Virus record (IMG/VR): IMGVR_UViG_3300032213_003144
Coordinates: 64,001 to 128,000 of that record
Direction: 5' to 3' (one strand)
DNA: 64,000 nt
From: a virus
In this document: positions 1-64,000 of the stretch, in pieces
How the letters are laid out: each line of letters opens with the position of its first letter
Numbering within the stretch: position 1 is the stretch's first letter
Position numbers and translations under genes: made by a program
The notes under the pieces: model-generated
The model's input: the letters and a program-made list of their open reading frames with translations, nothing else
Databases searched by the model: none
What the model was told of the DNA's origin: nothing

Positions 1-25
1 CTATTAATGGAAATGGCTGTAATGG

Positions 26-781
26 ATGAGCAAAAATAAACATTTATATTTTTTGCATATACCAAAGACGTCTGGAACAAAGATGCAGCACGACATACTC
101 GCTGCATCAAAAAGTATAAATAAAGCAAAAGTTTACATACCAGGTGACTTCGAGTTTGTATTTAATCCAGAAATAGCCAATTCGTACAATATAATTTGCG
201 GGCACTTCGCTCGCAATCCGATAGATGTTATCAATGGACTTACGACCTTCTCGATGATAAGGGAGCCATTTGACCAGTATTTAAGTTTGGCTAAATACGC
301 AGCCGCACAATCCGGTGTTAAGTTTAGTGAAGAATTTTTAGATTTATTCCTTAGTAATGACAATGAATTCAACACACAGTTCGAAGGTATGTCTGGATGC
401 GACAACCCTCAGTCTTGTTTTTTATTTTCAAAAATTGCATGTATTGAACATCAATCACCCGTAGATTCGTATGGTAATTTACCTGAATCAAAATATCAAT
501 CATTTTTTGTGGAAAAGCCAACGTCTTATTCTGAGTTAAGCGAAAGATTGGACGGAATAATGATAGGGACTACAGAAAACAGGGCCCTCCTCGTTGAGAG
601 AGTAAACAATATTCTATTTAATTTATATGGGATTAAAATGGCGCATAGTAATTCGGTAATCAATTCCACGCCGAAGCCGACATTCAAAATAAGCAAAAAA
701 CACAAATCGAAGATACTCGAAAAAACCGAAATAGACATCGAGTTGTACACAAAAATAAAAGAACTAGAAAATGAACTTTAG
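26..781 (+). CDS. Sulfotransferase-family protein (Sulfotransfer_2-like)
   Basis: N-terminal YFLHIPKTSGT (5'-PSB-like), GHF, and FSMIREP (3'-PB-like) motifs. Confidence 0.65.
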   Translation: MSKNKHLYFLHIPKTSGTKMQHDILAASKSINKAKVYIPGDFEFVFNPEIANSYNIICGHFARNPIDVINGLTTFSMIREPFDQYLSLAKYAAAQSGVKFSEEFLDLFLSNDNEFNTQFEGMSGCDNPQSCFLFSKIACIEHQSPVDSYGNLPESKYQSFFVEKPTSYSELSERLDGIMIGTTENRALLVERVNNILFNLYGIKMAHSNSVINSTPKPTFKISKKHKSKILEKTEIDIELYTKIKELENEL

Positions 782-1511
782 AAAACTATATCACCTGCAC
801 ATACCAAGGACATCTGGGTTTGGAATTGCTAATGCATTAGAGAAAACATTTTCCAAGCAGGGTTTTGGTCTCCACAAACCAACACAAGATGTAATTTTTT
901 CCGAAGAGTCATATACTCACTTTCCATACGTATCTGGTCATTTTGCAAAAAATCCGATTGCAAATAATGCAGACGCTTTTGAAGTTTTTTCAATAGTCAG
1001 AGACCCAGTGGAACACTACGTGAGCATTGCCGCACATGTCTCCGAAAGCACCGATTTTGAAATGTCAAACGAATTCATGGACGATTTCATGTATGGAAAT
1101 GTAACCCCTTTTGGGGCCAACGAACTATTCTCAAATTCGGGGAATATACAGTCAAAAATGCTATTTTGCAGGATTGCTTTTGTGGATAAGTCTTTTGTTT
1201 CGCTCAGAGATAGTGATGTTGTAAACGAGAAAAATATGGTTTTTATAGAAAATGACATGCCAAACGAAAATGAAATAAAAGACTTAATTGGTTCCATGAA
1301 TCTATTCGCCCTACCAGATAGGGGGATGGCGATTGATTGGCTCAAAGCAAACGTGCTTAAGTCGCATGGTTTTTCTTTAGATAAATCAATTTATTACATA
1401 ACGAATTGCTCGAAAAAAAACGGGTTTAAACCAGACATAACCCACATAAAGGAAATAAAACGGCGCTCAGAAATAGACGAATACCTATATAGGTTAGTAA
1501 AAGAACGATAA
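771..1511 (+). CDS. Sulfotransferase-family protein, paralog of the upstream gene
   Basis: YHLHIPRTSG, SGHF, FSIVRDP; shares the GHFAxNPI and E(I)DxxLY motifs with 26..781. Confidence 0.65.
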   Translation: MNFRKLYHLHIPRTSGFGIANALEKTFSKQGFGLHKPTQDVIFSEESYTHFPYVSGHFAKNPIANNADAFEVFSIVRDPVEHYVSIAAHVSESTDFEMSNEFMDDFMYGNVTPFGANELFSNSGNIQSKMLFCRIAFVDKSFVSLRDSDVVNEKNMVFIENDMPNENEIKDLIGSMNLFALPDRGMAIDWLKANVLKSHGFSLDKSIYYITNCSKKNGFKPDITHIKEIKRRSEIDEYLYRLVKER

Positions 1512-1529
1512 TTTGATAGTGTTGCAAGT

Positions 1530-2156
1530 ATGTCGCCAACCGAAAAATCACCATGGAATATACAGCCAGGACACTTTGGGGATGGTCCAGAGAACATACA
1601 CGTCTTTGAAAATTTTATAGATGAAGAAGATTTAAGGGTTGTTCAAGATTTCTGCCCAACAATAAACGAGTGGAATAACTCAAAAGAGAGCGTTTACGCC
1701 GAAGATGGAACATGCCTTTATAACGCTGATTACTGGAATGACAGGCAATGCAGCAGTGATATTCTACAAAGACTCTCCATGCCGGTTTTTAAAATAATTG
1801 ATAAATATATTACAAAGATGCAGTTAGAGCTTGAGAGAATCTACGACCTACGGTTATCTCCACGCCCACCGGTCATCATGAAGTGGAGGCCAGGAATTGA
1901 ACAGCGGCCTCACGCCGACAAGCAACTCAATAATGGTGAACCAAATGCATTCGTTGACTACGATTTGAATTCTTTGTTTTACTACAACGACGATTTTGAA
2001 GGCGGAGAACTTTATTACCCGCAACACGACTTGACCATAAAACCGAAACCCGGATTGGCTATTGCTCACCCAGGAGACGTTAATTATTTACATGGAGTCA
2101 CCTTGGTTACCAAGGGGTATAGGTACACAACACCATCGTTTTACACTGTGCTGTAA
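1530..2156 (+). CDS. 2OG-Fe(II) oxygenase, prolyl-4-hydroxylase-like
   Basis: HAD...YYNDDFEGGELYY...HGV...RY facial-triad pattern. Confidence 0.85.
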   Translation: MSPTEKSPWNIQPGHFGDGPENIHVFENFIDEEDLRVVQDFCPTINEWNNSKESVYAEDGTCLYNADYWNDRQCSSDILQRLSMPVFKIIDKYITKMQLELERIYDLRLSPRPPVIMKWRPGIEQRPHADKQLNNGEPNAFVDYDLNSLFYYNDDFEGGELYYPQHDLTIKPKPGLAIAHPGDVNYLHGVTLVTKGYRYTTPSFYTVL

Positions 2157-2159
2157 GCA

Positions 2160-2687
2160 ATGATTTTAATTCAAAAGAATTTTATAAAACCAAAAGAATC
2201 TGACCTAATCCTTGATTCGATTAAGGAGATAGGTTTGCCGCCCAACCTTGCAGAAGATGACCACTCAACCGGCTATTACAGCAAATCCGCCTTACTAGAG
2301 TCCGACGTCTTCGCATACGGAATATTCAATGAGGTATGCGAGCGAGTTTTGGGTTTAGCAGAAAAAGTATTTGATTTAAGCCTAGAACTAGACCAAGCCA
2401 CCCTCATTAAGGTCATTCCTGGAAATATAAGCGAAGAACACGCGGATAGTCAAAACCTTGACGGAACCCCCAAAACGGGCTGTAGTAATTTTCGTATTTC
2501 GGCAGTTGCGTACCTAAATGATGATTTCACTGGTGGGGACCTAGTTTTCCCGACAATGGAACACAGATACAAACCAGTCCCAGGGGATTGTGTAATATTC
2601 CCAAGTCATTTACAATATAGCCACTATGTGGATAGCGTCTTTAGCGGGGAACGAATAAGTTTGGCAATGTGGTTCTCCGGAGTATGA
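2160..2687 (+). CDS. 2OG-Fe(II) oxygenase
   Basis: HAD...YLNDDFTGGDLVF...FPS...HYV...GER. Confidence 0.85.
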   Translation: MILIQKNFIKPKESDLILDSIKEIGLPPNLAEDDHSTGYYSKSALLESDVFAYGIFNEVCERVLGLAEKVFDLSLELDQATLIKVIPGNISEEHADSQNLDGTPKTGCSNFRISAVAYLNDDFTGGDLVFPTMEHRYKPVPGDCVIFPSHLQYSHYVDSVFSGERISLAMWFSGV

Positions 2688-2694
2688 TGAGACA

Positions 2695-3426
2695 ATGAGA
2701 AACATTGATGTCGAGTACATAGGTGACCCCAAAGCTGGGTTTTTGGTTTATAGAAACATACTTACCGAAGACCTTAGAATTCCAGAACGCCTAGAAGCAA
2801 CAATAGGCGACAGCACCACTCCTCCTTATTCGTGGATGCAGGCCCTTGTCGGTGATGGTCAAGTAATGAAGGATTACAGGGATTGCGTTGACTGCAAGAT
2901 GAGCCCGGCACATTTTCAAAACTGTCCAGAGCAATACTCAGAACTCATCAACATATACAACGACACTGTCGTTGGATTGACTGCTTGCTTGCAAGATTAC
3001 GAATCCAGGTACAACATACGTATGGACTTCATGGAAGCAATCAACTACGTCCGATACAACGAGGGTCAGCACTTCAATGTTCACGCCGACCACGGTTTTT
3101 CATACGTCTGCACCGTGTCTTCGGTCATGTATCTTAACGATGATTACGACGGCGGCGAGCTTTGGTTTCCGTACTTAGATGTTACGTTTAAGCCTAAATA
3201 CGGAGACATAGTTTTATTTCCGTCAACATTCATCTATTCTCATGCATCCAAACCTGTCACCAGGGGAACCAAGTATGCAGCTGTAACCATGTTTGACTAC
3301 AACGACAGGTTCCATAAACAGTGGAAGGGCTACGGCAAGAACATAGACGGAACCGACGCTGAATACGGACCCGGAATCGTTAGCCCAACGGCAAACCAAG
3401 TCGAAAGATTTGTATTCAAAAAATGA
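2695..3426 (+). CDS. 2OG-Fe(II) oxygenase, prolyl-4-hydroxylase-like
   Basis: RY..GQHF.VHAD...YLNDDYDGGEL...FPS...H..KPVT.GTKY (Lys 2OG ligand as in P4H). Confidence 0.85.
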   Translation: MRNIDVEYIGDPKAGFLVYRNILTEDLRIPERLEATIGDSTTPPYSWMQALVGDGQVMKDYRDCVDCKMSPAHFQNCPEQYSELINIYNDTVVGLTACLQDYESRYNIRMDFMEAINYVRYNEGQHFNVHADHGFSYVCTVSSVMYLNDDYDGGELWFPYLDVTFKPKYGDIVLFPSTFIYSHASKPVTRGTKYAAVTMFDYNDRFHKQWKGYGKNIDGTDAEYGPGIVSPTANQVERFVFKK

Positions 3427-4124
3427 CAAAATTATTTCTTAAACAAACACATCAGAGCCCACCACTCATACAACAGTCGAGGATTAAGCGTGACTGGATG
3501 GACGCTACTTATAATAAACACGCCTATCAATGTCTTCCAATGACGGTAGCCAATGTGTATGGATGGGAGTTGATTCTCGAAGAGGACCTAGTTGTTCAAT
3601 GGGATGGCGGGAATACTCCACCGACAATTATCTCTGGGGAGACGACCTCCTCTGGTCGGGTTCAGGCAATATCTTCGATAATCGGAATGATTTCAATAAA
3701 TATGGGCTGGGTAATAAATACAGAAGAGGGATACAACACCTGGATTTCTGGTTCGCCGAATTACTTCTTGGACGGAGCGGTTCCATTAACTGCAACAATT
3801 CCTAGTCATTGGTGGCCAGACGAATCCCAGATGAATTGGAAGATAACCAAAATTGGAGAGCCGGTAACATTTGCGGCGGGAACCCCATTTTGTTTTTTTA
3901 ATATCTACGACAACTCGATACTCGAGAATGTTGAGATTGTTCGGTCAAGTCTTTGGAGCGACCCTGAGCTCGTTGCGTCTCGCATGAAATACGGGGAAAT
4001 GAAGGCAAAAAATAATGTTGAAAAGCCGTGGACGTGGACAAAAGGTATTCGTACAGGTCTTGACGCGGACGGTAAACAAATAGGGCCTACATTCACTGGT
4101 CTGCCAAAACTAGCCAATCCATAG
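3423..4124 (+). CDS. DUF6065-like protein
   Basis: RDWMD...HAYQCLPMTVAN.YGW...GSPNY...MNWKIT...PFCF pattern; family commonly found beside phage 2OG oxygenases. Confidence 0.7.
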   Translation: MTKLFLKQTHQSPPLIQQSRIKRDWMDATYNKHAYQCLPMTVANVYGWELILEEDLVVQWDGGNTPPTIISGETTSSGRVQAISSIIGMISINMGWVINTEEGYNTWISGSPNYFLDGAVPLTATIPSHWWPDESQMNWKITKIGEPVTFAAGTPFCFFNIYDNSILENVEIVRSSLWSDPELVASRMKYGEMKAKNNVEKPWTWTKGIRTGLDADGKQIGPTFTGLPKLANP

Positions 4125-4169
4125 TGTAAAATATGGGTACTTGTCCAAAACTAGTACGACGGAGCAAAC

Positions 4170-4406
4170 ATGAAATTCGAGTCTTCATTTTCAACGCAAG
4201 AGAAGAAACTTATATATCAGCGCACGCTCAAAGACCTGGAAAGACAGCTCATGGAGAGACTTCTTCAAGAGGGCTTTGACCCAGAGACATTTGATGCCGC
4301 AACGTTTGTCCCAAGTAACGACAGCCACGGCATGATTCAGGGACATAGATTTATTCTTGATTTCTTGGCAAAAATAGGAACTGTCAAATCAAGACTGGAA
4401 GAGTAG
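4170..4406 (+). CDS. Small hypothetical protein (GFDP motif)
   Basis: GGAG RBS upstream; TAAAAT -10 box near 4128. Confidence 0.6.
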   Translation: MKFESSFSTQEKKLIYQRTLKDLERQLMERLLQEGFDPETFDAATFVPSNDSHGMIQGHRFILDFLAKIGTVKSRLEE

Positions 4407-4415
4407 TATCCACTT

Positions 4416-4649
4416 ATGGCACTTTCTGCAGGACAACTAGCCAAAGCAAAGGCTGAAGCGATTCAAATTCTTGAGTACTCAATCTACACCCTTGCTTTTT
4501 CTCTTGGTATTCAAGACGAAGACCTTCTACCAGACATGGAAAATCCTATAGACATGTCATTGGCGGAGAATAGTTCTCTCGCTGCACAGTACGATGCATA
4601 CGAATGTCTCAAACTGCAATTGGCGGCCCTGGCAAGATTACAGAGTTAG
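4416..4649 (+). CDS. Small hypothetical helical protein
   Basis: Tightly packed ORF in operon. Confidence 0.6.
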   Translation: MALSAGQLAKAKAEAIQILEYSIYTLAFSLGIQDEDLLPDMENPIDMSLAENSSLAAQYDAYECLKLQLAALARLQS

Positions 4650-4658
4650 CAGGTTGTT

Positions 4659-4970
4659 GTGAGGATAACTCCAGATATTCCGGCAACAATTTCAATTGTA
4701 GAAACTGCCATGGAATCAGGAAGATACGAAATATGTCCTGACATTGAGCCTGAATACCCAAATATTCAGGAGCCAATGCAAAACCCAAACAGAGATAGTC
4801 AGGTCCCTCGTTGGAATCCTAGGTTATTTTCTTTTGAGCTTCCAGATGGGGCTGCATTTTTTTGTGACTTACTTCAATCAAGTGATGCTCAATCACCATG
4901 GGAATCAACACATCAGGGTGATTTTACGAAAAATGAAACAGTAGAGGAGGCTTTCCAGGATGAGAACTAG
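4659..4970 (+). CDS. Hypothetical protein
   Basis: GTG start, tight packing. Confidence 0.5.
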   Translation: MRITPDIPATISIVETAMESGRYEICPDIEPEYPNIQEPMQNPNRDSQVPRWNPRLFSFELPDGAAFFCDLLQSSDAQSPWESTHQGDFTKNETVEEAFQDEN

Positions 4971-5283
4971 AAGTATTGGCGAGGGAAACCTTTATAACGC
5001 TGAATCAGACATGTCGTACCATGAGCAAAAATTAGCTGTTACTTCATATTTAGTTGGGTTTGACCCATCAGACATTGATTCAATGAGAATCGACTATGCC
5101 GTTGTTAAACTGCGAAAACTATGGAACTACTCCAGCGATGTGCGCGGAGACGTCGCTAATTCAACATTTTCTTCAAACAAGATTCATACGTTTTTATCAA
5201 AACAAAATGTCGCGCTAACAGAAGGTGCAAGATACGCGTACTGGAATTACTGTCTTGCAAGGGGTGTGAAAAATGGACAATAG
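4960..5283 (+). CDS. Hypothetical protein (GFDP motif)
   Basis: GAGGAGG upstream; overlaps neighbours by 11 nt. Confidence 0.55.
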   Translation: MRTRSIGEGNLYNAESDMSYHEQKLAVTSYLVGFDPSDIDSMRIDYAVVKLRKLWNYSSDVRGDVANSTFSSNKIHTFLSKQNVALTEGARYAYWNYCLARGVKNGQ

Positions 5284-6031
5284 ACAACTAAGAACAGCTA
5301 TGGCCTCCAGGCTGATTGGGAAAAACCCAATTGAGTCAATTTTCCCCGACAGCACAGAGGAAATACTTTCTCTAATATCAGAAATGGCATCAAATGTCAC
5401 CGAATGGAGAAAGAGCGTAGAAGGACTTACTATGAGTATTGCCGCCCGAGGCGGTAGTGATGGGTGCTGGTACATAGACCTTATTGCAAATTTTCAAACC
5501 GGATTCAAGGAACTTCTTGCAAGGTCCGATGATGCCCTGGCTAGTTACGCCTTTGCAAAATTACCTCAAAAAGCTTTATTTTTTACCCCAGACGCAATGA
5601 CAACAATGTATTCGCTTAAACACGAACATCCAGAAACAGAAATACATTTTGTTAATACCCAGTCGCTTTACAATTATGAAACGTTTGCAAGAGATTCATC
5701 GGTTGTCGGGGGACCAGATTCCTATAGAGACATCGATTACAGTGTTGTCGAAAGAGACGAGATTGGTTCTGGAGATGCTTCAGGTTATGATTTCATCCAG
5801 GTGGCAGCGTGGGATGCAGTTTACGATTTAGAAATACTCAACAAGTGTGTTGATGCTCTATCCAGTAATGGAATTCTCTACGTAATGTCAACTAATCATT
5901 CAGGAAAGATTTATAGAGACGATGCAAAAATGCATCCATACTACGGTGCTCACGAATTGTTGAATAGCAAAGATGGCTATACGTATCACAACTCAGACAC
6001 ATATGGGTTCACGGTATTTACTAAAAAATAA
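5273..6031 (+). CDS. Class I SAM-methyltransferase-like protein (degenerate)
   Basis: YDFIQV...LSSNGILYV resembles Rossmann MTase strands 4-5; canonical motif I not evident. Confidence 0.4.
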   Translation: MDNRQLRTAMASRLIGKNPIESIFPDSTEEILSLISEMASNVTEWRKSVEGLTMSIAARGGSDGCWYIDLIANFQTGFKELLARSDDALASYAFAKLPQKALFFTPDAMTTMYSLKHEHPETEIHFVNTQSLYNYETFARDSSVVGGPDSYRDIDYSVVERDEIGSGDASGYDFIQVAAWDAVYDLEILNKCVDALSSNGILYVMSTNHSGKIYRDDAKMHPYYGAHELLNSKDGYTYHNSDTYGFTVFTKK

Positions 6032-6036
6032 CGTTT

Positions 6037-7161
6037 CTACCTACAGGTATATCTTTCAAAGTCCATACCCTTGCGACGCATTACGTACTGCCAGAGATTA
6101 AATTTTCTAGACATAAATGCGCCCATGCATGACAAAAGGTAGAACTCCCACATTTTTCTAAATCGCTCGTCATAATTTGGGAGGTTTTCCCAATTTGATG
6201 TTACGTTTTTGTACCATTCCGCCAGAGTTTTTGAATAGTCCATGCCAAAGTTGTGCACATCTTCAATCACCCAATTTGGTTCTGCTGCTGCGGTGAATTG
6301 CGAAACCGATGGAAGGATTCCGCCAGGGAATATATATCTGTCATAGAACGGGTCAGCATCATGTCGTGCTCGAGTTGAGCCAATAAGGTGATGAACCATT
6401 ATTCCCTTGGGTTCTAATTGCTCATCACACTTATCAAAAAATAGTTTTAGATTTTTGGGCCCGACATGTTCCATCATTCCAATTGAAACAATCCGGTCAA
6501 ATTTGCCGAACTGTCCATCAAGGTCCTGGTATGTGAGTTGATGAATTTCAATCCCAAGGGGCTCGCATCTCTTGGTCGCGGTAGATATTTGCTTATCCAC
6601 AGGGGTAATCCCAACTCCAGTGATACCATACTTTTTTGCCGCATATTCAAGGAACCCACCCCAGCCGCACCCAATGTCCAAAACCCTCATCCCCGGCTTT
6701 AATTTTAGTTTTTTACAAATAAGGTCCATCTTCGCAATTTGTGCATCTTCCAAATTGTCTGCTTTTTGCCAATAGCCACACGAATACATCATGTAGTCAT
6801 CAAGCATCAGCTCAAAAAGGTCATTGCCAATCCCATAATGGAACTCCGCATTTTTTGGTGAACGACTTCTGTTCTGACGGTTAGCAATTCTTGACCATGC
6901 AGCCGCAATCGCAATACTTGGGCTCATCGGTATTTGTTTGGCCAAATCAATATTGGTAAAACGCGTAAGCATTTCGTCAACCTTTTCACACGACCACCAA
7001 CCATCCACGTAACCCTCTGCTAACCCAAGTAGTCTCTGGTCCATAAGCCTGTCCCATATACGTTCATCGTGGACTTGTATTGAGTACGGCTCGGGTCCGT
7101 TGATTGGGATTCCGGCCTGTGCGAATAGTTTTGTAAAGAGTTTGGATGATTTTTTTGACAT
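6037..7161 (-). CDS. cfa: Cyclopropane-fatty-acyl-phospholipid synthase
   Basis: LGLAEGYVDGWW, HYGIGNDLF..MLD..M.YSCGYW, VLDIGCGWG, FDRIVSIGMMEHVG, YIFPGG, RFRKMWEFYL; start placed at ATG 7161 from the promoter geometry. Confidence 0.92.
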   Translation of the reverse strand: MSKKSSKLFTKLFAQAGIPINGPEPYSIQVHDERIWDRLMDQRLLGLAEGYVDGWWSCEKVDEMLTRFTNIDLAKQIPMSPSIAIAAAWSRIANRQNRSRSPKNAEFHYGIGNDLFELMLDDYMMYSCGYWQKADNLEDAQIAKMDLICKKLKLKPGMRVLDIGCGWGGFLEYAAKKYGITGVGITPVDKQISTATKRCEPLGIEIHQLTYQDLDGQFGKFDRIVSIGMMEHVGPKNLKLFFDKCDEQLEPKGIMVHHLIGSTRARHDADPFYDRYIFPGGILPSVSQFTAAAEPNWVIEDVHNFGMDYSKTLAEWYKNVTSNWENLPNYDERFRKMWEFYLLSCMGAFMSRKFNLWQYVMRRKGMDFERYTCR

Positions 7162-7167
7162 ATCCAA

Positions 7168-7222
7168 ATCCTAGCATGGTAGCAAAGCGCAAAAATATTA
7201 AAAACAACCCCTGTGCTATGAT
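7168..7222. promoter_or_regulatory. Back-to-back extended -10 promoters for leaderless mRNAs
   Basis: - strand TGcTAGGAT-6 nt-ATG(7161); + strand TGcTATGAT-6 nt-ATG(7229). Confidence 0.6.
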
Positions 7223-7228
7223 TTTTGT

Positions 7229-7369
7229 ATGTTTGGTCGCATTTTTAATAAAAAATCATGCCTGTTTAGGGACATCACTAAGAAGGATATCCTCATTATC
7301 GCCTTCGGCGCTCCTATCATCGCATTACTGTGCGGACTCGTTAATGAATTAGTGTCCAGACTGATTTGA
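7229..7369 (+). CDS. 46-aa membrane peptide (absent from ORF track)
   Basis: MFGRIFNKKSCLFRDITKKDILIIAFGAPIIALLCGLVNELVSRLI; basic N-terminus plus one hydrophobic helix; promoter 6 nt upstream; ends 10 nt before the next gene. Confidence 0.55.
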   Translation: MFGRIFNKKSCLFRDITKKDILIIAFGAPIIALLCGLVNELVSRLI

Positions 7370-7379
7370 GGACGGCAGA

Positions 7380-8090
7380 ATGAACGCTAATCTTCAGCCA
7401 AAATTCTGGGAAAACATCATCAAGGATGTTCCATCTATCGTTTCTGCAGTAAGTAACTGGCAGGAGATACTTGCCGAATTTGAAAAGCAGATAGAGGACA
7501 CAAAAGCTCTTTGGTTATGGAGCGTGCCGCGTGTGACGATATCAAGAGATGACCTCAAATCACCAAATAACCCTGATGACATAAAGCTTTACAGTGGTGA
7601 AAAATGGAGAATAATGCCGGCTGGGGTGGCTCCCGAATCTGCAGAATTTCTCGGTCTTGGAGAAGAACTGGGTCGCAGGGTGGTGAAGATGAAGACAAAG
7701 ATGCCATATGAAGAGGGACTGAAGAAACTTCAAGAAACACTTCCGTTCACATCGTCCTTATTTGCAGATTACTCAAAACGTGGAGAATTAAACAACGCAG
7801 TGCTGAGCGTTTTGTCTCCGGGGACAATAATAAACCCACACCGCGGCGACCCGACAATCATGAGAATTCATATTGGCCTCAAGTGTGACCCGAATTGTTC
7901 AATCATGGTTGGCAATGATGATGTTGGTTATGAGTCGAGAACCTGGGAACCGGGCGGGGTAGTGGCGTTTAGAGACGGTGGAGATTTCTGCCATTCTGTT
8001 ATTCACAAGGGCAAAGAAGATAGATGGATATTAATGTTTGACATACCAATCGACTACTTAAAGACAGTAGTCGATAATGAGTATTTATGA
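7380..8090 (+). CDS. Aspartyl/asparaginyl beta-hydroxylase-family (AspH/LpxO-like) 2OG oxygenase
   Basis: SVLSPGTIINPHRGD, RIHIGL, WEPG...FRD...HSV.H.G..DRWILMFD. Confidence 0.8.
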   Translation: MNANLQPKFWENIIKDVPSIVSAVSNWQEILAEFEKQIEDTKALWLWSVPRVTISRDDLKSPNNPDDIKLYSGEKWRIMPAGVAPESAEFLGLGEELGRRVVKMKTKMPYEEGLKKLQETLPFTSSLFADYSKRGELNNAVLSVLSPGTIINPHRGDPTIMRIHIGLKCDPNCSIMVGNDDVGYESRTWEPGGVVAFRDGGDFCHSVIHKGKEDRWILMFDIPIDYLKTVVDNEYL

Positions 8091-8944
8091 TTCCCGAAAG
8101 TGAAGCGGCGGAATACGCCAAACAAATATCATCAACCCAATCAGTTTCAATATTGATTTATTCGTTTGCCAGCATTTGTTTGTACATTCTAAATATTGCT
8201 GCGTACCAGAACGATTTATATGGTCTTCTGATAGCTTTGCCTATTAGCGCTATAGTTTCATACTATATTTTTTCCACTGTTCACGAAGCAGTACACAATT
8301 CCGTAGTCCCATCAAATAGAAAAATAAATGACTTAATTGGACGGGTTTTTGCTTTTGTTTTAAATATGGATTTTGCATCATTTAGAAAAATACATCAACA
8401 GCACCATATTCATGCGAATTCTAAGCGCGACCCAGATTCCATATTTGGAGAACAGGGTAAGCGCTCCTATGTCATTACTATGCCAACATTTTTGGTTTTA
8501 TTGCGAATATTCGTTGTGCTCCCAAGAAATATACGAATGAAATTTATTAAGAATTTAAGCGGCAGGACAAAAGTGTTTATTTACTTATACCAAAAAGACA
8601 ATAGTCAATGTCGAGTATATGTAATAAATTTCTACTTGGCACTTATTTCGCTAACCATATTTGGGTTTGATTCCGTGATGATGTTTTGCTATATGTCTTC
8701 AATGCTGGCAATGTTCATTATCTATCCAATGGTAACCTGGTTGCCGCATTTGTCTATTTTTGATAGAGAAGAACACGCTGTCGATAAATATAAAACGACC
8801 AAAATACAAGGGGGCCGACTTAGTCCACTTACCCTATTCCCAATACCTCATCATTTGACCCACCATCTTTACCCCAGTGTTCCTGTTTCAAGACTGAAAA
8901 AGATGTCAAAATTTATACAACCGATGTTGGGTAGTGCCAAGTAA
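8087..8944 (+). CDS. Membrane fatty-acid desaturase/hydroxylase family
   Basis: Three His boxes HEAVH, HQQHH, HHLTHH plus transmembrane segments. Confidence 0.8.
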   Translation: MIPESEAAEYAKQISSTQSVSILIYSFASICLYILNIAAYQNDLYGLLIALPISAIVSYYIFSTVHEAVHNSVVPSNRKINDLIGRVFAFVLNMDFASFRKIHQQHHIHANSKRDPDSIFGEQGKRSYVITMPTFLVLLRIFVVLPRNIRMKFIKNLSGRTKVFIYLYQKDNSQCRVYVINFYLALISLTIFGFDSVMMFCYMSSMLAMFIIYPMVTWLPHLSIFDREEHAVDKYKTTKIQGGRLSPLTLFPIPHHLTHHLYPSVPVSRLKKMSKFIQPMLGSAK

Positions 8945-9131
8945 TATGAACGACCGTGAGTTGGCAGATATGTTGTATGCTGCTTTTTCTAGAAATGAAA
9001 TAGACGAAGCATATATTCCAAAGCCAGGACAAAAATGCGCACCGCTACAGGACCATGATGTGGTTAGGGACATATTTAGGTGCAAACAAGAGGCACTCGC
9101 TGCATACAGAGAAGCTCGGGGAATAAAATGA
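8934..9131 (+). CDS. Hypothetical protein
   Basis: Fills the gap; ATGA overlap with the next gene. Confidence 0.5.
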   Translation: MPSNMNDRELADMLYAAFSRNEIDEAYIPKPGQKCAPLQDHDVVRDIFRCKQEALAAYREARGIK

Positions 9132-9799
9132 TAGTTAAAGACAATTTTCTCTCACCTGGAATGCTTTCTAATGTTTTTGAAGATAAAACATTTTTTCCAG
9201 GCATCATGCAAGCTGATAGCCGAATAGCAAGTGAGGTCAATTCTTACCACGACGAACAGGCAAGTTGCTATGCGCCGTATATGTTTTGGGATGGATGGTG
9301 GACGTCTCCGGCGGATACTCTTAGGAAAAAGGTAATTAGGAATATATGGGAAAGTAATCTTCAAATCAAGAAAGAAGACATTCTTGGATTTGAGTACTGG
9401 ACGCGCACATTTGGGCCAGGACAATTTCTTGGGCCTCATGTTGATGAAGATACTTTTTTGTATCAAGAAAGCAAAATATACAACGGACCAGAAATTGGTT
9501 GTGTTTACTATGGACCATCCGAGGAAAAAGTTGTTGGTGGCTTTCTTGAGCTATTTGAATCAAAACTTGTATTTGGTGAAGCCAACGCTCTTGAATGGGA
9601 AAATCTAGAAACAAAGCTAGACCCAATTGAACTCCGGGAGAGAATTGCTTTCAAGGAAAATAGATTAATAATATTTGATGCTGGAAGAGTGATTCATCAG
9701 ACCAGCCCATGCGTTTCTGGGGTTAGAAATGTCATGGTTGTAAATGTATGGCTAAAGTCCAATCCACCTGTAGATATGGAAAATTTTGTATATGAATAA
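9128..9799 (+). CDS. 2OG-Fe(II) oxygenase
   Basis: GFEYW, PHVDED, VYY, GG.L, NRLIIFD, H, R..MVVN.W; start moved to ATG 9128. Confidence 0.75.
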   Translation: MIVKDNFLSPGMLSNVFEDKTFFPGIMQADSRIASEVNSYHDEQASCYAPYMFWDGWWTSPADTLRKKVIRNIWESNLQIKKEDILGFEYWTRTFGPGQFLGPHVDEDTFLYQESKIYNGPEIGCVYYGPSEEKVVGGFLELFESKLVFGEANALEWENLETKLDPIELRERIAFKENRLIIFDAGRVIHQTSPCVSGVRNVMVVNVWLKSNPPVDMENFVYE

Positions 9800-10397
9800 C
9801 GATATTACCCCAATACCAATATCCGATTTCAACATATACATGACAAAATTAGATGTTGATAATTCTAAAATTATGGAAGAATTGGACATAGGTAAAAGAC
9901 AGGTTGAGCCTTCCTATAAAGATGGTTTTCTATCCAAAACAACAGTCACGTATTTTGAAGATGAACGACTGCCACTAGACGCCAAAGAATGTGAAAAACT
10001 CAAGAAATTGATGACCGAAAAAGTTAGCATTGCTGCAGGAAAACCAATGATTCTTGCCGAGATATGGTCACTGACCCTCAGTCGTGGTCAGTCCATAACC
10101 GTTCACACACATAAGTCAAATACTCATATGCGTCCAGAAGATTACTACTCTGTTTCATATTATGTAAATGCCCCTGAGGGAAGCGCAAGATTGATATTCA
10201 ATGTAAACATATGTAACACAATTGAGCGCTTAATACCAATAACACCAGAGCCTGGAATGTTTTTAATTTTTAACTCATTCATACAGCATTACAGCGATAG
10301 ACATTGTTCAGACGAGCCAAGACTGGTTATAAGTGCAAATTTCCACCCCAAAGACCCTGATTTGACACCCGTCCCAGACTGGTCCGCCTACAACTAG
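9792..10397 (+). CDS. Putative 2OG-Fe(II) oxygenase (TIGR02466-like)
   Basis: W......G.....HTH, SVSYYV, PEPG.FLIFNS...H, RLVISANF. Confidence 0.75.
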   Translation: MNNDITPIPISDFNIYMTKLDVDNSKIMEELDIGKRQVEPSYKDGFLSKTTVTYFEDERLPLDAKECEKLKKLMTEKVSIAAGKPMILAEIWSLTLSRGQSITVHTHKSNTHMRPEDYYSVSYYVNAPEGSARLIFNVNICNTIERLIPITPEPGMFLIFNSFIQHYSDRHCSDEPRLVISANFHPKDPDLTPVPDWSAYN

Positions 10398-10406
10398 TAT
10401 CAATAT

Positions 10407-11267
10407 ATGGCTGCAGATATAAAAAATCTCGGTGGCGGTGTTGTCGTTTTTGAAGACGCAATTAGTGTCCCAATTGCGGAGATAGTAGAGGTCATTGACA
10501 GACTTTCTGATGATGCAATAAAAGAGCAGTACGAGTATGTATATGACACCAATGGCGAACCAATTCATGCAATAAACAAAAGTGGGTTTATCTACCAACT
10601 TGACTCAATAGCAAAAAGTCCAACAAGAATTCAAAACCTTACCGACCCATTCTTTTGGCAATGCGAAAACGCAATATACAAATGTCTTCTCCAGTACATC
10701 GAATTATTTCCCGCCGTTCTTCAGTGTCTATGGTGGAAAAGTGAAGGGCATGTCCTGAAGTACCCAACTGGCTCCAGTCTCGGATTCCACTGTGACAATG
10801 ACGTGAATTATCGATATGGACAACTCCCGCCTTTTGAGCATGCCACAAGGAATGTGATAAGTGCTCTTGTGTACATAAACAACAATTGCGATGACTCAGA
10901 TTGCGACCAGTTTTCCTTTACTGGCGGAGAAATGATTATTCCGTATTTCGACATAACTATAAAGCCAAAAAGCGGAACAGTAATTTTCATGCCAGCGAAT
11001 TATCTCGGTGCGCATGAAATTATGGAGATAACTTCTGGTTCCAGATACTCCTATCTTTCGTGGTTCGCCCAGGGCTCTCCACAGCAGGAGAAAGGTGTTT
11101 CTCCACAATACCTAGAAAGCTCAGACGATAGGCCCATCGGCGGTCAGTGGTGGATGCCAACACTTATTGCGGACTATGACAAACACCTTATGGACAAGTA
11201 TGGCGATGAGGGTAGAATACCCCCAGGAGCAACTCCATTCAAGTCAAGAAAGAACGACCATAAATGA
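10407..11267 (+). CDS. 2OG-Fe(II) oxygenase (LGGGVVVF paralog family)
   Basis: LWWK..GH.L.Y, HCDND, FTGGE, HE, GSRYSYL. Confidence 0.85.
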   Translation: MAADIKNLGGGVVVFEDAISVPIAEIVEVIDRLSDDAIKEQYEYVYDTNGEPIHAINKSGFIYQLDSIAKSPTRIQNLTDPFFWQCENAIYKCLLQYIELFPAVLQCLWWKSEGHVLKYPTGSSLGFHCDNDVNYRYGQLPPFEHATRNVISALVYINNNCDDSDCDQFSFTGGEMIIPYFDITIKPKSGTVIFMPANYLGAHEIMEITSGSRYSYLSWFAQGSPQQEKGVSPQYLESSDDRPIGGQWWMPTLIADYDKHLMDKYGDEGRIPPGATPFKSRKNDHK

Positions 11268-12154
11268 TTTTCAACGATTCAAAAGCCGAACATCTTGGTG
11301 GTGGTGTTGTTGTATTTCGCAATGCTGTATCTGTTAATTGGGAGTTTGCTAATAATATTTCAAAAGAAATAGTTGATAGAGAAGTTGTAGAAATGTATTC
11401 TCCGGCAATAAATCCAGATAGCGGCAAAGAAGAATACGTAAACAGAAGTGGATACTTCTTTTCTAAAACCGGAATCGACAAAATGCCCAAAAGGGGCTCA
11501 AGGGTTCATCAGGACACCAGGGGCGAGGTTGTCGAGTTGTTTACATTTTTAGAAGACTCAAAAGATAGGTACTTGTTCAAATACATGCACATGTTTCCAT
11601 TATCATATAAAAATATTTGGTGGAAAGTTAAAGGGCATTTAGTTAACTATTCGTCTGAATGTGGTGGATACATCGGTGAACACAGTGACACCAGCGTTGA
11701 CTATGTTTACGGCATTCCTCACCCACCCCATCAGTTGGCGTCAAGAAATACGCTCTCTTGCATTGTGTATTTTGGCAGCTGCGTTGATGGACACATTCCT
11801 TCTGGGCCTGGTGATTTTACTGGTGGACATCATAAATTTACATATCTTGATATTGAGTACATCCCAAACCGAGGGGACATACTGATGTTCCCGTCAAACT
11901 ATGTAGCAGCACACGAGGTAACACCAGTTAGGTCAGGAAATAGATTCACCTATCTCGGATGGTATGCACACGGAACTCCAAACCCAAACGTCAATGAAGA
12001 AGTCGAGGACCCAGGAGTCAATCCAGAAAAAGCCGCAATATCATCAAATGTTTATATCCCATATTTAAGAGATAAATTCTTGGATTATCTAGACTCTGTT
12101 GGTGAAGATAAATCTTCAAAAACATATAGACTTGCCCTCGGGGAAGGCATATGA
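11264..12154 (+). CDS. 2OG-Fe(II) oxygenase (LGGGVVVF paralog family)
   Basis: HSD, FTGG, FPSNY..AHEV, GNRFTYL. Confidence 0.85.
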   Translation: MIFNDSKAEHLGGGVVVFRNAVSVNWEFANNISKEIVDREVVEMYSPAINPDSGKEEYVNRSGYFFSKTGIDKMPKRGSRVHQDTRGEVVELFTFLEDSKDRYLFKYMHMFPLSYKNIWWKVKGHLVNYSSECGGYIGEHSDTSVDYVYGIPHPPHQLASRNTLSCIVYFGSCVDGHIPSGPGDFTGGHHKFTYLDIEYIPNRGDILMFPSNYVAAHEVTPVRSGNRFTYLGWYAHGTPNPNVNEEVEDPGVNPEKAAISSNVYIPYLRDKFLDYLDSVGEDKSSKTYRLALGEGI

Positions 12155-12879
12155 AATTAACACACCTCGGAAGCGGAATAGTATTAGTACGAAATTTAGT
12201 CGAAATTTCGCACGATGACACCAATGAAATAAGTGGAATATTCAACTCAACGGCACCACAAGGTTTTTCGATTGTTAATGGGAAAATAATAAGTGATGGT
12301 GGATATGAGTTTGACGAGATTGGTAGGAGCAAGTCTCCGACCAGATATACAGACATAGGAGAATTCGCTATAACAAAGAAGTTGAGGGAGTCAATGTATT
12401 CAGCAATCGTTGAATACTGTAAAGTATTCCCAGTTGCTCTTGAGTGTATAACTGGGCAGACTGATGGCTACATGATTAGATATGGTCACGGAAGTGATAT
12501 GGGTCCACACTCGGATTGCAATCTTCCGTACAAACCTGGAACCCTTGAGCCGATGACAAGTAGTCCTGCATTCAATACTCTTACAACCTCTATATTTCTT
12601 AACGACGGGTACGCCGGGGGGGAGGTGACTTTCAGGATGTGGGGAATCACGGTTAAGCCAGAAGCTGGAACTGCAATTATCTATCCATCAAATTTCATTG
12701 GCTGCCACGAGGTTGCGGAAGTCAGCGATGGAGAAAGGTGGGCTTTTCTTAGTTGGTTTTTCCACGGAAACGGACAGGAGAGCAAAGATGGTTCCTATGA
12801 GTGGTCCCAGCAACTAAAGCAAAAAGTTGGACTTGGAAATATTTTTCAGAAAAACATTCTAATAGGGGATATTAGCTGA
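12151..12879 (+). CDS. 2OG-Fe(II) oxygenase (LGGGVVVF paralog family)
   Basis: LGSGIVLV, HSD, FLNDGYAGGE, YPSNF..CHEV, GERWAFL. Confidence 0.85.
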   Translation: MKLTHLGSGIVLVRNLVEISHDDTNEISGIFNSTAPQGFSIVNGKIISDGGYEFDEIGRSKSPTRYTDIGEFAITKKLRESMYSAIVEYCKVFPVALECITGQTDGYMIRYGHGSDMGPHSDCNLPYKPGTLEPMTSSPAFNTLTTSIFLNDGYAGGEVTFRMWGITVKPEAGTAIIYPSNFIGCHEVAEVSDGERWAFLSWFFHGNGQESKDGSYEWSQQLKQKVGLGNIFQKNILIGDIS

Positions 12880-13417
12880 ACAATCTTTTAAAGGTTGTTC
12901 GATTGAGTGCCTTCGCCGAATCAGCACAAATGTGAACCTTCCATATCCCATCAGAAAATAGGGATTCTACAAGTTTTATTGATTCTTGCTTGCCCGACAA
13001 ATATAAGTCACGCTTATCCTCACCGCCCCCTTGGTCGTACCCGGTAGGAAATCCTCGAAACAGTGCTTCAACAAAATCTATATTTGCGGAACCTGCCATT
13101 TCTCTTACTTCTTGTTCCGACTCTTCACCGTGAAGATTGTTTCCGTCGACATATATGCCCTTGAAACCATGTTTTGCTGTTGCGGTAATTGTTTCAATCC
13201 CAATATTTAATCTTCCTATACAAAATAGAATGTCTGAAGCATCCAGCAGCTCAGGAAGTGAGTCATGTCGTACTGCGCCGGTAAGTGTTTTAGCGTTATC
13301 CAGTGTCTGTTGAGAACGACCAATAGGAGTCCAGTGGACTTCGTTTCCGGAATTAGTGACACTCTTTGAGATTGTTAGGCCCATTTTCCCCATAGACACA
13401 ATTCCAACCTTAAGCAC
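12872..13417 (-). CDS. NAD(P)-binding Rossmann domain (6PGDH/3-hydroxyisobutyrate dehydrogenase N-terminal-like)
   Basis: KVGIVSMGKMG, SDILF, IYVDGN, LYLSG, ASxxK-like SAKALN; no C-terminal helical domain. Confidence 0.65.
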   Translation of the reverse strand: MLKVGIVSMGKMGLTISKSVTNSGNEVHWTPIGRSQQTLDNAKTLTGAVRHDSLPELLDASDILFCIGRLNIGIETITATAKHGFKGIYVDGNNLHGEESEQEVREMAGSANIDFVEALFRGFPTGYDQGGGEDKRDLYLSGKQESIKLVESLFSDGIWKVHICADSAKALNRTTFKRLFS

Positions 13418-13419
13418 GA

Positions 13420-14409
13420 CTATTGGGCTTTCTGGTTTGCCGGATTTATGTATCCTTGTTCGCCCTCTAGGTTTCTGACGAGGTAATCAACATTGTTGGA
13501 ATTCTCGTCCAGGTGAGAAAAGTTTGTCCTCAGATGGGAGCAATAAGCTTGATAGTCATCAAACACTGAATCAATCCAATGTGGAGCACACCAGTTTGAA
13601 ACCTCTCCTGGCTCAACAACTTCTATTCTGACATTTGCATCAGGGCTACCCTGAGAAAAAAACTCCAAATACGAATAACGAGTTCCGCCAGTAACCGTAT
13701 TTACGCCATGTGAGGCAACATAATTTGTGGGGAAGATTATTATGTCTCCCCGTTTGGCTTGATGAGATATACCCAGGTATGGGAAAAATAATTCACCGCC
13801 TGAATAGTTTGTTCCATCTAGCTCTTCCACCGAACCAACGCAATCGTTAATATAAAGAAGTACTGCAACCGTCTGTCTTGCGCCAAGCTGACCATAGGGG
13901 ATGTATCGCTGACCGCCAGTGGCCCTGTAGTTCGTATCATTATCGTTGTGAAGGCCGAGATACTTCCCGGTGTCGTAACGGAGAATGTGTCCTCGGTTTC
14001 TCCACCAGATTGTTCCTGCGACAAGGGGGAACATGTCGATATATCTAATTAGGGATTTATAAATAGAATCTTCCCAGTTTCTTACAATGTCCACAACCTC
14101 TTGCTCTGTGTTGTCTTGAATTGGTTGAAGCACTCTTACCGGTACGGCCTCCACCTGTTCCAGGGAGAACTTGTTCCCGTCCTCATTTTTTAAGTACACC
14201 ACTCCGTTTATGTCTGTGTCGTACTTCCATCTCTGCTGATGCGCAGCAAGGGCATTTTTATCAATCCATTTGGACATAAACTCCAAGTTGGTTTCCATGA
14301 CATTGTGAAAAACAACCACCCCACCACCAAGGTTGGTAAAGTCCAATTTCCTGATTTCCTCCAGAACCTCTGGCGTCATTTCTGGTGTATCAACCTCATA
14401 CCTCTTCAA
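13420..14409 (-). CDS. 2OG-Fe(II) oxygenase (LGGGVVVF paralog family)
   Basis: LGGGVVVF, WWRNRGHILRY, HNDND, YSGGELFF, HGV, GTRYSYL. Confidence 0.85.
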   Translation of the reverse strand: MKRYEVDTPEMTPEVLEEIRKLDFTNLGGGVVVFHNVMETNLEFMSKWIDKNALAAHQQRWKYDTDINGVVYLKNEDGNKFSLEQVEAVPVRVLQPIQDNTEQEVVDIVRNWEDSIYKSLIRYIDMFPLVAGTIWWRNRGHILRYDTGKYLGLHNDNDTNYRATGGQRYIPYGQLGARQTVAVLLYINDCVGSVEELDGTNYSGGELFFPYLGISHQAKRGDIIIFPTNYVASHGVNTVTGGTRYSYLEFFSQGSPDANVRIEVVEPGEVSNWCAPHWIDSVFDDYQAYCSHLRTNFSHLDENSNNVDYLVRNLEGEQGYINPANQKAQ

Positions 14410-15394
14410 TTGCGTTCACCCTTTCTGCGATGTGCGTTTCTCCATACTGAGTGACGCATCTATTTTGAAAAACAGGATTTGCTCCCAGCTCAAGGTCGGG
14501 GGTTGGGTGTGACCATATTGAGAATTCAGATTTGCAATAACGCTCATAGTCATCGTAGATACTGTCGAACCAAACAGGTTCGCACCATTGGATACTTTCG
14601 ACAGACTCCTTAATTCGGATATTTGCAGATTCATCAGTTCCGCCTTGACCAAAGAAAGTTAGATACGCATACCTAGTGCCACCCTCCATCTTGGTTACTC
14701 CATGAGCACATATATAATTGGTTGGAAACATGATGATGTCTCCCTTTTGCGGCTTATAATCAATCCCAAGATACGTGAACTTTAAGTGACCCCCGACGAA
14801 TGTCTCTTCAGTTAGGTCGTCTTTGGAGTCAACGCAATTATTGAAGTAGGCAAGTGCTCCGGCTGTTTGACGAAGTGCGACCTGGCCCCTAGGCATGTAT
14901 CGAACACCTTCGGTCACTTTGTAGTTGGTGTCATTGTCCTGATGCCAGCCAAGTATGCCTCCACCGTCATACCTGAGTATGTGTCCGCGTGTTCTCCACC
15001 ATAGGCTTCCGACGATAAGTGGGAACATGTCAATATATTTTATTAAACATTTATAAATGACGTTCTCGAGCTCTGTGAAGTATTGGGTGGCATATTCATC
15101 TGTCGACTCGATAACGGGCTCTAGCAGCCTCACAGGAGCGTTTGGGACGTCCTCCAGGCGATACCTGAAGCCATCTTCGTTGATGCCGTACTCAACTCCA
15201 TCCTCGCCAGTTATGTATGTCCATCTAACCTTATGTGCTTCGGCTGCACAGTCGTCAATATGCTCAAGGATTCTATCTTCTACCTTGAATACATTCTTGA
15301 AAACGACTATTCCGCTTCCGAGGTCCTCAAAGGCAAATTCTGATATTTCCTTAAGTTCGTTTTCCCCAATGATTGGGGTGCCGGGCATTATCAC
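14396..15394 (-). CDS. 2OG-Fe(II) oxygenase (LGGGVVVF paralog family)
   Basis: LGSGIVVF, WWRTRGHILRY, HQDND, FPTNY..AHGV, GTRYAYL. Confidence 0.85.
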   Translation of the reverse strand: MIMPGTPIIGENELKEISEFAFEDLGSGIVVFKNVFKVEDRILEHIDDCAAEAHKVRWTYITGEDGVEYGINEDGFRYRLEDVPNAPVRLLEPVIESTDEYATQYFTELENVIYKCLIKYIDMFPLIVGSLWWRTRGHILRYDGGGILGWHQDNDTNYKVTEGVRYMPRGQVALRQTAGALAYFNNCVDSKDDLTEETFVGGHLKFTYLGIDYKPQKGDIIMFPTNYICAHGVTKMEGGTRYAYLTFFGQGGTDESANIRIKESVESIQWCEPVWFDSIYDDYERYCKSEFSIWSHPTPDLELGANPVFQNRCVTQYGETHIAERVNAIEEV

Positions 15395-15396
15395 GG

Positions 15397-16020
15397 CTAA
15401 CCGACAAGAAACTTGACTGCATCAATCACGGTCCAAGACTGTCCTGCCGCAACCGGTTTTTCTGCAAGCGGTCTATCGGCCCAATTGAATCTTCCAACCT
15501 GTTGACCGTCTCGGCTTATGAGGAATTTTTCATTGTTATGTGGGATTCTCATTATTGCCTGTCCGGCGAGATTCTGTCCAGCGGCAGCACCTTCGGAGCC
15601 GTCGGCCTTGTTGTCGTCGAAAGAACGAACAGTATCCCCCTTCATGAAGCTCCAGGTTTTATGTTCGTCCGGACCGTTGACATCAATTTTTTCTGTTATA
15701 GGGAAGGTGACGAATGGGTATGCTTCTGAAACAAATTTTGCTATTTCCTCATTACCCATCGGGTCCATTTCGCTGAATTGATTACACGGAAAAGCTACAA
15801 CGCTGAAACCTTTGTCTTCAAACATTTCGTGAAGCATTTGCAATTCCCATAGTTGTCTTGCCGCTCTTGCGTAAGACCAAACAGGACTACACTTAGGCGT
15901 ATACCCAGCCTTGGTCGCAATGTTTGTAAATAGGCATACTTTCCCCCTCACTGAGTCAAGTAAATTTGGGGACCCGTCTATAGAGTTAATTGAAATATCA
16001 AAAATTGAACGATTGGTCAT
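15397..16020 (-). CDS. Glutathione peroxidase (BtuE/Gpx)-like protein with altered active site
   Basis: GKVCLFTNIATKAG, VVAFPCNQF, VTFPI.EKIDVNG, N.EKFLI.RDG. Confidence 0.8.
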   Translation of the reverse strand: MTNRSIFDISINSIDGSPNLLDSVRGKVCLFTNIATKAGYTPKCSPVWSYARAARQLWELQMLHEMFEDKGFSVVAFPCNQFSEMDPMGNEEIAKFVSEAYPFVTFPITEKIDVNGPDEHKTWSFMKGDTVRSFDDNKADGSEGAAAGQNLAGQAIMRIPHNNEKFLISRDGQQVGRFNWADRPLAEKPVAAGQSWTVIDAVKFLVG

Positions 16021-16316
16021 ACTTTTACTCCGTTTATTTCGACGGTAACGTACTTATCAATCTCAACAAATCCTTTTAGTATTTTGCCGACCGATTGAAA
16101 CTTGCAGTGAAAATCAACGCTCATCGGGATATCGGTATGACCGCATAGGTCGACGTCAATCGTGTCGTCTGTCGTATTGATTATGGCTCCAGAGAATTGA
16201 ACTATACCCTTGTCGTGGGATATTGAGCCAGAGCCGTCATCGTTCAGACCGATGACATACGATTCTTTACCCAGTGGGGATAATGCGCTTACTGACCAAG
16301 TTCCCAAAGATTCCAT
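16017..16316 (-). CDS. Hypothetical beta-rich protein
   Basis: Leaderless promoter TGcTAACAT (16323-16331) 6 nt upstream of ATG. Confidence 0.6.
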   Translation of the reverse strand: MESLGTWSVSALSPLGKESYVIGLNDDGSGSISHDKGIVQFSGAIINTTDDTIDVDLCGHTDIPMSVDFHCKFQSVGKILKGFVEIDKYVTVEINGVKV

Positions 16317-16335
16317 GAGGGTATGTTAGCACTGA

Positions 16336-17124
16336 CTATGGAGTCCTGAAGTATATTCCTTCGCCCCACTTGGCAAAAACATCAGAATGCTTTTCGACCA
16401 TTTCATCACGAATGGTACCTGACTGCTCGTAGAGCTCTCTGTCTTCAGGCTTGACATCTGGGTTTGAGAACATATTGCAATAATGCCCGATTAGGGATTT
16501 TCTTGTTAGTCCCCTATTGACCGGCATTGAACCTCTGTGAACAAGATGCCCGTGCCAAATTATGACATCACCCTTTTCGGCAATAAATGGGAACGTAGTT
16601 GCATTCCGTTTATCTATTTCTTTTTGGAAGAAATCATGAGATGATAATCCCTCTCTGATTCTTCCTGGCTTGCCAGGCTCCGTCAGGTACAAATCATCCA
16701 AACTGCAATTCCAGTTATGTGAACCAGGGACTATCTCGAACGGACCGGCTTCAGGGCTGACATCCTCAAGAGCAACCCAAGCGCCCTGATAATTGTCTCC
16801 AGCTTCTTTGAACGTAAAAGCTGCATCTTGATGCCAACCTTGTTCGGTTGACGTGAAGTACGTGACGTTCTTGTGAAGAGCTACCGCCTTGTTGACGTCA
16901 ACGAAAGTTCTTGCAATAGAGTCGTGGCAAAGAATGTCCATGATTTCTGGGTGGTCGAGGTATACGTCGAAGTCATTGCCCCATCCCTCTAGGTTTCCTC
17001 GTTCGTCCATTCGGTCTGCTACGTGCTTTAGCCAGAGCTGTTCGTATTTCTCGATGAGGTCGTCAGGGATTGCTTTTTTTAGTAATACGTAGCCATTTTC
17101 GTCGTAAAAGTCTTTAATGCTCAT
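16336..17124 (-). CDS. Phytanoyl-CoA dioxygenase (PhyH)-family 2OG oxygenase
   Basis: FYDENGYV, WHQD, WVALED...AGP...VPGSH, GDVIIWHG.LVHRG, R.SL..HY. Confidence 0.88.
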   Translation of the reverse strand: MSIKDFYDENGYVLLKKAIPDDLIEKYEQLWLKHVADRMDERGNLEGWGNDFDVYLDHPEIMDILCHDSIARTFVDVNKAVALHKNVTYFTSTEQGWHQDAAFTFKEAGDNYQGAWVALEDVSPEAGPFEIVPGSHNWNCSLDDLYLTEPGKPGRIREGLSSHDFFQKEIDKRNATTFPFIAEKGDVIIWHGHLVHRGSMPVNRGLTRKSLIGHYCNMFSNPDVKPEDRELYEQSGTIRDEMVEKHSDVFAKWGEGIYFRTP

Positions 17125-17188
17125 GAACTAGACATTACACCATTTCTGCTAATAGTAAGACACACACTATAAAAATGCTGAAATCTAT

Positions 17189-17650
17189 TTACGTTTTAAC
17201 CCAAAAGAAGGAAGACGCATACCTATCTCCTGCGGTGATTTCTTTTACACCATGAAAAACCGGATTGCGCCAAAAAATAAGCGAACCCTCTTTCGGCTTA
17301 ATCTCTATCTTGTCATCAGGGAAGTATATTTCACCACCATCAAAACTATCAACCCAGTACAGTGTTGACGAAAAATCTGGTCTTTCTTCTCTCTTTGTGA
17401 AATCAATATGGACATCCTGTTTTTCCCCAATTGTGGAAATGTTGTAGTCCAACCCTGGATAGTCATATTCTTGGACTGTGATTGAAAATTCTGCTTCTAT
17501 TAAAGATTTTACCCTGTCCCTTATCGACTCGTAGTTGATTGTTGGTGGCAGGGACGGGAACCCATCTTTTGGGGTATTGGATATATGTTGAGCAAAAATC
17601 TCTAATTCAGAAGCTGTTAGTAAATCTTCAATATAATGAATTCTGCTCAT
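17189..17650 (-). CDS. 2OG-Fe(II) oxygenase
   Basis: HID, FDGGEIYF, KPKEGSLIF, HGVKEIT.GDRY. Confidence 0.8.
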   Translation of the reverse strand: MSRIHYIEDLLTASELEIFAQHISNTPKDGFPSLPPTINYESIRDRVKSLIEAEFSITVQEYDYPGLDYNISTIGEKQDVHIDFTKREERPDFSSTLYWVDSFDGGEIYFPDDKIEIKPKEGSLIFWRNPVFHGVKEITAGDRYASSFFWVKT

Positions 17651-17668
17651 GTTTTCACAACGACCTTA

Positions 17669-18610
17669 TTAATCCAATGCATCCATTGCTTCGTAGAACT
17701 CCACTGGGTTGAAGCCGGCAAAATCTAGGTACTCTTTCAATTTTTCTGCATTTGGTGCTCCGCTATCGCCAAATAATTCACCCATATATATGCTTCGTTG
17801 GCGAGCTAAATCTTTTTGAAAACGTACTGAATAGCGGTTCATGTTTGAATGACCAATGTTGCCATGCCAATCATTTTCATAAAAAACCTCACCCTTGTTC
17901 ATGTGCCATAAAAATGGCTTTCCAATCGAGAACATTCTGTAACCACGAGTGTATGAGCGAAGTGCTACGAGGTGCTCATCACCAATAAATACAAACTTCC
18001 AGTCATGCCCAACCTCCTCCAACCATGATGATGAAGCAAACAAGACGTGGCCAGCAATCGTGTTGTGCTCAACCACATCTTCTCCGCACACAACTGAATC
18101 CCAAGACCTTTTTGGCTCTATCCAATTTTTTTCTGGAAAACCAAAAATGTAAGAACATACGTTGCAACAATTCTGTGAATCCGGTTTGTAGTGGAGTATT
18201 TCCCCATTTTCCCCTACTGACCACCATGGCACGAATGTTGAGATAATCGGTTTTTCGAACCCAGATTCAATTATTTTTTTATGTGCAGATATCAGACCGG
18301 AATCCCAATTTTTTTCAAAAAGCATGTGGGCGTCAATTTGTAAATAGTAATCCTCATTATTCCAAAATGAATCAGCTATCAATCTGTCAACACCAAAACC
18401 AGAAGGTTTACCAATTATTGAATATCTTACTTGAACGTTTTTAAGCATTGACAGGTCTTCGAAGCATCCGTCATTTGACTGATAATTTATTCCAAAAAAC
18501 ACTCGTTCTTGATGTTCGGCCATCTTTTGAGCTGACTCAATTGTTTGTTTTAAATATTGCTCATTATACGCAGGAATTGAAATAAAAATTGTCTTTTGAT
18601 TGTCGGTCAT
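17669..18610 (-). CDS. GT-A glycosyltransferase, GT60/Skp1 hydroxyproline GlcNAc-transferase-like
   Basis: TIFISIPAY, RVFFGI..Q, EDYYLQIDAHMLF..NWD..LI, KPIIST, F.G.E..VALR.YT.GY. Confidence 0.7.
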   Translation of the reverse strand: MTDNQKTIFISIPAYNEQYLKQTIESAQKMAEHQERVFFGINYQSNDGCFEDLSMLKNVQVRYSIIGKPSGFGVDRLIADSFWNNEDYYLQIDAHMLFEKNWDSGLISAHKKIIESGFEKPIISTFVPWWSVGENGEILHYKPDSQNCCNVCSYIFGFPEKNWIEPKRSWDSVVCGEDVVEHNTIAGHVLFASSSWLEEVGHDWKFVFIGDEHLVALRSYTRGYRMFSIGKPFLWHMNKGEVFYENDWHGNIGHSNMNRYSVRFQKDLARQRSIYMGELFGDSGAPNAEKLKEYLDFAGFNPVEFYEAMDALD

Positions 18611-19272
18611 AAATCAAATTTTTCTATTGAAGAGTTTACAGATGCCCTGTATGTTGTCTTAAAGTACTCATGTCTATTGTAGTCAAACATAGTGACAACG
18701 GAATATTTGATACCATCTTCGACATTTAGGGCAGAGTGCATATACATAAAATTAGAAGGAAACACAATAATATCCCCAGCCTCAGGCTGAATGGTCACGT
18801 CAAGATTTTTGAAGTGCAGAGCACCCCCAGTAAAATCTGAATTTAAATACGCAACTGACGAAACAGATGCGACATAGCTAAAACCATCATCTGAATGATA
18901 ATTAAAGTAGTTATCATCATAATACTTTATGATATTCATAGTTTCCACGAAACCTAGGTCAACATTGAAATTCCTGGCATAATTTAATGCCGTATCGATT
19001 ATTTTGTTCCGCATCGAATTTACAATTCGAATATCATCTATGTCGTATTGTTTGTTTTTTAATGCAACTAGGTCTGGTTTCCAATCAAAACATTTCCTAT
19101 AAGTCGCACTTAATTGATAGTGTCCAACTTGCGCGGGGGACCATAGACACTCTTGGCCGTTTTGCCCACTAGCAATTCTCTCTATTGCGTCAACTACTGC
19201 TGGCGCATCATCTATTGCGTTTGGGAATCTCCAAATTCCAAAGCGTTCTTCACCACAGTATGCGTGGTCCAT
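18607..19272 (-). CDS. 2OG-Fe(II) oxygenase, prolyl-4-hydroxylase-like (paralog of 2695..3426)
   Basis: HSDDGFSY, YLNSDFTGG, FPSNFMY.H, G.KYSVVTMFDYN. Confidence 0.85.
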   Translation of the reverse strand: MDHAYCGEERFGIWRFPNAIDDAPAVVDAIERIASGQNGQECLWSPAQVGHYQLSATYRKCFDWKPDLVALKNKQYDIDDIRIVNSMRNKIIDTALNYARNFNVDLGFVETMNIIKYYDDNYFNYHSDDGFSYVASVSSVAYLNSDFTGGALHFKNLDVTIQPEAGDIIVFPSNFMYMHSALNVEDGIKYSVVTMFDYNRHEYFKTTYRASVNSSIEKFDL

Positions 19273-19278
19273 TGATTG

Positions 19279-19506
19279 CTACCACTTGCCAAGCGGGCAT
19301 GCGGCTGCCTCCATCTTCACCTTGAGTTTCATGAAGCATCCACACTCTTTGCATTGTTTTGTTGTTTTGATTAAGCTCGGGCACTCCTCGCATATTTTGA
19401 ACCGATTTGCCGAAACATCTTCCGTCGCTTGAGGTGTGTTTGGGTTTAGTACATCCCACGGACGTGTTGTGCCTAGTTTCTTTTTATATTCTTGCCATGC
19501 ATTCAT
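19279..19506 (-). CDS. Small Cys-rich metal-binding protein (DUF6171-like)
   Basis: R..ICEEC...QCKECGCFM..K......CP.GKW. Confidence 0.7.
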   Translation of the reverse strand: MNAWQEYKKKLGTTRPWDVLNPNTPQATEDVSANRFKICEECPSLIKTTKQCKECGCFMKLKVKMEAAACPLGKW

Positions 19507-19523
19507 GCTGTAAATCCTTGCTC

Positions 19524-19754
19524 CTATACTGGTGGGTGAAAGCCTGTCTCATCATGAGTGTATCCCTCAATGACCATATCCTTTTGTTCCTCTAAAAGGA
19601 CTATTACCTTTGGGTCAGAAGATAGGGCTGCCACTTCGAGCGGCATATATTCGGTTCTCATTGGAATAATGCAGGCCACTTCGCCATCTACGACAAAAGC
19701 AAAGTAGGTGAAGTCTTCCTTGCGGAAAGTTGTTGGTGCTTCATTGTTTGACAT
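19524..19754 (-). CDS. Hypothetical tail-fibre-associated small protein
   Basis: FAFVVDGEV...AALSSDP.V...G..HD.T.F..P; AGGAG RBS. Confidence 0.6.
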   Translation of the reverse strand: MSNNEAPTTFRKEDFTYFAFVVDGEVACIIPMRTEYMPLEVAALSSDPKVIVLLEEQKDMVIEGYTHDETGFHPPV

Positions 19755-19775
19755 ATTTCTCCTTCTTTCTAAATG

Positions 19776-20795
19776 CTAACAGCCTGGGCCATCGCAATAT
19801 ACGTTTTGTGTAATGGTGCAGTTGGCGTTTCTTCTGTCTACCTGGAAGCAGTTTCCAGCACCTGGGTAGCATTTTCGACCGCTATTGTAGTACAGGACGG
19901 TACAGCCACTCGAAAATGAAGGTGGTGCGGTAAAGGTCGGTGGTGCGGTAAAGGTCGGTGGTGCGGCAAAGGTCGGTGGTGCAACCCAGCCACACTGTGC
20001 TTGGTACGGGTAGTTATTTATTCCAACTTCGCCACAACATCCGTCAGCAATAACATCTTGCAAGCTGTACGTAGGGCTTCCTGGTATGCAGTTCATGCCA
20101 ATAGGTGTTCCGTATGGGTCACATCCAGCGCAAGGGTCATTGAAGGTTGGAGGAGGAGCAGCAAATACCGGCGGTGAAACGTTTGTGGTCTCTTCAAGGT
20201 AAATTGAATCAGAGTTTGCCCAACCAGTCTTGGATACGTATACATATGTAAAGCGATTGACATTCTCACCAAGGCCAGTCCAACCGTGGCAACTTCCACT
20301 CTGGTCGTTTGGTACAACGTTGTAGCCGTAATAGTTGTAAGTATATGTAGCGTCGTGGTTGTCATAACAAAGCGGAATCGAGGAAGTTGTTTCTGCAATG
20401 TCGGAAACAATCGGTGTTGGGAGTTTTCCAAATAGCGGAGTTACCGAGTTTGAGTTGCTTGAAAAAGCCCCTGTGCCAATCGTATTTACTGCGGCGACCC
20501 TGAACACATAGGCTGTTCCGTTGGTCAAGCCAGTCACCGTAACTGAGGTTGAAGTTGAAACAGAGTCAGAGAATGTTGTAAAAGTGGAACCGCTGTCACT
20601 TGAATACTGGATTACATAATCGTTCAATGCCGGGCTCCCCAACATGACGGGGGCCGTCCAACTTACCGATGCAGTTGTGTTTCCATATGTTGCAGGAAGA
20701 CTTGCGGTCACCGATGTTGGTGCGCCTGGGACGAATCCCATGCGAAAACCAAACTTACTAGTTGAGCCGCTTCCAATACGGTTTAAGAATGGCAT
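19776..20795 (-). CDS. Fibronectin type III tail-fibre/adhesin protein with Pro-rich repeats and Cys-rich C-terminus
   Basis: FN3 motif P.APT...VSWTAP...Y.IQYS...TVTGLTNGTAY.FRV.A.N..G.G..S; APPTF repeats; many Cys. Confidence 0.75.
   Translation of the reverse strand: MPFLNRIGSGSTSKFGFRMGFVPGAPTSVTASLPATYGNTTASVSWTAPVMLGSPALNDYVIQYSSDSGSTFTTFSDSVSTSTSVTVTGLTNGTAYVFRVAAVNTIGTGAFSSNSNSVTPLFGKLPTPIVSDIAETTSSIPLCYDNHDATYTYNYYGYNVVPNDQSGSCHGWTGLGENVNRFTYVYVSKTGWANSDSIYLEETTNVSPPVFAAPPPTFNDPCAGCDPYGTPIGMNCIPGSPTYSLQDVIADGCCGEVGINNYPYQAQCGWVAPPTFAAPPTFTAPPTFTAPPSFSSGCTVLYYNSGRKCYPGAGNCFQVDRRNANCTITQNVYCDGPGC
19912..19983 (-). repeat. 18-bp tandem repeat (about 3.5-4 copies) encoding (A/T)APPTF
   Basis: + strand GGTGGTGCGG(T/C)AAAGGTC at 19921, 19939 and 19957, partial copy at 19975. 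Confidence 0.9.
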
Positions 20796-20801
20796 AGTTC
20801 A

Positions 20802-21773
20802 TTACGCAAATTTCGTTTGACTCGCAAGAACAGTAAATGCAGCATTTCCTGTTTTGATTATCGCAAGTGTGTATGCATCAATTGAGCTAGCGTTCCCAGT
20901 TGCAGGGGCAGTTCCACCCATCCATTTTGGAGTTACGGCCGAACCGTCCACCTGAAACACTGTTGGTCTTCTTTGTGTTGTTCCTATCGTTGCAAGAAAA
21001 GTTACCGTCGCTATCTGACCTGTTGCAAGAGTGTTGTTCAGTGTGACGCTTGATGTTCCCCTTACATTAAGCGTCCAGTTTGCAGAAGCATCAACCGTGT
21101 AGTAAACCGTTGGATTTGTGCTGAAGTCAATGTTGATGGTACCCGTGGCAGCAGAAGCACTTATACTTGCAGTCTCAATAACGGTAGTCACATCAATTGC
21201 CGTAAGTATTGCCTTGCCAGCAGCATCTCTTGCGACAATTGCTGATGCAGTGTTTGCGTCAGTAGCGGTAGTTGCCGAGTTTAATACTTTCCCAGGAGTT
21301 GAAATTGTCCCAAGTTTTGTATCGGCTATTCCGGCGGAAGCAATCTTTGCCGAAGTTACAGAGCCATCAGCTATATCAGCAGCGATTATTGTTCCGTCCG
21401 CTATATGGGCTGCGGTTATTGCGTTGTCCGCAATTTTCGCACCAGTCACAGCGTCATCAGCAATTTTTATAGTTGTAACTTCACCATCCGCAAGTACGAA
21501 TGTTGGCGCTGAAACCCAACTTGAACCGTTAAAAAATGTAACGTCGTTATTTAAATCTATATACGCAAACATCCCCTCCTGCAGAAGGGGTTTCCCGTCT
21601 CCAACCACGCCGGCAACGGTTTGACCAATAGCAATACCATTACCAAACGCAGTATCCCTGGCTGCGGTGGTCGCGAATCTCATAATCGACTGATTCATTA
21701 AATAGCCGTTAACGTCCGCAGCAGTAATTACGTCTCCGGCAACAAAAAGTCTTGTTCCTAATCCACCAGCCAT
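20802..21773 (-). CDS. Tail fibre protein
   Basis: F..GDV.TAA.VN.YLM N-terminus, IADxxVTxAK decapeptide repeats, C-terminal KW.GG.AP..NA..IDAY; AGGAG RBS before ATG 21773. Confidence 0.75.
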   Translation of the reverse strand: MAGGLGTRLFVAGDVITAADVNGYLMNQSIMRFATTAARDTAFGNGIAIGQTVAGVVGDGKPLLQEGMFAYIDLNNDVTFFNGSSWVSAPTFVLADGEVTTIKIADDAVTGAKIADNAITAAHIADGTIIAADIADGSVTSAKIASAGIADTKLGTISTPGKVLNSATTATDANTASAIVARDAAGKAILTAIDVTTVIETASISASAATGTINIDFSTNPTVYYTVDASANWTLNVRGTSSVTLNNTLATGQIATVTFLATIGTTQRRPTVFQVDGSAVTPKWMGGTAPATGNASSIDAYTLAIIKTGNAAFTVLASQTKFA

Positions 21774-21813
21774 TATTGGTCTCCTGTATTTCTGATTGTA
21801 AAGTTTATCATTG

Positions 21814-23088
21814 CTATCCCAGTGGGTATTCCCCAAGTACCCCGAGTGTCACGTCGTCAAGTGCTAATAAAAATGCCAGCACTGTCAAGTGTGTTATTTT
21901 GTAACCAAGAGGCCTTGATGGTTCAACTGCAGCAAGTACTATGTCGCTTGACTCGCCAACTTCTGCATCCAGGGTTTCGTTTACTATTGTTTGGATTCTT
22001 ATAGCCCATGGGTCGCCTCCGAATTTTGGGGTCAAAGAAACACTTCTGGTCGATGAAGAACCGTCTACTGTTTTTATAAGAACCTGCTTGGCTGATTCAA
22101 GTATCGCCCTTCTACTTCCAGCCCCTCTTCCGTGGTGAGAGCTACTCAGTTGCCACTCTAAAAAATCCCTAATCAAAGATTCGTTATCCAGGTAAAGTGA
22201 TTTATCTGGTAATTGAAAATTTTGTTTTAAAAATTCACCTGTAAATTGAGCCAGCCATGGCATGTACTCAGGCCTTACAGACTGTGGTGATACGAGTGAA
22301 CTTGATGCCCAGTATTCAGTTTTCAAGGACGGTGTATATATTTCATCATTCTCGTAGCCATACATTCTTTGATACTCACGTCGCGCGTCGCCGGCAAATG
22401 CAGTGAGAACGTCAATCAATCTGTAGAAGGGGTATGTTGGCGATGATTGGTCGGAGTCAATAGACCAGTAAAAATCAGGAAGATGATGCCTAAATTGACC
22501 AACAAATGGATTTTCGTAAAAACCAAGTTCCCTTATTAGATGCGCATTTGTCATTCTTATTTGCGTTGCTTCGTGTCCGGTTATTTCTACATCTATATTC
22601 GCATAATGGGTAGATGAATCGTTTGGAACGTAAGCAACATTTGACCAAACACCATTATATTGACCGCTTGATATTTCAGCAATGTTCTCTTCTACTGGAT
22701 AAAAAACCGAAGAAGAAGCCGACTGAGCTATGTTTGTTGATGGATTGACATAATAAACCGCTGAAGCTGAATCAATCCATAATTTTATTGCTACTGTAAC
22801 TTCATCAAGCGTTTTAATTTTTGAGTTAAAAACGAGACCAACACCATTTGTGTCAAGTGGGAGTTCTATGTTCCTTAATTTATATTTTACCGCCAGCGTG
22901 CTCGACGGGCTCGCAATGGCAACAAACCTAGACGTTACGTTTAAGTCTGTCTGAGATATTTCAAGCGTAGCGTTATCTGTTTCCCAGCCAAATGGATATG
23001 TCGTATTTGCGAGTGACACCAATCTGCCGTTTTCGTCATAGACGCTTAATGCGTCATGCCATGGGAGGAGGTTTACGGTTGTTGGCAT
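21814..23088 (-). CDS. Baseplate wedge/tail protein (P2 gpI-like)
   Basis: LPDFY, YMPWLAQF.G, RG.GS..AI; directly downstream of the gpJ-like gene. Confidence 0.65.
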   Translation of the reverse strand: MPTTVNLLPWHDALSVYDENGRLVSLANTTYPFGWETDNATLEISQTDLNVTSRFVAIASPSSTLAVKYKLRNIELPLDTNGVGLVFNSKIKTLDEVTVAIKLWIDSASAVYYVNPSTNIAQSASSSVFYPVEENIAEISSGQYNGVWSNVAYVPNDSSTHYANIDVEITGHEATQIRMTNAHLIRELGFYENPFVGQFRHHLPDFYWSIDSDQSSPTYPFYRLIDVLTAFAGDARREYQRMYGYENDEIYTPSLKTEYWASSSLVSPQSVRPEYMPWLAQFTGEFLKQNFQLPDKSLYLDNESLIRDFLEWQLSSSHHGRGAGSRRAILESAKQVLIKTVDGSSSTRSVSLTPKFGGDPWAIRIQTIVNETLDAEVGESSDIVLAAVEPSRPLGYKITHLTVLAFLLALDDVTLGVLGEYPLG

Positions 23089-24539
23089 TACGACTCAAAT
23101 ACGGTTATGGTCAAAGTTATGTCTTCTGCAGAAATAATCGGCAAAGTACCCTTATTCGCAAACAGCAAGTCTGTTCCGTACTTTGGTAGCCATCCACTAC
23201 CAACTGGGGATATTGAGACAGATTCTACATATATCACACCTGGTATGTTGGCAATTAGTGATACAAGTTGTGTTGTTCTTACCCTATCGAGATTGAAAGG
23301 GAAAACTCCAGGACTCAAGTAGTCTACGAGGGTATCAGTAATAGATGAACTAACAACAGATGTGTCGTATGATTCACTAATAACAACATCTGCTTCAATT
23401 GTTAAATTCACCAATGTTGGGTCTAGGACATTTACTGTTAGCCCGGCAACAGACGAGTCTGACACTTCTGTCTTGATTCCTAGTTTTTCTGTCTGTGTTA
23501 AGAACGTATTCAATCCATAACCAAAAACAGTTACATAACCTGGGTCGTCTTCTCCGGCATAGGCAGAGCCAGTTACTACAGTGCTGGCACTGTTTGAACC
23601 AACAGATGTGAATACTATTGTCGATGCGCTAGTTGCTAAAACTTCAAAATCACCAGAAAAAGGTCCGCAGTTAGAGAGCCTTACAGTATCTCCGGCTATA
23701 AATAAGTGTGGTGCCTGTGTTCGCACTGTACCGATATTCGTTGTTCCATCTCTAAATGTTTTAATTACACCAGCAGTCCTACTTACTGTTATGTCACCGG
23801 AAGTGCTGTCACCGTTTGTTAGGTCATATGAGCGAACTCGTCCAACAACACCAGGAAAAGTTGTAAGAATATACGAATCAAGTTGGCTTGATTTATTTAT
23901 GGTCGAAGACAATGAGCGCAAGTAAGTTGCAGAACGAGACAGATAATCTGAGTCTGTATCTGCGTTTACACCATTAACAAAATTGCTTGGGCTTGCAACA
24001 ATTGCACTAAAAATATTTGTACCAGCAGATATGACATTTAATTCCGCATTAGCTGATATTGGGGGTATTATTCCTAGCGTAAGGCAAGAACAGGTTATTG
24101 TTGCCGCTGGGTAGTCAGGGTCAACTTCTGGGTCAACTTCGGATATCTCTACCGCTTCGAGTGTTTGAAATGCATATTCCTGAAGCTCATCTTCAAAATA
24201 TGTTTCATAGCTAACAACTGTTCCAGCTGGAACAGTTCCGCCACTGTAGCTGTTTAGGGTGAATACGACATCTACCTGTGAGGCCACTCCTTCTTGTCGA
24301 TTAAATCCAAGGATTGCCATTACTCCAGACATCAGTCTGTTCGGTAATCTATTTATTGCTGAAATATTCAATGCGCTCACATATGCCATTGCCTGGAATA
24401 TTGCGTCTTCTGGGGTTCCTGTGCGAAGCTCAAATTGAGGAAGTGAAAGACGTGCAAGTTCAAGAGAATCCCTATAGATATCACCTGGCTCTAAGTCAAA
24501 AACACTTAGGTCTATATAGTTTGAAAAATCTGCAGGCAT
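23088..24539 (-). CDS. Baseplate J-like protein
   Basis: G.PE.AI, GT.V....F.T, NG.NA.TD..YL.R, PGV, LIANIPGV.YV; position in the tail operon. Confidence 0.8.
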   Translation of the reverse strand: MPADFSNYIDLSVFDLEPGDIYRDSLELARLSLPQFELRTGTPEDAIFQAMAYVSALNISAINRLPNRLMSGVMAILGFNRQEGVASQVDVVFTLNSYSGGTVPAGTVVSYETYFEDELQEYAFQTLEAVEISEVDPEVDPDYPAATITCSCLTLGIIPPISANAELNVISAGTNIFSAIVASPSNFVNGVNADTDSDYLSRSATYLRSLSSTINKSSQLDSYILTTFPGVVGRVRSYDLTNGDSTSGDITVSRTAGVIKTFRDGTTNIGTVRTQAPHLFIAGDTVRLSNCGPFSGDFEVLATSASTIVFTSVGSNSASTVVTGSAYAGEDDPGYVTVFGYGLNTFLTQTEKLGIKTEVSDSSVAGLTVNVLDPTLVNLTIEADVVISESYDTSVVSSSITDTLVDYLSPGVFPFNLDRVRTTQLVSLIANIPGVIYVESVSISPVGSGWLPKYGTDLLFANKGTLPIISAEDITLTITVFES

Positions 24540-24547
24540 TTGCGCTC

Positions 24548-24844
24548 CTAAACTAGAACATCAAATGCAAATGTAACTTTTGCATTCGAGTCGGAATCTT
24601 CCGTTGTTAATACTGAAGTTATTTTTACTTCTGGCACATACCGCGCGGCATTAAGCACAAATAAGCCTTTGTCTATCCCTCTAAACGCAGGGTCATTAAC
24701 TCCGAATCGTGGGGTAAATGGGTGCGTCATTGGTTCTGTAAGCATGCAGATTGAGAGTAGTTGCGTGTAATATTCGTCGCTACCATCTCGATGTTTTTTA
24801 AAACCAGTGCTATCAAATCTAACTGGGAATGCAATCATGTCCAT
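24548..24844 (-). CDS. Baseplate wedge gp25/gpW-like protein
   Basis: AFP.RF, T.P..HP..P.FGV.DP; size and position. Confidence 0.65.
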   Translation of the reverse strand: MDMIAFPVRFDSTGFKKHRDGSDEYYTQLLSICMLTEPMTHPFTPRFGVNDPAFRGIDKGLFVLNAARYVPEVKITSVLTTEDSDSNAKVTFAFDVLV

Positions 24845-25224
24845 TATGCGTTCTCCAATGCCGTAACCCGCTGATTAAGAGCTATGATTTGATTTTGAAG
24901 ACTAGTTATTGTTGTTACTAAAGTCTGAACAAGAGTCTTGGATGCATACACATCTTGTTTATTTTTTGCGCTACCAATCACCATGAGTTCTGTAAAAAAT
25001 TCATCAGTAAAAGTGCACTGTACGGAATCCCCTGTAGAAAGCTTGTTGAGCGTCGTTGTTCCAATTGGTGTTATTGGACCATAGCTAGTTCCCAGTTCGT
25101 TAACTTTTACAAAAACTCTTCCAGATGAGTCAACAGAAGTAACTGATGCTTTATAGAAACGGCCAGGAGCCAGTCTATGCGTCGAAGCTTTTTGTGAATT
25201 TACTATGTCTGGTCTTTTTGCCAT
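24844..25224 (-). CDS. Baseplate spike (gpV-like OB-fold) protein
   Basis: A.VTSVD..GRVFVKV, GD.V...F.......VIG; C-terminal coiled coil. Confidence 0.55.
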   Translation of the reverse strand: MAKRPDIVNSQKASTHRLAPGRFYKASVTSVDSSGRVFVKVNELGTSYGPITPIGTTTLNKLSTGDSVQCTFTDEFFTELMVIGSAKNKQDVYASKTLVQTLVTTITSLQNQIIALNQRVTALENA

Positions 25225-25256
25225 TTTGACTCCTTTTCTTATTCTATTTTACTTTA

Positions 25257-26987
25257 CTATTGCCACAAAGAATCTGTCCCACCAGGGGTATTTGGAACTA
25301 GGTCCAAATCCCCATTAACAGATGGGAATCTTTTGTAGCAGATTTGCTCCTGCTGCATCGAAATCAATTTTCCATAATCTCTTGCATTTAGTATTGCCTT
25401 CGCCTCTGTGTCGCCACGGACGACACCGAGGTGTCTCCCGGTCCCTAGATATCCACCGGCCGCATTGAATGCGCTTACAATTTCCGCTTCAGTTTTCATC
25501 ACCGCTACTCCATTTTGAGTGAAAATAGAAGGAAGCAATATTGCTCTCCATTCGCTTCCAAACTGCTGGGTAACAGTTATCGAGAAAGTTGTATGTAGGC
25601 CATCAGAAGACGGGAGGGCGGGTCTGTTATATAGGTCCAGATTGCCTACGTAAATAACCGTATCTTTATCATTAGTGCTATTTGAGTTTGGTTTTCCGCC
25701 AGTTATTTCGTTCTTAATCATCGCGTGAACTGATGTTAAATTTGCATAAATCATCGATGGATACGCATACCTAGAAGAGTCTGTTGGAAGTGGGAGTATG
25801 CGAGCGTCAATTTGATTCTTGGTTATTGCTCTCCCTGATGCAGTTTTTGCTTCCTGTATTGTGGTCTGTATCTGTGGTAATCCATTGGCAACATACGTCT
25901 GCGTATAGAGCTGTCCGACTGGTAGAAGTTTTAAATTCTTTTTTTGTTGTTCTGTTCTTTCTGGTGTTCTAAAAGAAATAGAGACAGCATCAGGTGTCAT
26001 TTCATTAAAAGAAACATCTGTAATCAAATAAAATCCAGACATGTTTGGAATTGTTCCAACATAAGCAGTCATCCCAGGTCTTAGCTGAGTTCCATTAACT
26101 CTTTCAACCATGCATGAGCCATCTCCTGCATACGGGTCGTTGTCTGACTTTGTTATGTTTGGATGCTCGGTTAGAAGGAATCTTCCTGGAGTCCCAACGT
26201 AGTCTGGTGAGAAATTAGGGAACTGAAGAGGAATCCATCTCTGCTCCTTAAACCCTTTCTGTTTTCTCTTTCCTGGGTTTGCTGGGTCTGGGACCATTTT
26301 GGGAACAGTTCTTTTATCTACACCCCACTTATGAAGAAGCCATTGTTCTGATGCGAATATTAGGTAACCATCAACTTCATAACAAACAAATTTTGCTGCT
26401 TCTGCTATTCGCTGTATTACATCCCACACCGACTCTGCCTGACGGCTTCCCTTTGTCGATGTTGCTGCTCCACCCTTACTTGATTCCTGGCCGGCAAATT
26501 TAAGACCATACTTTTTTGCTGCGTTTTTTACGTACTGAGCCCCACCACCTTTGATTGTTCCTGGTTTTTTATCTCTCTTCATTTGCTGTACGGCTTTTGT
26601 GTAGCACTTAATTGAGTATGAGCAGCTTCCACCAGGACCTTGAGAGACTGTGACGTTTGCAATTTCAAACAGTTGGGAAACCGGTCTTATCTTTGAACTG
26701 GCCGGGGTTATTTGTCCAATCGCCTGTGTTTGATATATTATGTCTCTACCAAGAGTGAAGTAATTGTTTTTTGACATTGCCAGGCCTGGGTCAAGCACGT
26801 CAAATGAAAGTTCTGAAGCTAAATCCATTGTGTAACTAACGCTTACCTGCGTTACCAAACTGGATAAATCAGTAAATGCCCCACCACCAAAATTCGGAAG
26901 GTCTGCTACAAGTATTTTTCTTTGATGAGGACCAGTAAAATTTCTTGAAAATGCCCAACTCGTATATGTTGAAAGTTCCTGGGCCAC
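25257..26987 (-). CDS. Baseplate hub (gpD/gp27-like) protein
   Basis: SELSF...D, ESVWD.IQR.A, LRPG......G.YLIT.V; position. Confidence 0.6.
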   Translation of the reverse strand: MAQELSTYTSWAFSRNFTGPHQRKILVADLPNFGGGAFTDLSSLVTQVSVSYTMDLASELSFDVLDPGLAMSKNNYFTLGRDIIYQTQAIGQITPASSKIRPVSQLFEIANVTVSQGPGGSCSYSIKCYTKAVQQMKRDKKPGTIKGGGAQYVKNAAKKYGLKFAGQESSKGGAATSTKGSRQAESVWDVIQRIAEAAKFVCYEVDGYLIFASEQWLLHKWGVDKRTVPKMVPDPANPGKRKQKGFKEQRWIPLQFPNFSPDYVGTPGRFLLTEHPNITKSDNDPYAGDGSCMVERVNGTQLRPGMTAYVGTIPNMSGFYLITDVSFNEMTPDAVSISFRTPERTEQQKKNLKLLPVGQLYTQTYVANGLPQIQTTIQEAKTASGRAITKNQIDARILPLPTDSSRYAYPSMIYANLTSVHAMIKNEITGGKPNSNSTNDKDTVIYVGNLDLYNRPALPSSDGLHTTFSITVTQQFGSEWRAILLPSIFTQNGVAVMKTEAEIVSAFNAAGGYLGTGRHLGVVRGDTEAKAILNARDYGKLISMQQEQICYKRFPSVNGDLDLVPNTPGGTDSLWQ

Positions 26988-26989
26988 AA

Positions 26990-28597
26990 TTACGTCCCAG
27001 TTTGTTCATTATTGCAGGTGTTTGTATCACGATTTTTTGTAACACCAGGATTAGACCAAAGTAATGGAACGCATGTTCCTCCTGGCGTGGAAGGAGGTAT
27101 GGTTGGAGTGGATATGTCAGTCAGCCTTGGCAGAACTATCAGATTCGGACCCTCAAGTGGTAATTCTTGAATCGTGAGGTTGCATGTGGCTCTAGCTATC
27201 TCTCCACGTGGAGATGATGCGCTATTGGCGTCTGGTGGCTGTTGAACCCTTTGTACCGAATTTATTGTTAAATCTACAATTGCAAACTCAATCCCGCTTC
27301 CACCAGTCCATGATGGATATATAAGTTGCTCTGTAAACATTTTATCCATACCAAGAAAAATAACTGATTCCGGCCTAGATGCCATCTGTCGTAACATTTT
27401 TAGTTCATCATCACATGAAGTCATTAGATTTGTGTTATCGCCAACCACAAACTCAAATGATATTTTCATAAGTTTGAAATTTCTAAAGTCCACAAATGGG
27501 GTGTTGTTTACTCTGTCTATTTCTGTCCAGTTTGCACCTAGGTCAGTGTATGAAACATTATTTGGATAATATCTAAACTGGAATCTGTCAGGTGTTAATG
27601 AATAGTCACCTTCTGATGTCCTGTAGTACTGGACCATCTCTGCTTTGGTATTGTCACCAAGGGCAAGTATTCTTGAATTAATTGATTTTTTTATGGTTGC
27701 TACTACTGCACGGTTTCTAGTACCACTGTCACGCTGTGCTGATTCTGCCTGTGCTGTAGCAAATGAAGAATTAGTTCCACTAGTAGTCGTGGTTTTTGCA
27801 GTTGTTCCGGCTTTTTTTGTGCTTGGGCCCTTTGCTGCTGCCGTTGGTGATTCAGCTTTTTCAGCAGCTGCATCTTCTGCTGCTATAACCTCTATTGCTG
27901 CACGTTTTGATAGACCTTGTAGCTCTAATTGCTCAATTCTTCTTTTTGTAAAATTTTCAAGATTTAATTCTTGAGCTTCACCAGTAAACTTTGAATATCT
28001 ATCCATTGAATATAATTCACCATATTGAGCTGCAGCAATTGTTTTTGATACTGGATAGAACCTTTTTTGTGCAGGATGGTACCAATATGGCGTGTAGTTG
28101 CTTTGAAGTGTGTCGCTTTGTTTTCTCCATTTGTTAAGAACATTAGTCTTATATGGATTTTTGTTATCAGGCAATCCAGTGTCCGACCAGTTAAAAACTT
28201 CTGAGGTAATGCTATATATCTCATTTGCATAAACAAAAGAAGAAATACCTACAGCATCAAGCTGGTACCTACCCCCGGTTTGTGGTTGGTTTGTGTAACT
28301 TGGCAGAACAAGTTCTGGAGTTGATTTAGGTTTTTGTTCTTGAAAAGTTAATTCATCACCATCGTTGTAAACGATATAACTATTATCAGAAATACTTGCA
28401 CCAGCTGTTGAGTATGGATACCAGTACTTAACGTTAGAAAAAGATGGAAGCAATGTCCAGCTAGAACCAGGAGGGAACCAGGTAATATTATTTTGAGCAA
28501 CAAATTTTTGTTTTATTGGGTAGCTTTTTTTTATGCTTTCAGGGGAGCTTAATGTGTACCCAATAGTCCCAAGATAAACGTCACCTCTACTAGGCAT
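26990..28597 (-). CDS. Tail tube initiator/baseplate protein
   Basis: C-terminal FQF.Y.PN.VSY...ISFEF...I.DL.I...G.I.RA.C.LT.QE; follows the tape measure. Confidence 0.55.
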   Translation of the reverse strand: MPSRGDVYLGTIGYTLSSPESIKKSYPIKQKFVAQNNITWFPPGSSWTLLPSFSNVKYWYPYSTAGASISDNSYIVYNDGDELTFQEQKPKSTPELVLPSYTNQPQTGGRYQLDAVGISSFVYANEIYSITSEVFNWSDTGLPDNKNPYKTNVLNKWRKQSDTLQSNYTPYWYHPAQKRFYPVSKTIAAAQYGELYSMDRYSKFTGEAQELNLENFTKRRIEQLELQGLSKRAAIEVIAAEDAAAEKAESPTAAAKGPSTKKAGTTAKTTTTSGTNSSFATAQAESAQRDSGTRNRAVVATIKKSINSRILALGDNTKAEMVQYYRTSEGDYSLTPDRFQFRYYPNNVSYTDLGANWTEIDRVNNTPFVDFRNFKLMKISFEFVVGDNTNLMTSCDDELKMLRQMASRPESVIFLGMDKMFTEQLIYPSWTGGSGIEFAIVDLTINSVQRVQQPPDANSASSPRGEIARATCNLTIQELPLEGPNLIVLPRLTDISTPTIPPSTPGGTCVPLLWSNPGVTKNRDTNTCNNEQTGT

Positions 28598-31500
28598 TAC
28601 GAACGCTCCTGCATTTTTCTCTGCTCGTCTTTGAGTTTCATCATCACCATGTTTGCAACCTGCTCTGGTGAGCCGTTTCCTCCACTTACGTTTATCGACA
28701 CCGTCATTGTGTTCGAGTTTGAGGAGCCACCAGAACCACCGGAAGTCATCCTCGACATTGATGGGACCGCTGTGTCCCCATATCCTGCACCAGGAACAAC
28801 ATGCAGGTGTCGGTCTGCAAGTGTTCCGTGGAATTCAGCAAAGCCACCATTGGCATGAACTAGACGTTGATACTGACCAAGGTTTTGTCCTATTAGGTCG
28901 TATGCCTTTCCTGTTACGTGGTCGGAGTTTATTGAACCAAGTGCGGTATTCCTCCACGCCGATGTAATGGTTCTCTTGCCAGTTAGTTGCGAGTTCATTG
29001 CTCCATGGCGGGCCATTGTTTGGGATAGACGGCTTGATGTTGTGTCTCCACGTGGGGTTGATGTGTCGGTGGACTTGTACCAATCTGGTTTCTGGTCCCA
29101 CCATTCTGGTTTGTCGCTTTTCCCTGTGAAGAATCCCTTTGTCGCATCGGTGAACTGTTTGACTCCAGCTTTAAATTCATCGCTGGCATCACTCATTCTG
29201 TTGGCTACTTCATCGAGGTCCTTTGCACCACCATCACCAGTTAAATCTTCAAGTGCTGTTGTTGTCAATCCGCCAAGTCCAGCTTGATTTAAGGCGAAGC
29301 TCAAGGCGTTGCCCTTATCTTGATTTCCTGTAGCTGAAAAGTCAAGTTCCCCAGCTTGCATTTTTCGCAAGAAATCAGCAAACTTTGTTGGGTCTTCCTT
29401 CGACATTGTCGTAAGTCGTTCTTTAATCTGTCCAGCATCTCCAGAGAAACCAGCTTCAGTTAATAGACCTGAAACCTGGGTGGTTGCTGTTCCAAGAACT
29501 TCCTTGCTCATGGTTGCCATTTGTTTTTTGAGTATTTCATTTGAAAGAACGTCTTTACCCATTCCCTCAAACGTCGCACCCTTAGCAAAGGCACCTCCTT
29601 CTTCACCTTGACCAAATAGATTTTGTGTTGAAAGGTATGCCTCGATGGGGTCGTTACCAGATGCAGCAAGTGCTTGAGTAAAGTAGCTTTCAAAATAATC
29701 ATTAGTTGCTTGTGTCTTTTCCTCACCACCAAGACCGCCTGAAAGCATTTGGTCTCTGAATCCTTGGGAGGACTGGTTAATTGTCTTCTGTGCTTCCTGC
29801 TGTGTGCGTGCTTTTGTAAACAAGTTTGAACCAGCAAGGAATATGTCCGTAAAAGCTTGCTTCATTTGGTCTGCCGATTTGCCCGCAGCCAGTCCCATAC
29901 CCTTAAGTGCATCAGTAAATTTAATTGTTGTGTCGTAGAGGTTGAACCCCAATTCGTGGGCCATCTTTTCAAGCTCCGGAATTGACTTTCCTGACATTTT
30001 TACAAACTGGTCAAGACGGTTTGTTATAACTCTGTCCTGCATTTGATAAGCACTTGTCTCACCTTTTGAAACAGTTCCGGCTGCATTTAATGCAGCCTGT
30101 ACGGCTCCGTCATTCTTAAACATGTCCTTGCGTTCTTTTTCTGTTGTAACAACACCCATTTTTTCTTGATTATTTAGTACCTGCTCCAAAAGCGCTTTAT
30201 TGGATGCAATATCCCCAACAGTTCCACCAGTTTTTACCTTGCCAGTAACCATTGCTTTTATGTTCGCTGCTTTTGATAAATAACCTGCTCCAATACCCTC
30301 GAATGAACCTCTATCCTTCATCGTCGATGTGTCGTACCCTGATTCTTGCAATGCCTTGAGGTTGTCTTGGCTTCTAAAGAATTTTCCTGCACCTTGCTTA
30401 ACAACAGAAGAGAAAACTTCAGCCATGTTGTTCTTCATGGCTTCTTTTGCTTTCTTGGCTTCTTCTTTTCCTTTGTTAATCATTCCTTTGAACGCACCAG
30501 CAAGTCCGCCGATTACTGCTCCAGCAAGAGCTCCGTATGGTCCAAGATATGAACCAAGTGCAGCGCCACCAGCTGCTCCGGCCATTGCTCCAGCACCAGC
30601 GCTCTTTGCGTTCCACGCCCCACCAAGTCCTGCTACAGCAAGACCTGCTCTAGCATCAAACTGAGAAACCATGCCACCAAGAGCCATCGCTCCTTGCATT
30701 TCTTCTGGTGCGTACTGGCTGGCTAACCCAAGACCCATACTCGCACCCATCTTGCCGCCCATGCTCTTTCCAAATTTATTTGATGCAGCGCCAAATTTTG
30801 TTTCGTTACGATTAATTCTATTCAAGTCTCTAGCAAGATTTATTCTTTCAATCTTTCTAGCCATGAATCCAGTTCTTCCAGTTCCACCATCAGCAACCGA
30901 CATTTGCGAATGTTTGTAACGAGAGATTGCACTATCGCGTAGTTCTCCGGCATTTACATAACCACCAATTGTTGCCTGCTTAACATCTCGCAGTTCTAAA
31001 GGTGTTTTTCCTTTGTACTTTGATGGGTCACTAACTGTCTTACCAGTTTTTGGATTGTAGTGTTCCTGTCTTACGCTCCCGTCGGAGTTGTACATAAGTG
31101 TTTCTGACTGCATATTCGGGTCATATCTACCCTGCAGTCCGTGCGCCATCAAACCAGCCCCAGCGCCATACGCTTTAAGTCCAGCTCCAGTAACTCTGTC
31201 TGTTACTGCTTGACCAAAGTCTCTTAGTGCAGAGCCTCTAACATCTCTAAAACTTGTTCCCTCGGCAGCGGCCAGGCGGGCTGCCCTTGCTCTTCTTACG
31301 GCAGATGTGCCAGAACCAGGTGCACCCTTTGGGATTATTGCTGCAGCAGCATCTCTTCTTTCTCTCGCAACTGCGGCGTTATACGCACGGTCTTCGGCAT
31401 TCTTCTCTCTTTGTGCGTGTCTTTCGCTATACCATGACCCAGCAGCCTGGTCCATGGTGAGGGCTTTACCCATGCCCATTGCTCCGCGCATCGAGTAATT

Positions 31501-33543
31501 ATTGAATGGGTCAAGAGAAACCGCACCACCACCTCTGAATGCGCTAAGAGCTTTTTGGTCATAGGCCTCACCGCTTATGTTCCCCTTATTGAAACTGTTT
31601 CTTCTTGCCGTATGGCTCATGTCTGTGACATGTCCTGCTGTTCTGACTGTCCCATCTGCGTTATAGGTTCTCCCATTAGATATTCCTACTATCCCGCGTT
31701 GACCCATAAATGAAGTATTTCTCTGCGCCCCTAGCATGTATCCAGCCCCTACGGCACTAGCAGAACCAGCTCTGGCCCCAGACGCAAGTGATGGACCTCC
31801 TGGCCCAACTACAGCACCTCTGCCACCAGGCCCAACAGGACCTGGGACCCTTCCACCGCCAGCTCCAGGAACCGGGCTACCACCAATGCTTACCGTTCCT
31901 GCTGTTACGTTCATTTGCTGGGTTTTTAGTCTTCCGGCTTCTGGTGCCATTCTTCCACTAACTTTCCCCATGGTTCGCCCAGCAAGACTAAAAGCAAGAA
32001 GTGGGGCGAGAGTTGTCATTAGGCCTTTACCTAATCCACCTGTGAGCATCTTCGTCATCATCCCGAATATCTGTGCAACCATATTCATTATCTTCGTAAG
32101 GAATGGAAGAAGGTCAAAAAATCCTTTCTTAAGATTCATAAACAATTCTGAACCTTTTGAAATCATTCCAGCAAGAGCCTCACCAAAGGCGCTTACTTCT
32201 CCTTCGTTTTTTATTAATAAATCATTAAACAGCCATAAATTGCTAGCACCACCCTGAAGAGCTTTACCTATTGGCTTAAATGCTTTTTCCAGAACTCTTG
32301 CACCATCCTGAAGTGGTCGCATGTAGTCATTAACGCGTTTCCAGCCTTGCTTGAAATCTTTCATCCAACTGCCCATACGTTCGAACATACCGGTAGCTTT
32401 CGGTAAGAATTCCCGAATCGTCTTTACCATCCAGTTGCTTACGGAATCAACAGCATTGACCATGCCGTCGGTAATTGTTTCGAACCCCATTGACTGACCA
32501 ATTGTTGCACTTATTCGCTGAAGGTCTCTTTTGATTACCTTAAATACGCCCTCAAAAGCACCTTTTGTTGGTTCAAGGAACTGGTCTCCAAAGTCGGCAA
32601 ATTCAGTTTTTAACTGAGTCATGTATGACTTAAGTCGACCAATCAGTGTGTTATTTATTGCATCGAATTGCCCTGCCACTCCACCTTTTTCAGCAAAAAG
32701 ACCAGAAAACAGGGCATCCTTAAAGCCAGCTTTTGTTTGTGTGAACTTTGATTCCTTCAATGCTTTTTGCATCTCTGGTCCTAGTTTGTTCGCTTCGGCT
32801 TTTACATCCGCAAGACTTTTCTTCTGGTCATTGAGTGCAGCGACAACAGCTGCAACTTGCTCGATTGCCTTCTGTGGGTCTTGCCCAGCGGAACCAAAGT
32901 CCATCAATGCTTTTAAAGTTTTATTGCTTGCGTTTATCTGTGTCGAACTCATTGTTTTCGACATAACGGCATATGCTTTATTTAGACCATCAACACCAAG
33001 AATTGCCAGGTCTGCATCAGCCTGTAAGTTGCGCATTGCCATTCTGGTCTGATTCATTGCTGAACCGAACTGTTGTGCGCCCTTGCCTCTGTAGGCGTAC
33101 ATTGCTGCCTGTTGTTCGCGCATCGCTGCGGCCGCAGCTCCAAGTGCCATGGTTAGCGCTGCAGCACCTCCGGCAATTAACTGCATTGCCCCACCGTATG
33201 CCTTCATCAGGAATCTTCCCGAAGCAAAAAGTGCGTGAGTTGCAAGCATGGTTGCGCCGAGAAGACCCATTTCCAGAACAACGCCTTTAATGGCCATACC
33301 CAGGAACTTGGTCATTCCTTTCCCGGTCATTTTGACCATGGAATCTATTTGGTCAAAACTTTTTTTCCATTTTCTTGATGTATTCTGAAAGCTTAGAGAC
33401 GACCTGGCCATCTGTGCGCCGAGGTCACGACTACCCAGTTTCTTGGCTGCTCTATCAAGAGCAAGTAATTCGAGGCGTGCTTTTACAAGTTCTTTAGTCT
33501 TGGCATCAAATGAAATTTTGATTTTTACAAGCTCGTCTGCCAT
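28597..33543 (-). CDS. Tape measure protein with C-terminal M15-like peptidase domain
   Basis: 1648 aa, Ala/Gly/Met-rich helical; follows the chaperone; C-terminal ITSAWR..SDHVTGKAYD..HLH. Confidence 0.85.
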   Translation of the reverse strand: MADELVKIKISFDAKTKELVKARLELLALDRAAKKLGSRDLGAQMARSSLSFQNTSRKWKKSFDQIDSMVKMTGKGMTKFLGMAIKGVVLEMGLLGATMLATHALFASGRFLMKAYGGAMQLIAGGAAALTMALGAAAAAMREQQAAMYAYRGKGAQQFGSAMNQTRMAMRNLQADADLAILGVDGLNKAYAVMSKTMSSTQINASNKTLKALMDFGSAGQDPQKAIEQVAAVVAALNDQKKSLADVKAEANKLGPEMQKALKESKFTQTKAGFKDALFSGLFAEKGGVAGQFDAINNTLIGRLKSYMTQLKTEFADFGDQFLEPTKGAFEGVFKVIKRDLQRISATIGQSMGFETITDGMVNAVDSVSNWMVKTIREFLPKATGMFERMGSWMKDFKQGWKRVNDYMRPLQDGARVLEKAFKPIGKALQGGASNLWLFNDLLIKNEGEVSAFGEALAGMISKGSELFMNLKKGFFDLLPFLTKIMNMVAQIFGMMTKMLTGGLGKGLMTTLAPLLAFSLAGRTMGKVSGRMAPEAGRLKTQQMNVTAGTVSIGGSPVPGAGGGRVPGPVGPGGRGAVVGPGGPSLASGARAGSASAVGAGYMLGAQRNTSFMGQRGIVGISNGRTYNADGTVRTAGHVTDMSHTARRNSFNKGNISGEAYDQKALSAFRGGGAVSLDPFNNYSMRGAMGMGKALTMDQAAGSWYSERHAQREKNAEDRAYNAAVARERRDAAAAIIPKGAPGSGTSAVRRARAARLAAAEGTSFRDVRGSALRDFGQAVTDRVTGAGLKAYGAGAGLMAHGLQGRYDPNMQSETLMYNSDGSVRQEHYNPKTGKTVSDPSKYKGKTPLELRDVKQATIGGYVNAGELRDSAISRYKHSQMSVADGGTGRTGFMARKIERINLARDLNRINRNETKFGAASNKFGKSMGGKMGASMGLGLASQYAPEEMQGAMALGGMVSQFDARAGLAVAGLGGAWNAKSAGAGAMAGAAGGAALGSYLGPYGALAGAVIGGLAGAFKGMINKGKEEAKKAKEAMKNNMAEVFSSVVKQGAGKFFRSQDNLKALQESGYDTSTMKDRGSFEGIGAGYLSKAANIKAMVTGKVKTGGTVGDIASNKALLEQVLNNQEKMGVVTTEKERKDMFKNDGAVQAALNAAGTVSKGETSAYQMQDRVITNRLDQFVKMSGKSIPELEKMAHELGFNLYDTTIKFTDALKGMGLAAGKSADQMKQAFTDIFLAGSNLFTKARTQQEAQKTINQSSQGFRDQMLSGGLGGEEKTQATNDYFESYFTQALAASGNDPIEAYLSTQNLFGQGEEGGAFAKGATFEGMGKDVLSNEILKKQMATMSKEVLGTATTQVSGLLTEAGFSGDAGQIKERLTTMSKEDPTKFADFLRKMQAGELDFSATGNQDKGNALSFALNQAGLGGLTTTALEDLTGDGGAKDLDEVANRMSDASDEFKAGVKQFTDATKGFFTGKSDKPEWWDQKPDWYKSTDTSTPRGDTTSSRLSQTMARHGAMNSQLTGKRTITSAWRNTALGSINSDHVTGKAYDLIGQNLGQYQRLVHANGGFAEFHGTLADRHLHVVPGAGYGDTAVPSMSRMTSGGSGGSSNSNTMTVSINVSGGNGSPEQVANMVMMKLKDEQRKMQERS

Positions 33544-33618
33544 GGCTCTTTACCACTTCATAGTGTGATTTTTAAGTCACGTGAGTGTAAAAAGCGCCGG
33601 AGCTATGCGGACATTCGG

Positions 33619-33816
33619 TTATGCCTGCTGAGTCTTCGACTTGCGCTCTTGCTCTTCGCGGTCGTTGGATATTACTTTAGCACATGACATGAGCAGTAGC
33701 CAGTCAACATCGTCCCTATCGAGGAGGTCTAACGGGTTTTGCCCGAATAACTCTCCAAGTCTTGCTGCTGATTGGATTATGGAATCTTTGACTAGCTCGT
33801 CGAAGACTCCTTCGTA
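33619..33816 (-). CDS. Tail assembly chaperone frameshift extension (gpT-like), -1 frame
   Basis: 65-codon open frame YEGVFDELVKDS...KTQQA overlapping the chaperone 3' end, with no early ATG. Confidence 0.6.
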   Translation of the reverse strand, partial: YEGVFDELVKDSIIQSAARLGELFGQNPLDLLDRDDVDWLLLMSCAKVISNDREEQERKSKTQQA

Positions 33817-34355
33817 GGGTCCGATGCTGACACCGTATCTGAGTATCCAGCAGCATCAAGGATTGCAAGAGCAGCTGATTCGATATGTGGGTCAACGCCG
33901 AACAGAGCTCTAACAGCGTCTGGAACAGGCTTAGTTGTCTCAGTCATTTCAAGAATAAATGGATGAGCAAAGTTCATGATGTTGCCATACTCATCGAATA
34001 CTTCTTCATCATCTACATAAATGCCAATTGTTGTATGACCAATTACCATGCAAGCAAACTTTGTTGCATCAAGGCCATTGCGTGAATCTTCACCACACTG
34101 CTTGCGCCAGTTCTTCATCTGTGTCTGAGTGATGTTTGGGCTCACCTTGACGCTGAGACCTGGTCGTTCTGGGACTTCAATAAGAACAGGGTTTCTCTCA
34201 ACCTTGCGCTTAACAAGAGTACGTAGCTTGTTTAGCTGAGTCTCTTCTGGGACAGAGGCAATAGTCGAGCTAGCTGCCGAAGTATCCTTCAGGGCTGCTC
34301 TCTTTTGCTTCTGACTGTCTGAATCTTCTGTTGTGTAAAGTGTGTTGTCGCTCAT
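33792..34355 (-). CDS. Tail assembly chaperone (gpG-like)
   Basis: Between tube and tape measure; ends in DPT motif. Confidence 0.7.
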   Translation of the reverse strand: MSDNTLYTTEDSDSQKQKRAALKDTSAASSTIASVPEETQLNKLRTLVKRKVERNPVLIEVPERPGLSVKVSPNITQTQMKNWRKQCGEDSRNGLDATKFACMVIGHTTIGIYVDDEEVFDEYGNIMNFAHPFILEMTETTKPVPDAVRALFGVDPHIESAALAILDAAGYSDTVSASDPTKESSTS

Positions 34356-34406
34356 GTCCTGAAAACTACCACACCTTTATCCGCCGTAGCGGAAGTACCC
34401 TTTCAA

Positions 34407-34910
34407 CTATCTAAGGGTTGAAGTGACGTCAGATATGGCGAATGTGAGGGCGAATGTCGCTGGGGCACCGGATGATGAGTCACCATCTGGCTCTGTGATG
34501 CCAACCAAAAGGGCATCATAGTAGTAGCGGTCGTTCGTTGGGTCCTTGATGTCGCAGTCGAAAACTGAGATTACGATGTTGTAGTAGGCAATACCTACGT
34601 ACTTACGCAAACCCTGAAGCTTTGCTCCGATACCAGCAGCCGTCTCGGCACTCACCATGTCATCGTCATAGTGGGCTGTGAGCGTGATGTCGCCAATTTC
34701 CGAAGGAGCGCAAAGAACTGTCGGGCGTGACTTTCCACCTTCGTAGATTTTCTCTACAGAAGCCGTTATTTCGCCACCAGACACCTGGGCGAACTTAAAA
34801 CCAGTCCACTTAGGGAGGTTCGCCTGGACGTTTGTTTGCTGCTTGGCGTTGCTCGCAAAGTTACTTGGGAAAATCTCCGCAAGTACTTGTCTCTGTGCAA
34901 TTTTTGCCAT
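34407..34910 (-). CDS. Tail tube protein
   Basis: FAQVSGG, YEGG, DITLT, EPDGDS.S; directly downstream of sheath; GGAGG RBS. Confidence 0.8.
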   Translation of the reverse strand: MAKIAQRQVLAEIFPSNFASNAKQQTNVQANLPKWTGFKFAQVSGGEITASVEKIYEGGKSRPTVLCAPSEIGDITLTAHYDDDMVSAETAAGIGAKLQGLRKYVGIAYYNIVISVFDCDIKDPTNDRYYYDALLVGITEPDGDSSSGAPATFALTFAISDVTSTLR

Positions 34911-34924
34911 TTCCTATTCCTCCG

Positions 34925-36385
34925 TTATACGACTGTTGAAGTCAGGTTTGATTTGACGATGTCAATTTCAATCTTGTCACCGACGCTTGATACTCTTACG
35001 CCGACTCTTGCTTTGACAAGACCTGTTTGAAGCTGTGCAGCTGGGTTGATTCCGGAATCACACTTAACTGTGTACCCGTTGTCAAGCTGCTTGCCGTTTG
35101 CATCGAATGCTGGGTAGAGAGCACCAAGGTCTCTCATTCCTGCAAGGATTACAACGAGTCTTGCTTCAATGTTTGCAAATATCGTGTTTCTTCCGTCGAT
35201 TGTTGAGAACACAAGGTCCTCAAGCGAACGGTAGCACTCTGTAACAATTGTGTTAACAACATCTTGCTGTGTGATATAGCGGAAGTTGTCACTGTCTGAT
35301 GACAATGAGCGAGCTCCATAGATTCTCACAGTGTTCTGGATTACACGGATTGCGTTGACGTAATTTTCGTCAAGGTCATCTCCAGTGCTCTTATCGATGT
35401 CTGTTGCTGCTCCTGATACAAACTTTGCTGTAGAAATCAAGCCAGCAGCTGGAAGCTGAGGACCTGTTTGGTTGTGGGCAACAGCTCTTTTTGCTGCAAC
35501 ATAGCCATCTGGCGGAATTGTTCTGGTTACACCAGCAATACCAGAAGGAACAGTAACCCATGGGTAGTAGAGGGCTGCATGCTCAGCGTTGTCTTCAGCT
35601 TGAAGGGCAAGTGCTGTTGCCTTTATATCTGCACTATTCGCACCTGCTGCACCATGAAGGATTGCAATTCTGCTGTAGTTATTTGCATGAGCAATAAGAC
35701 CTGCACGAAGTGCCACATCATCGTTTGAAATTTCTGGGCATGAGACAGCTCCAGTTCCAAGTGCGTCATTAAATACTGTCAACGTGGACAGATACTTAGC
35801 TGCGTTGACTTGGTTTTCGTAAGAGTTTCCTGCAGCGAGGGTCGTTGAAGTTATCGTTTTTGGAAGGGTGCTTGCTGAGTTCACTCCCGCAGATACGTAA
35901 CGCGAAGCTATCGAGCTTGAGTTAATTCGGCCAACCATTTGTGAAGATGTGGAACAGTTGCCCGTTGTATAAACAAGCGTACTCTCAAAGTACAGGTCAA
36001 GCTTGGCTGTTGTGGTGTTGTTCGTAACTACAACCGCTACATCTGAGCTCCATGCCCCAGGGCCGTTTGCGGTGAGTGTGATGCAGTTTACGTTTGCAGG
36101 ATTCAAGAGGGAAAGGTTGCCAACTGTTGCGCTGGCCCCTACCGCACGAGCAACATACGCCTGCGTGCCGCCCTCTTCAAAGAAGGTCTCCACAGTTGGG
36201 TGTAGATATGAATCTGAGCGGTAATCACCAAACATCGATTCAAACTCGGCGATGCTCTGTACGAGAACTGCTTCACCGCTTGGGCCTCTATTAGCAAGGC
36301 CAACGACGAATAGTTGTGATGATTCTCGGACCGTCGCTGTCGATGGGCCGGTTCTTACTGAAGTTGATATTACTACGCCAGGCAT
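34925..36385 (-). CDS. Tail sheath protein
   Basis: MPGV, G.A.RGP, FF.EGG...YV.R, A..PG.W, AALYYPWV, PP.G, VNAIR, IYGARSL. Confidence 0.92.
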   Translation of the reverse strand: MPGVVISTSVRTGPSTATVRESSQLFVVGLANRGPSGEAVLVQSIAEFESMFGDYRSDSYLHPTVETFFEEGGTQAYVARAVGASATVGNLSLLNPANVNCITLTANGPGAWSSDVAVVVTNNTTTAKLDLYFESTLVYTTGNCSTSSQMVGRINSSSIASRYVSAGVNSASTLPKTITSTTLAAGNSYENQVNAAKYLSTLTVFNDALGTGAVSCPEISNDDVALRAGLIAHANNYSRIAILHGAAGANSADIKATALALQAEDNAEHAALYYPWVTVPSGIAGVTRTIPPDGYVAAKRAVAHNQTGPQLPAAGLISTAKFVSGAATDIDKSTGDDLDENYVNAIRVIQNTVRIYGARSLSSDSDNFRYITQQDVVNTIVTECYRSLEDLVFSTIDGRNTIFANIEARLVVILAGMRDLGALYPAFDANGKQLDNGYTVKCDSGINPAAQLQTGLVKARVGVRVSSVGDKIEIDIVKSNLTSTVV

Positions 36386-36520
36386 AGGACCTTCCTATTA
36401 CTTCTCATTGAGGGTGGGATTCCCTTATGTGAGTCAATTGTACAGAGGCAAAGTGATTATTTTGTGCAACTATCACTGGAACCTCAAACAAGTGGCTTTA
36501 ATAAGAAAAACATTTATAAA

Positions 36521-37198
36521 TCATACACCAGGGCCGGTAACGATGACCTCACCATTGGCTCCAGTGAGAACTATTCTGTTATCAGTTGATGGAGTTTCAA
36601 GACCAGGAATGTCATTACCGGAGCTGACAGAAACAGTGTCAAACTCAATTTGCGACACTGCAGCATGGTCCTTGCGCATCACGACTTCATCTATCTGGAG
36701 TGTGTATGCAATATAGGAGCCTGCCATAACGCGCTCACCTTTGAGTAACGTTATATCTGAAAATTCCTCACGAATTGTTGATTCATCGATTACGGCACGA
36801 AAAGAAGTCCTTGAGTCATAAGCTCGTAGACACGGATAGTCAAGCAATGCGGAACGGACTATCGTCGTCATTCTGTCTCTCATTAATGTGCATTCCTCTG
36901 AACCCTCAGTCCTGACCCAGACGTATGTACGCATTGAATAGCTGACACGATATAACGGGTCGCCATTGTCAAATCCAATTCTTTCCATCTCATTTGTGGA
37001 GAGAACCGTAGTAATGAGTGACGGCCATCTATCAAGTGCTAATGGCTCATGGAGTATGTACTGCTCTGGCGGTGGTAGTTGTTGATTATCAAGAGCCCAA
37101 CCATTCTGATAGTCAACCAGGCGTGATGGAATATCCAACTGGAGATAGTCGTTCACATACTTTTTGGCGAAGTGGGCACCATTCATCAGGTTAATCAT
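36521..37198 (-). CDS. Tail completion/terminator protein
   Basis: Position between neck genes and sheath. Confidence 0.5.
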   Translation of the reverse strand: MINLMNGAHFAKKYVNDYLQLDIPSRLVDYQNGWALDNQQLPPPEQYILHEPLALDRWPSLITTVLSTNEMERIGFDNGDPLYRVSYSMRTYVWVRTEGSEECTLMRDRMTTIVRSALLDYPCLRAYDSRTSFRAVIDESTIREEFSDITLLKGERVMAGSYIAYTLQIDEVVMRKDHAAVSQIEFDTVSVSSGNDIPGLETPSTDNRIVLTGANGEVIVTGPGV

Positions 37199-37680
37199 GT
37201 GAGCTTGCTTCCTTGGATTATGTACTTTCTTGCAGCCTTGCCAACATCTCTGTCAAAGTCTCTCGGTGTAAAAAGTATTGGTCTTGCTGGCATATTTTCT
37301 GTTCCGTATTGATGAAACTTAGCAATCCTATTATTGACTGTTAGCGTTATGGACTGGTCGCTCGCTGCTCCACCAATAACATCAAGATGAGTTGCATCGA
37401 ATAATAATCCACCAGTTCTTACCAACATTGGAGTGGGCCAGTGTGTTGCCTTCCATGCTCCGTACTCAGGGGAGAGCGGTGGCCACGCTCCACCGAGCAT
37501 TGCTTTTGCAGACATAGAACCTTGTGATAAAAAATTCTCTTTAGTTGCATCTTCTAGTTTGTTTTTTGCCCACCTAAGAACAGGACCCATATCCCGTGTT
37601 CTGTCGCCCAAATCATCTAGTCGTTCTTTTGCTTCGTCAGAGTCGATTGAGACTCGTGTTACTACGCGTACTCGTGTCAC
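37195..37680 (-). CDS. Phage virion morphogenesis (neck) protein
   Basis: W.PLSP.Y, L..TG.L, A.FHQYGT..MPARP. Confidence 0.8.
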   Translation of the reverse strand: MTRVRVVTRVSIDSDEAKERLDDLGDRTRDMGPVLRWAKNKLEDATKENFLSQGSMSAKAMLGGAWPPLSPEYGAWKATHWPTPMLVRTGGLLFDATHLDVIGGAASDQSITLTVNNRIAKFHQYGTENMPARPILFTPRDFDRDVGKAARKYIIQGSKLT

Positions 37681-37682
37681 TA

Positions 37683-38327
37683 TTAAATCCGTGTTCTTTT
37701 ATATCTTCTCAAAGTTGAAAGTTCAGTATCCATGAATCCAGTCATCATCGGAGCAACATTTCTTGGATTTAGGTCTTTTACACCAACAACATCGTCATGC
37801 ATGTTTTGCATTTCACGAGTTGCCGCACGAAGAATCATCAGTTTGAAAACAGGGATACTTGCCCCATCTAAACCTGCAGTATAAGTAATCGTCATCAGGT
37901 CATCTGGGTACCCATAGTAGAAATCTATTCCATACGTTCTTGTTACATAGTCCTGTTCATTAACTAGGATTCTTTCTGTTCCTTGTGCTGGCTTAACTTT
38001 TACCTGAGTTATAGAAACTATTGGGGTATTCTTTAGGTATATGGCTGGAGGGGGAGCGGCGTACGTCGTGTTATTGACCACGTTATCGACGAACGTATCG
38101 CTGTAGTTGTTGTCCGTAATCGACAGGAATGATGACATCGGTACACCGTAATGACCAGCGTCCAGGCGATGCTCCTCAACAAACTGAGTTGGCTCTATAG
38201 GTCGGCGAAGAAAAGCTTCTAGTTCGCTTTGGAGCCCTTCTAGAATCATTTCGCACGCGTCTATCTGGCGGTTAGTCAAGGATATATCCATGTAGACCTT
38301 AAGGTCATTTACCGTAACAAGTGCCAT
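37683..38327 (-). CDS. Head-tail adaptor protein
   Basis: LVT..DLK.Y, ITYTAG, L..L.RY pattern. Confidence 0.7.
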   Translation of the reverse strand: MALVTVNDLKVYMDISLTNRQIDACEMILEGLQSELEAFLRRPIEPTQFVEEHRLDAGHYGVPMSSFLSITDNNYSDTFVDNVVNNTTYAAPPPAIYLKNTPIVSITQVKVKPAQGTERILVNEQDYVTRTYGIDFYYGYPDDLMTITYTAGLDGASIPVFKLMILRAATREMQNMHDDVVGVKDLNPRNVAPMMTGFMDTELSTLRRYKRTRI

Positions 38328-38411
38328 GTCATCCTCGGGTCAAAAGTTATTGGGACTCTTTATAGTCCATAATTTTAACATTTTTTACCTATTTTTGAGG
38401 TCAATGATTGA

Positions 38412-38440
38412 TTGACCAACCACTTAGATGCTGGTAGTGT
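38412..38440 (+). promoter_or_regulatory. Sigma70/SigA-type promoter for a leaderless mRNA
   Basis: TTGACC (38412-17), 17 nt spacer, TGg-TAGTGT (38435-40), 6 nt, ATG 38447. Confidence 0.7.
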
Positions 38441-38446
38441 ACGGAA

Positions 38447-38833
38447 ATGGCCAAACCGAGCAAAACAGAAACAAAAGAGGATGTAGTAAATATCCTCAAT
38501 CATGTCACTGAAACCCTATTTTTCTTTTTTGAAGATAACGAGGAAGACATTGAAGAAGACGATGAGGCTCTTGATGAGTTTACTGACTTCATGTGGGTGA
38601 TTGCCAATGTAGCCATGGGTGCAGCGGGTATGACTATTACTGGAAGAAACCCAGACGGGACAATCAATGCGGTATTCAATCCAGTTAAAAGCGTTAAAAA
38701 GTTCCTACAAGAGGAATACACCGGAGATGACACCGATAGATACTTCGAGGATATGGTTACCGTTAATGACGACCCATCCGAAATGGACCTAGGGGACTTC
38801 GACGAATTATTTACTGGAGAAAAGAAGAAGTAA
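38447..38833 (+). CDS. Highly acidic hypothetical protein
   Basis: Asp/Glu-rich; has its own promoter. Confidence 0.65.
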   Translation: MAKPSKTETKEDVVNILNHVTETLFFFFEDNEEDIEEDDEALDEFTDFMWVIANVAMGAAGMTITGRNPDGTINAVFNPVKSVKKFLQEEYTGDDTDRYFEDMVTVNDDPSEMDLGDFDELFTGEKKK

Positions 38834-38835
38834 AA

Positions 38836-39597
38836 CTACTTCTTTCTCGTTACACTACGTTTTTTGCCGCCAGACTTAACTGTCTTCTTCGTCTTTGACT
38901 GAGCTGTTTTTGCTCTTTTTGAAGAAGCTGCAGCACGTGGTCTTTTAACAATTGGCGGTCTAAGACCCTTCATCGGTGACTTAACTCCACCAGCCTTGTT
39001 GATTCCAGATGGTGTTGCTCGCTTTGCTATCTGCAATCTATCCAATCCTTCTTCGTTGGTGACGCGCTTTTTCTTTCCAGCACCAACCCTAACTCCGCCA
39101 CGCTTGGCCATTCTCTCGAATGCGCGCTTCTTGATGTCGGTGTATTGTTTGGTTTGTGTCAAGCCAATATATGATGAGCCCTGACCTGCACGACGTGTAA
39201 CTTTTTCATCACTTCTACGTAGGCTCTCTTTTGTATCTCTCTTGAGCTTTATTCTTCCAGTTCTCTTGTTTTTTGCAATTTTAGCTCTTTTTGACGCTGA
39301 ACCCTTTTTGGTAATACCATCACGAGAGTATTGCTGCATTTTAAAAAGGTCGCCGTAGTTACCCTTCTTTAAATCGCGCTTTGTAACACCAAAGATGTCA
39401 GTTGCCATAGCGGCGAAACGGTCATACTTTTGTTGGTCTCGTTTGTTGAGTTTGGCTGCTTTTACTTTTTTCCCAGCCTTTTGGGCGGCCTGAGCTGCAC
39501 GCTTGAGTGACTGCTCTTTTTTATTGAGGTCGACTATGCCCTTATAGATATAAGCAGCATCATCCGAAATATCTGGGCCGTAACGTACACCTGGCAT
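38836..39597 (-). CDS. Highly basic Lys/Arg-rich protein (possible nucleic-acid binding)
   Basis: K/R-rich throughout; AGGAG RBS. Confidence 0.65.
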   Translation of the reverse strand: MPGVRYGPDISDDAAYIYKGIVDLNKKEQSLKRAAQAAQKAGKKVKAAKLNKRDQQKYDRFAAMATDIFGVTKRDLKKGNYGDLFKMQQYSRDGITKKGSASKRAKIAKNKRTGRIKLKRDTKESLRRSDEKVTRRAGQGSSYIGLTQTKQYTDIKKRAFERMAKRGGVRVGAGKKKRVTNEEGLDRLQIAKRATPSGINKAGGVKSPMKGLRPPIVKRPRAAASSKRAKTAQSKTKKTVKSGGKKRSVTRKK

Positions 39598-39671
39598 AAA
39601 ACTCCTTGGACATAAAAATATACCAGAAAATATGCCTACAACCTGGACACCATTTAATTAAGTTTTATTAA

Positions 39672-40232
39672 TCACCTGTCAGCATTTGGTGGCGATTCAA
39701 AGAATGGCCCAGAAATACCCTCTTTCCCGGATGGGGCCTCTATCGGGACCCATGCACGAGCATAGTTGTGTTCTTTTATCTTTCGCACTTTTATCAGACT
39801 GCTGTCAAGCATTAACGATAACTCATCAGATTTCATGCACAACATGTCATCAAAATCCTGGTTCGTGTAGCGACCTGACCGTTTCATCTCGCGAACTATT
39901 TTTGAAAGCTTTGCTGCAACAATGACAGATTTTCCTCGATTTAGCTGAATGTGCATCATCATTGCTTCTAGCTTGTCGCAATCATGGAATACAACAGGTA
40001 TACGATTGCCGTGAATTTCAGATATTTCAGAAATACTCATAAATAGGTTGTATCTCTCCGAACCATCTATTATCTCGCCAGTCTCCCTCCGTGCGTGTAT
40101 TGGGTGTATGAACCCATGCTGCATTAAGGATGAAGAAATTACGAGCAGCTCAGGTCTAATCGTGTATGTTGTCTTCCAATCTGGGATAACGAGCGAGCCA
40201 GCACTAACCCATTCAATTTTTATTTCTTTCAT
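39672..40232 (-). CDS. ParB/Srx-like N-terminal domain protein (IbrB-like)
   Basis: SL..HGFI.PI, IIDG.ER, IPVV, AM..HI.LNR.K. Confidence 0.7.
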   Translation of the reverse strand: MKEIKIEWVSAGSLVIPDWKTTYTIRPELLVISSSLMQHGFIHPIHARRETGEIIDGSERYNLFMSISEISEIHGNRIPVVFHDCDKLEAMMMHIQLNRGKSVIVAAKLSKIVREMKRSGRYTNQDFDDMLCMKSDELSLMLDSSLIKVRKIKEHNYARAWVPIEAPSGKEGISGPFFESPPNADR

Positions 40233-41356
40233 AGTTCTAGTTCGCTTTCAATTATTCTCACTGCATTTGCTTTGGTCTTTGGTCCAACAGGGGTCGGCGA
40301 ATTAACATCTATCTCATTGAGCATGAGATTTCTTATTAACCAAGAAATCGGATATCCATATGGGTCCTGAATATGTTTTTTTCTAAACTTTGAAACATAA
40401 ACACGCGCTTCCATTTTTCTTCTATCGCCAACAAGATACTCTTCAATAAACTCAGATGCACCATCAAATCCTCTACCAGAGTATCTGGCAATAAGGCTTT
40501 CGCTGTCAAATTCAGGCCACCACCTTCGCTGCGCGTCGATGAACGGGAAGCACTCCCAAAGCCTGTCATAAAATTCTGGCTCAGTAGCAATAACATCGCC
40601 TATCCTTCTGATTGCTGTTGCATGGAGCGGTATCCCAACCCTCGTATTACTACCAGTAGCTACCGCCAAGTCGTAGTACTCACAGTATTCGGCTCCGTGT
40701 TCTTCTGTTATGAACTTAAATACGTCATTCGTATTCCAGTCATAAATTACTTTTGCAAATTTAAGAGGAATTCCAGCCTTGAGTTTATATGGAGTATTGA
40801 TGTAATTTTCGTGCAGTTTCTGGACTACGGAGCGATATCGCACCATTGACTCACTAGCCCTAACTCCTGTAAGAAACGCAACATTGCCCTTTTTACCCTG
40901 CATCGTGTAGTAGTCGGTTTGTTCAGGGAGAGACGTACTATGCGATAGACCAAAGTGGTTACCGTTGATAGCAAACTCTGGCATGTCTCTTAGCCATCTT
41001 TGCTGCTCGCCTCTTTGCTCACTCCATAGGATTGTTGTGAGCCTATATCCAAGAATCCAAATTTCAGCAGGGTATGGCAAGCAGTACCACTCCATATCAA
41101 CCCAGTCGTAGTTCCTGACCTTCTCAACGTATTCAACAACGCTTGGGCTCACCATCTCTTCGTCACGGAAAATAACTTTTACCGGACCGAGTCCTCTTTC
41201 TTCGTGCACTTCTTTGGCTAGATAGAGAATTGCTGTTGAGTCTTTCCCACCAGAAAACTGAACGCACACCGTGTCGAACTGGTCGTAGACATGCCTAATA
41301 CGCTGTCTTGCAGCATCCACGCATGTCATATCTAGGAATAATCTCTGTCTAGTCAT
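40229..41356 (-). CDS. PAPS reductase-family PP-loop protein (IbrA-like)
   Basis: V.FSGGKDS, F.DEE, TGVRA.ES..R, IYDW...DV. Confidence 0.85.
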   Translation of the reverse strand: MTRQRLFLDMTCVDAARQRIRHVYDQFDTVCVQFSGGKDSTAILYLAKEVHEERGLGPVKVIFRDEEMVSPSVVEYVEKVRNYDWVDMEWYCLPYPAEIWILGYRLTTILWSEQRGEQQRWLRDMPEFAINGNHFGLSHSTSLPEQTDYYTMQGKKGNVAFLTGVRASESMVRYRSVVQKLHENYINTPYKLKAGIPLKFAKVIYDWNTNDVFKFITEEHGAEYCEYYDLAVATGSNTRVGIPLHATAIRRIGDVIATEPEFYDRLWECFPFIDAQRRWWPEFDSESLIARYSGRGFDGASEFIEEYLVGDRRKMEARVYVSKFRKKHIQDPYGYPISWLIRNLMLNEIDVNSPTPVGPKTKANAVRIIESELEL

Positions 41357-42162
41357 GGTGTGTGCTCTGAGATAAATGAAATTAATTTCTCAGCAACAGT
41401 GTCACCTTCCAATCCTGCGTCAGAACGTAGCCACTTTATGAACGTATACCACTCAGCTTGTTGCTGAGTGTCGTCAAAAACTATTGTGTACTGAACAACA
41501 GCCTGTGGTGCCGAGCGAGGGGAAACCGTGGTTGAACCCCTAATCACTGCGTCGTTCTGGTCGACTCCAGGACGAACATTTATTTGCTGATTTCCATCTT
41601 TGTCTTTTGTTATTGAGACGGTATTTAGGTCGACCGACGTGTCTTTCTTTACTTTTTCTTCTTCTTCTTCTTCTTTAGAAAAAATAATTGGTGGAACGTA
41701 TTTGTCCGAACCAAGAACTTGATACTCTTCCCTGATTGATGTCTGTTCAAATTCTGCAATCTCGAACTCATCCCATCCAAGACTGTCAACGAGCTCTGGA
41801 TACTCTTCGTGAATTTCAAGGATGAACTCACTTAGCAATTCCGCTTCTGTGTAGCCAAGCTCCATTGTTCTGTTGTCGGCAATAGCAAATGCAATCGCCT
41901 TCTTATTGTCAACGTCATAGCTAACTGCTGCTATCTTGTCCCATCCAAGAAGTTTTGCTGCTTCTAGCTGATGGTTACCCGCAATAACTGTTGCCGTTCC
42001 ATCGTCGTTTGGGCGAATAACAATTGGTTTTATCTGCCCAAATTCTTTATATGAAGCCATGATTGACTGGACGTTACCTTTTCTTGGGTTTCCCTCAAGT
42101 GGAACAAGTTTGTCGACATCAACAGCAAGTTGCTTTAATGATTCGTGAATTTTATCTGACAT
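41353..42162 (-). CDS. ParB/Srx N-terminal domain protein
   Basis: NPRKG, S..EFGQ.KPIV, VIAGNH.LEAAK.LGW, A.AIADNR. Confidence 0.85.
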   Translation of the reverse strand: MSDKIHESLKQLAVDVDKLVPLEGNPRKGNVQSIMASYKEFGQIKPIVIRPNDDGTATVIAGNHQLEAAKLLGWDKIAAVSYDVDNKKAIAFAIADNRTMELGYTEAELLSEFILEIHEEYPELVDSLGWDEFEIAEFEQTSIREEYQVLGSDKYVPPIIFSKEEEEEEKVKKDTSVDLNTVSITKDKDGNQQINVRPGVDQNDAVIRGSTTVSPRSAPQAVVQYTIVFDDTQQQAEWYTFIKWLRSDAGLEGDTVAEKLISFISEHTP

Positions 42163-42164
42163 AG

Positions 42165-42500
42165 TTATACCTGTGTTCTGACGTTTGCATTGAGTGTTCT
42201 CATTGCGTCAATTGATGTTCTTAGGGATAGAAGTAATTCTCTCTTCGTTTTAACTAACGCCTCTGCGCACCTGTAGTCAAAATTTTGCTCGTCCATCTTG
42301 TAGTCCGCCCAAGCTTCTCGCTCCTTGATTGAACCCTTCGCGGATAAATATTCGCGAGCCCATGTTGACTTATAGAGCGCATCTTTTTTTGCAGCGTCCA
42401 TCGCTAAGGTTTCAAATTTTTCTGTTTCTGTTTCAAGTCTGTCTATTAGTCTTATAAGCTCTTGTTCAATTTCTACCTGGCTTATGGGTGATGTTCTCAT
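42165..42500 (-). CDS. Coiled-coil hypothetical protein
   Basis: ATG 42500 coupled to the RuvC stop; GGGG RBS-like run. Confidence 0.6.
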   Translation of the reverse strand: MRTSPISQVEIEQELIRLIDRLETETEKFETLAMDAAKKDALYKSTWAREYLSAKGSIKEREAWADYKMDEQNFDYRCAEALVKTKRELLLSLRTSIDAMRTLNANVRTQV

Positions 42501-43027
42501 TATTCCCCTTTTTTCTCGATTGGCGTCCAATCTACCTTGGCTAGGGCATCCATGTTCTGTGCCGGCCAATTAAATCGTGGTTTACCTATGTGGGCCAAGC
42601 CCATCTCCTGCAGAACCCACGCGTCACATCTGTCATCAGCTCCAGGATTTTGCCAAACAATTCCAGTACGTGCTGATATAGACGAAATCACTTCATTTTT
42701 TGATGCGTTTCCTTTTCCGGTTGCAAACTTTGCTCGACACGTTGGGGGTATCGTTACGTAGGGAATTCCAATTTGCCACAGCAGTAGGCGAATCACCCCA
42801 CCGAGCTCTCCAATAGAGAAAGCCTGACCGCTGCGTGAAGCAAACGAGTAACCCTCAAGCATGACGGCCTTTACCTCGTATCTATTGATTAGGGATTCTA
42901 TTTCCCTTTTTACTAGCCAGAGTCTTTCTGGTCCAGACTTATTAAAAGAGATAACTCCAGATTCGTCGCCAAACGCATACCCAGTTGATGTTAGGGATAG
43001 GTCTAGTCCAAGAAAATCGTTTATCAC
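42500..43027 (-). CDS. RuvC-like Holliday junction resolvase
   Basis: LGLDLSLTSTG, VMLEGY, ELGG, P...KFATGKGNASK, DD.CDA; leaderless TAGTAT-6 nt-GTG. Confidence 0.85.
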   Translation of the reverse strand: MINDFLGLDLSLTSTGYAFGDESGVISFNKSGPERLWLVKREIESLINRYEVKAVMLEGYSFASRSGQAFSIGELGGVIRLLLWQIGIPYVTIPPTCRAKFATGKGNASKNEVISSISARTGIVWQNPGADDRCDAWVLQEMGLAHIGKPRFNWPAQNMDALAKVDWTPIEKKGE

Positions 43028-43044
43028 AGTGACATACTAACCTA

Positions 43045-43085
43045 AAAGCAAAAACCCACCGAACATCCAGCGAGTTCGGTGGGTT
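43045..43085 (-). terminator. Intrinsic terminator
   Basis: 12-bp perfect stem AACCCACCGAAC/GTTCGGTGGGTT, 9-nt loop, then TTTGCTTTT on the - strand. Confidence 0.8.
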
Positions 43086-43186
43086 AAATTCGAACCGTTT
43101 GCGGCGGCTCAGAATCATTGCCGTGTAGGAACACTCGACTCTTGGACCACCGCCTTTCTTCCGTGAAGGGTAGATATCGGCTAGAC
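43045..43186 (-). ncRNA. Candidate sRNA-1 (~140 nt) with a segment complementary to the 16S rRNA 3' end
   Basis: TGcTAACCT -10 at 43193-43201, predicted +1 G at 43186, terminator at 43045-85; contains AGAAAGGCGGUGGUCCA. Confidence 0.55.
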
Positions 43187-43252
43187 GAATTAAGGTTAGC
43201 ACTTATGTTATGCACTAATAAGTGAAGAGCTTTTAAATAATGTTCCACTAAA

Positions 43253-43316
43253 GTAAAAAACGCAAAAGCCGAGTGAGTCTCCCCACCCGACTTTCGCGCC
43301 TATAACGGTCCTAAGA
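43253..43316 (-). ncRNA. Candidate sRNA-2 (~63 nt) antisense to 23S rRNA helix 69
   Basis: TATCGT -10 at 43323-28; 5' CUUAGGACCGUUAUAG, then an 18-bp WC/GU stem with GAGA loop and U tract. Confidence 0.6.
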
Positions 43317-43374
43317 ATTACAACGATACACCCGTACTAAATAGTGAAAGTGTTAATTATAAAACTATAAATAA

Positions 43375-43716
43375 TTATCTTTCCCAGCCATGTTTTGCTA
43401 ACCCTAAATCAAACGCAAGTTGAGGGTAATTACCAATTCTTACGTGACACAGCCTGCAAACTGCAAGTACATTTTCCTCATCAAGTATGGAGCCACCCTG
43501 AGAGCGTCTGATTATTTCGTGAACATCCCTACTGAGATGTTGGTTGTATGTCGTCTTGCCGTCGTGAGTTGCAAAAACTTTACAAGCCTCGCATGCCGGT
43601 CTTTCCCTTAGTATTTTTTCAACAAACTTACGCCGTTCGACATAAATCTCTTCGGTTTTTGCACTTCTTTTTTTAGGAGGGCCACTTCTCTTGATTGGTT
43701 TGTTTCTTCGAATCAT
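43375..43716 (-). CDS. HNH endonuclease-like protein
   Basis: CEAC, DVHEIIRRSQGG, NVLAVCRLCH. Confidence 0.75.
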   Translation of the reverse strand: MIRRNKPIKRSGPPKKRSAKTEEIYVERRKFVEKILRERPACEACKVFATHDGKTTYNQHLSRDVHEIIRRSQGGSILDEENVLAVCRLCHVRIGNYPQLAFDLGLAKHGWER

Positions 43717-43744
43717 TGGCGACCTCTATGCTCATGTTGTTTAC

Positions 43745-44254
43745 CTAGAGTGAATCCTCGCTAATGTCTTCGAATGTCCACTTGTTATCAAGAGTATCCC
43801 ACAGCGAACGGTCTATCGCCGTATCTTCTAGGTCAAAATCCCTGAGCATTGCTCTGTGCTTTGCTATTGCTCGCTTGAAGAACTCAACCTGTTCCCAGCC
43901 ATCGTTTTGCATTTCTTGGCCAGTCGAAATCATGACAGCAACTTCATCAAGCCTTCTATCAACATGAAATTTGAAGCGTTTAATTCTTGTTGCCTTGGTC
44001 TCGTAGTAGGAACCAGCTTCGCGAGTTAGCTTTGTTCCAGCCCTCCCTAGCGAGCCGTATCGTGCAAGGTCGGACTCTGAGTCAGCCTCTATATCGTCGA
44101 TTTGAAGTTGGAGATTATTGGATAGTGCGAGAAGTGCGTCTTTCCATTTTTCCCAGTTCTCCTGCTTCATTAATTCTTTTTTATGCAAAGGTGACAGTTT
44201 GTTTTTAACTTCTTCTGCAACCATGCGCGCAAAAGCATCGTCGTTCGTAATCAT
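43745..44254 (-). CDS. Hypothetical helical protein
   Basis: Long ORF in operon, GGGG RBS-like run. Confidence 0.65.
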   Translation of the reverse strand: MITNDDAFARMVAEEVKNKLSPLHKKELMKQENWEKWKDALLALSNNLQLQIDDIEADSESDLARYGSLGRAGTKLTREAGSYYETKATRIKRFKFHVDRRLDEVAVMISTGQEMQNDGWEQVEFFKRAIAKHRAMLRDFDLEDTAIDRSLWDTLDNKWTFEDISEDSL

Positions 44255-44264
44255 TTAATTCCCC

Positions 44265-45056
44265 TTATTTCCAGGCTGGACAAAAAGACTTGTATCCGCA
44301 CCATCCACACAAAACTGACTTCTTGGCTTCAAACTCCCCGGAGACACATCTTTCGTCTATTCCGGACTTTGTGTTTTGTATCTTCTCAACAACCCGACTA
44401 ACGTCAGATGGGGTTATCTGCATCTCAAAGCGAACTCCGTCTTTCAGGTACAAAAGTTCGGCTGATGATTCTTCTGATTCAATCCCGATGCTTGAAAGAA
44501 GCTGGGAATAAATAATCAATTGGAAGAACCTGTCTTGAAGGTCTGATTTGCGTGGAGTTTTACCTGTCTTGTAGTCACTGATTTTTGGTGCTCCAGTAAC
44601 TGCGTCCTGAGTAAGTCGGTCGATGAATCCACGTATTTTGACTCCACCAATCCCACCACTAACGAAAGACTCAAGGCTATGAGGCGCTATTAACGCTGGG
44701 TCTTCAAGTCTCCAAAGGTTTTCAACACACCACCAAGCAGACCATCTGAATAGCTTTAGATTTTTGTCATCGGTCACAATCTCTTGAACCTGTACCGCCC
44801 ACTTTGTGTCCCACTGTTCTTTGGCAATTATTTTTGCTTGTTCCTGTGTTCTGAACTCTGGTGGGAGTTTGTACATTTCTTCAAGAATGTCGTGAACAAA
44901 GTTGCCGAGAAGAGCTTCTTTGCCACTTGGGTCCTTGATGTTGTCAATCTTGCTGTACTTAAATTTAAGCGGGCACTGATTAAATGTAGAGATGGATGAT
45001 GGTGATAGAAACTCTGGAGCTTTTAGTCCACCATTACTGTTACTTTGTGTCGACAT
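44265..45056 (-). CDS. Cas4/RecB-like PD-(D/E)XK exonuclease with Fe-S cysteines
   Basis: LSPS.I..F..CP, G..VH..LE, GFIDR, DYKTG, QL..Y, C.WC.Y...CP. Confidence 0.88.
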   Translation of the reverse strand: MSTQSNSNGGLKAPEFLSPSSISTFNQCPLKFKYSKIDNIKDPSGKEALLGNFVHDILEEMYKLPPEFRTQEQAKIIAKEQWDTKWAVQVQEIVTDDKNLKLFRWSAWWCVENLWRLEDPALIAPHSLESFVSGGIGGVKIRGFIDRLTQDAVTGAPKISDYKTGKTPRKSDLQDRFFQLIIYSQLLSSIGIESEESSAELLYLKDGVRFEMQITPSDVSRVVEKIQNTKSGIDERCVSGEFEAKKSVLCGWCGYKSFCPAWK

Positions 45057-45747
45057 ATTTGCCACCAAACTGAAGACGCAAGGCTTCTACTACGAGGGCC
45101 TGTAGGTCATCGAGTGACGCTGTTGTCTTCGTTGGCTTTGGCTTGCCGCCACTGTGCGTGGACCAGAACTCGTTGAGTTCATTCTTTTGCTCCTTGGTGA
45201 GCGCTTTTGTTATTTCAACAAAAGTATCCCACTTCTCTTCCAGCTCTGTTTTTGGTGCTACCTCAACTGGTTCTGCTTGGTGGGGTGTCGAGAAGCCGGC
45301 TTCCATTGCATCCTCAATATCCATCGCGTCTGCAGAGCGTGACAGGTAAAGGCCAACACCAATCAGTTGCGCAGCTTTTTTGAGCGCATCAGAAACTGCC
45401 ATTTTTCTTGAGTTTCCGTAATCCAACGGTTTCCCAGTTGCTTTGATTCTTTTTACTGGTGCTCCGCCAACGGCATGCTTTACGACTCTCTTGCCGTTTC
45501 CAAAATCAACAGTGAGGCTCACATGGGCACTCAGCTCATCGACATTTGTTGAAACTTCATCGCAGCTAATTATTTCGAACGACCAACCATCAACGCCGAG
45601 AACTTTGTTGAGACGATTTATGACTTCACTCACGGGGATGAACTTTAAGTTGACCCCAGAAAGATTCATGCTTTTTTCCATCTCCTCAGGGAATGGTGCG
45701 TAAAGCGCTTGGGTTATTGCCTGTTCGTTTACTTGTTGTTGTTCCAT
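45040..45747 (-). CDS. Rad52/Sak-like single-strand annealing protein
   Basis: L..PF, VINRLN.VLG.DGW, K.AVSDALKKAA...GVG.YL. Confidence 0.85.
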   Translation of the reverse strand: MEQQQVNEQAITQALYAPFPEEMEKSMNLSGVNLKFIPVSEVINRLNKVLGVDGWSFEIISCDEVSTNVDELSAHVSLTVDFGNGKRVVKHAVGGAPVKRIKATGKPLDYGNSRKMAVSDALKKAAQLIGVGLYLSRSADAMDIEDAMEAGFSTPHQAEPVEVAPKTELEEKWDTFVEITKALTKEQKNELNEFWSTHSGGKPKPTKTTASLDDLQALVVEALRLQFGGKYVDTK

Positions 45748-45775
45748 AGTTGGTTCTATCTCCTATTTCTAGTGG

Positions 45776-46267
45776 TTATTTTGCTTTGCGAACAATGATG
45801 CTTGTTTTGAGGTCGCCGACTTCACAGTAGTTGTCTGGATTAATGCCAATTTTATTGAGTTCTTTAACTCTCCAGTACGATGGCGCGCAATAGGTCAGCA
45901 TGTCAAGAGCGATTTCTTGTGGAGACTTTGTAATCTCACCAGTATCCATGTCTACGGACATCTTCATCAACTTGTCCGCAACCGCAGAACCAAGGTCTTT
46001 GTGCTTCCAGCCCTTGCGCTCGTATGACGAGTTCTTTTCAATTTTGATTCCGCTTGCAAGATTGACCTCTTGCTCATCGCCAATGATTCTTCCCATTGCA
46101 TAAACGTAAGAATCGTAAGCAGTTGCTAAATCGCGCTTCAAGAAATTCAACTCAGCCAGTAACTCGCATGCCTCTGTGACATCTGGATTTGAGTCTGCGT
46201 ATTCCATGAGTTCTGAATCAAGCTCAGCGACGAGCTTTTTAATAAGGTCTAATTTTTCATTGTTCAT
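45776..46267 (-). CDS. Hypothetical protein
   Basis: AAGGA RBS; WRV..L..IGI.PD.YC motif. Confidence 0.65.
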   Translation of the reverse strand: MNNEKLDLIKKLVAELDSELMEYADSNPDVTEACELLAELNFLKRDLATAYDSYVYAMGRIIGDEQEVNLASGIKIEKNSSYERKGWKHKDLGSAVADKLMKMSVDMDTGEITKSPQEIALDMLTYCAPSYWRVKELNKIGINPDNYCEVGDLKTSIIVRKAK

Positions 46268-46299
46268 TTTTAATATTCCTTGTGGTAGTGGGTCTATCT

Positions 46300-47613
46300 C
46301 TAGAGCAGTATAGAAACTTTTCTCCTCTGAGGCAACCCCAGGCCAGTTAAAAATGTGAAAGCTCCAGTAGCGGAGTCAACCTGGTCGTCGTGGTCGCAAG
46401 ATTCAGGAAAAGACGAGAATTCGTCTAGCCAGTTGGATAGCCATGGAGCCCTAACGACCCTCACGTTTCCATTTGCAACAGCAGCCGCGAATGGTCTTGC
46501 TCTGGTTTCTTTATCTCCAGTTGACCGTATTGCGGAGAAGTCATAGCCAGGAAGGACGTATCTTGCGTACTGGTCGGCTAGGGCCTTGCCAGACGAGCCT
46601 GGTTCCTGCTCCATTCGTATCGCCACGCCATGCCCGTCCTCTAGTGCTGTTTGGGCTAGAAGCTGCTCAACCTTCTCTCCTCGGACACGGGCTCTCCGTA
46701 CGTCAAGAACGTAGGATATGCCCTCATCAAGCAGCATAAGGGTCCCTACGGTCCAGTCAGGGTCAGGGTTTGAAGATGTTGGCTCTGATGCTGCCAAGTC
46801 CCAGAATCGAACAACTCGCGCAGAACTGGTTATTGGAGGGAGTTCGGCCGAATCAATGATAACGAACCCTGTTCTATCAAATAGGGTGCCGAGCGTTGTG
46901 CTCCACCAGTCGCCCTCCTCTAGTCGTCTGCGTTCAATTGGGTCTAGGGCCTGAAGGGCTTGGCGATATGAAACAGCATCAATTCCTGGGTTATCTGTCA
47001 GTTTTGAAGGAACGAAGATTCTCCCCTCCTGGCGGCCCTCAACGATAAATCGCTGCCTAACCCAATTGGGTGCTGGGTTTGAGGCACATCGCATTCTAAG
47101 GGGAATCTGAGAAACTGGTCCGCTATTTGGACGGCGCAATCGTGAGAAGAGGTATCTATAGTCTGACTCTCGTATTTCAGTGACTTCATCCATCCCTATA
47201 AATTGGAACTCTGAACCCTTATAACGAAGGTAGTCATTGACATTGTTCAGGTAACCGAAAGATACCCTGGCTCCAGATGGGAAGGTAGCGATAAACGTAT
47301 TGCTATTCCAGTGGATGTCATCGTAGTTTGCCATCCATGTCTTGAATCGGTCCATCAACGCTCCAGGGAGCGACAAGTCAGCAAAAGTTCTACGGAAGAG
47401 AATTGCCGAATAACCAGGAATATCTACGTATTGAAGTGCCGACATTAGTAGTGCTGAAGATTTGCCACCACCAGCAGCGCCTCCAAAAAGGGCTTCAAGT
47501 GCGTGCGTTCTGAGAAAAACCTTTTGATTGAGTGATGGCTCCTCAGGACAGAACGGAGTCTCCTTTGGCGTGAGGTACTTAAGCACCTCGTCCCAATTTG
47601 GTTTATTAGCCAT
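46300..47613 (-). CDS. Terminase large subunit
   Basis: LFGGAAGGGKS Walker A, IGMDE Walker B, ASNP, DNP, WDLA, EQEPG, HDDQVD. Confidence 0.93.
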   Translation of the reverse strand: MANKPNWDEVLKYLTPKETPFCPEEPSLNQKVFLRTHALEALFGGAAGGGKSSALLMSALQYVDIPGYSAILFRRTFADLSLPGALMDRFKTWMANYDDIHWNSNTFIATFPSGARVSFGYLNNVNDYLRYKGSEFQFIGMDEVTEIRESDYRYLFSRLRRPNSGPVSQIPLRMRCASNPAPNWVRQRFIVEGRQEGRIFVPSKLTDNPGIDAVSYRQALQALDPIERRRLEEGDWWSTTLGTLFDRTGFVIIDSAELPPITSSARVVRFWDLAASEPTSSNPDPDWTVGTLMLLDEGISYVLDVRRARVRGEKVEQLLAQTALEDGHGVAIRMEQEPGSSGKALADQYARYVLPGYDFSAIRSTGDKETRARPFAAAVANGNVRVVRAPWLSNWLDEFSSFPESCDHDDQVDSATGAFTFLTGLGLPQRRKVSILL

Positions 47614-47667
47614 CGGATTTACATTCCCTAATGTCGTAACTCGTGTTTATAGGCTACTGTATGTTAT

Positions 47668-47868
47668 ATGCCCAAACTGAGCACTTTGTCCAATAAGTTC
47701 AAGTCCGTAATAAAACCCAGACTAAATAGACGTACGTTCGCTAATCTGTTCATGGTTTCATTTATACTATGTACAAGTATTGGAGCAGGTTTAATATTCC
47801 CGCCAGCGGGATTAGTGGTTGCCGGACTGACGTGCGGTCTATTTGGTTTATTGTTAGGACTTGAGTAA
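47668..47868 (+). CDS. Small membrane protein upstream of portal
   Basis: Two hydrophobic helices; TACTGT -10 box 7 nt before ATG. Confidence 0.65.
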   Translation: MPKLSTLSNKFKSVIKPRLNRRTFANLFMVSFILCTSIGAGLIFPPAGLVVAGLTCGLFGLLLGLE

Positions 47869-47871
47869 AAT

Positions 47872-49950
47872 ATGGCTTGGAATTCATCCGAAAATAAGTC
47901 TGCTGGTCAAAAGCAGACTAAATCCGCCATTGGTTACGGCGCGCCCGTATCAAGTAACCCAAGTTACACGGATAAGCCATACAGGGACTCGTGGGATATT
48001 GAGCGTGCCTATAGAGAGGGCATGCAGAAAATTACCTGGGTTAACAGGTGTATAGATGCAATTGCTGGGAACCAAGCAAGACTTCCGATAATTCTAAGAA
48101 AAGACAATTCAAAAGACGGCGAAATCGTAGTCGGCCGTGAGGCCAAGCGTTCTTCATTGCTTGAGCTCCTCAACGTTAAATCAAATATCGGCGAGAACTC
48201 TTTTATTTTCAGATACAGACTTTCTGCCCAGTTACTACTTGGTACGCGCGGAGCATTTATCGAAAAGATTCGCGGACGAGATGGTGGCGTTATTGGGCTG
48301 AACCTTCTTCCGCCACAGTCAACTGCACCAATTCCTGACGCTAGAACATTTGTTTCTGGGTACGAAGTGCAGATGCCTTACGGTAAAAAAGTAATAATGA
48401 AGCCAGAGGATGTTGTCTGGATTAGAAGGCCTCACCCGCTAGACCCATATCTGTCGCTAACTCCATTGGAAGCATCTGGAGTTGCCGTAGAAATAGAAAA
48501 CCTAGCCAAGTTGTACAACAGAAACTACCTGCTTAATGACGGAAGACCTGGTGGATTACTTGTTGTCAGAGGTGAGATTGACGAAGACGATAAAGAGGAA
48601 TTACGCAATAGATTTAGGGGTAATTTAGGGAAAACTGGGCACACAACAGTTATCGCTGCAGACGAAGGTGTTGACTTTGTTGATACTTCGGCAAACCCAA
48701 GAGACGCTGCCTACATACAAATGCGTCAAATTACAAAAGAAGAAATTCTTGCTGCGTTTGGAGTTCCAGAATCAGTAATTGGAAATGCCTCAGGACGAAC
48801 GTTTAGTAACTCATCTGAAGAGATTAGAGTTTTCTGGGTAGAGACAATGTTGCCTCACTTGGAGCCAATAGCAAGAGCTCTCGATGAACTTGACGAAAAG
48901 TATTACCTTGACTTTGACACAAGCGAAGTTCCAATTTTGCTGCTTTACAAACAGGAACGTGAAAGATACCTAAAAGACGAATTGGGCCAAGGTCTCATCT
49001 CTGTGAACGAATACAGAATTGCGAGCGGAAGAAAAGAAGTTGAAGCAGACCTCGCTGATTCATTACTCATGAATCCGAACCTGATTCCTATTGCTAATAC
49101 AAAAAAGAAGATGGAAGAGAATGCCGCCCAGATACCCGGTGGCGCTCCTGGGGCACCAGGAATGCCTCCAATGCCAGGTATGCCACCAGTTCCAGGTATG
49201 CCACCAGTTGAGGGCGCAGTTCCACCACTTGACCCAAATACGATGCAAGGTGCAATGGCTGAAGTTGCAGCCGGTGGTGCTGGTGACATGGCTCAGACTA
49301 CGCTCCCACCAGAAGTGGCCGGAATGGCACCAGCAACTGGAGCAGCCCCAATACCGCAAGGCATGGCTAGCGACCCACAAGATGGTTTTCAGTACAAAAC
49401 AGCACTGACCGAGGATTTTGATAAATCGGAAATGGCGATTGAGCGCTGGTCAGAAATTCTCTCCAGAGGAATCGAGAGGGTCGTTGAAAGACAGCAAAGG
49501 GTTGTTCTGGAAAAGGCTGGCAGCAGCAAGTCCAAGAAAGCTCTGATGTCTGGGACTCTTGACCTTGATTCAATTTTCGCCACAGATACATGGAACAAGC
49601 AAATGGAAGACGACTTGCGTCCTGTTATTTCCGCAATAATCAATGACTCTTTTGAATTTAGAAAAGAATCGTATTCTCAAAAAGGACTCAAGCCGAGAAC
49701 AATTGCGCCTGCGACAATTAAGAAAAATATCGATTCACAGATATCAAGAATCATCTCAATCAACTCAGGTATTCGTTCTTCAATGGAAGAAATGATGATG
49801 AAATCATTCTCCCACGCTGGAGAAGAGCAAAGATTTTCCGTCTTTAGAGAAGAGCTTGTGGGCATGTACGCAAACATTCTTGCCAAGGACCAGTTGGAAA
49901 TTTCAGAAACTGAAGCAAAAAATGCATGGACGTTTGGACAGGTTGGATAG
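47872..49950 (+). CDS. Portal protein (HK97 family) with Pro-rich insert
   Basis: V..CID.IA, LL.G.AF, SPL-like TPL, N...PGG.L, EEILAAFGVP, NE.R...G. Confidence 0.9.
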   Translation: MAWNSSENKSAGQKQTKSAIGYGAPVSSNPSYTDKPYRDSWDIERAYREGMQKITWVNRCIDAIAGNQARLPIILRKDNSKDGEIVVGREAKRSSLLELLNVKSNIGENSFIFRYRLSAQLLLGTRGAFIEKIRGRDGGVIGLNLLPPQSTAPIPDARTFVSGYEVQMPYGKKVIMKPEDVVWIRRPHPLDPYLSLTPLEASGVAVEIENLAKLYNRNYLLNDGRPGGLLVVRGEIDEDDKEELRNRFRGNLGKTGHTTVIAADEGVDFVDTSANPRDAAYIQMRQITKEEILAAFGVPESVIGNASGRTFSNSSEEIRVFWVETMLPHLEPIARALDELDEKYYLDFDTSEVPILLLYKQERERYLKDELGQGLISVNEYRIASGRKEVEADLADSLLMNPNLIPIANTKKKMEENAAQIPGGAPGAPGMPPMPGMPPVPGMPPVEGAVPPLDPNTMQGAMAEVAAGGAGDMAQTTLPPEVAGMAPATGAAPIPQGMASDPQDGFQYKTALTEDFDKSEMAIERWSEILSRGIERVVERQQRVVLEKAGSSKSKKALMSGTLDLDSIFATDTWNKQMEDDLRPVISAIINDSFEFRKESYSQKGLKPRTIAPATIKKNIDSQISRIISINSGIRSSMEEMMMKSFSHAGEEQRFSVFREELVGMYANILAKDQLEISETEAKNAWTFGQVG
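49156..49209 (+). repeat. Short tandem repeat encoding PGMPP x3
   Basis: CCAGG(A/T)ATGCC(T/A)CCA units spaced 18 nt apart. Confidence 0.75.
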
Positions 49951-50058
49951 TTTCACTAAACTATTTCTGTAAAACATTCACTTTTTTTAAATACTTACAT
50001 TCTGGAACATGTTTTTCGTTTAATATCGACTAGCAGCCGAGAGAAGTTGGTTCCAAAA

Positions 50059-53000
50059 ATGTCAAATGAAGCATTCGAATACAAGTCATCGGCGCACGGC
50101 TCTCAGTCCATCAAAGGAACGGTCAGCCTAGACGAGGCCCAGGGGATAGTCGAATGTTTCGTAGCTGGAATTGGTAATAAAGACTCAGTCGGAGACGTAT
50201 GTGCTTCAGGAGCCTTCACAAAGAGCCTTCTTCGCAGAAAGCCAAGAGTTGTATGGGGCCACAACTGGAATGACCCTATTGGTAAAGTATTGGAAATATA
50301 CGAGGTTGGTCCACAGGACCCACGCCTCCCACTGAAAATGAAACTTGCCGGGATAGGCGGTTTGTTTGCAAAAGTTCAATTTAATCTAAGTTCAGAAAAA
50401 GGAAAAGAAGCATTTGCTAATGTCCACTTTTTCGGAGAAGAACAAGAGTGGTCGATTGGATACAAAACACTAAGAGCTCAGTTTGACCAAAAGTCGCAAG
50501 CAAATATTCTTTACGAAGTTGAACTCTACGAAGTTAGCCCTGTTCTCCACGGAGCCAATCAGCTAACAGGAACAATATCCGTTAAGGCAGATGATTCCGC
50601 CTACGGAGGTTCAGTAGCAATGATGCCGCAAAGAGAAGAGAGCAACGGCTACGAAGAAATGGAGAAGGAACTCTCCAATCTATTCGGTGCAAAAGTTTCT
50701 GTTCATTCAATCGATGGCGACGAGGTCGTATTCACACGCCAAGAGATGAACGGTGCGAAGAAGTACAAGTGCGGCTTCATGAGAAATCAAGGCCGATACA
50801 TGTTCGGAACTCCTGAAGTAATCAATATTCCGCAGTCCCCAGTTCGTTCTCCTCAATCAGCACCAATGCCTGTGGTGAGCGGAAGACCTACTCCACCCAA
50901 CGACCCACAACGCGTCATTAGACCACAACAGATGCCTTCAATACCAGTTGCGATTAAGCCAAGCGACAATGGGCTAATGATGATTCCTCTTCCAGCTGTT
51001 CAGTATGACTCAAACGAAAAGCCGTCCCTGGACAAGGAGGAAGCAGACCTCCGTGATGCGCTGTTAAAGATAGTTTCACGCCACGGCAAATTTAACGAAG
51101 ACTCTAACGGCGTATGGGCTGGATACAGCCCTGCAGAAGAAAACGAAGTAGCACGTATCGGTGTTAAATGCTCAAACTGCGTCTTCTATCAAGGCGGCTC
51201 AAAGTGCAAAATTATTGACATGCCAGTTGAGCCAGAAGGGAAATGCAGATTTGCTGTTATTCCAAATGGGATTGTTTTGAGCAGTGGTTCCAAAGAACTC
51301 GAAGAGCATGTTTCCGAAGCAGAAAATGCAATCATCGATGTACTAGAACTAAAATACCCAGGCGAGTTTGTTCTTGGAATTGTCAGAAATGCAGTTGGTA
51401 AGAAAAAGAAGAAAAGAAATAAATACAAAAATCTTTCAGAGTTTGGTGATGACGACGACATGGGTGAAAAGTCGTACGTAATACCAGTCGAGCCAAGTTT
51501 TGCATTTAGAGTAAAAACAGCCCTTGACCCAATATTCGATTACCACAGAGCAGAGACTTTTGTTGACTCAGAAGGAATAGTGATTACCTCTGGGGTAACT
51601 GAAAATCTCATAGACGCAGTCGATACGGCTCTTCACAACTTAAAAAAAAAATTCTCAGAACATGAAATAGAGGGAAAATCCCTCGGTTACAGAATAGGTC
51701 GGTCGCTTGGTTCGAGGCTCGTAGATAGACCAAACCTCGGTGGTGGTAGGGATAGAAACAACCGTGGCGGCGGTCGTGGATTCGGGATGCCGGATGGCGA
51801 CCTTGACCCCAGGACAAGAGTTGACAAGAATAGGGATGGAACACTTTTTGATAATGTCCCAGGATGGGAACAGCCAGACCCAACCCCAGATGGACCTGGT
51901 TCGATAAATAACCGAAAACTCTCTTCCTCACAAAGAAGAGATGTTGCCAATATTCCGAGCGAGAGCGTAAACCCAGAATCGGTAGACGGTGACGTAATAA
52001 AGAGCCGCAAACCAAGGTATACGGCTGATGACCTTGGTGAAATCCTTGGAGAAAAGAAGAAGCCAACGAAGAAGGCAGTAGCAAAAAAATCTCCTGTTAA
52101 AAAAGAAAAAGTAAAGCGTGGAGAACTTGATTTCGCTAAGGGTCCCAAAAAAGATAAGACACCATCACTATCCTCTGGTGAGGAAAGACCGCCACGTACT
52201 GCAGTTGCAATGCAGATGGACCCAAAGAATTCGAAGCTTGCAAGACAGATTGATTACGACCCACAGAATGGTGACCTCACTGTTTATTACAGAGATGGCA
52301 AAAAAGAAACATTCAATGATGTTCCTTATGACCGCGTGCGTAAGGCTGGATTTGACGACAAGCCAGATGCATTAATCAGTGCACTACAGAGAGAACAAAA
52401 GAAACCACAAGGCAGGATTAGTCTTGCATCTGGGGAGCAAGAAAAGAGACTTACCCGCCACTCTGGTGACCCAAAATTTGAATCACTTGTATCTCCAGAA
52501 GAACTTGAAAAGCGTAAGAAGTTTGAAGAAGTAATTAAAGACTGGAAAGACTCTGGTTACGGATGGGAAGACGTTCCTAGATACAAGCCAGACGTCTACA
52601 AGTCCCCGGATTATTTGCGTGGTAGGGAAATGGGCGTCAATCAGGCCAAAGTTATGTGGCGTGGAGATAGCACGGTAGAGAGACCAAAGGGATTCAACGA
52701 AAAGCAAAAAGCCTCACTTGATTATCAAGAGTGGTATTCACGAATGGTGATGAGGGCTGGAGCTTTTCTAGAAGCATCACGTGGCGATGACAACGAATTC
52801 TACAACGGCATGGAAGATGCCATGCATGAATTCATGTACAACAATAGACCAGATATAACAACCTACAACATCGATGGAGATAGAAAAGAACCGATGGCCG
52901 ACTGGATGCGTCAGTACGGATTCGACCCAGGCTCACCGACTCCATTAAGAAAGAAAAAAGAAGGAAAGAAGAGAAGTTCACTCTCCCTCTCTTCTGGCGC

Positions 53001-56000
53001 AGACGACGATACAAGACCAAACTTTGATGAAGAGAATTACGAAAGTGATACCAACGTAGATTTCTACGACACCCTTCTTGACATGATGGGCCCAGAAGAA
53101 GAAAGACCAAAAGTCACTTCTCGCAAAAAGCCAAAAGACATGAGTGATGAAGAGATTTATCGCAAGAGAACAACAACCGGAGCATCCCTGCAGGATGTTG
53201 CGGAAGAACTTGGTCTAACTAGAATGGAAGTTAGGAAGCGCGAACAACGACACATGCGCAAAATGCGCAATGAAAAAGACGGCGTATCACTTTCTTCTGG
53301 AGCAAGCGATGACTGGGCCACTTCTAGGGGATACGAGCCAGACAGATTCGACCTTCGCGAAACGATGAATCAAATTGGTAGAGGAAACATAATGGCCATA
53401 TCTGGTGGCCGCGTTGAGCGTAGAGGGAATGAAATGATTCTTCCTTCTACAAAAGACCAGCAAGTAGTCATCGGGTACAACTCGGTTCCAGACCTCTACT
53501 ACGTCAGAGCTGAGCAGAAAATAAATACAGGTAAGGACAAGGGAACCAACAGAATTCTTGCGCAATGGGACGAGGTTTATGCTGACGAAATTGGCGAACT
53601 CGCATATCAGGCAAGTCTCAAGCCAGCAAACCTCAATAGTGAGAACAAGGAGTACTGGAAGCTCGGCAAGGGAAATCAATTTGCAGACAGACTCGTTGAT
53701 AGACGTAGCGGAAAGCTCGTAAGCAGAGAATCAAGAAATCTTCCATCAAAGCCAGCGCCAGAGGAAAGCCCAACTCTTTCTTCGGGTGGCAGAGGTCGTG
53801 ACTACTACAACTACGACATAACAACAACCGATGAAGGAAATGGATTACTCGACCAGGTGCATGATTACCTTGAAGAGAACCCCCTAATCAAAGATGACAT
53901 AACAACCGATATTGCAGACATGCTCGGTGGAGATGGAATAGTTGAGGCTAATGGCTTTGACACAAAAAAGGCATTTGACCTGGTTACTGGTGGAGACGAT
54001 GAGTTCCAGGATTATATGGACATCGTTGATGATGCCATGGAGGCCCTAAGTAATGGCTCCCTAGCAAAGCACAAGGCAACCGTTCGCGATACGAATGTAA
54101 GACTTGAGTCAGCAAAGCCAGGCAGTAATGAAGCAGGAAAACTCGAAGCAATCCGTGATAGGTCGTACGAGTGGATTGGCGACATAAACAAGTATTCACG
54201 CGTATCCACAATTAAAGATAAGAAGAATATTGAAGCCAGCGACGTGGCAACAAGAATGATTTCCAAAGAGCAAGATTCGCTCTGGAATGCTCGCGCGTCA
54301 ATAACAGAAAAATATATTGAAGATATTGCTTCAGCTGGAAAAGAATCAAAGCGCCGTGTATCAATCAGCGCAGTAGATACAGACTCTCGCGACATTCCAG
54401 AGTATGATTTAGCTCTCTCGTCTGGCAGTGTTTTTAAGGATAAACCAGCATCAAAAACGCTTTCCGGTAAGGCTGATGGCCTTTCTCTTGCCTCTGGAGA
54501 AAATAAAAAGATTTATGACGAAATAGGTAAGTCCATTCTTGAGGCATTAATTGAGATGGATAAGAACCCAACAGCAACCTATTGGGACGTACCGTGGAGA
54601 ACACCAACCCTATACGCAAGAAACCCAACAAAGAATCGCCTTTATCAGGGAATGAACTCCCTACTGCTTGCCAATGCGCATAGGCAGAATAAGTACAGAG
54701 GAAATTTCTGGGCCGGGAAGACTCAGTGGGCAAAGTTCGGTGGAACAATAAAGAATGGCAAGGATGGAGTAAATATCCTTGTTCCAAGAGAGGGTTCAAC
54801 CGGAAAATACTTTGTCGTACAGACCGTATATAACCTCGATGATATTGAAGGGCTCCCAGATGCATATGTAAAGAAGCTTCTAGATACAGGAAAGGAACTT
54901 CTTGACCCAGCGACAAAGATAAAGGACGCCGAGTCGGTAATGGAGGAAATTAATCCTGTCATCAAGTTTGGCGGAGATGCTGCATACTTCTCAATTACGA
55001 ATGACCATATTCAAATGCCACCATACGAGATGTTTAAGTCTCCAGAGCAGTACTACTCAACCCTACTGCATGAGCTAACACACTGGACTGGCGGAAAGTC
55101 TCGTCTTGGAAGAAAGCAGGTAGGCCGCCAACAGGACAAGAAGGCTTATGCATACGAGGAATTAATTGCAGAAATGGGTTCTTCTTTCCTTCTTGCCGCA
55201 CTTGGCATCGCACCAGAAGTAAGACAAGACCACGTTGTTTATATCAAGAGTTGGATTTCCAACCTTCGCGAGGACCCGGGTGCATTCGTTAGAGCAATGA
55301 CTGAGGCGCAGCAGGCGGCAGACTGGGTCATGGATAGGTCTCCAACAATGAGAAGACTTTCCGGTGTACCTGATAGCGAAAGAAAAGGAAAGCCAGATGC
55401 GGTTGATGCTGGGGAATCCGCAGTCTCAGAAGTAGTTGAAGAGACTAAGGGCTCTGTTACAGCACTCTCATCCGGCTCTCAAGTTGGATTAAGGAAAGCA
55501 AAAGAACTCAGATACTTTGGCGATGAAAAAGAATATGGCTCAGGCATAACTCAAAGAGACTCCAGTGGAAGGATTCTTGATGAATCTGGAGCACTTTCTC
55601 TTTCAAGTGGTGCAAAACCAATCGTCAGCCTTGACGGTAAAACAACGATTCCAAGACTAGACGACTCTGTCTCGTATAGAGAAAAGTATAAGTTCCTTCC
55701 TGATGAATTTGAACCAACAGAACAACAAAAGGCTTCAATAGACACGCTTGTTCATATGCTTGAAAGTGAGACACCAGGGATTGTCGCTATTGGTGCTGGT
55801 GCTGGTTCAGGAAAGACAACCAACCTTAAACAGAATGCTCGTGCAGTTGCCGCACTTTACCCTGGAAAACAAATTTATTACACCGTATTCAATAGAGGAA
55901 ATGCTAAAGACGGAAACAGGGTGATGCCTAGAAATACAGGTGTTGCAACTGGGAACCAAATAGCATATTGGTCACTTGTTCTTGGAACTGGAGACGCCTT

Positions 56001-59000
56001 CTATGGTGCTGGAACAACCAGAAAGATACAACTCGGAGTTGGTCCAAGAGACTCCAAGAAGTTGCGAGGAGCAAAACGTAACACCGTGAACGTTGCAACC
56101 ACGTTTGAGGGAGAAACAAAGGAATTCGCAGGAGAGATACCAGGGTACAGAGAGCTTGGGTACACAAGCTATGACTCTGCACCGAATATCGCAGAACGCC
56201 TTGCTAAAGATGGGATTGTTGACGAAGAAACTGATGATGGTTTTACTATTTCCCAAAATCTCAAAAAAGCTCTTGGCAGGTTTGCTGAAAGCTCGGATGA
56301 GAAGCTGTCAAAACAACATTTCCTACTTCGTGATATAGAGAAAATTCAGGCATTACAAAATGGTGAACCAGTACCAACTGAAGATTCAATCGATGAAAAA
56401 ATGGTTCAATATGCACAAATGCTTTGGGATGAAACAGTTGACCCAAAATCAAACGTGCTTATCCCGCAGGACTATCAAATCAAGATGTGGGCCCTAACAA
56501 ATCCAGACCTTAGGTATGACAAAGGACTGATTGGTCACAGGCCAAACGAAACAGTGTTTGATAAAGTTTTTCTTGGAACCGTTGAGGAAATGAACTCCGG
56601 AAAAATAAAAGTCGGAGACCTTGTAGAATTTAAAATTCCAGAAACTGGAGAAAAAGTTGCAGCAGTAATACGAAAACTAAACCCTCCATCAAAGAAAGAA
56701 ACAAAAAAGGGTGAGCTATCTGGCAGTAGACAAGTAACCGGAACTGTATCGATTGTTTCTGTCACGAGTGATAAGCCTCTTGATGTGTTCATGTTCGACG
56801 AGGCCCAAGACGTAAACCCTGTGTTGGCAAAAGTACTCGCCGATAATGCAAAGAACATGCCGATAATAATGGTTGGCGACTCACGCCAAGCAATCTATGG
56901 GTTCAGAGGAGCCATGGATGCCCTGGAGAAAGCTAATGCAACATTCAGACTTCCTCTAACACGTTCATTTAGGTATGGAGCAATCCCTGCATATTTAGCC
57001 AATGTCGTGCTGATGCAAGGCAATATAGACGATTTTAACTTTTATCAAAACATGGGAACACCCGAAAAAAACATATGGCACCATGTTGTAGGAGAGGCGC
57101 AAAATGTTGTTATAAACGCGCTCAACATAAACGGACCAGATGGGAAAATACTTCCTAAAAAAGAACTTGAAAAGAAACTTAAATTCATAGAAGTTAAATA
57201 CAAACTTGGCGGAAGAGCTGTCGACTTTAAGGGCAAAAACGAAAAAGAAGTAAAAGACATCATTTCAAAACTTTACGACGAACATGTCCCACGCGCTGAA
57301 GGTCAGATAGTTGAGGACATGACTAGTGCTGATGCTGTTCTAACTTCTACCAACTCCGGAGTAATGGTCGAAGCCTTGAAGGTAATCCAGGACGGTATTA
57401 ATGCACATCAAATCGCGTATCTCGACCTAGATGGAATAGAAGATATAAAAAATCCAGAAGAGCTAGCTGGAAGACTAAGAACATTATCCGAGAAATACAC
57501 TCTTGATGGTGTTGCTGTAGACCTTATAGAAATATTGGAAAAAGATGGTAGAGATTCAATGCTCAATGCCGTCAATGAACTTAGAGAAGAATATGCTCCA
57601 GGTGGAGCTGACGGGAAAATACCAGCCATTGGCATACCTGCCGACACACATGAAAAGTTTCTTGATTTCTTCACTCAACTCGACTGGATTATTGGTGACC
57701 TTGATAAGAAGTTTGGAATCGAAGGAAGACCAAAACCATCTAAACTACTTAAAGACGTATGGAGATTTGATAAGAAAAAGGGCAGATACCCATCAAAAGA
57801 TGAGATGCTGGCAAAAATTGACAAGATGATTAAGGGTGGAGAATCAGAACTTCGCACGCTTTACAACCTTGCTTACCCCAAGTCCAAGGATGGAGGGGTA
57901 AGAGGTGATGCAAAAGGGGCAAGATTCTTTAAAGACCTTTTACGTCCACAAGGCCAAAAATATACTGACATAAATGGAACTGAGGTTAAGTACCAAGGCC
58001 TTAGACCAATGCGTGAAGGAATCAATCTTCCGAATATGGAATCTGGTCGAGACCACATAACTACCGAAGAGATGGACAGAGTCGGAAAGCTTAAGCCTGG
58101 AACAAAATCTGGAAGCAGCCAAAAAATTTCCTGGATAATACCCAAGAAGGAAGAGAGCGTATCTGATGGTGAGGTATTCGTAAAACTTCACATCGGAGAA
58201 AACGGAAAGCCATCTGGAGCGTTGATAATTGCAGGCGATGGAGCGCACGGAGGAAAGTACAAAGTCAGAAGATGGAATAAGGCCAAGAAAACCTGGAGCC
58301 CAATCGAAGAGGGGAAACCAGGGAAGATTGACTACCACGGTGATATATCAAAAGTTATAAAAAAGATGAAAGCTGAATACCCAGACGCCGTAATTGAATT
58401 TAGGCAGGGACTAATACAGCAAGTTGGTACAGCTCAGACATTCCCATCAGACATATCTGATGATTTTGTCCCACCAATGAAAGGTGATTTGCCAGATAGT
58501 TCTGTGCCAAGAGCTTCGCTTCCAGGGTTCTTCATACAAGGAAAAGACAGCGAAGAAACTGCGCGTCTTGCCAATGAACTCGGAAACAGGGTTAGACAAC
58601 TTGCCACGGAAGGAAACACGGATACCGACATTATGACGGTTCATGTTTCCAAGGGCAGGGAGTGGAAGAGGGTCAGACTCGCTGATGATTTCAAAAATCC
58701 TGAAGACATGGTCCCAGTAATACCAGAAGAAGAATTAGCAAAGTTAAGTCCAAAGGACAGACTTGCTGTCGAGAGACAGCTCCAATTGATGCGCAGAGAA
58801 GAGCACAACAAGGTATACATTGCAATAACCAGAGCTCAAGAGCAAATAGATATTGGCGCAGTTCTTGCAAAACTTTATTTTGATGATTCACAAAACGCAT
58901 CTATAAAAAGTGCAAAAGATAAAATTGCAGAAAATCCAGATGGAATATATGACGAGCTTCAGGCTCCTGCTGGTTTCTATGTTCCGTATTCTGGTGATAC

Positions 59001-61131
59001 AGAAGCACGCGATGCTGCCAGAAAAGAACGCAGAAAGAGATTGGATGAGTCTTTCGATAGATACGTCAAGTCACAAGGAAAGACCAAAGATGTCGCTCCA
59101 GAAGAAGATGATGAACCAGAGGTGGAGGACGAATCTGGCGGTTTTGACTCTGGTGACCCTGATTTTGTTGATGTTGCTGGACCTGATGATGATGGAGCTG
59201 AAGAATTCGACGAAGAAGATGGCGACGTGCAGTCACTCTCCCTTTCTTCAGGAGCAAAGAAGAAGAAAACCAATAGGGCAAATAGGCGTCTTCCATTTAG
59301 TGAGCAAGAGAGACAAAGCCTTGCCGATGGAGACATATTGCGCTCAAAGAAAATACCCAAGAAGCGCAAACCAGCTCCGTCAAAAGAGGAGTTTGACGAC
59401 CTAGCTCTTGCCTCTGGAGCCAATACACCAGAGGGAAGATACGCCAGAAGACTGAGGTCGATAAGCCTTTCCAGCGGCAACAATGAGCTTGGCGCTGGAG
59501 CACAGAATCAAAGAATAAGTGGAAAGAGATTCGCCCGCAATATTTCCGGACCAAAAGACCTTGCATCGATAAGAGTTGATGGTGACCCAAGTAAAGACCC
59601 AAACGCAAAGAGAAAAATTGAATATGCGATGAGTTTCTGGCGTGGTGTCAGGGAACGCGGAATTGCTTTTGACCCCCAAGACGCATCACAAGATAGAAAG
59701 TCGATAGAAATTAATAACGCCATTTCTTCTGTGTCAAAATCCATGGCTACGCGACCAAAAGCCAAAATTGGTAAAGTTTCACAGAATCAAATAAAAGATG
59801 ATGTGAACCCAGACGAGTGGTTTGTCCCAGTATCAAAACTTAGGGATGCAATCAGAATTCCAACAGAATTCTCCAACTCCCCCGCGGACCCATCCAATCC
59901 AAATAGCAGAATGATTGCACGATGGACCCAAACAAGGCCATTAAGCAACGAAGAGTTGGGCAAGATGCTCTCTCTCAGCAAGACCGACATTGCAAAACTG
60001 TCAGACGATGATGCAGGAATAACCCACGACTCGGTTAGATTCCTGCTTGCGGCCATGGGGCAGCAGGAAGGTTTTGAGGCATGGAACTTTTTTGCTCCAA
60101 CATCTACTACCGAAGATGGAGTTTCCGCCATGTCTACTTCTGAGAAGTTCGTAGAGAATCTCGGAAGAGCCAACATGCGAGACAGGTTCATCATCGAAAC
60201 CTTTGGAAAAGACGCTTTCCCTTACTGGATTGACAAAGATGAGAATACCGTCATCGGCCAAAAGGAGTACTCATCGCTAGGCGAGGTCAGCGAGATGTCG
60301 AAGTTCAGGTCATCGGGTCTGTTTAGTAATAAGAGGAACGAATCAAACTTCTCCTCAACAGCCGAGGAGATGCTTCTTGAAGAGGCAGTATTTGGTGGAG
60401 ATGACACTCCAAGCGACATGGTTAAGCAGTCTGTCGTGGAAGCAGCTTCAGCCCCATCAGACAAGACCAGCCGAGAGCAGTTTGACGTAGACCAGCTCCT
60501 TGAGTCGTTGGGTATCGATAAGAGTGATAAGTGGCATGAAGAGCTGAAGAGGAGAATGGTCGAGTCTTTCGGGGTTGACGATGTCGGCCTGAATACGAGA
60601 GAGATTGCTAGAAACTGGGAGGCCGGTGGAGTCCCAACTACATACATAAATGAGATGATTAGAACAGGGATGATTCCTGATGCAAAGTCGGTATGGAAGA
60701 AAGATGAATCTGGCAAAAAGCTAGACCAAGAGCTGGCAGCATCTAAGCACTCCGTGTATGAAGCCCTGTATGAATTTACTCAGTCAAAGCACGCTGCTGA
60801 TAAAGCCAAAAACACTAGACGGAATAGGGACTACATCCTTAATTCTTCTGACTTCACGGTCTCCCATAAGGGTGTCGCTGCCAGAAAGGGAGCCACATTC
60901 TCAAAGAAAACTGGTGATGAAAGAAGATTCAGTCAGGGCGAACTACAGAATGTTGTAAATCGTTTTAATGAAATTTTTGGAACTAACTACAAGATTGATG
61001 ACATCTTTAGTGCTGAACAGTTGCGCAATGCAACAAAGAGATTGAGAGAGGAAGGCAGGACTCTGTATGGAGATGACGCCTCCGAACTCGGTAAAAGAGT
61101 TATCCTTAAGAAAGATAAAGACAAGAAGTAA
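50059..61131 (+). CDS. Giant polyvalent protein: HK97-type prohead protease fused to KTSC-like, sigma70-r4-like HTH, ArdC (ssDNA-binding + zincin) and SF1/UvrD-like helicase domains
   Basis: Protease GHNW..PIG, WSIGY, LYEVSPV; ArdC W..PW, Y.G.N.L.L, HELTHWTG, YAYEELIAE; helicase AGAGSGKTT, DEAQD, VGDSRQAIYGFRGA, LTRSFR, TVH.SKG.EW, YIAITRA. Confidence 0.85.
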   Translation: MSNEAFEYKSSAHGSQSIKGTVSLDEAQGIVECFVAGIGNKDSVGDVCASGAFTKSLLRRKPRVVWGHNWNDPIGKVLEIYEVGPQDPRLPLKMKLAGIGGLFAKVQFNLSSEKGKEAFANVHFFGEEQEWSIGYKTLRAQFDQKSQANILYEVELYEVSPVLHGANQLTGTISVKADDSAYGGSVAMMPQREESNGYEEMEKELSNLFGAKVSVHSIDGDEVVFTRQEMNGAKKYKCGFMRNQGRYMFGTPEVINIPQSPVRSPQSAPMPVVSGRPTPPNDPQRVIRPQQMPSIPVAIKPSDNGLMMIPLPAVQYDSNEKPSLDKEEADLRDALLKIVSRHGKFNEDSNGVWAGYSPAEENEVARIGVKCSNCVFYQGGSKCKIIDMPVEPEGKCRFAVIPNGIVLSSGSKELEEHVSEAENAIIDVLELKYPGEFVLGIVRNAVGKKKKKRNKYKNLSEFGDDDDMGEKSYVIPVEPSFAFRVKTALDPIFDYHRAETFVDSEGIVITSGVTENLIDAVDTALHNLKKKFSEHEIEGKSLGYRIGRSLGSRLVDRPNLGGGRDRNNRGGGRGFGMPDGDLDPRTRVDKNRDGTLFDNVPGWEQPDPTPDGPGSINNRKLSSSQRRDVANIPSESVNPESVDGDVIKSRKPRYTADDLGEILGEKKKPTKKAVAKKSPVKKEKVKRGELDFAKGPKKDKTPSLSSGEERPPRTAVAMQMDPKNSKLARQIDYDPQNGDLTVYYRDGKKETFNDVPYDRVRKAGFDDKPDALISALQREQKKPQGRISLASGEQEKRLTRHSGDPKFESLVSPEELEKRKKFEEVIKDWKDSGYGWEDVPRYKPDVYKSPDYLRGREMGVNQAKVMWRGDSTVERPKGFNEKQKASLDYQEWYSRMVMRAGAFLEASRGDDNEFYNGMEDAMHEFMYNNRPDITTYNIDGDRKEPMADWMRQYGFDPGSPTPLRKKKEGKKRSSLSLSSGADDDTRPNFDEENYESDTNVDFYDTLLDMMGPEEERPKVTSRKKPKDMSDEEIYRKRTTTGASLQDVAEELGLTRMEVRKREQRHMRKMRNEKDGVSLSSGASDDWATSRGYEPDRFDLRETMNQIGRGNIMAISGGRVERRGNEMILPSTKDQQVVIGYNSVPDLYYVRAEQKINTGKDKGTNRILAQWDEVYADEIGELAYQASLKPANLNSENKEYWKLGKGNQFADRLVDRRSGKLVSRESRNLPSKPAPEESPTLSSGGRGRDYYNYDITTTDEGNGLLDQVHDYLEENPLIKDDITTDIADMLGGDGIVEANGFDTKKAFDLVTGGDDEFQDYMDIVDDAMEALSNGSLAKHKATVRDTNVRLESAKPGSNEAGKLEAIRDRSYEWIGDINKYSRVSTIKDKKNIEASDVATRMISKEQDSLWNARASITEKYIEDIASAGKESKRRVSISAVDTDSRDIPEYDLALSSGSVFKDKPASKTLSGKADGLSLASGENKKIYDEIGKSILEALIEMDKNPTATYWDVPWRTPTLYARNPTKNRLYQGMNSLLLANAHRQNKYRGNFWAGKTQWAKFGGTIKNGKDGVNILVPREGSTGKYFVVQTVYNLDDIEGLPDAYVKKLLDTGKELLDPATKIKDAESVMEEINPVIKFGGDAAYFSITNDHIQMPPYEMFKSPEQYYSTLLHELTHWTGGKSRLGRKQVGRQQDKKAYAYEELIAEMGSSFLLAALGIAPEVRQDHVVYIKSWISNLREDPGAFVRAMTEAQQAADWVMDRSPTMRRLSGVPDSERKGKPDAVDAGESAVSEVVEETKGSVTALSSGSQVGLRKAKELRYFGDEKEYGSGITQRDSSGRILDESGALSLSSGAKPIVSLDGKTTIPRLDDSVSYREKYKFLPDEFEPTEQQKASIDTLVHMLESETPGIVAIGAGAGSGKTTNLKQNARAVAALYPGKQIYYTVFNRGNAKDGNRVMPRNTGVATGNQIAYWSLVLGTGDAFYGAGTTRKIQLGVGPRDSKKLRGAKRNTVNVATTFEGETKEFAGEIPGYRELGYTSYDSAPNIAERLAKDGIVDEETDDGFTISQNLKKALGRFAESSDEKLSKQHFLLRDIEKIQALQNGEPVPTEDSIDEKMVQYAQMLWDETVDPKSNVLIPQDYQIKMWALTNPDLRYDKGLIGHRPNETVFDKVFLGTVEEMNSGKIKVGDLVEFKIPETGEKVAAVIRKLNPPSKKETKKGELSGSRQVTGTVSIVSVTSDKPLDVFMFDEAQDVNPVLAKVLADNAKNMPIIMVGDSRQAIYGFRGAMDALEKANATFRLPLTRSFRYGAIPAYLANVVLMQGNIDDFNFYQNMGTPEKNIWHHVVGEAQNVVINALNINGPDGKILPKKELEKKLKFIEVKYKLGGRAVDFKGKNEKEVKDIISKLYDEHVPRAEGQIVEDMTSADAVLTSTNSGVMVEALKVIQDGINAHQIAYLDLDGIEDIKNPEELAGRLRTLSEKYTLDGVAVDLIEILEKDGRDSMLNAVNELREEYAPGGADGKIPAIGIPADTHEKFLDFFTQLDWIIGDLDKKFGIEGRPKPSKLLKDVWRFDKKKGRYPSKDEMLAKIDKMIKGGESELRTLYNLAYPKSKDGGVRGDAKGARFFKDLLRPQGQKYTDINGTEVKYQGLRPMREGINLPNMESGRDHITTEEMDRVGKLKPGTKSGSSQKISWIIPKKEESVSDGEVFVKLHIGENGKPSGALIIAGDGAHGGKYKVRRWNKAKKTWSPIEEGKPGKIDYHGDISKVIKKMKAEYPDAVIEFRQGLIQQVGTAQTFPSDISDDFVPPMKGDLPDSSVPRASLPGFFIQGKDSEETARLANELGNRVRQLATEGNTDTDIMTVHVSKGREWKRVRLADDFKNPEDMVPVIPEEELAKLSPKDRLAVERQLQLMRREEHNKVYIAITRAQEQIDIGAVLAKLYFDDSQNASIKSAKDKIAENPDGIYDELQAPAGFYVPYSGDTEARDAARKERRKRLDESFDRYVKSQGKTKDVAPEEDDEPEVEDESGGFDSGDPDFVDVAGPDDDGAEEFDEEDGDVQSLSLSSGAKKKKTNRANRRLPFSEQERQSLADGDILRSKKIPKKRKPAPSKEEFDDLALASGANTPEGRYARRLRSISLSSGNNELGAGAQNQRISGKRFARNISGPKDLASIRVDGDPSKDPNAKRKIEYAMSFWRGVRERGIAFDPQDASQDRKSIEINNAISSVSKSMATRPKAKIGKVSQNQIKDDVNPDEWFVPVSKLRDAIRIPTEFSNSPADPSNPNSRMIARWTQTRPLSNEELGKMLSLSKTDIAKLSDDDAGITHDSVRFLLAAMGQQEGFEAWNFFAPTSTTEDGVSAMSTSEKFVENLGRANMRDRFIIETFGKDAFPYWIDKDENTVIGQKEYSSLGEVSEMSKFRSSGLFSNKRNESNFSSTAEEMLLEEAVFGGDDTPSDMVKQSVVEAASAPSDKTSREQFDVDQLLESLGIDKSDKWHEELKRRMVESFGVDDVGLNTREIARNWEAGGVPTTYINEMIRTGMIPDAKSVWKKDESGKKLDQELAASKHSVYEALYEFTQSKHAADKAKNTRRNRDYILNSSDFTVSHKGVAARKGATFSKKTGDERRFSQGELQNVVNRFNEIFGTNYKIDDIFSAEQLRNATKRLREEGRTLYGDDASELGKRVILKKDKDKK

Positions 61132-61271
61132 GACGAAGGTCCAGGGTCTACATTTCCATCTAAACCACTAAATATTGCTAATCCATTCCAGAGGCGCGTG
61201 GTAGGTTATAATTTAGACCATTAACAAAAGGTAACACCAACTGGTGATTGCCTGTAAATTTCAGGAGTCAT

Positions 61272-62924
61272 ATGAGCTACGACGAAAAGGCCAATGTAAG
61301 CATCGATGCTGATGGAAACGTGCTGAAGTGCGCCAAGGGTGCCGCCCCTACCGAATGTGGCTTTGTAAAGGGTTCAGAGTTGTGCGCAAAATGTGGCGCG
61401 ATACCTTTACAGATGAAGATGGTCCCGATGGAAGACATGGTCGACGAGGACATGGTCGACGCCGAAAAGCCAATGAAGAAAAAGAATAAGAAGAAAATGA
61501 TTTCACTTCCAGATGGAAGCAATGAAGAAGAAGATGATGACGAAGAAGATGATGAAGTACTGGGCGACGGAGAGATTCCGGAAGATGCCGTTGGCATGAC
61601 AAAGCCAGACCTCAAGAAGCCAAGCCAAAAAGGCATGGACATGCAAATGGACGCCATGATGGCAGAGGGTGAAGAAGAAGACGAAGATGACGAAGAAGAA
61701 GACGAAGAAGAAATAACCGCCGCAGAGGGAATGGAAGACGAAGACATGTCTGAAGAGGAGCTTGAAAAAGCGCTCAACTGGATGAAGAGTCGTCGCATGG
61801 CCGAAAAGGGCGACATGGAAGTTGACGAAGAAATCGATGAAGAAGTCTCGGCAGAAACAGAAGTTCCTGAAGATGAAATGTCGGAAGACGACATCATGAA
61901 AGCATTGAATTACGTTCGCAAAATGAAGAAAATGCACGAGAAGGGTATTGACCCAGAGGAAGAAACCGACGAGCAAGTACTTTTCGATGCAGCAGACAAG
62001 GATTGGAATGACCTGAGAGAAGAGCGAATTGCATCGCTTGGAATCAAGTCGGAAGAAATTGGTCCTGACGGCTTTGTTTGTGCTCTTGACAGAAAAGCAC
62101 ATCCAGCAGGAATGTCGGTATGTGATGACTGCCCGGGCGGATGTGTTTCCGAAAAGGGACTCCCAGGACTTCTCCACGTTGAAGGTCTCGCCGAAAAAGC
62201 ATTTGATGGTTTTGTGGTTGACTCTGGTTATTCATCAGATGCCGACATGTTCGTCATCGACGTTCAGACAAAGGACGGCTCAGTCAAGGAAGTATTCGTT
62301 GACGGAACAACTGCGGAAATTATGGGATTCCATAAACTTGACTCAGAAGAGTTTGAACAAAAATCAGACTACACAAGTTTGAAACTTGTCGATTTTTCGG
62401 AAGCAGCAGAGATTGCTGTTAAGTCAATCGAGGGCCACGTAGTTGCTGTTGAGCCAGATGTTTTTGAAGGCTTCGATGCATACGCTGTAGAAATTGACGG
62501 AATTGACGGAAAGTCGTATGACGTTTTTGTTGCTTTGGACGGAGAAATTCTAGGTTACGACAAGTACGAGCCTGAAGAAGCAGAAGAGATTGAAGCAGAA
62601 GCAGCAGAGATTGCTCTTAAGAGAGCATTCACCGATGAGCAGAGAGAGTCGATGTCCAAAGAGGGCTCGGCAATGTCGGATGGCTCGTACCCAATTGCAT
62701 CTGAGAACGACCTACGAAATGCTGTTCAGGCTTTTGGTAGAGCAAAGGATAAAGACAAAGCTAAGCGTCACATCATGAAGAGAGCACGTGAGCTAAAGTT
62801 GGAGAGTCTTATCCCTGCAAATTGGCTCGCAGGAAGCAAGGAAAAGAGTGACGAGGTTGTAAATGATGCAGATTTCATGGCGGCCCTTGTTGAATTCCAG
62901 CTTCTCGAAAATAACATCGACTAA
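61272..62924 (+). CDS. Acidic head-associated protein with Cys clusters and PepSY-like repeats
   Basis: AGGAG RBS; D/E tracts; two (Y/F).(V/I)(E/D)(V/I)...DG....V.V...GE(I)(M/L)G units; C-terminal YPI....DL.NA.QAFGRAK. Confidence 0.65.
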   Translation: MSYDEKANVSIDADGNVLKCAKGAAPTECGFVKGSELCAKCGAIPLQMKMVPMEDMVDEDMVDAEKPMKKKNKKKMISLPDGSNEEEDDDEEDDEVLGDGEIPEDAVGMTKPDLKKPSQKGMDMQMDAMMAEGEEEDEDDEEEDEEEITAAEGMEDEDMSEEELEKALNWMKSRRMAEKGDMEVDEEIDEEVSAETEVPEDEMSEDDIMKALNYVRKMKKMHEKGIDPEEETDEQVLFDAADKDWNDLREERIASLGIKSEEIGPDGFVCALDRKAHPAGMSVCDDCPGGCVSEKGLPGLLHVEGLAEKAFDGFVVDSGYSSDADMFVIDVQTKDGSVKEVFVDGTTAEIMGFHKLDSEEFEQKSDYTSLKLVDFSEAAEIAVKSIEGHVVAVEPDVFEGFDAYAVEIDGIDGKSYDVFVALDGEILGYDKYEPEEAEEIEAEAAEIALKRAFTDEQRESMSKEGSAMSDGSYPIASENDLRNAVQAFGRAKDKDKAKRHIMKRARELKLESLIPANWLAGSKEKSDEVVNDADFMAALVEFQLLENNID

Positions 62925-62944
62925 CGGCATCATGGATACCCGCT

Positions 62945-64000
62945 ATGACGGGTGATAGAAACAAGACACGAGTAATCGTTTCTCAACGATTGATATCGCC
63001 TCTATCGTGCTGCAATAATTTCAATTCAAAAGCACTTGAATTCCGCTCGTCTGTAGTTCAGTCTCTTAGTTCTTCACGGCTTGATGCTGACGCAGCAGTT
63101 AAGGCTGCAATGGGCAAAAAACCGACATACGAAGATACAGATAATAGAAAACGTGAATTCACTGGAACAACAAAACCGGGTGTGACAGAGATTGCACCAG
63201 GAATCCGAGTCGAGGGGAATCAGGCTTGGGAAGAAGGCCGTGGCTTGGTTTTATACCCTAGCTGGAAATCAAAACGCTCCATGGACCTGGACGCAAATTT
63301 TGGTTGGATTAAAACAGAGAAAGATATAGATTTTCAAGCTGCGCAGAAAAAAAGAAAAGAAAAACCACAGCTTCAGTTCACCAAGTATCAGGTGAGTAAA
63401 AAAACAGGCGACGTAATACCTGATTCAGAAGTAAATATAGACATGGCTTACCCACATCTTGGTTTGTCGAGAGCGCAAAGAAGAAAAAAGAATAACTATA
63501 TAAGCAATCCAAAAATGGAATTTAAGGCTGGTCTTCCTGGTCGCTCTCTTGAATCCAGAGTTCCCGGCGGTAACCTCTTGGCAAGAACTGCAGGACGATT
63601 TGGAATAATGAGGGATGCTGCTAACAAATTTAGGTGCCCACCAGGAACACCAGCGGCAAACCAATTCACAGACCACCTTGGCTCCAACTGTTTTGGCGTT
63701 AGTGCTGAGAGAGCTGCCAAGTTCATAGCTGAAAAAATTTCAGATTTAATGAAGGTTAATGACGACTCAATTTCTCTTTCTTCTGGGGCAAAGTCAACAT
63801 GGAGAGAAAGACTCGGACTTGCTAGGCCAGATGTTGAGTTACCTGGTAGAAGCCCATCTTTTGATTTGGAGACAGGGGACAGAATACCGACAACGCCGGC
63901 TGAGATTGTTGATGTCCCAGGCAGGTTGAGATGGTTTAAGAATGCGACCGTAAATGCACAGAGAAACCTTGCTCGCTCTGAAAGCGTTATCCAAAAGCTT
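62945..64000 (+). CDS. Large head-associated protein, truncated by the window end (absent from ORF track)
   Basis: Open frame MTGDRNKTRV... to the window end with no stop; contains KFRCPPGTPAANQFTD and SISLSSGA. Confidence 0.7.
   Translation, partial: MTGDRNKTRVIVSQRLISPLSCCNNFNSKALEFRSSVVQSLSSSRLDADAAVKAAMGKKPTYEDTDNRKREFTGTTKPGVTEIAPGIRVEGNQAWEEGRGLVLYPSWKSKRSMDLDANFGWIKTEKDIDFQAAQKKRKEKPQLQFTKYQVSKKTGDVIPDSEVNIDMAYPHLGLSRAQRRKKNNYISNPKMEFKAGLPGRSLESRVPGGNLLARTAGRFGIMRDAANKFRCPPGTPAANQFTDHLGSNCFGVSAERAAKFIAEKISDLMKVNDDSISLSSGAKSTWRERLGLARPDVELPGRSPSFDLETGDRIPTTPAEIVDVPGRLRWFKNATVNAQRNLARSESVIQKL

What the first reader, a model, noticed from the sequence alone, without database searches (positions are those of the whole stretch)
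17669..20795. Prolyl hydroxylase + Hyp-GlcNAc-transferase-like pair downstream of a tail-fibre protein with Pro-rich repeats
Seen in sequence: on one strand, the FN3 fibre protein (SPPVFAAPPPTF and APPTF x3 plus APPSF) is followed by two small genes, a P4H-like oxygenase, an overlapping GT60-like glycosyltransferase and another oxygenase. Established knowledge: in Dictyostelium and Toxoplasma, Skp1 is prolyl-hydroxylated by PhyA and the hydroxyproline is then GlcNAcylated by GT60 Gnt1. Inference: the phage hydroxylates and glycosylates its own fibre repeats, extensin- or mucin-style, to alter stiffness, receptor binding or protease resistance.
Basis: partly seen in the sequence, partly recalled or inferred. 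Interest (0 to 1): 0.75.

Follow-up and report, generated by a model that had tools for sequence, protein, structure and literature searches.

The report
Phage fibre hydroxylase-glycosyltransferase cassette
An uncultured lake phage encodes, right behind a fibre-module protein with proline-rich repeats, a proline-hydroxylase-like enzyme coupled to a protein-type sugar transferase; related phages keep such enzymes at this spot, so the phage probably decorates its own fibre, though no chemistry shows it yet.

Summary
On the minus strand, a fibre-like gene is followed by an FN3 protein with SPPVFAAPPPTF, 3x APPTF plus APPSF, and Cys-rich ends. Then come two small genes (one is DUF6171), a PF13640 oxygenase, a PF11397 (GT60-type) transferase overlapping it by ATGA, and a second oxygenase.

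Predicted folds place the oxygenase nearest protein prolyl hydroxylases, including Dictyostelium PhyA. They place the transferase nearest polypeptide GalNAc-transferases, not polysaccharide GT2 enzymes.

Adjacency in this window is weak evidence, because 14 oxygenase genes lie within 19 kb. The stronger evidence is comparative. In 46 dereplicated DUF6171-seeded phage loci, the upstream fibre-region protein usually ends in Pro-rich tandem repeats and a Cys-rich tail. The gene directly after DUF6171 is a 2OG oxygenase (23) or this transferase (7). Eighty lineage-matched control loci hold none of these.

The substrate and the linkage (Hyp or Thr/Ser) are not shown. The link to repeats is modest, and one relative has the enzymes without repeats. 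I found no paper on it. The scan has noted similar cassettes in other phage genomes.

Verdict: a probable self-modification cassette and a new variant of known chemistry.

The parts
20802..21836 (-). Tail-fibre-like protein (344 aa). It follows baseplate J (23088-24539) and a 424-aa gene (21814-23088).
   Evidence: PHROG tail-fibre families (phrog_892 E 1.9e-14; phrog_5906 E 9e-26). Baseplate_J PF04865.
19776..20795 (-). Candidate substrate (339 aa). Layout: N-terminal MPFL motif, FN3 domain, middle domain, SPPVFAAPPPTF, a Cys-rich insert, APPTF x3 plus APPSF, and a Cys-rich C-terminal tail.
   Evidence: Translation; FN3 PF00041 E 4e-14. The PP[ST]F repeats align with relatives L003, L004, L154 and L087.
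19921..19982 (.). DNA tandem repeat that encodes the (T/A)APPTF units.
   Evidence: Tandem Repeats Finder: period 18, 3.4 copies, 97% matches, score 117.
19524..19754 (-). Small conserved partner 's76' (76 aa, no known family).
   Evidence: No Pfam or PHROG match. Relatives lie between the fibre-region protein and DUF6171 in 23 of 46 dereplicated DUF6171-seeded loci. Alignment A6.
19279..19506 (-). DUF6171 protein (75 aa) with six invariant Cys (CxxC...CxxCxC...C).
   Evidence: PF19668 E 1.2e-6. Alignment A7 of 41 sequences has mean column identity 63%. At least 611 viral contigs encode a relative. It is present in 5 of 5 complete lineage-mates.
18607..19272 (-). Prolyl-hydroxylase-like 2OG/Fe(II) oxygenase (221 aa).
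   Evidence: PF13640 E 2.7e-9. H126, D128, H179 and K189 are invariant in 25 sequences. Model pLDDT 87.4. Nearest folds: P. putida PPHD Z 20.3, Trichoplax PHD 20.2, Dictyostelium PhyA 19.0, PBCV-1 vCPH 16.7 (Foldseek).
17669..18610 (-). GT60-type (PF11397) polypeptide-glycosyltransferase-like enzyme (313 aa). Its start overlaps the hydroxylase stop as ATGA.
   Evidence: PF11397 E 4.3e-24. D93-A-H95 is invariant in 40 sequences. Model pLDDT 92.6. Nearest folds are polypeptide GalNAc-transferases. ATGA overlap read.
17189..17650 (-). Second PF13640 oxygenase (153 aa). It is not a conserved member of the cassette.
   Evidence: PF13640 E 1.6e-9. It is absent at this place in the closest relative L003, where the transferase is followed directly by the 99-aa and GPx genes.
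2695..3426 (+). The oxygenase paralogue that best matches the oxygenases found directly after DUF6171 in other phages. In this genome it lies in a second cassette.
   Evidence: 27 of 31 'after-DUF6171' oxygenases match this paralogue best; none matches 18607-19272 best. PF13640 E 5.3e-13.
3423..4124 (+). DUF6065 protein. Its family lies directly beside the transferase in many relatives.
   Evidence: PF19541 E 1.2e-44. The family is adjacent to the GT in L007, L010, L016, L020, L021, L024, L027, L036, L047, L055, L069, L075, L134 and L141.

Best explanation
The cassette is a phage-encoded tailoring system for the phage's own fibre-module protein. The 339-aa FN3 protein is made in the host cytoplasm. 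The 221-aa oxygenase hydroxylates prolines of its PPxF repeat or linker region, using Fe(II), 2-oxoglutarate and O2. The translationally coupled GT60/GT27-like transferase then adds a sugar (probably a HexNAc from a UDP-sugar) to that region. This would give a stiff, protease-resistant, glycan-coated stalk that carries the Cys-rich tip. DUF6171 and the 76-aa protein are conserved helpers of the Cys-rich tip; their roles are unknown.

Shown here: gene order and coupling, family and fold assignments, intact catalytic residues, and conserved synteny across phages.

Inferred: that the fibre protein is the substrate, that proline is the hydroxylated residue, and what the sugar and its acceptor are. 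If the fibre is glycosylated, I put the acceptor at about 45% hydroxyproline (Skp1/Gnt1-like) and 55% the conserved Thr/Ser (mucin-like).
For: Enzyme identity. PF13640 and PF11397 both match above their cut-offs. The HxD...H...K residues are invariant in 25 sequences and DxH in 40 sequences. In a search of 48,161 chains, the oxygenase model is nearest to protein prolyl hydroxylases: 12 of the top 15 rows, including PhyA at Z 19.0. The transferase model is nearest to polypeptide GalNAc-transferases: Z 20.9 and 19.4 against 16.7 or less for the rest. Every Foldseek row listed down to rank 47 is a polypeptide GalNAc-transferase.

Coupling. The two genes overlap as ATGA. The order repeat protein, s76, DUF6171, oxygenase, transferase is kept in L003 (GT 80% identical) and L004 (52%).

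Synteny from GT-seeded loci. 158 viral contigs encode a relative, and 74 loci were kept. These gave 44 GT clusters at 90% identity. 19-21 clusters have a repeat protein, s76 or DUF6171 in the held DNA, 15 have only a 2OG oxygenase or DUF6065, and 8 have none. In a tree of 59 representatives, the window's GT sits in a 4-row clade (SH-aLRT 99) in which all rows have this full context.

Synteny from DUF6171-seeded loci (46 dereplicated). The gene directly after DUF6171 is a 2OG oxygenase in 23 and the GT in 7, against a background of 111 oxygenases in 1126 ORFs. The upstream protein has at least 4 Cys in its last 70 residues in 35, a tandem repeat in 28, and both in 26.

Control. 80 terminase-seeded loci of the same lineage (950 ORFs) hold 0 oxygenases, 0 GT, 0 DUF6171 and 0 Cys-rich tails.

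Same genome. A second repeat protein (2x FN3 plus about 12 PPFF/PPYF units; G000 62676-63401) is followed directly by another PF13640 oxygenase.

Repeat classes. Proline is the one residue type common to all repeat classes seen near the GT: PPSF, PPTF, PPVF, FFPP, YHAP, YYAPP, PT.

Distribution. The GT family is nearly confined to viruses: 11 loci among one genome each of 185,579 species.
Against: There is no chemical evidence of any kind.

In this window 14 of the genes between 1530 and 19272 are 2OG-type oxygenases, so adjacency here is near chance.

The oxygenase that usually follows DUF6171 elsewhere best matches paralogue 2695-3426 (27 of 31), never 18607-19272. Close relatives of 18607-19272 are few: 16 proteins at E<=1e-5.

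The GT is accessory. It is in 14 of 46 DUF6171-seeded clusters and in 1 of 5 complete lineage-mates.

The link between enzymes and repeats is modest and not corrected for relatedness. An oxygenase or GT follows 24 of 28 repeat-bearing proteins against 10 of 18 repeat-less ones (Fisher p 0.04). For the GT alone it is 11 of 28 against 3 of 18 (p 0.19).

Genome G005 has a fibre protein with a Cys tail but no Pro repeat, followed by s76, DUF6171, GT and oxygenase.

Whether a repeat lacks Ser/Thr does not predict an oxygenase in the held DNA: 4 of 8 against 7 of 16.

One GT clade lies among DNA-metabolism genes (GT2, C5-methylase, SNase, pyrimidine-dimer glycosylase) and not near fibres.

By sequence alone, solved prolyl hydroxylases are matched only at E 0.08-0.18.
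Confidence: 0.5

Rival explanations
1. Only the transferase acts on the fibre, in one step. It O-glycosylates the conserved Thr/Ser of the PP(T/S)F units or other Ser/Thr-rich parts, as mucin-type GT27 and Thr-directed GT60 enzymes do. The neighbouring oxygenase is one of many paralogues with another substrate.
For: The fourth repeat position stays hydroxylated between relatives: T in the window, S in L003, S/T in L004, L154 and L087. The nearest folds are Ser/Thr-directed GalNAc-transferases. Several loci hold the GT behind Thr-rich linkers with no oxygenase in the held DNA: L101, L108, L115, L127, L141. The window holds 14 oxygenases, so adjacency is cheap.
Against: The ATGA coupling of the two genes, kept in L003. 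The GT also occurs beside FFPP-type repeats with almost no Ser/Thr: L011, L081, L104, and L029 and L077. An oxygenase is the commonest gene at this position across phages.
Confidence: 0.2
2. The enzymes are host-directed. They would be auxiliary or takeover genes that hydroxylate or glycosylate host proteins or envelope components. They lie behind the fibre genes only because that is where this lineage collects accessory genes.
For: The cassette sits at the edge of a roughly 19-kb island of accessory genes: CMAS-like methyltransferase, fatty-acid desaturase, glutathione peroxidase and many oxygenases. The closest fold match is the EF-Tu prolyl hydroxylase of Pseudomonas. G005 has the enzymes without Pro repeats. 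Enzyme content after DUF6171 varies.
Against: The fixed order and orientation directly after fibre-region protein, s76 and DUF6171 across loci whose GTs are only 30-40% identical. None of these genes occurs in the control regions of the same lineage. A second repeat protein plus oxygenase pair exists in the same genome.
Confidence: 0.2
3. The transferase modifies phage DNA or a small molecule or glycan, not a protein.
For: One clade of the family lies among a C5-cytosine methylase, nuclease, pyrimidine-dimer glycosylase and nucleoside deoxyribosyltransferase genes.
Against: The window's GT is in a different clade, with good support, in which all 4 rows have fibre context. Its nearest folds are polypeptide transferases. 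No DNA-metabolism gene is adjacent to it here.
Confidence: 0.05

Closest known systems
Skp1 hydroxyproline glycosylation of Dictyostelium and Toxoplasma: PhyA (prolyl 4-hydroxylase), then Gnt1 (CAZy GT60). The pathway details are recalled; PhyA structure 6t8m was matched here.
   Same: A cytoplasmic P4H-type oxygenase is paired with a PF11397-type transferase. The oxygenase model matches PhyA at Z 19.0. Both enzymes lack signal peptides to the eye, which fits modification in the cytoplasm, where virions assemble.
   Different: The phage has no Skp1. The candidate substrate is a repetitive fibre-region protein with many possible sites, not a single Pro. The genes are fused into an operon. No extending glycosyltransferases were seen beside them. 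The acceptor residue is unknown.
Mucin-type initiation: GT27 polypeptide GalNAc-transferases, and GT60 polypeptide alpha-GlcNAc-transferases acting on Thr/Ser (Trypanosoma cruzi, Dictyostelium spore-coat enzymes; recalled).
   Same: These are the best fold matches: mouse GalNAc-T1 8v9q Z 20.9 with 278 residues aligned, and T. gondii GalNAc-T3 Z 19.4. The DxH motif is present. The candidate acceptor regions are Pro-rich with Thr/Ser.
   Different: The phage enzyme has only the catalytic domain (313 aa), with no lectin domain and no membrane anchor. Sequence identity to these matches is 12-17%. Its gene is coupled to an oxygenase.
Chlorovirus PBCV-1 prolyl 4-hydroxylase (vCPH, PDB 5c5t) and that virus's own Pro-rich repeat proteins. 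Eriksson et al. 1999 was seen only as cited in PMC9301287 (passages).
   Same: A virus-encoded P4H with virus-encoded Pro-rich repeats as proposed substrates. vCPH is among the fold matches (Z 16.7).
   Different: That is a eukaryotic virus. No coupled glycosyltransferase is known there (recalled). Here the enzyme gene lies directly behind the candidate substrate gene in a bacteriophage.
Virion glycosylation of mycobacteriophages. Freeman et al. 2023, PMC10527164, was seen only as cited in PMC12619734 and PMC12801897 (passages).
   Same: Phage-encoded glycosyltransferases decorate the phage's own structural proteins in an actinobacterial host. This phage carries two WhiB genes.
   Different: There the glycans sit on C-termini of the capsid and tail-tube subunits. 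No hydroxylase is involved and the transferase family differs (as far as I recall).
Plant and algal hydroxyproline-rich glycoproteins (extensins): P4H followed by Hyp-O-glycosylation (recalled).
   Same: Short Pro-rich tandem repeats, a P4H of the same Pfam family, and glycosylation proposed to stiffen a polyproline-II rod. The Chlamydomonas P4H is among the fold matches (Z 16.0).
   Different: That pathway is secretory and uses different transferase families and arabinose or galactose. No kinship of the substrates is implied.

Membership tests
Pfam PF11397 'Glycosyltransferase (GlcNAc)' / CAZy GT60 | Match to the family profile above its curated cut-off | tested here: met
   86.1 bits against a cut-off of 21, E 4.3e-24, profile positions 98-272. 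Positions 1-41 also matched in the same frame. All 116 homologues found carry PF11397.
Pfam PF11397 'Glycosyltransferase (GlcNAc)' / CAZy GT60 | GT-A fold with a DxH metal motif (that this motif defines the family is recalled) | tested here: met
   The model has pLDDT 92.6 and an alternating strand/helix N-terminal half. It aligns to GT-A enzymes over 1-313. Q91, D93 and H95 are invariant in 40 sequences.
Pfam PF11397 'Glycosyltransferase (GlcNAc)' / CAZy GT60 | Kinship with polypeptide transferases (GT27) rather than polysaccharide GT2 enzymes | tested here: met
   GalNAc-T1 Z 20.9 and TgGalNAc-T3 Z 19.4, against LARGE1 16.7, SpsA 16.3 and CgT 16.1. Foldseek rows listed to rank 47 are all polypeptide GalNAc-transferases. 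The PF00535 match is below its cut-off.
Pfam PF11397 'Glycosyltransferase (GlcNAc)' / CAZy GT60 | Transfers GlcNAc from UDP-GlcNAc in alpha linkage to Hyp (Gnt1) or Thr (OGNT) | not testable with these tools
   Donor and acceptor cannot be read from sequence. No solved GT60 chain was matched by sequence.
Protein prolyl hydroxylases (PF13640 2OG-FeII_Oxy_3; P4H/PHD type) | Family profile match, and the Fe(II) triad HxD...H with a basic 2OG-binding residue | tested here: met
   38.3 bits against a cut-off of 27. H126, D128, H179 and K189 are invariant in 25 sequences.
Protein prolyl hydroxylases (PF13640 2OG-FeII_Oxy_3; P4H/PHD type) | Fold closest to characterised protein prolyl hydroxylases | tested here: met
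   PPHD 4iw3 Z 20.3, Trichoplax PHD 20.2, PhyA 6t8m 19.0, PHD2 17.0, OGFOD1 16.9, vCPH 16.7. Twelve of the top 15 rows are protein prolyl hydroxylases. Foldseek agrees. Other PF13640 paralogues of the window were not modelled, so this is not specific to this copy.
Protein prolyl hydroxylases (PF13640 2OG-FeII_Oxy_3; P4H/PHD type) | Significant sequence similarity to a characterised prolyl hydroxylase | tested here: inconclusive
   phmmer against the PDB: P3H1 E 0.079 and Bacillus anthracis P4H E 0.16. NCBIfam gave only sub-threshold matches to 'Fe2+-dependent dioxygenase'.
Protein prolyl hydroxylases (PF13640 2OG-FeII_Oxy_3; P4H/PHD type) | Hydroxylates peptidyl proline | not testable with these tools
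   Needs an enzyme assay or mass spectrometry.
Skp1 PhyA-Gnt1 pathway | Skp1 as the substrate | tested here: not met
   No PF01466 match in the 170,425-base genome at E<=1. The phage cassette therefore works like this pathway at most; it is not a member of it.
Skp1 PhyA-Gnt1 pathway | Further transferases that extend the GlcNAc to a pentasaccharide | not tested
   Only PF11397 was searched genome-wide, giving one gene. No other GT family turned up among the window proteins scanned.
Phage virion glycosylation (mycobacteriophage type) | Phage glycosyltransferase gene beside the structural gene whose product it decorates | tested here: met
   The GT lies four genes after the fibre-region protein in one tight row. 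That the protein is decorated is not shown.

The most novel reading that the evidence does not exclude
Freshwater actinophages may share an undescribed fibre-maturation system. Its core is a tip protein with a Pro-rich tandem-repeat stalk and a Cys-rich knob, always escorted by DUF6171 and often by a 76-aa protein. A variable set of tailoring enzymes follows: prolyl-hydroxylase-like oxygenases, a GT60-type transferase, DUF6065, and perhaps sulfotransferases. The result would be extensin- or mucin-like, hydroxyproline-bearing, glycosylated rods on virions. That would be the first hydroxyproline-linked protein glycosylation in a bacterial virus. It would also recast the abundant viral 'prolyl 4-hydroxylase' auxiliary genes as structural tailoring enzymes with a named substrate.
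Probability: 0.3. Interest if true: 0.85.

Novelty: new variant of a known kind. Interest (0 to 1): 0.7.

Why it matters
Prolyl-4-hydroxylase-like genes are among the most abundant 'auxiliary' genes in aquatic viromes. A 2022 survey states that how viruses use them 'remains cryptic' (PMC9301287, passage read).

This cassette names a concrete substrate that is encoded next door. A repeat peptide of about 25 residues plus two small soluble enzymes makes the question directly testable.

If the reading holds, it adds a second type of virion glycosylation to the mycobacteriophage case. It would extend hydroxyproline chemistry to bacteriophages. It would also point to tunable, glycan-coated receptor-binding stalks as a factor in host range and virion stability in lakes.

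The analysis also gives DUF6171 a context for the first time. That family is present in at least 611 viral contigs, and I found no paper on it.

Tried and rejected
Public phage records. Megablast of 16000-22000 found no match. tblastn of the GT found one distant hit, Xanthomonas phage Xoo-sp13, 23.6% identity.

The single-protein scan of viral contigs found nothing. The alignment-based scan did.

Sequence searches of the PDB with the GT or its profile found nothing.

DUF6065. hhalign against the oxygenase family gave probability 0.2%. A PDB profile search gave only canavalin at E 1.8. The protein atlas returned only DUF6065 clusters of viruses.

The promoter and terminator scan of 12000-25000 found fewer sites than shuffled sequence (21 against 26.5; 7 against 10.5). 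It gave no sign of separate transcription units.

Complex prediction of the 76-aa protein with DUF6171 gave no verdict (score 0.08 against a mark of 0.32, controls not run). The job was accepted only after four queue refusals.

The sulfotransferase reading of window 26-781 and 771-1511 is a lead only. The Pfam scan found nothing at E<=1, and PF03567 found nothing in the genome. Only the atlas search points to Sulfotransfer_2.

RNA. One freshwater metatranscriptome run holds two short contigs at 99% or more identity (18351-18513 in the GT, 19532-19723 in the 76-aa gene). The library may hold DNA, so transcription is not shown. The rest of the stretch had no cover.

I tested whether repeats without Ser/Thr require an oxygenase nearby. 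They do not: 4 of 8 against 7 of 16.

The composition filter for Pro/aromatic repeats gives some false flags (DUF6065-like proteins, L050, L075, and 8 non-repeat ORFs in the controls). Counts that use it are therefore approximate.

Literature searches that found nothing relevant: 'GT60'+'phage'; 'prolyl 4-hydroxylase'+'bacteriophage'+'hydroxyproline'+'glycosyltransferase'; 'Gnt1'+'Skp1'+'hydroxyproline'+'virus'; 'DUF6171'; 'prolyl 4-hydroxylase'+'phage'+'tail fiber'. The library lacks most subscription journals.

Full report
**What is there.** The window is bases 64001-128000 of a 170,425-base virus record that CheckV rates complete. On the minus strand, a row of tightly packed genes runs from baseplate J (23088-24539) through a 424-aa gene and a fibre-like gene (20802-21836; PHROG tail-fibre families) to the finding.

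The 339-aa protein at 19776-20795 has an FN3 domain (E 4e-14). It carries SPPVFAAPPPTF, a Cys-rich insert, APPTF x3 plus APPSF, and a Cys-rich tail. The repeat is also a DNA tandem repeat of period 18 with 3.4 copies.

The following genes come next:
- A 76-aa gene with no family, which I call s76.
- A 75-aa DUF6171 gene.
- A 221-aa PF13640 oxygenase.
- A 313-aa PF11397 transferase whose ATG overlaps the oxygenase stop as ATGA.
- A second PF13640 oxygenase.
- A PhyH-type oxygenase.

**Enzyme identity.** The transferase matches PF11397 at 86 bits against a cut-off of 21; its GT2 match is below that family's cut-off. All 116 homologues found carry PF11397, and Q91, D93 and H95 are invariant in 40 of them. 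An AlphaFold model (pLDDT 92.6) is nearest to polypeptide GalNAc-transferases. Every Foldseek row listed down to rank 47 is one. In an all-against-48,161-chain search, mouse GalNAc-T1 (Z 20.9, 278 residues aligned) and Toxoplasma GalNAc-T3 (Z 19.4) stand above LARGE1 (16.7), SpsA (16.3) and the rest.

The oxygenase keeps H126, D128, H179 and K189 in all 25 aligned relatives. Its model (pLDDT 87.4) is nearest to protein prolyl hydroxylases: P. putida PPHD Z 20.3, Trichoplax PHD 20.2, Dictyostelium PhyA 19.0, PHD2 17.0, OGFOD1 16.9 and PBCV-1 vCPH 16.7 (Foldseek agrees). By sequence alone the PDB matches are not significant (E 0.08-0.18). I did not model the other paralogues, so the fold result is not specific to this copy.

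**Why adjacency here proves little.** Between 1530 and 19272 the window holds 11 PF13640 matches (9 above the cut-off) plus PF13759, Asp/Arg-hydroxylase and PhyH proteins. A transferase dropped into this island would probably land beside an oxygenase. The case has to rest on other genomes.

**Comparative evidence, seeded with the transferase.** An alignment-based scan found 158 viral contigs encoding a relative, and 74 loci were kept. Cellular genomes gave only 11 loci among one genome each of 185,579 species, and public phage records gave one distant hit.

Near the transferase I found a recurring kind of small protein. It has an N-terminal FN3 or PASTA domain, then short Pro/aromatic tandem repeats (PPSF, PPTF, PPVFT, FFPP, YHAP, YYAPP, PTYFAPE). 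It ends in a Cys-rich tail or, in some loci, a Hint-like domain.

The transferases fall into 44 clusters at 90% identity:
- 19-21 clusters have such a protein, s76 or DUF6171 in the held DNA.
- 15 clusters have only 2OG oxygenases or DUF6065.
- 8 clusters have none of these and sit among DNA-metabolism genes.

In a tree of 59 representatives, the window's enzyme lies in a 4-row clade with SH-aLRT 99. All four rows have repeat protein, s76, DUF6171 and oxygenase.

**Comparative evidence, seeded with DUF6171.** DUF6171 is far commoner than the transferase, with at least 611 viral contigs, and strongly conserved, with mean column identity 63% and six invariant Cys.

In the 79 new loci analysed, the gene strings read R-a-b-O, R-a-b-G, R-b-O and similar. 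Here R is the repeat protein, a is s76, b is DUF6171, O is an oxygenase and G is the transferase.

After dereplication there were 46 clusters:
- The upstream protein has at least 4 Cys in its last 70 residues in 35, a tandem repeat of at least 19 residues in 28, and both in 26.
- The gene directly after DUF6171 is a 2OG oxygenase in 23, the transferase in 7, and something else in 16.

Oxygenases make up 111 of 1126 ORFs in these loci, so the position is enriched about five-fold.

As a control I took 80 loci around the terminase of the same lineage (81-100% identical; 950 ORFs). They hold no oxygenase, transferase, DUF6171, s76, DUF6065 or Cys-rich tail. The eight ORFs flagged by composition there are not tandem repeats.

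**Evidence inside the same genome.** Just before the window, a second fibre row on the plus strand ends in a 241-aa protein with two FN3 domains and about twelve PPFF/PPYF units (G000 62676-63401). It is followed at once by another PF13640 oxygenase. Then come two proteins that the protein atlas places with Sulfotransfer_2 (a lead only), three more oxygenases and DUF6065. The accessory island of the window is thus flanked on both sides by repeat-bearing fibre-region proteins.

**What weakens the reading.**
- The oxygenases found after DUF6171 in other phages best match the window's paralogue at 2695-3426 (27 of 31) and never the one at 18607-19272. The latter has few close relatives, 16 proteins.
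- The transferase is accessory. It is in 14 of 46 clusters and 1 of 5 complete lineage-mates, whereas DUF6171 is in 5 of 5.
- Enzymes follow repeat-bearing proteins only somewhat more often than repeat-less ones: 24 of 28 against 10 of 18, Fisher p 0.04, uncorrected for relatedness. For the transferase alone it is 11 of 28 against 3 of 18, p 0.19.
- The lineage-mate that has the transferase (G005) has a fibre protein with a Cys tail but no Pro repeat.
- Whether a repeat lacks Ser/Thr does not predict an oxygenase nearby: 4 of 8 against 7 of 16. Tyr-rich repeats go with the transferase plus DUF6065 rather than with an oxygenase.

The acceptor residue is therefore open. Proline is the only residue type common to all repeat classes, which favours Hyp. 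The window's repeats conserve Thr/Ser (T in the window, S in L003), and the nearest folds are Ser/Thr-directed.

**Host and setting.** The genome carries two WhiB genes, and relatives use PASTA domains. Both fit an actinobacterial host, as an earlier scan note suggested. A freshwater metatranscriptome holds two short near-identical contigs inside the transferase and s76 genes. This does not prove transcription.

**Comparison with what is known.** The pair works like the protist Skp1 pathway (PhyA, then GT60 Gnt1). It is not a member of that pathway, because the phage has no Skp1 and the candidate substrate is a repetitive structural protein. It also resembles mucin-type initiation by GT27/GT60 enzymes, the chlorovirus P4H with its own Pro-rich proteins, and mycobacteriophage virion glycosylation.

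I found no paper describing a hydroxylase-transferase cassette on phage fibres, and none on DUF6171. One survey says the use of viral P4H 'remains cryptic' (PMC9301287, passage read). The scan itself has noted similar cassettes in at least eight other phage genomes. Those notes are unchecked AI notes. I read them after my own analysis, and they are not independent evidence.

**Verdict.** I put 0.5 on self-modification of the fibre-region protein by both enzymes. Within that, the acceptor is roughly even between Hyp and Thr/Ser. I rate it a new variant of known chemistry in a new setting. It is worth a simple co-expression and mass-spectrometry test.

Noticed in passing
G000 62676-63401 (= L167:8677-9399, just upstream of the window) and window 1-4124: A second cassette on the plus strand. 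A 2x FN3 protein ends in about twelve PPFF/PPYF units. It is followed by a PF13640 oxygenase (G000 63416-64039, which runs into window 1-39) and two roughly 250-aa proteins (26-781, 771-1511) that the protein atlas groups with Sulfotransfer_2 but Pfam does not match. Three oxygenases (1530, 2160, 2695) and DUF6065 (3423-4124) come after that.
   Followed up: partly
window 19279-19506 and loci L077-L155: DUF6171 is a very conserved 75-aa protein (about 60% identity across phages whose transferases share 30-40%) with six invariant Cys. It occurs in at least 611 viral contigs, nearly always just after a fibre-region protein with a Cys-rich tail. It may be a metal-binding or thiol-active helper of that tail. 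I found no literature on it.
   Followed up: partly
L023:1-2421, L024:6066-7979, L030:3075-4439, L036:5781-7988, L053:6471-7982, L141:53-1654: In these relatives the protein upstream of the transferase ends in a Hint/intein-like autoprocessing domain (GGGC...THNFK) instead of a Cys-rich tail. The Hint-like domain follows Tyr/Pro or Val-Gly repeats. This suggests self-cleavage or covalent attachment of the repeat stalk. Pfam Intein_splicing matches are below the cut-off.
   Followed up: no
L022, L025-L040, L045-L048, L060-L066, L073-L074: A separate clade of the same transferase family lies among GT2, C5-cytosine methylase, staphylococcal-nuclease-like, pyrimidine-dimer glycosylase and nucleoside deoxyribosyltransferase genes, often as two tandem copies. 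These enzymes may have a different target, possibly DNA.
   Followed up: no
window 50047-61131: A 3694-aa polyvalent protein that combines a prohead serine protease domain, ArdC-N, an MPTase-PolyVal zincin and UvrD-like helicase parts in one frame.
   Followed up: no
window 6037-16020: The accessory island also holds a cyclopropane-fatty-acid-synthase-like methyltransferase (6037-7167), an Asp/Arg-hydroxylase-like protein (7380-8090), a fatty-acid desaturase (8087-8944) and a glutathione peroxidase (15397-16020), among the many oxygenases.
   Followed up: no
G000 33260-33451 and 151964-152185 (outside the window): Two WhiB-family genes (E about 2e-15). This points to an actinobacterial host.
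   Followed up: partly
L260:519-1559 (G005): In the lineage-mate that has the transferase, the cassette continues with a 346-aa protein carrying a CxxxCxxC motif like that of radical-SAM enzymes. It may be a further tailoring enzyme.
   Followed up: no
L084, L088, L098, L099 (proteins of 159-174 aa directly upstream of DUF6171): In some loci a small protein with a motif resembling acetyltransferases (HPDHRGKGIA...) lies between the fibre gene and DUF6171. I judged this by eye only.
   Followed up: no

Follow-up and report, generated by a model that had tools for sequence, protein, structure and literature searches.

The window, that is the whole 64,000-nucleotide stretch of DNA analysed here, comprises bases 64001-128000 of a 170,425 bp IMG/VR record. 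The record is a myovirus (genes for tail sheath, baseplate J, portal, and TerL are present) with a G+C content of 43-45%. Within a train of minus-strand genes there is an intergenic gap of 347 bp (43028-43374), which holds two small RNA genes. An HNH endonuclease gene, recognised by its PHROG matches, lies upstream of the gap (43375..43716, minus strand), and the RuvC resolvase gene lies downstream (42500..43027, minus strand). PHROGs and Pfam reveal no RNA-related gene among the neighbours, and neither RNase III nor bS21 was found in the phage genome. The whole record has four tRNAs, none of them in the window, where ARAGORN finds neither tRNA nor tmRNA. It also has two WhiB genes, which imply an actinobacterial host; among 14 control genomes, WhiB matched only Corynebacterium. 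The closest TerL among isolated phages is that of Gordonia phages (43% identity), and no DNA match to the region exists in the phages of GenBank. We infer that the host is a freshwater actinobacterium.

To follow the two RNA genes, 80 related viral loci were gathered through RuvC alone, so that the set was not selected on the RNAs. These loci represent 52 distinct upstream regions, in which nhmmer finds unit 1 (the one nearer to the HNH gene) 47 times and unit 2 (nearer to ruvC) 40 times. RuvC identity among these relatives drops to 57%, and the rRNA-complementary tracts of both units are unchanged there. The unit 1 alignment contains 41 sequences and the unit 2 alignment 33. The G.U pairs of the hairpins are valid on the minus strand only, indicating that the RNAs would be read from this strand.

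The RNA predicted for unit 1 measures about 65 nt and spans about 43316-43252 on the minus strand, both ends being judged from sequence. Its putative -10 box is TATCGT (43323..43328, minus strand), a TAnnnT element in which the T, the A, and the final T (columns T43, A44, and T48) are invariant in the 41 relatives; from the spacing, transcription would start near 43316. The conserved block upstream of unit 1 has no second copy in the phage genome and so represents no shared promoter motif. At the 5' end of the RNA is a 17-nt seed, CUUAGGACCGUUAUAGG (43299..43315, minus strand), which is antisense to 23S rRNA and is unpaired in the predicted fold. Read from 43315 to 43299 (CTTAGGACCGTTATAGG), the seed is the same in every one of the 41 RuvC-anchored relatives, except for an A-to-G change in one clade. 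This variant still pairs, with a G.U to U1923 of 23S rRNA. The rest of the unit is an intrinsic terminator, a hairpin followed by a U-run (43252..43298, minus strand; terminator-scan match at 43301..43258). RNAalifold gives this hairpin 16 pairs, seven of them with compensatory changes, and the fold of the unit has a z-score of -6.0.

The plus strand at 43300-43315 is identical to nt 1914-1929 of E. coli 23S rRNA (rrlH, annotated as of the rrnH operon), so the minus-strand RNA is antisense to helix 69. Seed bases 43315-43300 correspond to 23S nt 1929-1914, which cover the loop and 3' strand of helix 69 up to the junction with helix 70. This 16-nt word is the longest that the 170-kb phage shares with the 16S, 23S, and 5S rRNAs of E. 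coli; the next is 14 nt. By our own estimate, about 0.3 such 16-mers would be shared with rRNA per genome by chance. Across 92 distinct regions, no other rRNA complement of 11 nt or more recurs near unit 1. Within the phage itself, the seed has no target that stands out: its best site scores -20.0 kcal/mol, inside the range obtained with shuffled seeds (-18.9 to -24.1 kcal/mol).

Unit 2 is larger, with a predicted RNA of about 140 nt (43186-43046, minus strand; ends judged from sequence) closed by a predicted pseudoknot. An extended -10 box, TGcTAACCT (TG-n-TA-nnn-T; 43193..43201, minus strand), would place the transcription start near 43186, and its T52, G53, T55, A56, and T60 never vary among the 33 relatives. 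Near the 5' end, UCUAGCC (43179..43185, minus strand) pairs with the loop GCUGGA (43071-43066) of an intrinsic terminator (43050..43084, minus strand; terminator-scan match at 43084..43054), forming the pseudoknot. In the alignment 91.5% of the cells of this pseudoknot are paired, compared with only 30-49% for versions slid by one to three columns, and one of its pairs switches from U-A to C-G in a clade. The terminator stem is 99% paired and has three compensatory pairs. The consensus fold (RNAalifold on a MAFFT alignment) recovers only the terminator and a 3-bp helix. Since the middle of unit 2 is too variable to align, its long-range helix rests on pair probabilities in single sequences.

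That helix involves the tract by which unit 2 matches the ribosome. The tract, AGAAAGGCGGUGGUCC (43144..43159, minus strand), complements the 3' tail of 16S rRNA, GGAUCACCUCCUUUCU, in a duplex of 15 pairs, one of them G.U, with one C/U mismatch. In most relatives a bulged C replaces the mismatch, so that either an invariant mismatch or a bulge stands opposite the centre of CCUCC, a point that counts against anti-SD pairing. Against the tail GGAUCACCUCCUUUCUA, the tract scores -26.9 kcal/mol and ranks first among 113,598 windows taken from both phage strands, for which the 16S-tail duplex energy has a mean of -6.6 and a standard deviation of 2.8 kcal/mol. The tail used, GGATCACCTCCTTTCTA, is of the Gram-positive type and taken from a Neobacillus locus, and may differ from that of the host; this type of tail is widely conserved (PMC6288834). 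Duplex energies in relatives are -22 to -27 kcal/mol, or -20 to -27 kcal/mol when every relative is counted down to those that have unit 2 alone, and AGAA.GG.GGUGGU is invariant in the 33 aligned. The GGUGG of the tract has an internal partner, GCCGCCGC (43101..43108, minus strand), with pair probabilities of about 1.0. The prediction thus puts the GGUGGU half in internal pairs (mean unpaired probability 0.13) and leaves AGAAAGG half open (0.46). The partner reads CCACC or CCGCC in relatives, and its register varies. An invariant tract with a shifting internal partner suggests a constraint beyond the fold of unit 2 itself.

Unit 2 is non-coding, because its most conserved part has indels whose lengths are not multiples of three, and the tract is followed by no conserved start codon. 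It was also considered as an mRNA leader with an SD site and rejected, since no conserved start follows and its terminator precedes ruvC, which has a leaderless-type start of its own. The perfect 16-mer AGAAAGGAGGTGATCC occurs in viral contigs, mostly as true SD sites or within reading frames, and these are not relatives of unit 2. The word GGTTCGAAT of unit 2 is not kept in relatives. A partial GGACC/GGUCC match between units 1 and 2 is present in the window and, judged by eye, lost in relatives, and pairing between the two units was therefore discarded.

The two best rRNA complements of the whole genome lie about 160 nt apart on the same strand, for which our arithmetic gives a chance of about 0.002. 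This adjacency, together with the overlap of both complements with invariant parts of the RNAs, makes chance very unlikely. The locus thus contains two conserved small RNA genes with rRNA-complementary tracts, far beyond chance expectation; their sequences, conservation, folds, and complementarity are established. The sequence-only reading of this DNA, a model's note on the letters and their reading frames, had described two independently promoted and terminated units on one strand, matching different functional centres of the ribosome and too close together for coincidence. All three points are borne out: each unit has its own invariant TAnnnT box (a putative promoter) and terminator, the 16-nt 23S complement and the top-ranking 16S-tail duplex are both conserved, and the tracts are invariant in diverged relatives.

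Whether the units form one system is a separate question. Among the 52 distinct relatives, 39 have both units, eight have unit 1 only, five have unit 2 only (one of these regions is incomplete), and none lacks both. The marginal frequencies are 0.90 for unit 1 and 0.85 for unit 2, from which independence predicts about 40 regions with both, although shared ancestry of the relatives limits how far such counts can be read. In the set anchored on the seed, 62 loci have unit 2 and 52 do not, among the matches listed. Counts that match independence indicate separable modules at a preferred locus rather than an obligate pair. That every one of the 52 relatives keeps at least one unit is notable in its own right. 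This weighs against the earlier proposal of a single takeover module, as does the presence of unit 1 in another context in a second lineage (see below).

The 17-mer seed is found in at least 119 viral contigs. Among the matches listed, ten loci have neither RuvC nor HNH nearby and carry the same 17-mer between different 5' and 3' hairpins. They look like a second phage lineage. One record of this lineage also has two WhiB genes, which suggests that it may infect actinobacteria too. Contiguous pairing with 23S rRNA is 16-20 nt in most loci and reaches 28 nt (27 Watson-Crick pairs and one G.U) in two loci of the second lineage, L106 and L198; pairing of this length rules out coincidence for the unit 1 family. 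In 185,579 species genomes, the 17-mer occurs only in variant 23S genes and as chance matches in coding regions, with no bacterial homologue. Rfam 15 gives no match at gathering thresholds over the whole window, and at E values up to 10 the region 42950-43450 yields only terminator-like matches (13-21 bits versus thresholds of 45-90). A full-text literature search found no description of a natural phage or bacterial RNA antisense to these rRNA sites, in agreement with the first impression that nothing of this kind had been described. Both units have the form of a short non-coding gene bounded by a predicted promoter and an intrinsic terminator. A conserved unpaired seed is present in unit 1, and the tract of unit 2 is only half open. 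Both RNAs represent new families of a known kind, promoter-to-terminator small RNAs, for which the likely target, rRNA, would be unprecedented.

The gene following the RNAs begins in a particular way. Directly after unit 2, ruvC has a -10 box TAGTAT, 6 nt, and then GTG (43025..43039, minus strand), and among the 52 distinct upstream regions listed, most likewise have a GTG or ATG start of ruvC 6-7 nt behind a TAnnnT. TAnnnT at 6-7 nt is the arrangement that would be expected of leaderless transcripts. When the longest-ORF start alone of each of 187 ORFs is considered, TAnnnT precedes the start by 6 nt in 17 genes and by 7 nt in seven, against about two at other spacings, giving the leaderless signature to 24 of 187 genes (about 13%). 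SD-like pairing of -6 kcal/mol or better is found at 35% of the longest starts, versus 11% of random positions. With both signatures enriched, the phage appears to use two modes of initiation. It was claimed before that many genes in the window look leaderless and that several structural genes have normal SD sites; genome-wide, the leaderless signature is found at 24 genes, and many others are SD-led. Leaderless mRNAs are common in mycobacteria and other actinobacteria (PMC12274833).

From these data we infer transcripts, binding to ribosomes, and some effect on translation. Our preferred reading is that the two non-coding RNA genes are separate, that the host RNA polymerase transcribes them, and that each RNA may act by base pairing with rRNA to damp or reshape translation; to this reading we give about an even chance. 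The polymerase would read both units from the TAnnnT promoters. The target of the unit 1 seed would be 23S nt 1914-1930, probably on 50S subunits that are free or late in assembly, where helix 69-70 is exposed, and pairing there might block either intersubunit bridge B2a or the final maturation of the 50S subunit. Unit 2 may be viewed as an orphan, over-long SD-like tract without a start codon, acting as a non-productive decoy on the 16S 3' tail. Binding would have to begin at the open AGAAAGG end, a possible toehold, and to open the strand from there, so that the GGUGG half may come free as the duplex forms. Altogether, host translation or ribosome production would be damped or reshaped.

Both sites are known to be exposed and vulnerable, and we therefore favour a mechanism in which the RNAs pair directly with subunits that are free or still immature. 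For example, MazF-mt6 cuts helix 70 in the 50S subunit but not in the 70S ribosome, and MazF-mt3 has cut sites in helix 70 and in the anti-SD (PMC5408214), while MazF-mt11 and RelE1 remove the anti-SD (PMC12274833, PMC12620021). According to PMC12828698, a PNA against helix 69 stops translation and growth of E. coli (Kulik 2017, cited therein), and a PNA against the 16S mRNA-binding site does likewise (Hatamoto 2009, cited therein). Because helix 69 is paired and buried in the 70S ribosome, an RNA seed of 17 nt may reach only immature or free 50S subunits. Given the many SD sites of the phage, a strong anti-SD decoy would hurt the phage too. Both rRNA targets are universally conserved.

Another explanation, which we think unlikely, is that the rRNA matches are incidental: unit 1 would be an ordinary seed-plus-terminator sRNA acting on a host mRNA, and unit 2 a structured RNA, with a protein-binding or regulatory role, whose purine tract is part of its fold. 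The internal pairing of GGUGGU and the closure of the RNA by the pseudoknot would both suit such a role, and a 16-mer shared with rRNA is not rare when taken alone. What it does not explain is that pairing with 23S rRNA extends to 28 nt in another lineage, or that the two best rRNA complements of the genome fall in one intergenic gap. That the tract of unit 2 is invariant and its internal partner variable also counts against it. Finally, a seed that is fixed across hosts and lineages demands an equally fixed target.

The model originally put forward goes further than our preferred reading. It takes the units as one module, in which a block of the anti-SD and helix 69 stops SD-led initiation, dependent as it is on the joining of subunits, and spares leaderless phage mRNAs that initiate on 70S ribosomes. 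This model is coherent but weak, and we regard it as quite improbable. It is in line with the 24 of 187 genes that show the leaderless signature, with the same signature at ruvC beside the RNAs, and with an actinobacterial host, in which leaderless mRNAs are common (PMC12274833). In 75% of relatives the units sit together, and MazF-mt3, which strikes a comparable pair of sites, was proposed to favour leaderless mRNAs (PMC5408214). However, single units occur in 25% of relatives at the frequencies of independence, many phage genes are SD-led, and leaderless mRNAs of the host would be spared equally. The GGUGGU half of the tract is, moreover, predicted to be paired internally. The E. coli model of leaderless-specific ribosomes is not upheld, and removal of the anti-SD by MazF-mt11 or RelE1 nearly abolishes protein synthesis in mycobacteria (PMC12274833, PMC12620021). 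A paired takeover favouring leaderless mRNAs is thus only partly supported.

The same toxins raise the idea of an anti-defence shield, in which the RNAs would make single-stranded rRNA sites double-stranded and so resistant to cleavage during abortive infection. MazF-mt3, -mt6, -mt11, and RelE1 are indeed single-strand-specific and act on the anti-SD region and helix 70 of actinobacteria (PMC5408214, PMC12274833, PMC12620021), and unit 2 covers the CACCU and UCCUU sites. Unit 1, however, covers nt 1914-1930 and stops short of UUCCU at about 1939-1943; pairing as far as nt 1941 is found in L106 and L198 alone. A covered anti-SD would itself prevent the use of SD sites. We consider a shield very unlikely.

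Least probable by far is an element acting as DNA, the 23S-like stretch being a nuclease or recombination site (e.g., for the adjacent HNH) or one of homing-endonuclease type, for although the HNH gene lies directly upstream in most loci and the 16-mer overlaps the I-CeuI target core of 23S rDNA, the hairpins around it covary and have G.U pairs that fit a single strand, neither the -10 box nor the U-run changes, the motif is kept in a lineage without HNH, and the HNH gene is stable and conserved rather than sporadic.

The findings at this locus point to a so far undescribed RNA-based action of phages on host ribosomes. More broadly, phages of several bacterial phyla may have repeatedly evolved small RNAs that pair with the ribosome at 23S helix 69-70 and at the 16S 3' tail and so disable host ribosomes or re-tune them during infection, with this actinophage lineage keeping the two kinds next to each other; we put this forward tentatively, with somewhat more doubt than belief. 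If true, they would be the first case of natural antisense RNAs with bacterial rRNA itself as their proven target. They would also provide a handle on the accessibility of helix 69-70 and the anti-SD tail in living cells and on translation in hosts rich in leaderless mRNAs. If the RNAs bind ribosomal subunits, they would form a new class of phage takeover, directed at the ribosome itself and not at single messages, and a natural counterpart of antisense antibiotics. Unit 1 in its minimal form, a 17-nt seed and a terminator, is simple to test and to re-target.

Small RNAs of the RybB and OmrA/B type, known from bacteria and phages, are transcribed from their own promoter and consist of a short, conserved 5' seed that is left unpaired and an intrinsic terminator, with no further structure. 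Unit 1 resembles this type in all three parts: putative promoter, unpaired 5' seed, and terminator. It differs in that its best complement is rRNA and not an mRNA, and also in that the actinobacterial host group, to our knowledge, lacks Hfq.

An example of a small RNA at the ribosome is the Haloferax tRNA-Val fragment, which binds the small subunit and competes with mRNA as part of a cell-encoded archaeal stress response. Like this fragment, the phage RNAs are proposed to act on the ribosome and not on one message. Unlike the phage units, the fragment is not known to rely on long Watson-Crick pairing with rRNA.

The toxins MazF-mt3, -mt6, -mt11, and RelE1 act at the same exposed sites of actinobacterial rRNA. 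They are protein nucleases that cut, whereas the phage RNAs could only pair, and the site of unit 1 (nt 1914-1930) adjoins the MazF cut site without lying on it. Synthetic PNAs against helix 69 and the 16S mRNA-binding site, as described in PMC12828698, address the same two target regions as units 1 and 2. The PNAs are man-made and 10-15 units long, whereas the phage agents would be natural, virus-encoded RNAs.

Within unit 2, an inferred RNA of about 140 nt whose purine tract is complementary to the 16S tail, two similar words are found on the minus strand. UCUAG lies near the 5' end (window 43179-43185) and UC(U/G)AG lies 3' of the purine tract (43133-43137). Both words carry a U-to-C change within one clade (L073-L076), and either of them could pair with the terminator loop. 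Two words that could each pair with the same loop hint at alternative folds of unit 2.

Other complements of the 16S tail are found in the phage and in the viral loci gathered for comparison. The second-best in the phage, GGGGGGGAGGTGAC (-25.2 kcal/mol; window 12609-12640, plus strand), is located within an ORF (12151..12879) and looks like a chance G-rich run. In L113, a locus of the second lineage carrying the anti-23S seed of unit 1, AAAGGGCGGGTGGTCC resembles the unit 2 tract, lies about 5.4 kb downstream of that seed, and pairs with the 16S tail at -21.6 kcal/mol. Because an ATG follows it by about 11 nt, AAAGGGCGGGTGGTCC may be a real SD site. A perfect 16-nt complement, AGAAAGGAGGTGATCC, is present in viral contigs L212-L330, where it recurs within one coding-region family (..EANEGTDLR..RKEVI..). 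Several further elements have AGAAAGGAGGTGATCC followed after 2-5 nt by ATCTCCC, and behind some of them comes a terminator. No Rfam family matches the AGAAAGGAGGTGATCC elements of these contigs. Alternatively, the AGAAAGGAGGTGATCC-ATCTCCC elements may be in-frame coding sequence (RKEVIxxxP).

Directly upstream of the -10 box of unit 1, the inferred anti-23S RNA of about 65 nt, is a well conserved block, TTAACACTTTCA(C/G)TATTTA (window 43329-43356, minus strand). Allowing up to two mismatches, no second copy exists anywhere in the phage; therefore, the block is no general promoter motif, and a regulator may bind there. At ruvC, a conserved leaderless-type start is found, TAGTAT followed after 6 nt by GTG (43025-43039, minus strand). 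Phage-wide, TAnnnT is located 6-7 nt upstream of the longest-ORF start in 24 of 187 genes, compared with about two at other spacings.

The region at window 39672-42162 encodes, also on the minus strand, a ParB_N-domain gene (41353..42162) and, downstream of it, a 375-aa ORF with an SGGKDS motif (40229..41356).

Two WhiB-family genes, both outside the window (G000:C1:33260-33451, minus strand, and G000:C1:151964-152185, plus strand, in coordinates of the whole record), mark the host of the phage as actinobacterial. The L113 record likewise has two WhiB genes.

Follow-up and report, generated by a model that had tools for sequence, protein, structure and literature searches.

Small RNAs of large freshwater phages that match the 3′ tail of host 16S rRNA and probably grip the ribosome

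A group of large freshwater phages carries a small RNA with which, to judge from its sequence, they probably grip the ribosomes of their host. Comparison of homologous loci shows a conserved, structured and apparently free-standing phage RNA of about 140 nt, here called unit 2, that is previously undescribed and has a predicted binding geometry like that of the rreB mRNA. The copy described here lies on the minus strand of the window, the 64,000-nucleotide stretch of DNA that was analysed (positions 64,001 to 128,000 of IMG/VR virus record IMGVR_UViG_3300032213_003144, which has 170,425 bases). Unless otherwise stated, coordinates are those of the window.

Unit 2 and a shorter companion, unit 1, are both promoter-terminator units and both lie in a gap of 347 bases between two minus-strand neighbours, an HNH-like ORF (43375..43716) and a RuvC-like resolvase gene (42500..43027). 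The RuvC-like gene (Pfam PF02075, E=4.8e-6) is the constant downstream neighbour and served as the synteny marker, while the upstream ORF has no Pfam match and is called HNH-like by motif inspection only. A separate minus-strand -10 box, TAGTAT (43034..43039), stands 6 nt ahead of the GTG of the RuvC-like gene and points to a leaderless promoter independent of the RNA; a similar box precedes RuvC in most homologous loci. Downstream of RuvC is a trio of ParB-N, PAPS-reductase-like and ParB-like genes (39672-42162, minus strand), two of which are supported by Pfam. In many relatives (L027-L046, L077, L083) an inserted variable gene on the opposite strand separates the HNH-like gene from unit 1; its N-terminus is often of low complexity. 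An RNA-guided nuclease role with the flanking RuvC and HNH proteins was considered but is unsupported, and unit 1 occurs without RuvC too.

A WhiB-like gene is found outside the window, at about position 151,900 of the genome. As whiB is a marker for freshwater actinophages (PMC10914622), an actinobacterial host is indicated, and the carriers of the family are probably large freshwater phages encoding WhiB, hence actinophages. Also outside the window, between about 2,700 and 27,000 of the genome, a repeated TAATAGATAACT motif, likely a phage promoter or operator, precedes many short early-type genes. BLASTN against 50,697 GenBank phages returned no similar DNA, and RuvC relatives in GenBank phages match at less than 35% only.

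The sequence-only reading of this region had described an extended -10 box, a transcription start and a terminator, all of which were located as described. The box (TGnTAnnnT, 43193..43201) has an invariant T-A and a nearly invariant TG among 30 homologues. It is followed by a predicted +1 at about 43186 and by an intrinsic terminator (43045..43085) composed of a hairpin (43085-43053) with loop element F (43071-43066) and a U-rich tail, so that the family alignment and covariance model predict an RNA spanning 43045..43186. From its 5′ end, this RNA comprises element A (UCUAGC, 43180..43185), predicted to form a pseudoknot or kissing helix with the terminator-loop element, and the 17-nt core B (43143..43159), which complements the single-stranded 16S 3′ tail (E. 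coli ~1528 to the end), with the C at 43152 facing U1537. There follow a conserved UC(U/G/C)AG motif (43134..43138), which occupies the second-codon position of AUG-bearing homologues and closes hairpin P2 (43123..43134) with its last G; element D (GGCAA, 43118..43122), whose predicted partner is the 3′ tail at 43051-43047, closing the 3′ domain; and a variable hairpin P4 (43088..43115), which includes GCCGCC (43108-43103), an alternative sequesterer of core B. All of these features are on the minus strand.

The Infernal search of Rfam that had been suggested for this region was run, and the window matches no Rfam 15 family: there were no hits at the gathering threshold, and a search by E-value gave weak terminator-level matches only. 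Likenesses by eye to an HDV-like ribozyme and to ZTP or c-di-AMP riboswitches were rejected, as the topology is mismatched and Rfam is silent. Three short motifs, UCUAG, UC(U/G)AG and CU(A/G)GA (43180-43185, 43134-43138 and 43066-43071, minus strand), are similar or complementary to the base of 16S helix 45; the second of them remains conserved in members that have lost the loop partner. Invasion of helix 45 by UCUAG is not favoured by cofolding.

To census the family, 80 loci were fetched by RuvC protein alone and reduced to 46 distinct upstream regions. A second unit is present in 38 of these, and all 38 contain the core, with predicted 16S pairing energies of -19.8 to -26.3 kcal/mol; loss of this motif had been named earlier as grounds for abandoning the proposal. 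The other 8 regions have unit 1 alone, abutting RuvC, and no 16S partner (-7.4 to -13.8 kcal/mol). Further members were added by pattern scans, the first of which yielded mostly chance matches. An alignment of 30 representatives has a mean column identity of 52% and conserves the extended -10, the core, the UCUAG motif, a GGCA motif and the terminator; covariance model R1 recovers further members at E<1e-10. Unit 2 lies upstream of RuvC wherever RuvC is visible, and on a RuvC tree (quick and unrooted, with its base unresolved) it has undergone at least 8 losses or gains while RuvC itself remained intact. As a search for a chromosomal counterpart that the phage might have captured from its host, a survey of 401 genomes from the class of an Acidimicrobiia genome, with Actinomycetes sampled by single genomes only, found the family pattern in 4 genomes versus 8 control matches, which is background.

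The actinobacterial 16S end against which the core was originally compared is real: it was matched exactly more than 120 times in genome contigs, most of them from Actinomycetota, Acidimicrobiia among them. Mycobacterial toxins cut 16S rRNA at C/ACCU, 11 nt from the end (PMC12620021, PMC12274833), so the mature mycobacterial end must be ...UUUCU. The pairing first proposed is also right: 15 of 17 positions are identical to the complement, one forms a G-U pair and one is a C:U mismatch. The core is the sole site in the 170-kb genome with two or fewer mismatches to the 16S tail, and its duplex energy of -26.2 kcal/mol ranks first genome-wide on both strands, the next best being -24.7; the best duplexes in two dinucleotide-shuffled genomes reached -22.7 and -21.3 kcal/mol. 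That second-best partner (window 12615-12640, plus strand, -24.7 kcal/mol) combines a G-run with GAGGTGA, about 8 nt ahead of an ATG inside the called ORF 12151-12879; the ATG is possibly an internal start.

When an RNA has an unchanging partner, bases that face U may swap between A and G, while bases that face C must stay G. Parsimony on the RuvC tree assigns 17 changes, 15 of them A/G, to the U-facing core positions p1, p3, p4 and p5, and a single change, a register shift, to the C-facing positions p2, p6 and p7 (binomial p about 6e-4 by our own arithmetic on a quick unrooted tree). Positions p9-p15 were partly fixed by the search patterns, and the bias-free evidence is that from p1-p8 and the synteny census. 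When 31 members were compared with an entire rRNA operon, 28 had their best site at the 16S end. The 16S precursor continues AAGG in 101 of 121 genomes; a U adjoins p1 in 5 of 60 variants and pairing stops at the mature 16S end in the other 55, while in one clade it runs 2-3 nt into the precursor trailer. Although pairing within the RNA itself could also contribute to the conservation of the core, these comparisons support selection for complementarity to the host 16S 3′ tail.

The pairing is interrupted where a Shine-Dalgarno (SD) sequence would be strongest. In a divergent clade the sequence is GGUGAUCCA, an exact Watson-Crick match, and in all 223 copies the in-register GGAGG is imperfect, with a bulge, mismatch or wobble at U1537/C1538. 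The bulges are 1-2 nt and vary in sequence; the interrupting bases differ between phages (C, A, U, CA, CG, UC or none). Because a perfect core is one mutation away, the break looks selected, as we infer it to be. To judge from the phage sequences, a host with a variant anti-SD matching the core perfectly is unlikely, given that the interrupting bases vary among phages and that GGAG is 7.4-fold enriched, and GGCG depleted, in phage genes.

The covariation analysis that had likewise been suggested supports four helices: P2, GGCAA with the 3′ tail, the terminator, and a pseudoknot that joins the 5′ end to the terminator loop in about two-thirds of members. Together they are paired in 92% of cells, with two-sided changes in 18 of 27 pairs; none of 500 shuffles scored as high, and slid controls gave 36-47%. 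Two-sided changes occur in 4/4 pairs of P2, in 8/11 of the terminator hairpin and in 5/6 of the element A pseudoknot, which has 84% of cells paired and is missing from roughly one member in three. In the helix of GGCAA with the tail (93% of cells paired) changes are mostly one-sided, accompanied by compensating indels, seen by eye, in L087, L204 and L546. The 3′ domain conserves shape rather than sequence.

An earlier suggestion of two alternative folds holds for this copy and its clade, where both are possible, but a switch is not family-wide. In the minimum-energy fold the core is paired with GCCGCC, and the competing hairpin 43115-43088 can form; stretches of CCACC type that could cover the core recur in several clades at no fixed position. 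The core is partly hidden in every member, at an opening cost of 6-16 kcal/mol, and computed net 16S binding after unfolding is favourable in 31 of 31 members (-6.4 to -15.7 kcal/mol; -7.4 here). A 16-nt, start-codon-less mutant of rreB still sediments with ribosomes (PMC5711450), and by analogy it is very probable that unit 2, once transcribed, binds the 30S subunit.

Whether the core drives translation was judged from the sequence downstream. The sequence-only reading saw no ORF there, which is correct for this copy, where no ATG, GTG or TTG lies 3-12 nt past the SD core, and for most members, but not for one group that keeps an AUG and a 14-17-codon ORF. Across the family, the triplet at the SD-distance start position takes 11 states through at least 16 changes. 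Non-AUG members conserve neither frame nor stop, using all three frames with stops at 5 to >50 codons, so that the conserved start and frame of a missed small gene behind an ordinary ribosome-binding site were not found. In the present copy, a GTG at 43134, 15 nt past the SD core, opens a 16-codon frame ending at 43084. It was rejected as a gene since it lies inside hairpin P2 and near relatives do not keep the frame, its stop being lost in L002, L004, L014 and L016 and early in L022 and L023. Overlapping ORFs of 86 and 54 aa were also rejected: they begin upstream of or at the promoter, and relatives have frameshifts or stops.

In the AUG group, which was enriched afterwards by pattern search, the AUG lies 6-7 nt past the SD core. 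The 12 distinct peptides begin MSSG and in most cases carry HG(K/E), and the ORFs differ by synonymous changes and frame-preserving indels. By these coding signatures, the members of the group are rreB-type small mRNAs. Its members (L524, L316, L552, L248, L262, L273, L562-L573) make up an unannotated small-peptide family. Among the commonest triplets of the non-AUG members are AGG, AAG, AUA and AUU; all four differ from AUG by a single base, a pattern that suggests that the start was lost repeatedly. On the unrooted tree, the non-coding form was probably derived in this way from an rreB-like small mRNA.

Most unit 2 members adjoin unit 1, an RNA antisense to 23S helix 69. Here, unit 1 is an RNA of ~60 nt (43255..43315, minus strand) with its own terminator and a 16-nt exact complement of 23S helix 69-70 (43315-43300). 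This complement matches real 23S sequences, has its best site in the whole rRNA operon at helix 69-70 (-28.2 kcal/mol), and varies in mostly wobble-compatible ways. Unit 1 is found in well over 100 loci, also without unit 2 and without RuvC, and the sequence of its terminator varies freely. The two RNAs occur in either order: the AUG group has unit 1 downstream rather than upstream, and in some loci unit 1 lies between unit 2 and RuvC. Since adjacent RNAs match both subunits in either order, a chance origin of either rRNA match is unlikely. Redundancy of the two RNAs is not indicated; none of the 46 synteny-selected loci is without both, but 0.7 would be expected by chance.

Two variations on unit 1 were seen. 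In L262 (about 3410-3475) and L564-L571, unit 1 lies downstream of unit 2 and has C for U (…GTTACAG); a host 23S with G at that position would pair with it. In L296 (about 8550-8720, minus strand), L299, L300, L301, L345 and L348, unit 1 has no RuvC after it and is followed by another conserved promoter-led element with GUCAAU and a long stem, which gave no match to model R1 and no consistent rRNA partner.

What such an RNA might do is best explained, with slightly better than even chances in our estimate, by a reversible, non-productive tether that parks 30S subunits and, together with unit 1, keeps 30S and 50S apart. The exposed purine end of unit 2 would seed on the tail of a free 30S subunit, displace the weak self-pairing of unit 2 and form a 15-17-bp duplex broken midway through the SD core. 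Initiation would not follow, since there is no start codon at P-site distance and a folded domain comes immediately after, and the parked 30S would be closed to SD-led mRNA until the broken duplex was released or displaced. Unit 1 would do likewise to the 50S at helix 69, and the two RNAs would keep the subunits separate and restrain translation initiation in the infected cell. The fuller account, in which a two-RNA module pairs with the 30S anti-SD tail and 50S helix 69, parks or shields both, and acquired its 30S RNA from a small mRNA by repeated start loss, is more tentative, falling somewhat short of an even chance.

Dosage and selectivity limit how such parking could work. Overexpression of rreB by 20-fold did not slow growth, ribosomes being in excess (PMC5711450), so a sponge would need very high RNA levels. 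By a crude gene call, about 41% of phage ORFs have SD-like motifs versus a 10% background, and 13% look leaderless versus 3%; blanket SD blocking would thus hit phage genes too. A bias towards leaderless mRNA is weakly supported as the purpose, because the genes of the phage themselves rely on canonical SD motifs. Of the decoy or sponge that was originally suggested, the free-standing RNA and a partly hidden core selected for 16S-tail pairing stand, but the duplex could instead protect the tail.

Protection is the strongest rival, although we consider it unlikely: the RNA would cap the 16S tail of idle 30S subunits against RNase R or host toxins that cut the anti-SD, as a stand-in hibernation factor or anti-defence shield. 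[quoted passage not shown] The duplex ends precisely where the 16S tail does, real mRNAs would be able to displace the RNA at the broken SD core, and the phage itself depends on SD-led translation. The core is, however, broken at U1537, itself a reported toxin cut site (PMC12620021). Furthermore, unit 1 covers 23S 1914-1930, outside the helix-70 loop, and pairing with helix 69 is more simply inhibitory. MazF toxins cut the 23S in that loop, at a position that we take to be outside 1914-1930. Parking and protecting are compatible rather than exclusive.

An improbable alternative reverses the roles and makes the 30S a tool of the RNA, stabilising it as in STAB-SD or regulating a small ORF as in rreB, so that the active part is the 3′ domain or the peptide. 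In STAB-SD, an SD that does not lead to initiation blocks RNase J1 (PMC4113751); covariation gives good support to the 3′ domain, and the AUG group keeps a real ORF of 14-17 codons with frame-preserving indels. Yet the 3′ domain keeps its shape and not its sequence, the peptide is dispensable in most lineages, an ordinary SD would be enough for a stabiliser, and the adjoining anti-23S RNA is left unexplained.

Less probable again is a ribosome-sensing attenuator of the RuvC/ParB/PAPS-reductase operon, in which, without 30S, GGUGG would pair with the 5′ arm of the terminator and permit read-through. Apart from the constant place of unit 2 upstream of RuvC, the 5-bp GGUGG-terminator pairing is possible in 149 of 150 cells and is the favoured truncated-transcript fold (P>0.5) in 13 of 30 members. 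Against this, core-terminator covariation is not above shuffles; in this copy the pairing is unfavourable, at +12.7 kcal/mol, with P=0.00 for the truncated transcript, and it is absent from the GGUGAUC clade. Neither the covarying antiterminator nor the promoterless downstream gene of an attenuator or riboswitch was found: RuvC has its own leaderless promoter past the terminator, and a read-through message would contain no SD for it. The losses and gains of unit 2 with RuvC intact and the loci where unit 1 intervenes argue in the same direction. Finally, action on immature 16S or pre-30S, which would block 3′-end maturation or factor binding or mark rRNA for decay and free nucleotides, is very improbable, for although both RNAs match late-folding functional sites and one clade reaches into the precursor trailer, the pairing otherwise ends at the mature end (55/60 variants) and helix 45 is essentially intact in cofolding.

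The closest known case to the 30S parking RNA proposed here is the rreB mRNA, which with rreR belongs to the small mRNAs of Alphaproteobacteria (Hahn et al., PMC5711450). Like unit 2, rreB/rreR is a stand-alone ~150-nt transcript with its own promoter and terminator (PMC5711450), 16-17 nt of which complement the 16S 3′ end and are partly hidden in its own structure; its 14-18-codon ORF resembles the 14-17 codons of the AUG group. Unit 2 differs in being phage-encoded, in matching an actinobacterial-type tail and in being paired with an anti-23S RNA. Its duplex is broken or wobbled in the SD core, whereas that of rreB/rreR is perfect: against the ≥16 nt of perfect complementarity that defines rre RNAs, this copy has 15/17, and none of 223 family copies is unbroken Watson-Crick in register. 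The GUG of rreB/rreR overlaps the duplex, while the AUG of the AUG group has normal spacing. A start at the end of the complement with a conserved 14-18-codon ORF, the other mark of rre RNAs, is absent here and present in the AUG group in spirit only. No rre-type homology was found in Rfam, the best match of an AUG homologue being CC2171 at 11.7 bits against a cut-off of 75 (E=3.1).

Other systems share single features. The STAB-SD of Bacillus thuringiensis cry3A mRNA is, as in unit 2, SD-like and near the 5′ end, and binds 30S without initiation (PMC4113751), but it is a cis element of a long mRNA, whereas unit 2 is a 140-nt terminated transcript with nothing to translate; the STAB-SD geometry would fit the core, but only about 100 nt of non-coding RNA follow it. 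HPF, RMF and RaiA (PMC7913689, PMC8406268) offer a possible functional likeness, in that they occupy the mRNA site of idle ribosomes, block initiation and protect rRNA. These hibernation factors are host proteins and the SD oligonucleotide is synthetic (PMC10901742), while unit 2 is a natural phage RNA with predicted base pairing. MazF-mt11 (PMC12274833) and RelE1 (PMC12620021) share the same actinobacterial 16S target nucleotides, but as irreversible host protein nucleases, where unit 2 would cover the site reversibly.

No description of a phage RNA that pairs with host rRNA was found in the literature searched, which included few subscription papers. To our knowledge, known phage small RNAs act on mRNAs or proteins. 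The family offers a candidate that is short and cheap to make and whose binding site, on a near-universal target, is predicted exactly; it comes with natural controls in AUG versus non-AUG members and in phages that have either one of the RNAs or both. With it one can ask by experiment whether RNA is able to park or protect ribosomal subunits, what purpose extended-SD RNAs such as rreB serve, and how a coding mini-gene becomes a non-coding ribosome ligand. If true, the two-RNA module would be a form of RNA-only ribosome control or anti-defence, and would bear on the way in which large phages deal with hosts such as freshwater actinobacteria, which are small, grow slowly and have few ribosomes.

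Follow-up and report, generated by a model that had tools for sequence, protein, structure and literature searches.

A candidate phage RNA complementary to helix 69 of 23S rRNA and a neighbouring putative anti-16S RNA in a large freshwater phage

Features of the RNA1 and RNA2 locus

The stretch of DNA analysed here, referred to as the window, comprises 64,000 nucleotides (positions 64,001 to 128,000 of the IMG/VR virus record IMGVR_UViG_3300032213_003144) from the genome of a large freshwater phage (170,425 bp). In a minus-strand run that also holds a terminase, a Rad52/22-family protein and a PD-(D/E)XK nuclease, a candidate small RNA, RNA1, sits between an HNH gene and a RuvC-like gene. A second RNA, RNA2, starts about 60 nt downstream of RNA1 and had been missed by the sequence-only reading of this DNA. 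The features, all on the minus strand, are as follows, from upstream to downstream.

43375..43716, minus strand: HNH protein of 113 aa (Pfam HNH below cut-off; PHROG HNH), the upstream flank, outside the RNA unit
43351..43356, minus strand: upstream promoter box of RNA1, TTAACA, 22 nt ahead of the -10 hexamer
43323..43328, minus strand: -10-like hexamer of RNA1, TATCGT, 7 nt before the guide
43300..43316, minus strand: RNA1 guide, 16 nt complementary to 23S rRNA 1914-1929 plus a G-U pair with G1930; unpaired in the fold
43260..43299, minus strand: RNA1 hairpin of 18 bp with five G-U pairs and a GAGA loop, with zero linker to the guide
43254..43259, minus strand: U tract (six T), the probable 3' end of RNA1 in the studied phage; weak or absent in many relatives
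43193..43198, minus strand: -10-like hexamer of RNA2, TAACCT, after TGC; most of alignment A2 has TG-n-TANNNT here
43045..43190, minus strand: RNA2, a conserved structured RNA of about 145 nt with its own terminator (fold z -3.4)
43143..43159, minus strand: RNA2 core, which complements the final 17 nt of the host 16S rRNA (the anti-Shine-Dalgarno tail) with one mismatch and one G-U pair
43053..43085, minus strand: RNA2 terminator hairpin
42500..43027, minus strand: RuvC-like resolvase, the downstream flank, with its own leaderless-type -10 at 43034-43039

The sequence-only reading had proposed that an RNA of about 63 nt, antisense to helix 69 of 23S rRNA, is encoded here, and judged from the sequence this still appears to be the best reading of the locus. 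The plus strand at 43300-43315 is indeed the 23S segment 1914-1929, and the -10 hexamer (TATCGT, read from 43328 to 43323), its spacing of 7 nt and the 18-pair minus-strand hairpin with five G-U pairs, GAGA loop and six following T were all found as described. Beyond these 16 nt, the base preceding the guide can form a G-U pair with G1930 of 23S rRNA, by which 17 pairs become possible. The minus strand reaches a fold z score of -5.6 with the guide unpaired, and the plus strand -2.0 or weaker. Allowing up to 3 mismatches, the 16-mer has a single match within the 64-kb window (0.21 expected), and allowing up to 2 mismatches it has a single match across the 170,425-bp genome. It is also the longest exact match between the genome and reference 23S rRNA (16 nt), lying within the helix 69-70 context. 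RNA1 is non-coding by ORF scan, with no ORF of at least 50 aa starting inside it, and its hairpin scores as an intrinsic terminator at this locus. No Rfam family was found in the window, where the local best scores were 14-21 bits against cut-offs of 45-90.

Conservation in related and unrelated phages

Relatives of the locus were gathered via HNH homology, so that RNA presence was not a selection criterion among the 80 loci obtained. The RNA1 guide is kept on a constant strand in 69 of the 80 (57 exact copies and 12 with one or two changes), and the guide-bearing loci reach down to 64% HNH identity. Among the 11 guide-less loci, six end before ruvC, one has other genes inserted, and four (L051, L052, L053 and L073) are empty sites at which HNH abuts ruvC and the guide and hairpin are both missing. 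Because the hairpin is lost with the guide at these sites, RNA1 can be regarded as a free-standing cassette and not as the HNH terminator. On the same ground, and with the U tract weak in many relatives, a simple HNH-operon terminator was rejected as the identity of RNA1. A hairpin retained without the 16-mer, which the sequence-only reading had said would mark it as just such a terminator, was seen in none of the relatives.

The conservation check also came out in favour of the candidate RNA, since across the 80 HNH-defined loci the guide is held while the hairpin covaries and the -10 spacing stays fixed. Thirteen of the 16 guide columns are invariant among 38 distinct sequences. The hairpin has two-sided changes in 12 of 14 outer pairs and 99.4% of cells paired, with shuffled and slid controls far lower, although these covariation counts are inflated by the relatedness of the copies. 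TANNNT is located 7-8 nt ahead of the guide in 46 of 60 non-redundant minimal-class loci, and the TTAACA box is partly conserved, with T at -27 in 84%. The stem in relatives is mostly 16-20 bp long and follows the guide with zero linker, and the distance between RNA1 and HNH varies between 16 and 2821 nt. Neither the GNRA loop nor the U tract, both present at the studied locus and counted by the earlier reading among the marks of this RNA, is conserved in relatives, and they are therefore not defining features. Taken from sequence comparison, this profile is that of an apparently independent promoter-guide-hairpin cassette, selected for guide sequence and hairpin shape. A pairing-breaking change, U14C, is found in 12 of the 69 guide loci. 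One subclade (L013-L020, L024, L025, L031 and L032) has RNA2 upstream of RNA1, an extra 5' hairpin and U14C, and its -10 box lies 18-23 nt from the guide.

RNA2 is equipped with a -10 box and a terminator of its own and contains a conserved core and a small hairpin that covaries; two-sided changes are found in 11 of the 14 pairs of its consensus. It is present in 56 of the 80 loci and stands beside RNA1 in 55 of 69, mostly downstream and, in the one subclade, upstream. In 14 loci RNA1 has no RNA2 nearby, which indicates that RNA1 does not need RNA2. The RNA2 core is the best window of the genome against the 16S end, by a small margin (-26.2 versus -24.8 kcal/mol for the next), and 20 variant cores pair at -21 to -33 kcal/mol, each reaching 14-20 pairs through G-U changes and a bulge of 0-2 nt. 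In the studied phage the core is predicted to be self-masked, and its binding may therefore be switchable. A peptide gene in RNA2 was considered and rejected, as loop lengths shift the frame and most copies have no start. In most relatives the 5' TCTAGCC of RNA2 (43179-43185) complements GCTAG(A) of the terminator loop (43053-43085), a possible long-range pairing; the studied phage has GCTGGA in this loop instead. In L065 and L150, the core also pairs with about 3 nt of the precursor trailer beyond the mature 16S 3' end, which hints weakly at pre-rRNA as a target.

Outside the clade, an exact scan of IMG/VR with the 16-mer gave at least 119 stretches, and none of the matches listed lies in an rRNA gene. 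The earlier estimate of how often a single locus would match rRNA by chance is superseded by this conservation. Among the exact matches listed, 53 of 59 distinct ones are element-like, compared with none of 7 distinct ones for a control 16-mer (11 matches), and the guide strand is the better folded one in 39 of the 51 distinct exact matches listed. In unrelated phages the complement continues along the rRNA in either direction, or its portion against helix 70 (TCGCTAC) is placed in a separate loop, an arm that RNA1 does not have. Several cultured Vibrio phages (qdvp001, PWH3a-P1, 10AMN, R16F, P018-4 and others) carry an unannotated intergenic version, which has two G-U-type changes and a helix 70 loop. 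Since these phages are cultured and the E. coli-type target is identical, the uncultured host is not needed for tests. No cultured phage matching the 300-nt RNA1 plus RNA2 cassette was found.

A captured rRNA fragment and an attP or homing site were both rejected as the origin of the 16-mer: the match stops at 16 nt, none of the exact-match loci listed has full 23S context, and the complement is split in other phages. No integrase was found among the 10 neighbouring proteins searched. At the three guide positions that permit wobble, 30 of 32 element-like variants have the G-U-preserving letter, although these changes are transitions, a class that is more frequent in any case. G10A, a transition that disrupts pairing at a control position, still occurs in four element-like sequences. 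Overall, the variant spectrum favours RNA-RNA pairing from the guide strand, though not absolutely.

Several further elements were seen during these searches. The G10A guides in L398, L402 and L394 would be expected to fit a host with U1920 without any mismatch. Cultured Vibrio phages (L244:2501-2620, L245:2501-2620 and L246:2001-2120) contain a three-hairpin relative of the anti-23S RNA that is not annotated, and the element of 10AMN is located about 100 nt before a tRNA-Arg gene. In L298 and L330, anti-23S elements stop immediately ahead of a tRNA-like sequence. In Staphylococcus phage SpP, a 17-nt helix 69 complement without annotation (L249:1501-1517) precedes a hairpin, and both lie upstream of a split terminase gene.

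Host, target and expression

Two WhiB genes in the phage genome indicate an Actinomycetota host. Actinomycetota have two main helix 69 types, of which one fits the guide, whereas the other (CAT-type, Actinomycetes) has two mismatches. When the phage SSB was compared with 401 genomes having 23S rRNA in the assembly, nearly all of the best matches were of the guide-matching type, a tally that takes in the unpublished genomes G051 and G091. The named best matches are Ilumatobacter coccineus, an Acidimicrobiales MAG and IMCC26256. The hosts are thus likely Acidimicrobiia, a placement drawn from one protein at about 50% identity. Of 8 host-like genomes, 7 carry a perfect guide target. In all five such genomes searched, sites within 2 mismatches of the guide are confined to the 23S genes; short imperfect mRNA targets are possible. 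Predicted net binding, calculated for naked RNA and not for assembled subunits, is -18.7 kcal/mol with the matching helix 69 type versus -6.7 kcal/mol with the other type, and the best other duplex of RNA1 within the phage reaches -18.8 versus -27.8 kcal/mol. RlmH methylates U1915, and the modified base would prevent one of the guide pairs. No member of the RlmH family was found in five host-like genomes, while the family was detected in 8 of 14 controls, and the helix 69 loop of these hosts can therefore be expected to pair fully with the guide.

Covariation between guide and host was tried as a further line of evidence, and the tests were negative both for a CAT-type guide and for G1916 hosts. 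A CAT-type guide gave 11 chance-level matches in IMG/VR and 3 unstructured ones in metagenomes, and the host variant G1916, which would fit U14C guides, is nearly absent (3 matches among 185,579 genomes). An RNA1 model search of five host genomes, run without a positive control, gave nothing. One of the CAT-type 16-mer matches (L208:2052-2067) extends the complement by 3 nt inside an inverted repeat and may be a real variant or chance. In L259 (G393) the SSB clusters with an Ilumatobacteraceae MAG, yet helix 69 is of the CAT-type, which its relatives do not share, with two guide mismatches. A 2-kb contig in a Pseudonocardia lutea assembly (L212) has a 23S helix 69 that differs from the other copy in that genome and is probably a contaminant.

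For the timing of expression, the major capsid and tail sheath genes are preceded by the same layout of TTAACA, 22 nt and a -10 hexamer. Outside the early region, 13 matches have spacer 22, and 5 of them are placed between genes and ahead of a gene or RNA1, compared with 0-2 of 6-14 for other spacers, but the sample is small and RNA1 itself is one of the five and the source of the pattern. Genome-wide the promoter pattern showed no enrichment (29 versus 49 in shuffles). The shared promoter layout suggests that RNA1 is expressed late. Four lake metatranscriptome runs were searched as contigs only, and one run gave two short pieces; one RNA contig with a depth of 3.8 spans 43311-43449, and it could stem from DNA or from read-through of HNH. 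Among the 119 genes outside the early region, 62 have SD-like leaders, compared with a background of 15%, and 19 look leaderless; a bias of the phage towards leaderless mRNA found no support.

Proposed mechanism and alternative explanations

RNA1 is very probably a real, functional RNA and probably an rRNA-binding one, and we give pairing of RNA1 with 23S rRNA a high likelihood. We lean slightly towards a two-RNA system in which RNA1 on 23S helix 69 and RNA2 on the 16S 3' tail would control joining, maturation or survival of both subunits by base-pairing alone, with several anti-helix-69 architectures in unrelated phages of different hosts. The full mechanism, set out step by step here, builds on observed sequence, conservation, covariation, promoter spacing and a perfect and unique target in host-like genomes, to which transcription, timing, binding, blocked joining and purpose are added as proposed steps. 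First, RNA1 (about 63 nt) would be made from its own, probably late, promoter. Using the helix 69 loop as a toehold, its 5' end would displace the 3' strand of the helix and pair with 23S 1914-1930. The guide spans five bases of the loop, together with the complete 3' strand of helix 69 and the connection to helix 70, a reach well suited to toehold invasion while the 50S is free or immature. Since helix 69 is buried in 70S, invasion would be confined to free or still-assembling 50S. Because there is no linker before it, the hairpin can stack on the guide-23S duplex; it would protect the 3' end and project where helix 44 of 30S docks. Subunits bound by RNA1 could then no longer form bridge B2a and would be withdrawn from subunit joining, and RNA2 would act likewise on the 16S 3' tail of 30S. 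As a probable pay-off, surplus or nascent host subunits would be idled and sent to decay, and their nucleotides freed for phage DNA synthesis.

Several published results are in line with these steps. Helix 69 forms a bridge with helix 44 of the small subunit (PMC12805891; PMC7038079), and helices 69-71 differ among 50S assembly intermediates (PMC11194073). Growth is inhibited by PNA against helix 69 and by PNA against the 16S mRNA-binding site, according to a review (PMC7038079), and free subunits trigger rRNA decay with an RNase E cut after 23S 1942 (PMC4931109). On the strength of this bridge, the toehold fit, the PNA inhibition and the decay of free subunits, the full mechanism, in which RNA1 opens helix 69 of free or immature 50S, blocks joining and leaves the subunits idled or decayed, is put forward tentatively, at a little under an even chance. 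However, many phage genes look SD-led, and an RNA that inhibits ribosomes late in infection would compete with the production of virion proteins. The pairing-breaking variants U14C and G10A, the negative covariation tests, the derivation of the host from one protein and the calculation of energies for naked RNA also weigh against it.

The same contacts might instead serve protection. RNA1 and RNA2 would then reversibly cover interface RNA of idle subunits against host nucleases (MazF-type toxins and starvation RNases), and the ribosomes would be kept usable for the phage, which we consider unlikely but the most serious of the alternatives. RNA2 covers the 16S tail that is cut by MazF-mt3 and MazF-mt11 (PMC5408214; PMC12274833) and from which RNase PH trims about 20 nt on free 30S (PMC4931109), and MazF/PemK genes are present in 5 of 5 host-like genomes, where the MazF targets may differ. 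The predicted self-masking of the RNA2 core, which may be a switch, and the need of the phage for SD-led translation late would also fit protection. On the other hand, RNA1 ends at 1930 and leaves the loop 70 toxin site and the cut after 1942 uncovered, and a 17-bp duplex with the net gain predicted above has no obvious release route. The 16S anti-SD tail and 23S helix 69-71 are also where MazF-mt3, MazF-mt11 and the decay by RNase PH and RNase E act, but these are cutting proteins, whereas the phage would supply complementary RNAs.

The sequence-only reading had also offered that RNA1 guides an enzyme, for which no positive support was found. Here the hairpin would recruit an enzyme of phage or host, be it the neighbouring HNH protein, RNase III or one that modifies RNA, which the guide would direct to cleave or modify helix 69. 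The constant geometry, with no linker and a stem of 16-20 bp that would give a nicked helix of about 34 bp upon binding, and the HNH gene upstream in the studied clade agree with such a role, but it is improbable in our view. The hairpin sequence and loop vary freely, with no box or protein-binding motif, the distance to HNH is highly variable and HNH persists without RNA1, and the same architecture occurs with no HNH homologue nearby in L104, L116, L128 and L139. An HNH-associated guide system of the IscB-omegaRNA or HEARO kind was rejected on similar grounds, as the RNA is only about 63 nt long, the guide is invariant, the HNH spacing runs from 16 to 2821 nt, and each occurs alone. Archaeal and eukaryotic C/D and H/ACA guides have antisense elements of 10-21 nt to conserved rRNA segments, and RNA1 resembles them in its antisense element. 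Unlike them, RNA1 has no C/D, H or ACA boxes in alignment A1, where only guide columns are conserved, and no linked partner enzyme. In bacteria, rRNA modification is carried out by stand-alone enzymes.

It is also conceivable, though quite improbable, that the rRNA match is coincidental, and that RNA1 is an ordinary terminator with the 16-mer as a DNA site (operator, attachment or homing) or pairing with another RNA. The terminator score of the hairpin and some of the pairing-breaking variants can be read in this way, and the 23S segment complementary to the guide is in the region targeted by homing endonucleases such as I-CeuI. Against this, the empty sites without hairpin indicate that the operon does not need it. 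A complement that is prolonged along the rRNA, or split between a stem and a distant loop in unrelated phages, is impossible for a contiguous DNA site, the variants favour strand-specific G-U pairing, and neither the host-like genomes (within 2 mismatches) nor the phage, by duplex energy, has a comparable other target. Finally, a plus-strand transcript, which would be rRNA sense, could mimic helix 69 as a decoy and soak up a host factor or toxin, but this is hardly credible, since promoter, hairpin and U tract are all on the minus strand, the guide strand is usually the better folded one, and the plus strand has no 5' strand of helix 69 and cannot form the helix. The probability remaining beyond the preferred explanation and these four belongs to other rRNA-pairing outcomes.

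With regard to other known systems, trans-acting sRNAs act on mRNAs via short imperfect seeds, whereas the only full host match of RNA1 is 23S rRNA, with 16-17 contiguous pairs. RNA1 resembles this class in having a promoter of its own, as judged from the fixed -10 spacing, a covarying 3' hairpin, an intergenic location and no coding capacity. Genes of trans-acting base-pairing sRNAs are likewise short and stand alone, and their RNAs leave a 5' seed unpaired ahead of the hairpin. A phage-encoded example of the class is the subject of a preprint (bioRxiv 10.1101/2024.10.31.621285). Plasmid ctRNAs (Rfam ctRNA_pGA1) are similar in size and in having a single-stranded 5' tail and one long hairpin, but they are cis-encoded against an overlapping mRNA leader. 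The genes flanking RNA1 are on the same strand as RNA1, and the ctRNA_pGA1 match (19.9 bits versus a cut-off of 45) involves the hairpin only. Synthetic PNAs against helix 69 (Kulik 2017) and the 16S mRNA-binding site (Hatamoto 2009) have the same two rRNA targets, compared at region level through a review (PMC7038079), and demonstrate that antisense pairing can reach both, at the cost of growth. Unlike RNA1, these PNAs are man-made molecules with a neutral backbone, which are not encoded and have no hairpin.

If the proposal is correct, RNA1 would stand for a new class of regulator, namely natural RNAs pairing with a functional centre of the ribosome that is conserved universally, and it would be a naturally evolved counterpart of the antisense antibacterials against helix 69. 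To our knowledge, the small RNAs described from phages and bacteria have mRNAs as their targets, and the agents that attack the ribosome are proteins or antibiotics. No description of a phage RNA antisense to 23S rRNA was found in the literature covered, most subscription journals lying outside this coverage. The present analysis covered the minimal guide-plus-hairpin architecture, the empty sites, the host match, and the presence of a putative anti-23S and a putative anti-16S RNA in one cassette. That such elements occur in phages unrelated to one another suggests a widespread, unrecognised way of taking over the host or countering its defences. The proposal also opens to test how phages handle the host ribosome pool, and whether rRNA serves as feedstock for phage DNA synthesis in nutrient-poor waters.

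Elsewhere in the genome, sheath-like tail and major capsid genes are present, together with proteins that, recognised by eye, look like ribonucleotide reductase and ThyX and count in favour of the proposed mechanism. Downstream of ruvC, a three-gene module on the minus strand (window 39672-42162; ParB-like, PAPS-reductase-like and ParB_N) is conserved in relatives and is possibly a DNA-modification unit. From 50047 to 64000 of the window and beyond, the genome holds very long ORFs of 3694, 2699 and 2583 aa, and a prohead protease domain opens the first of them.
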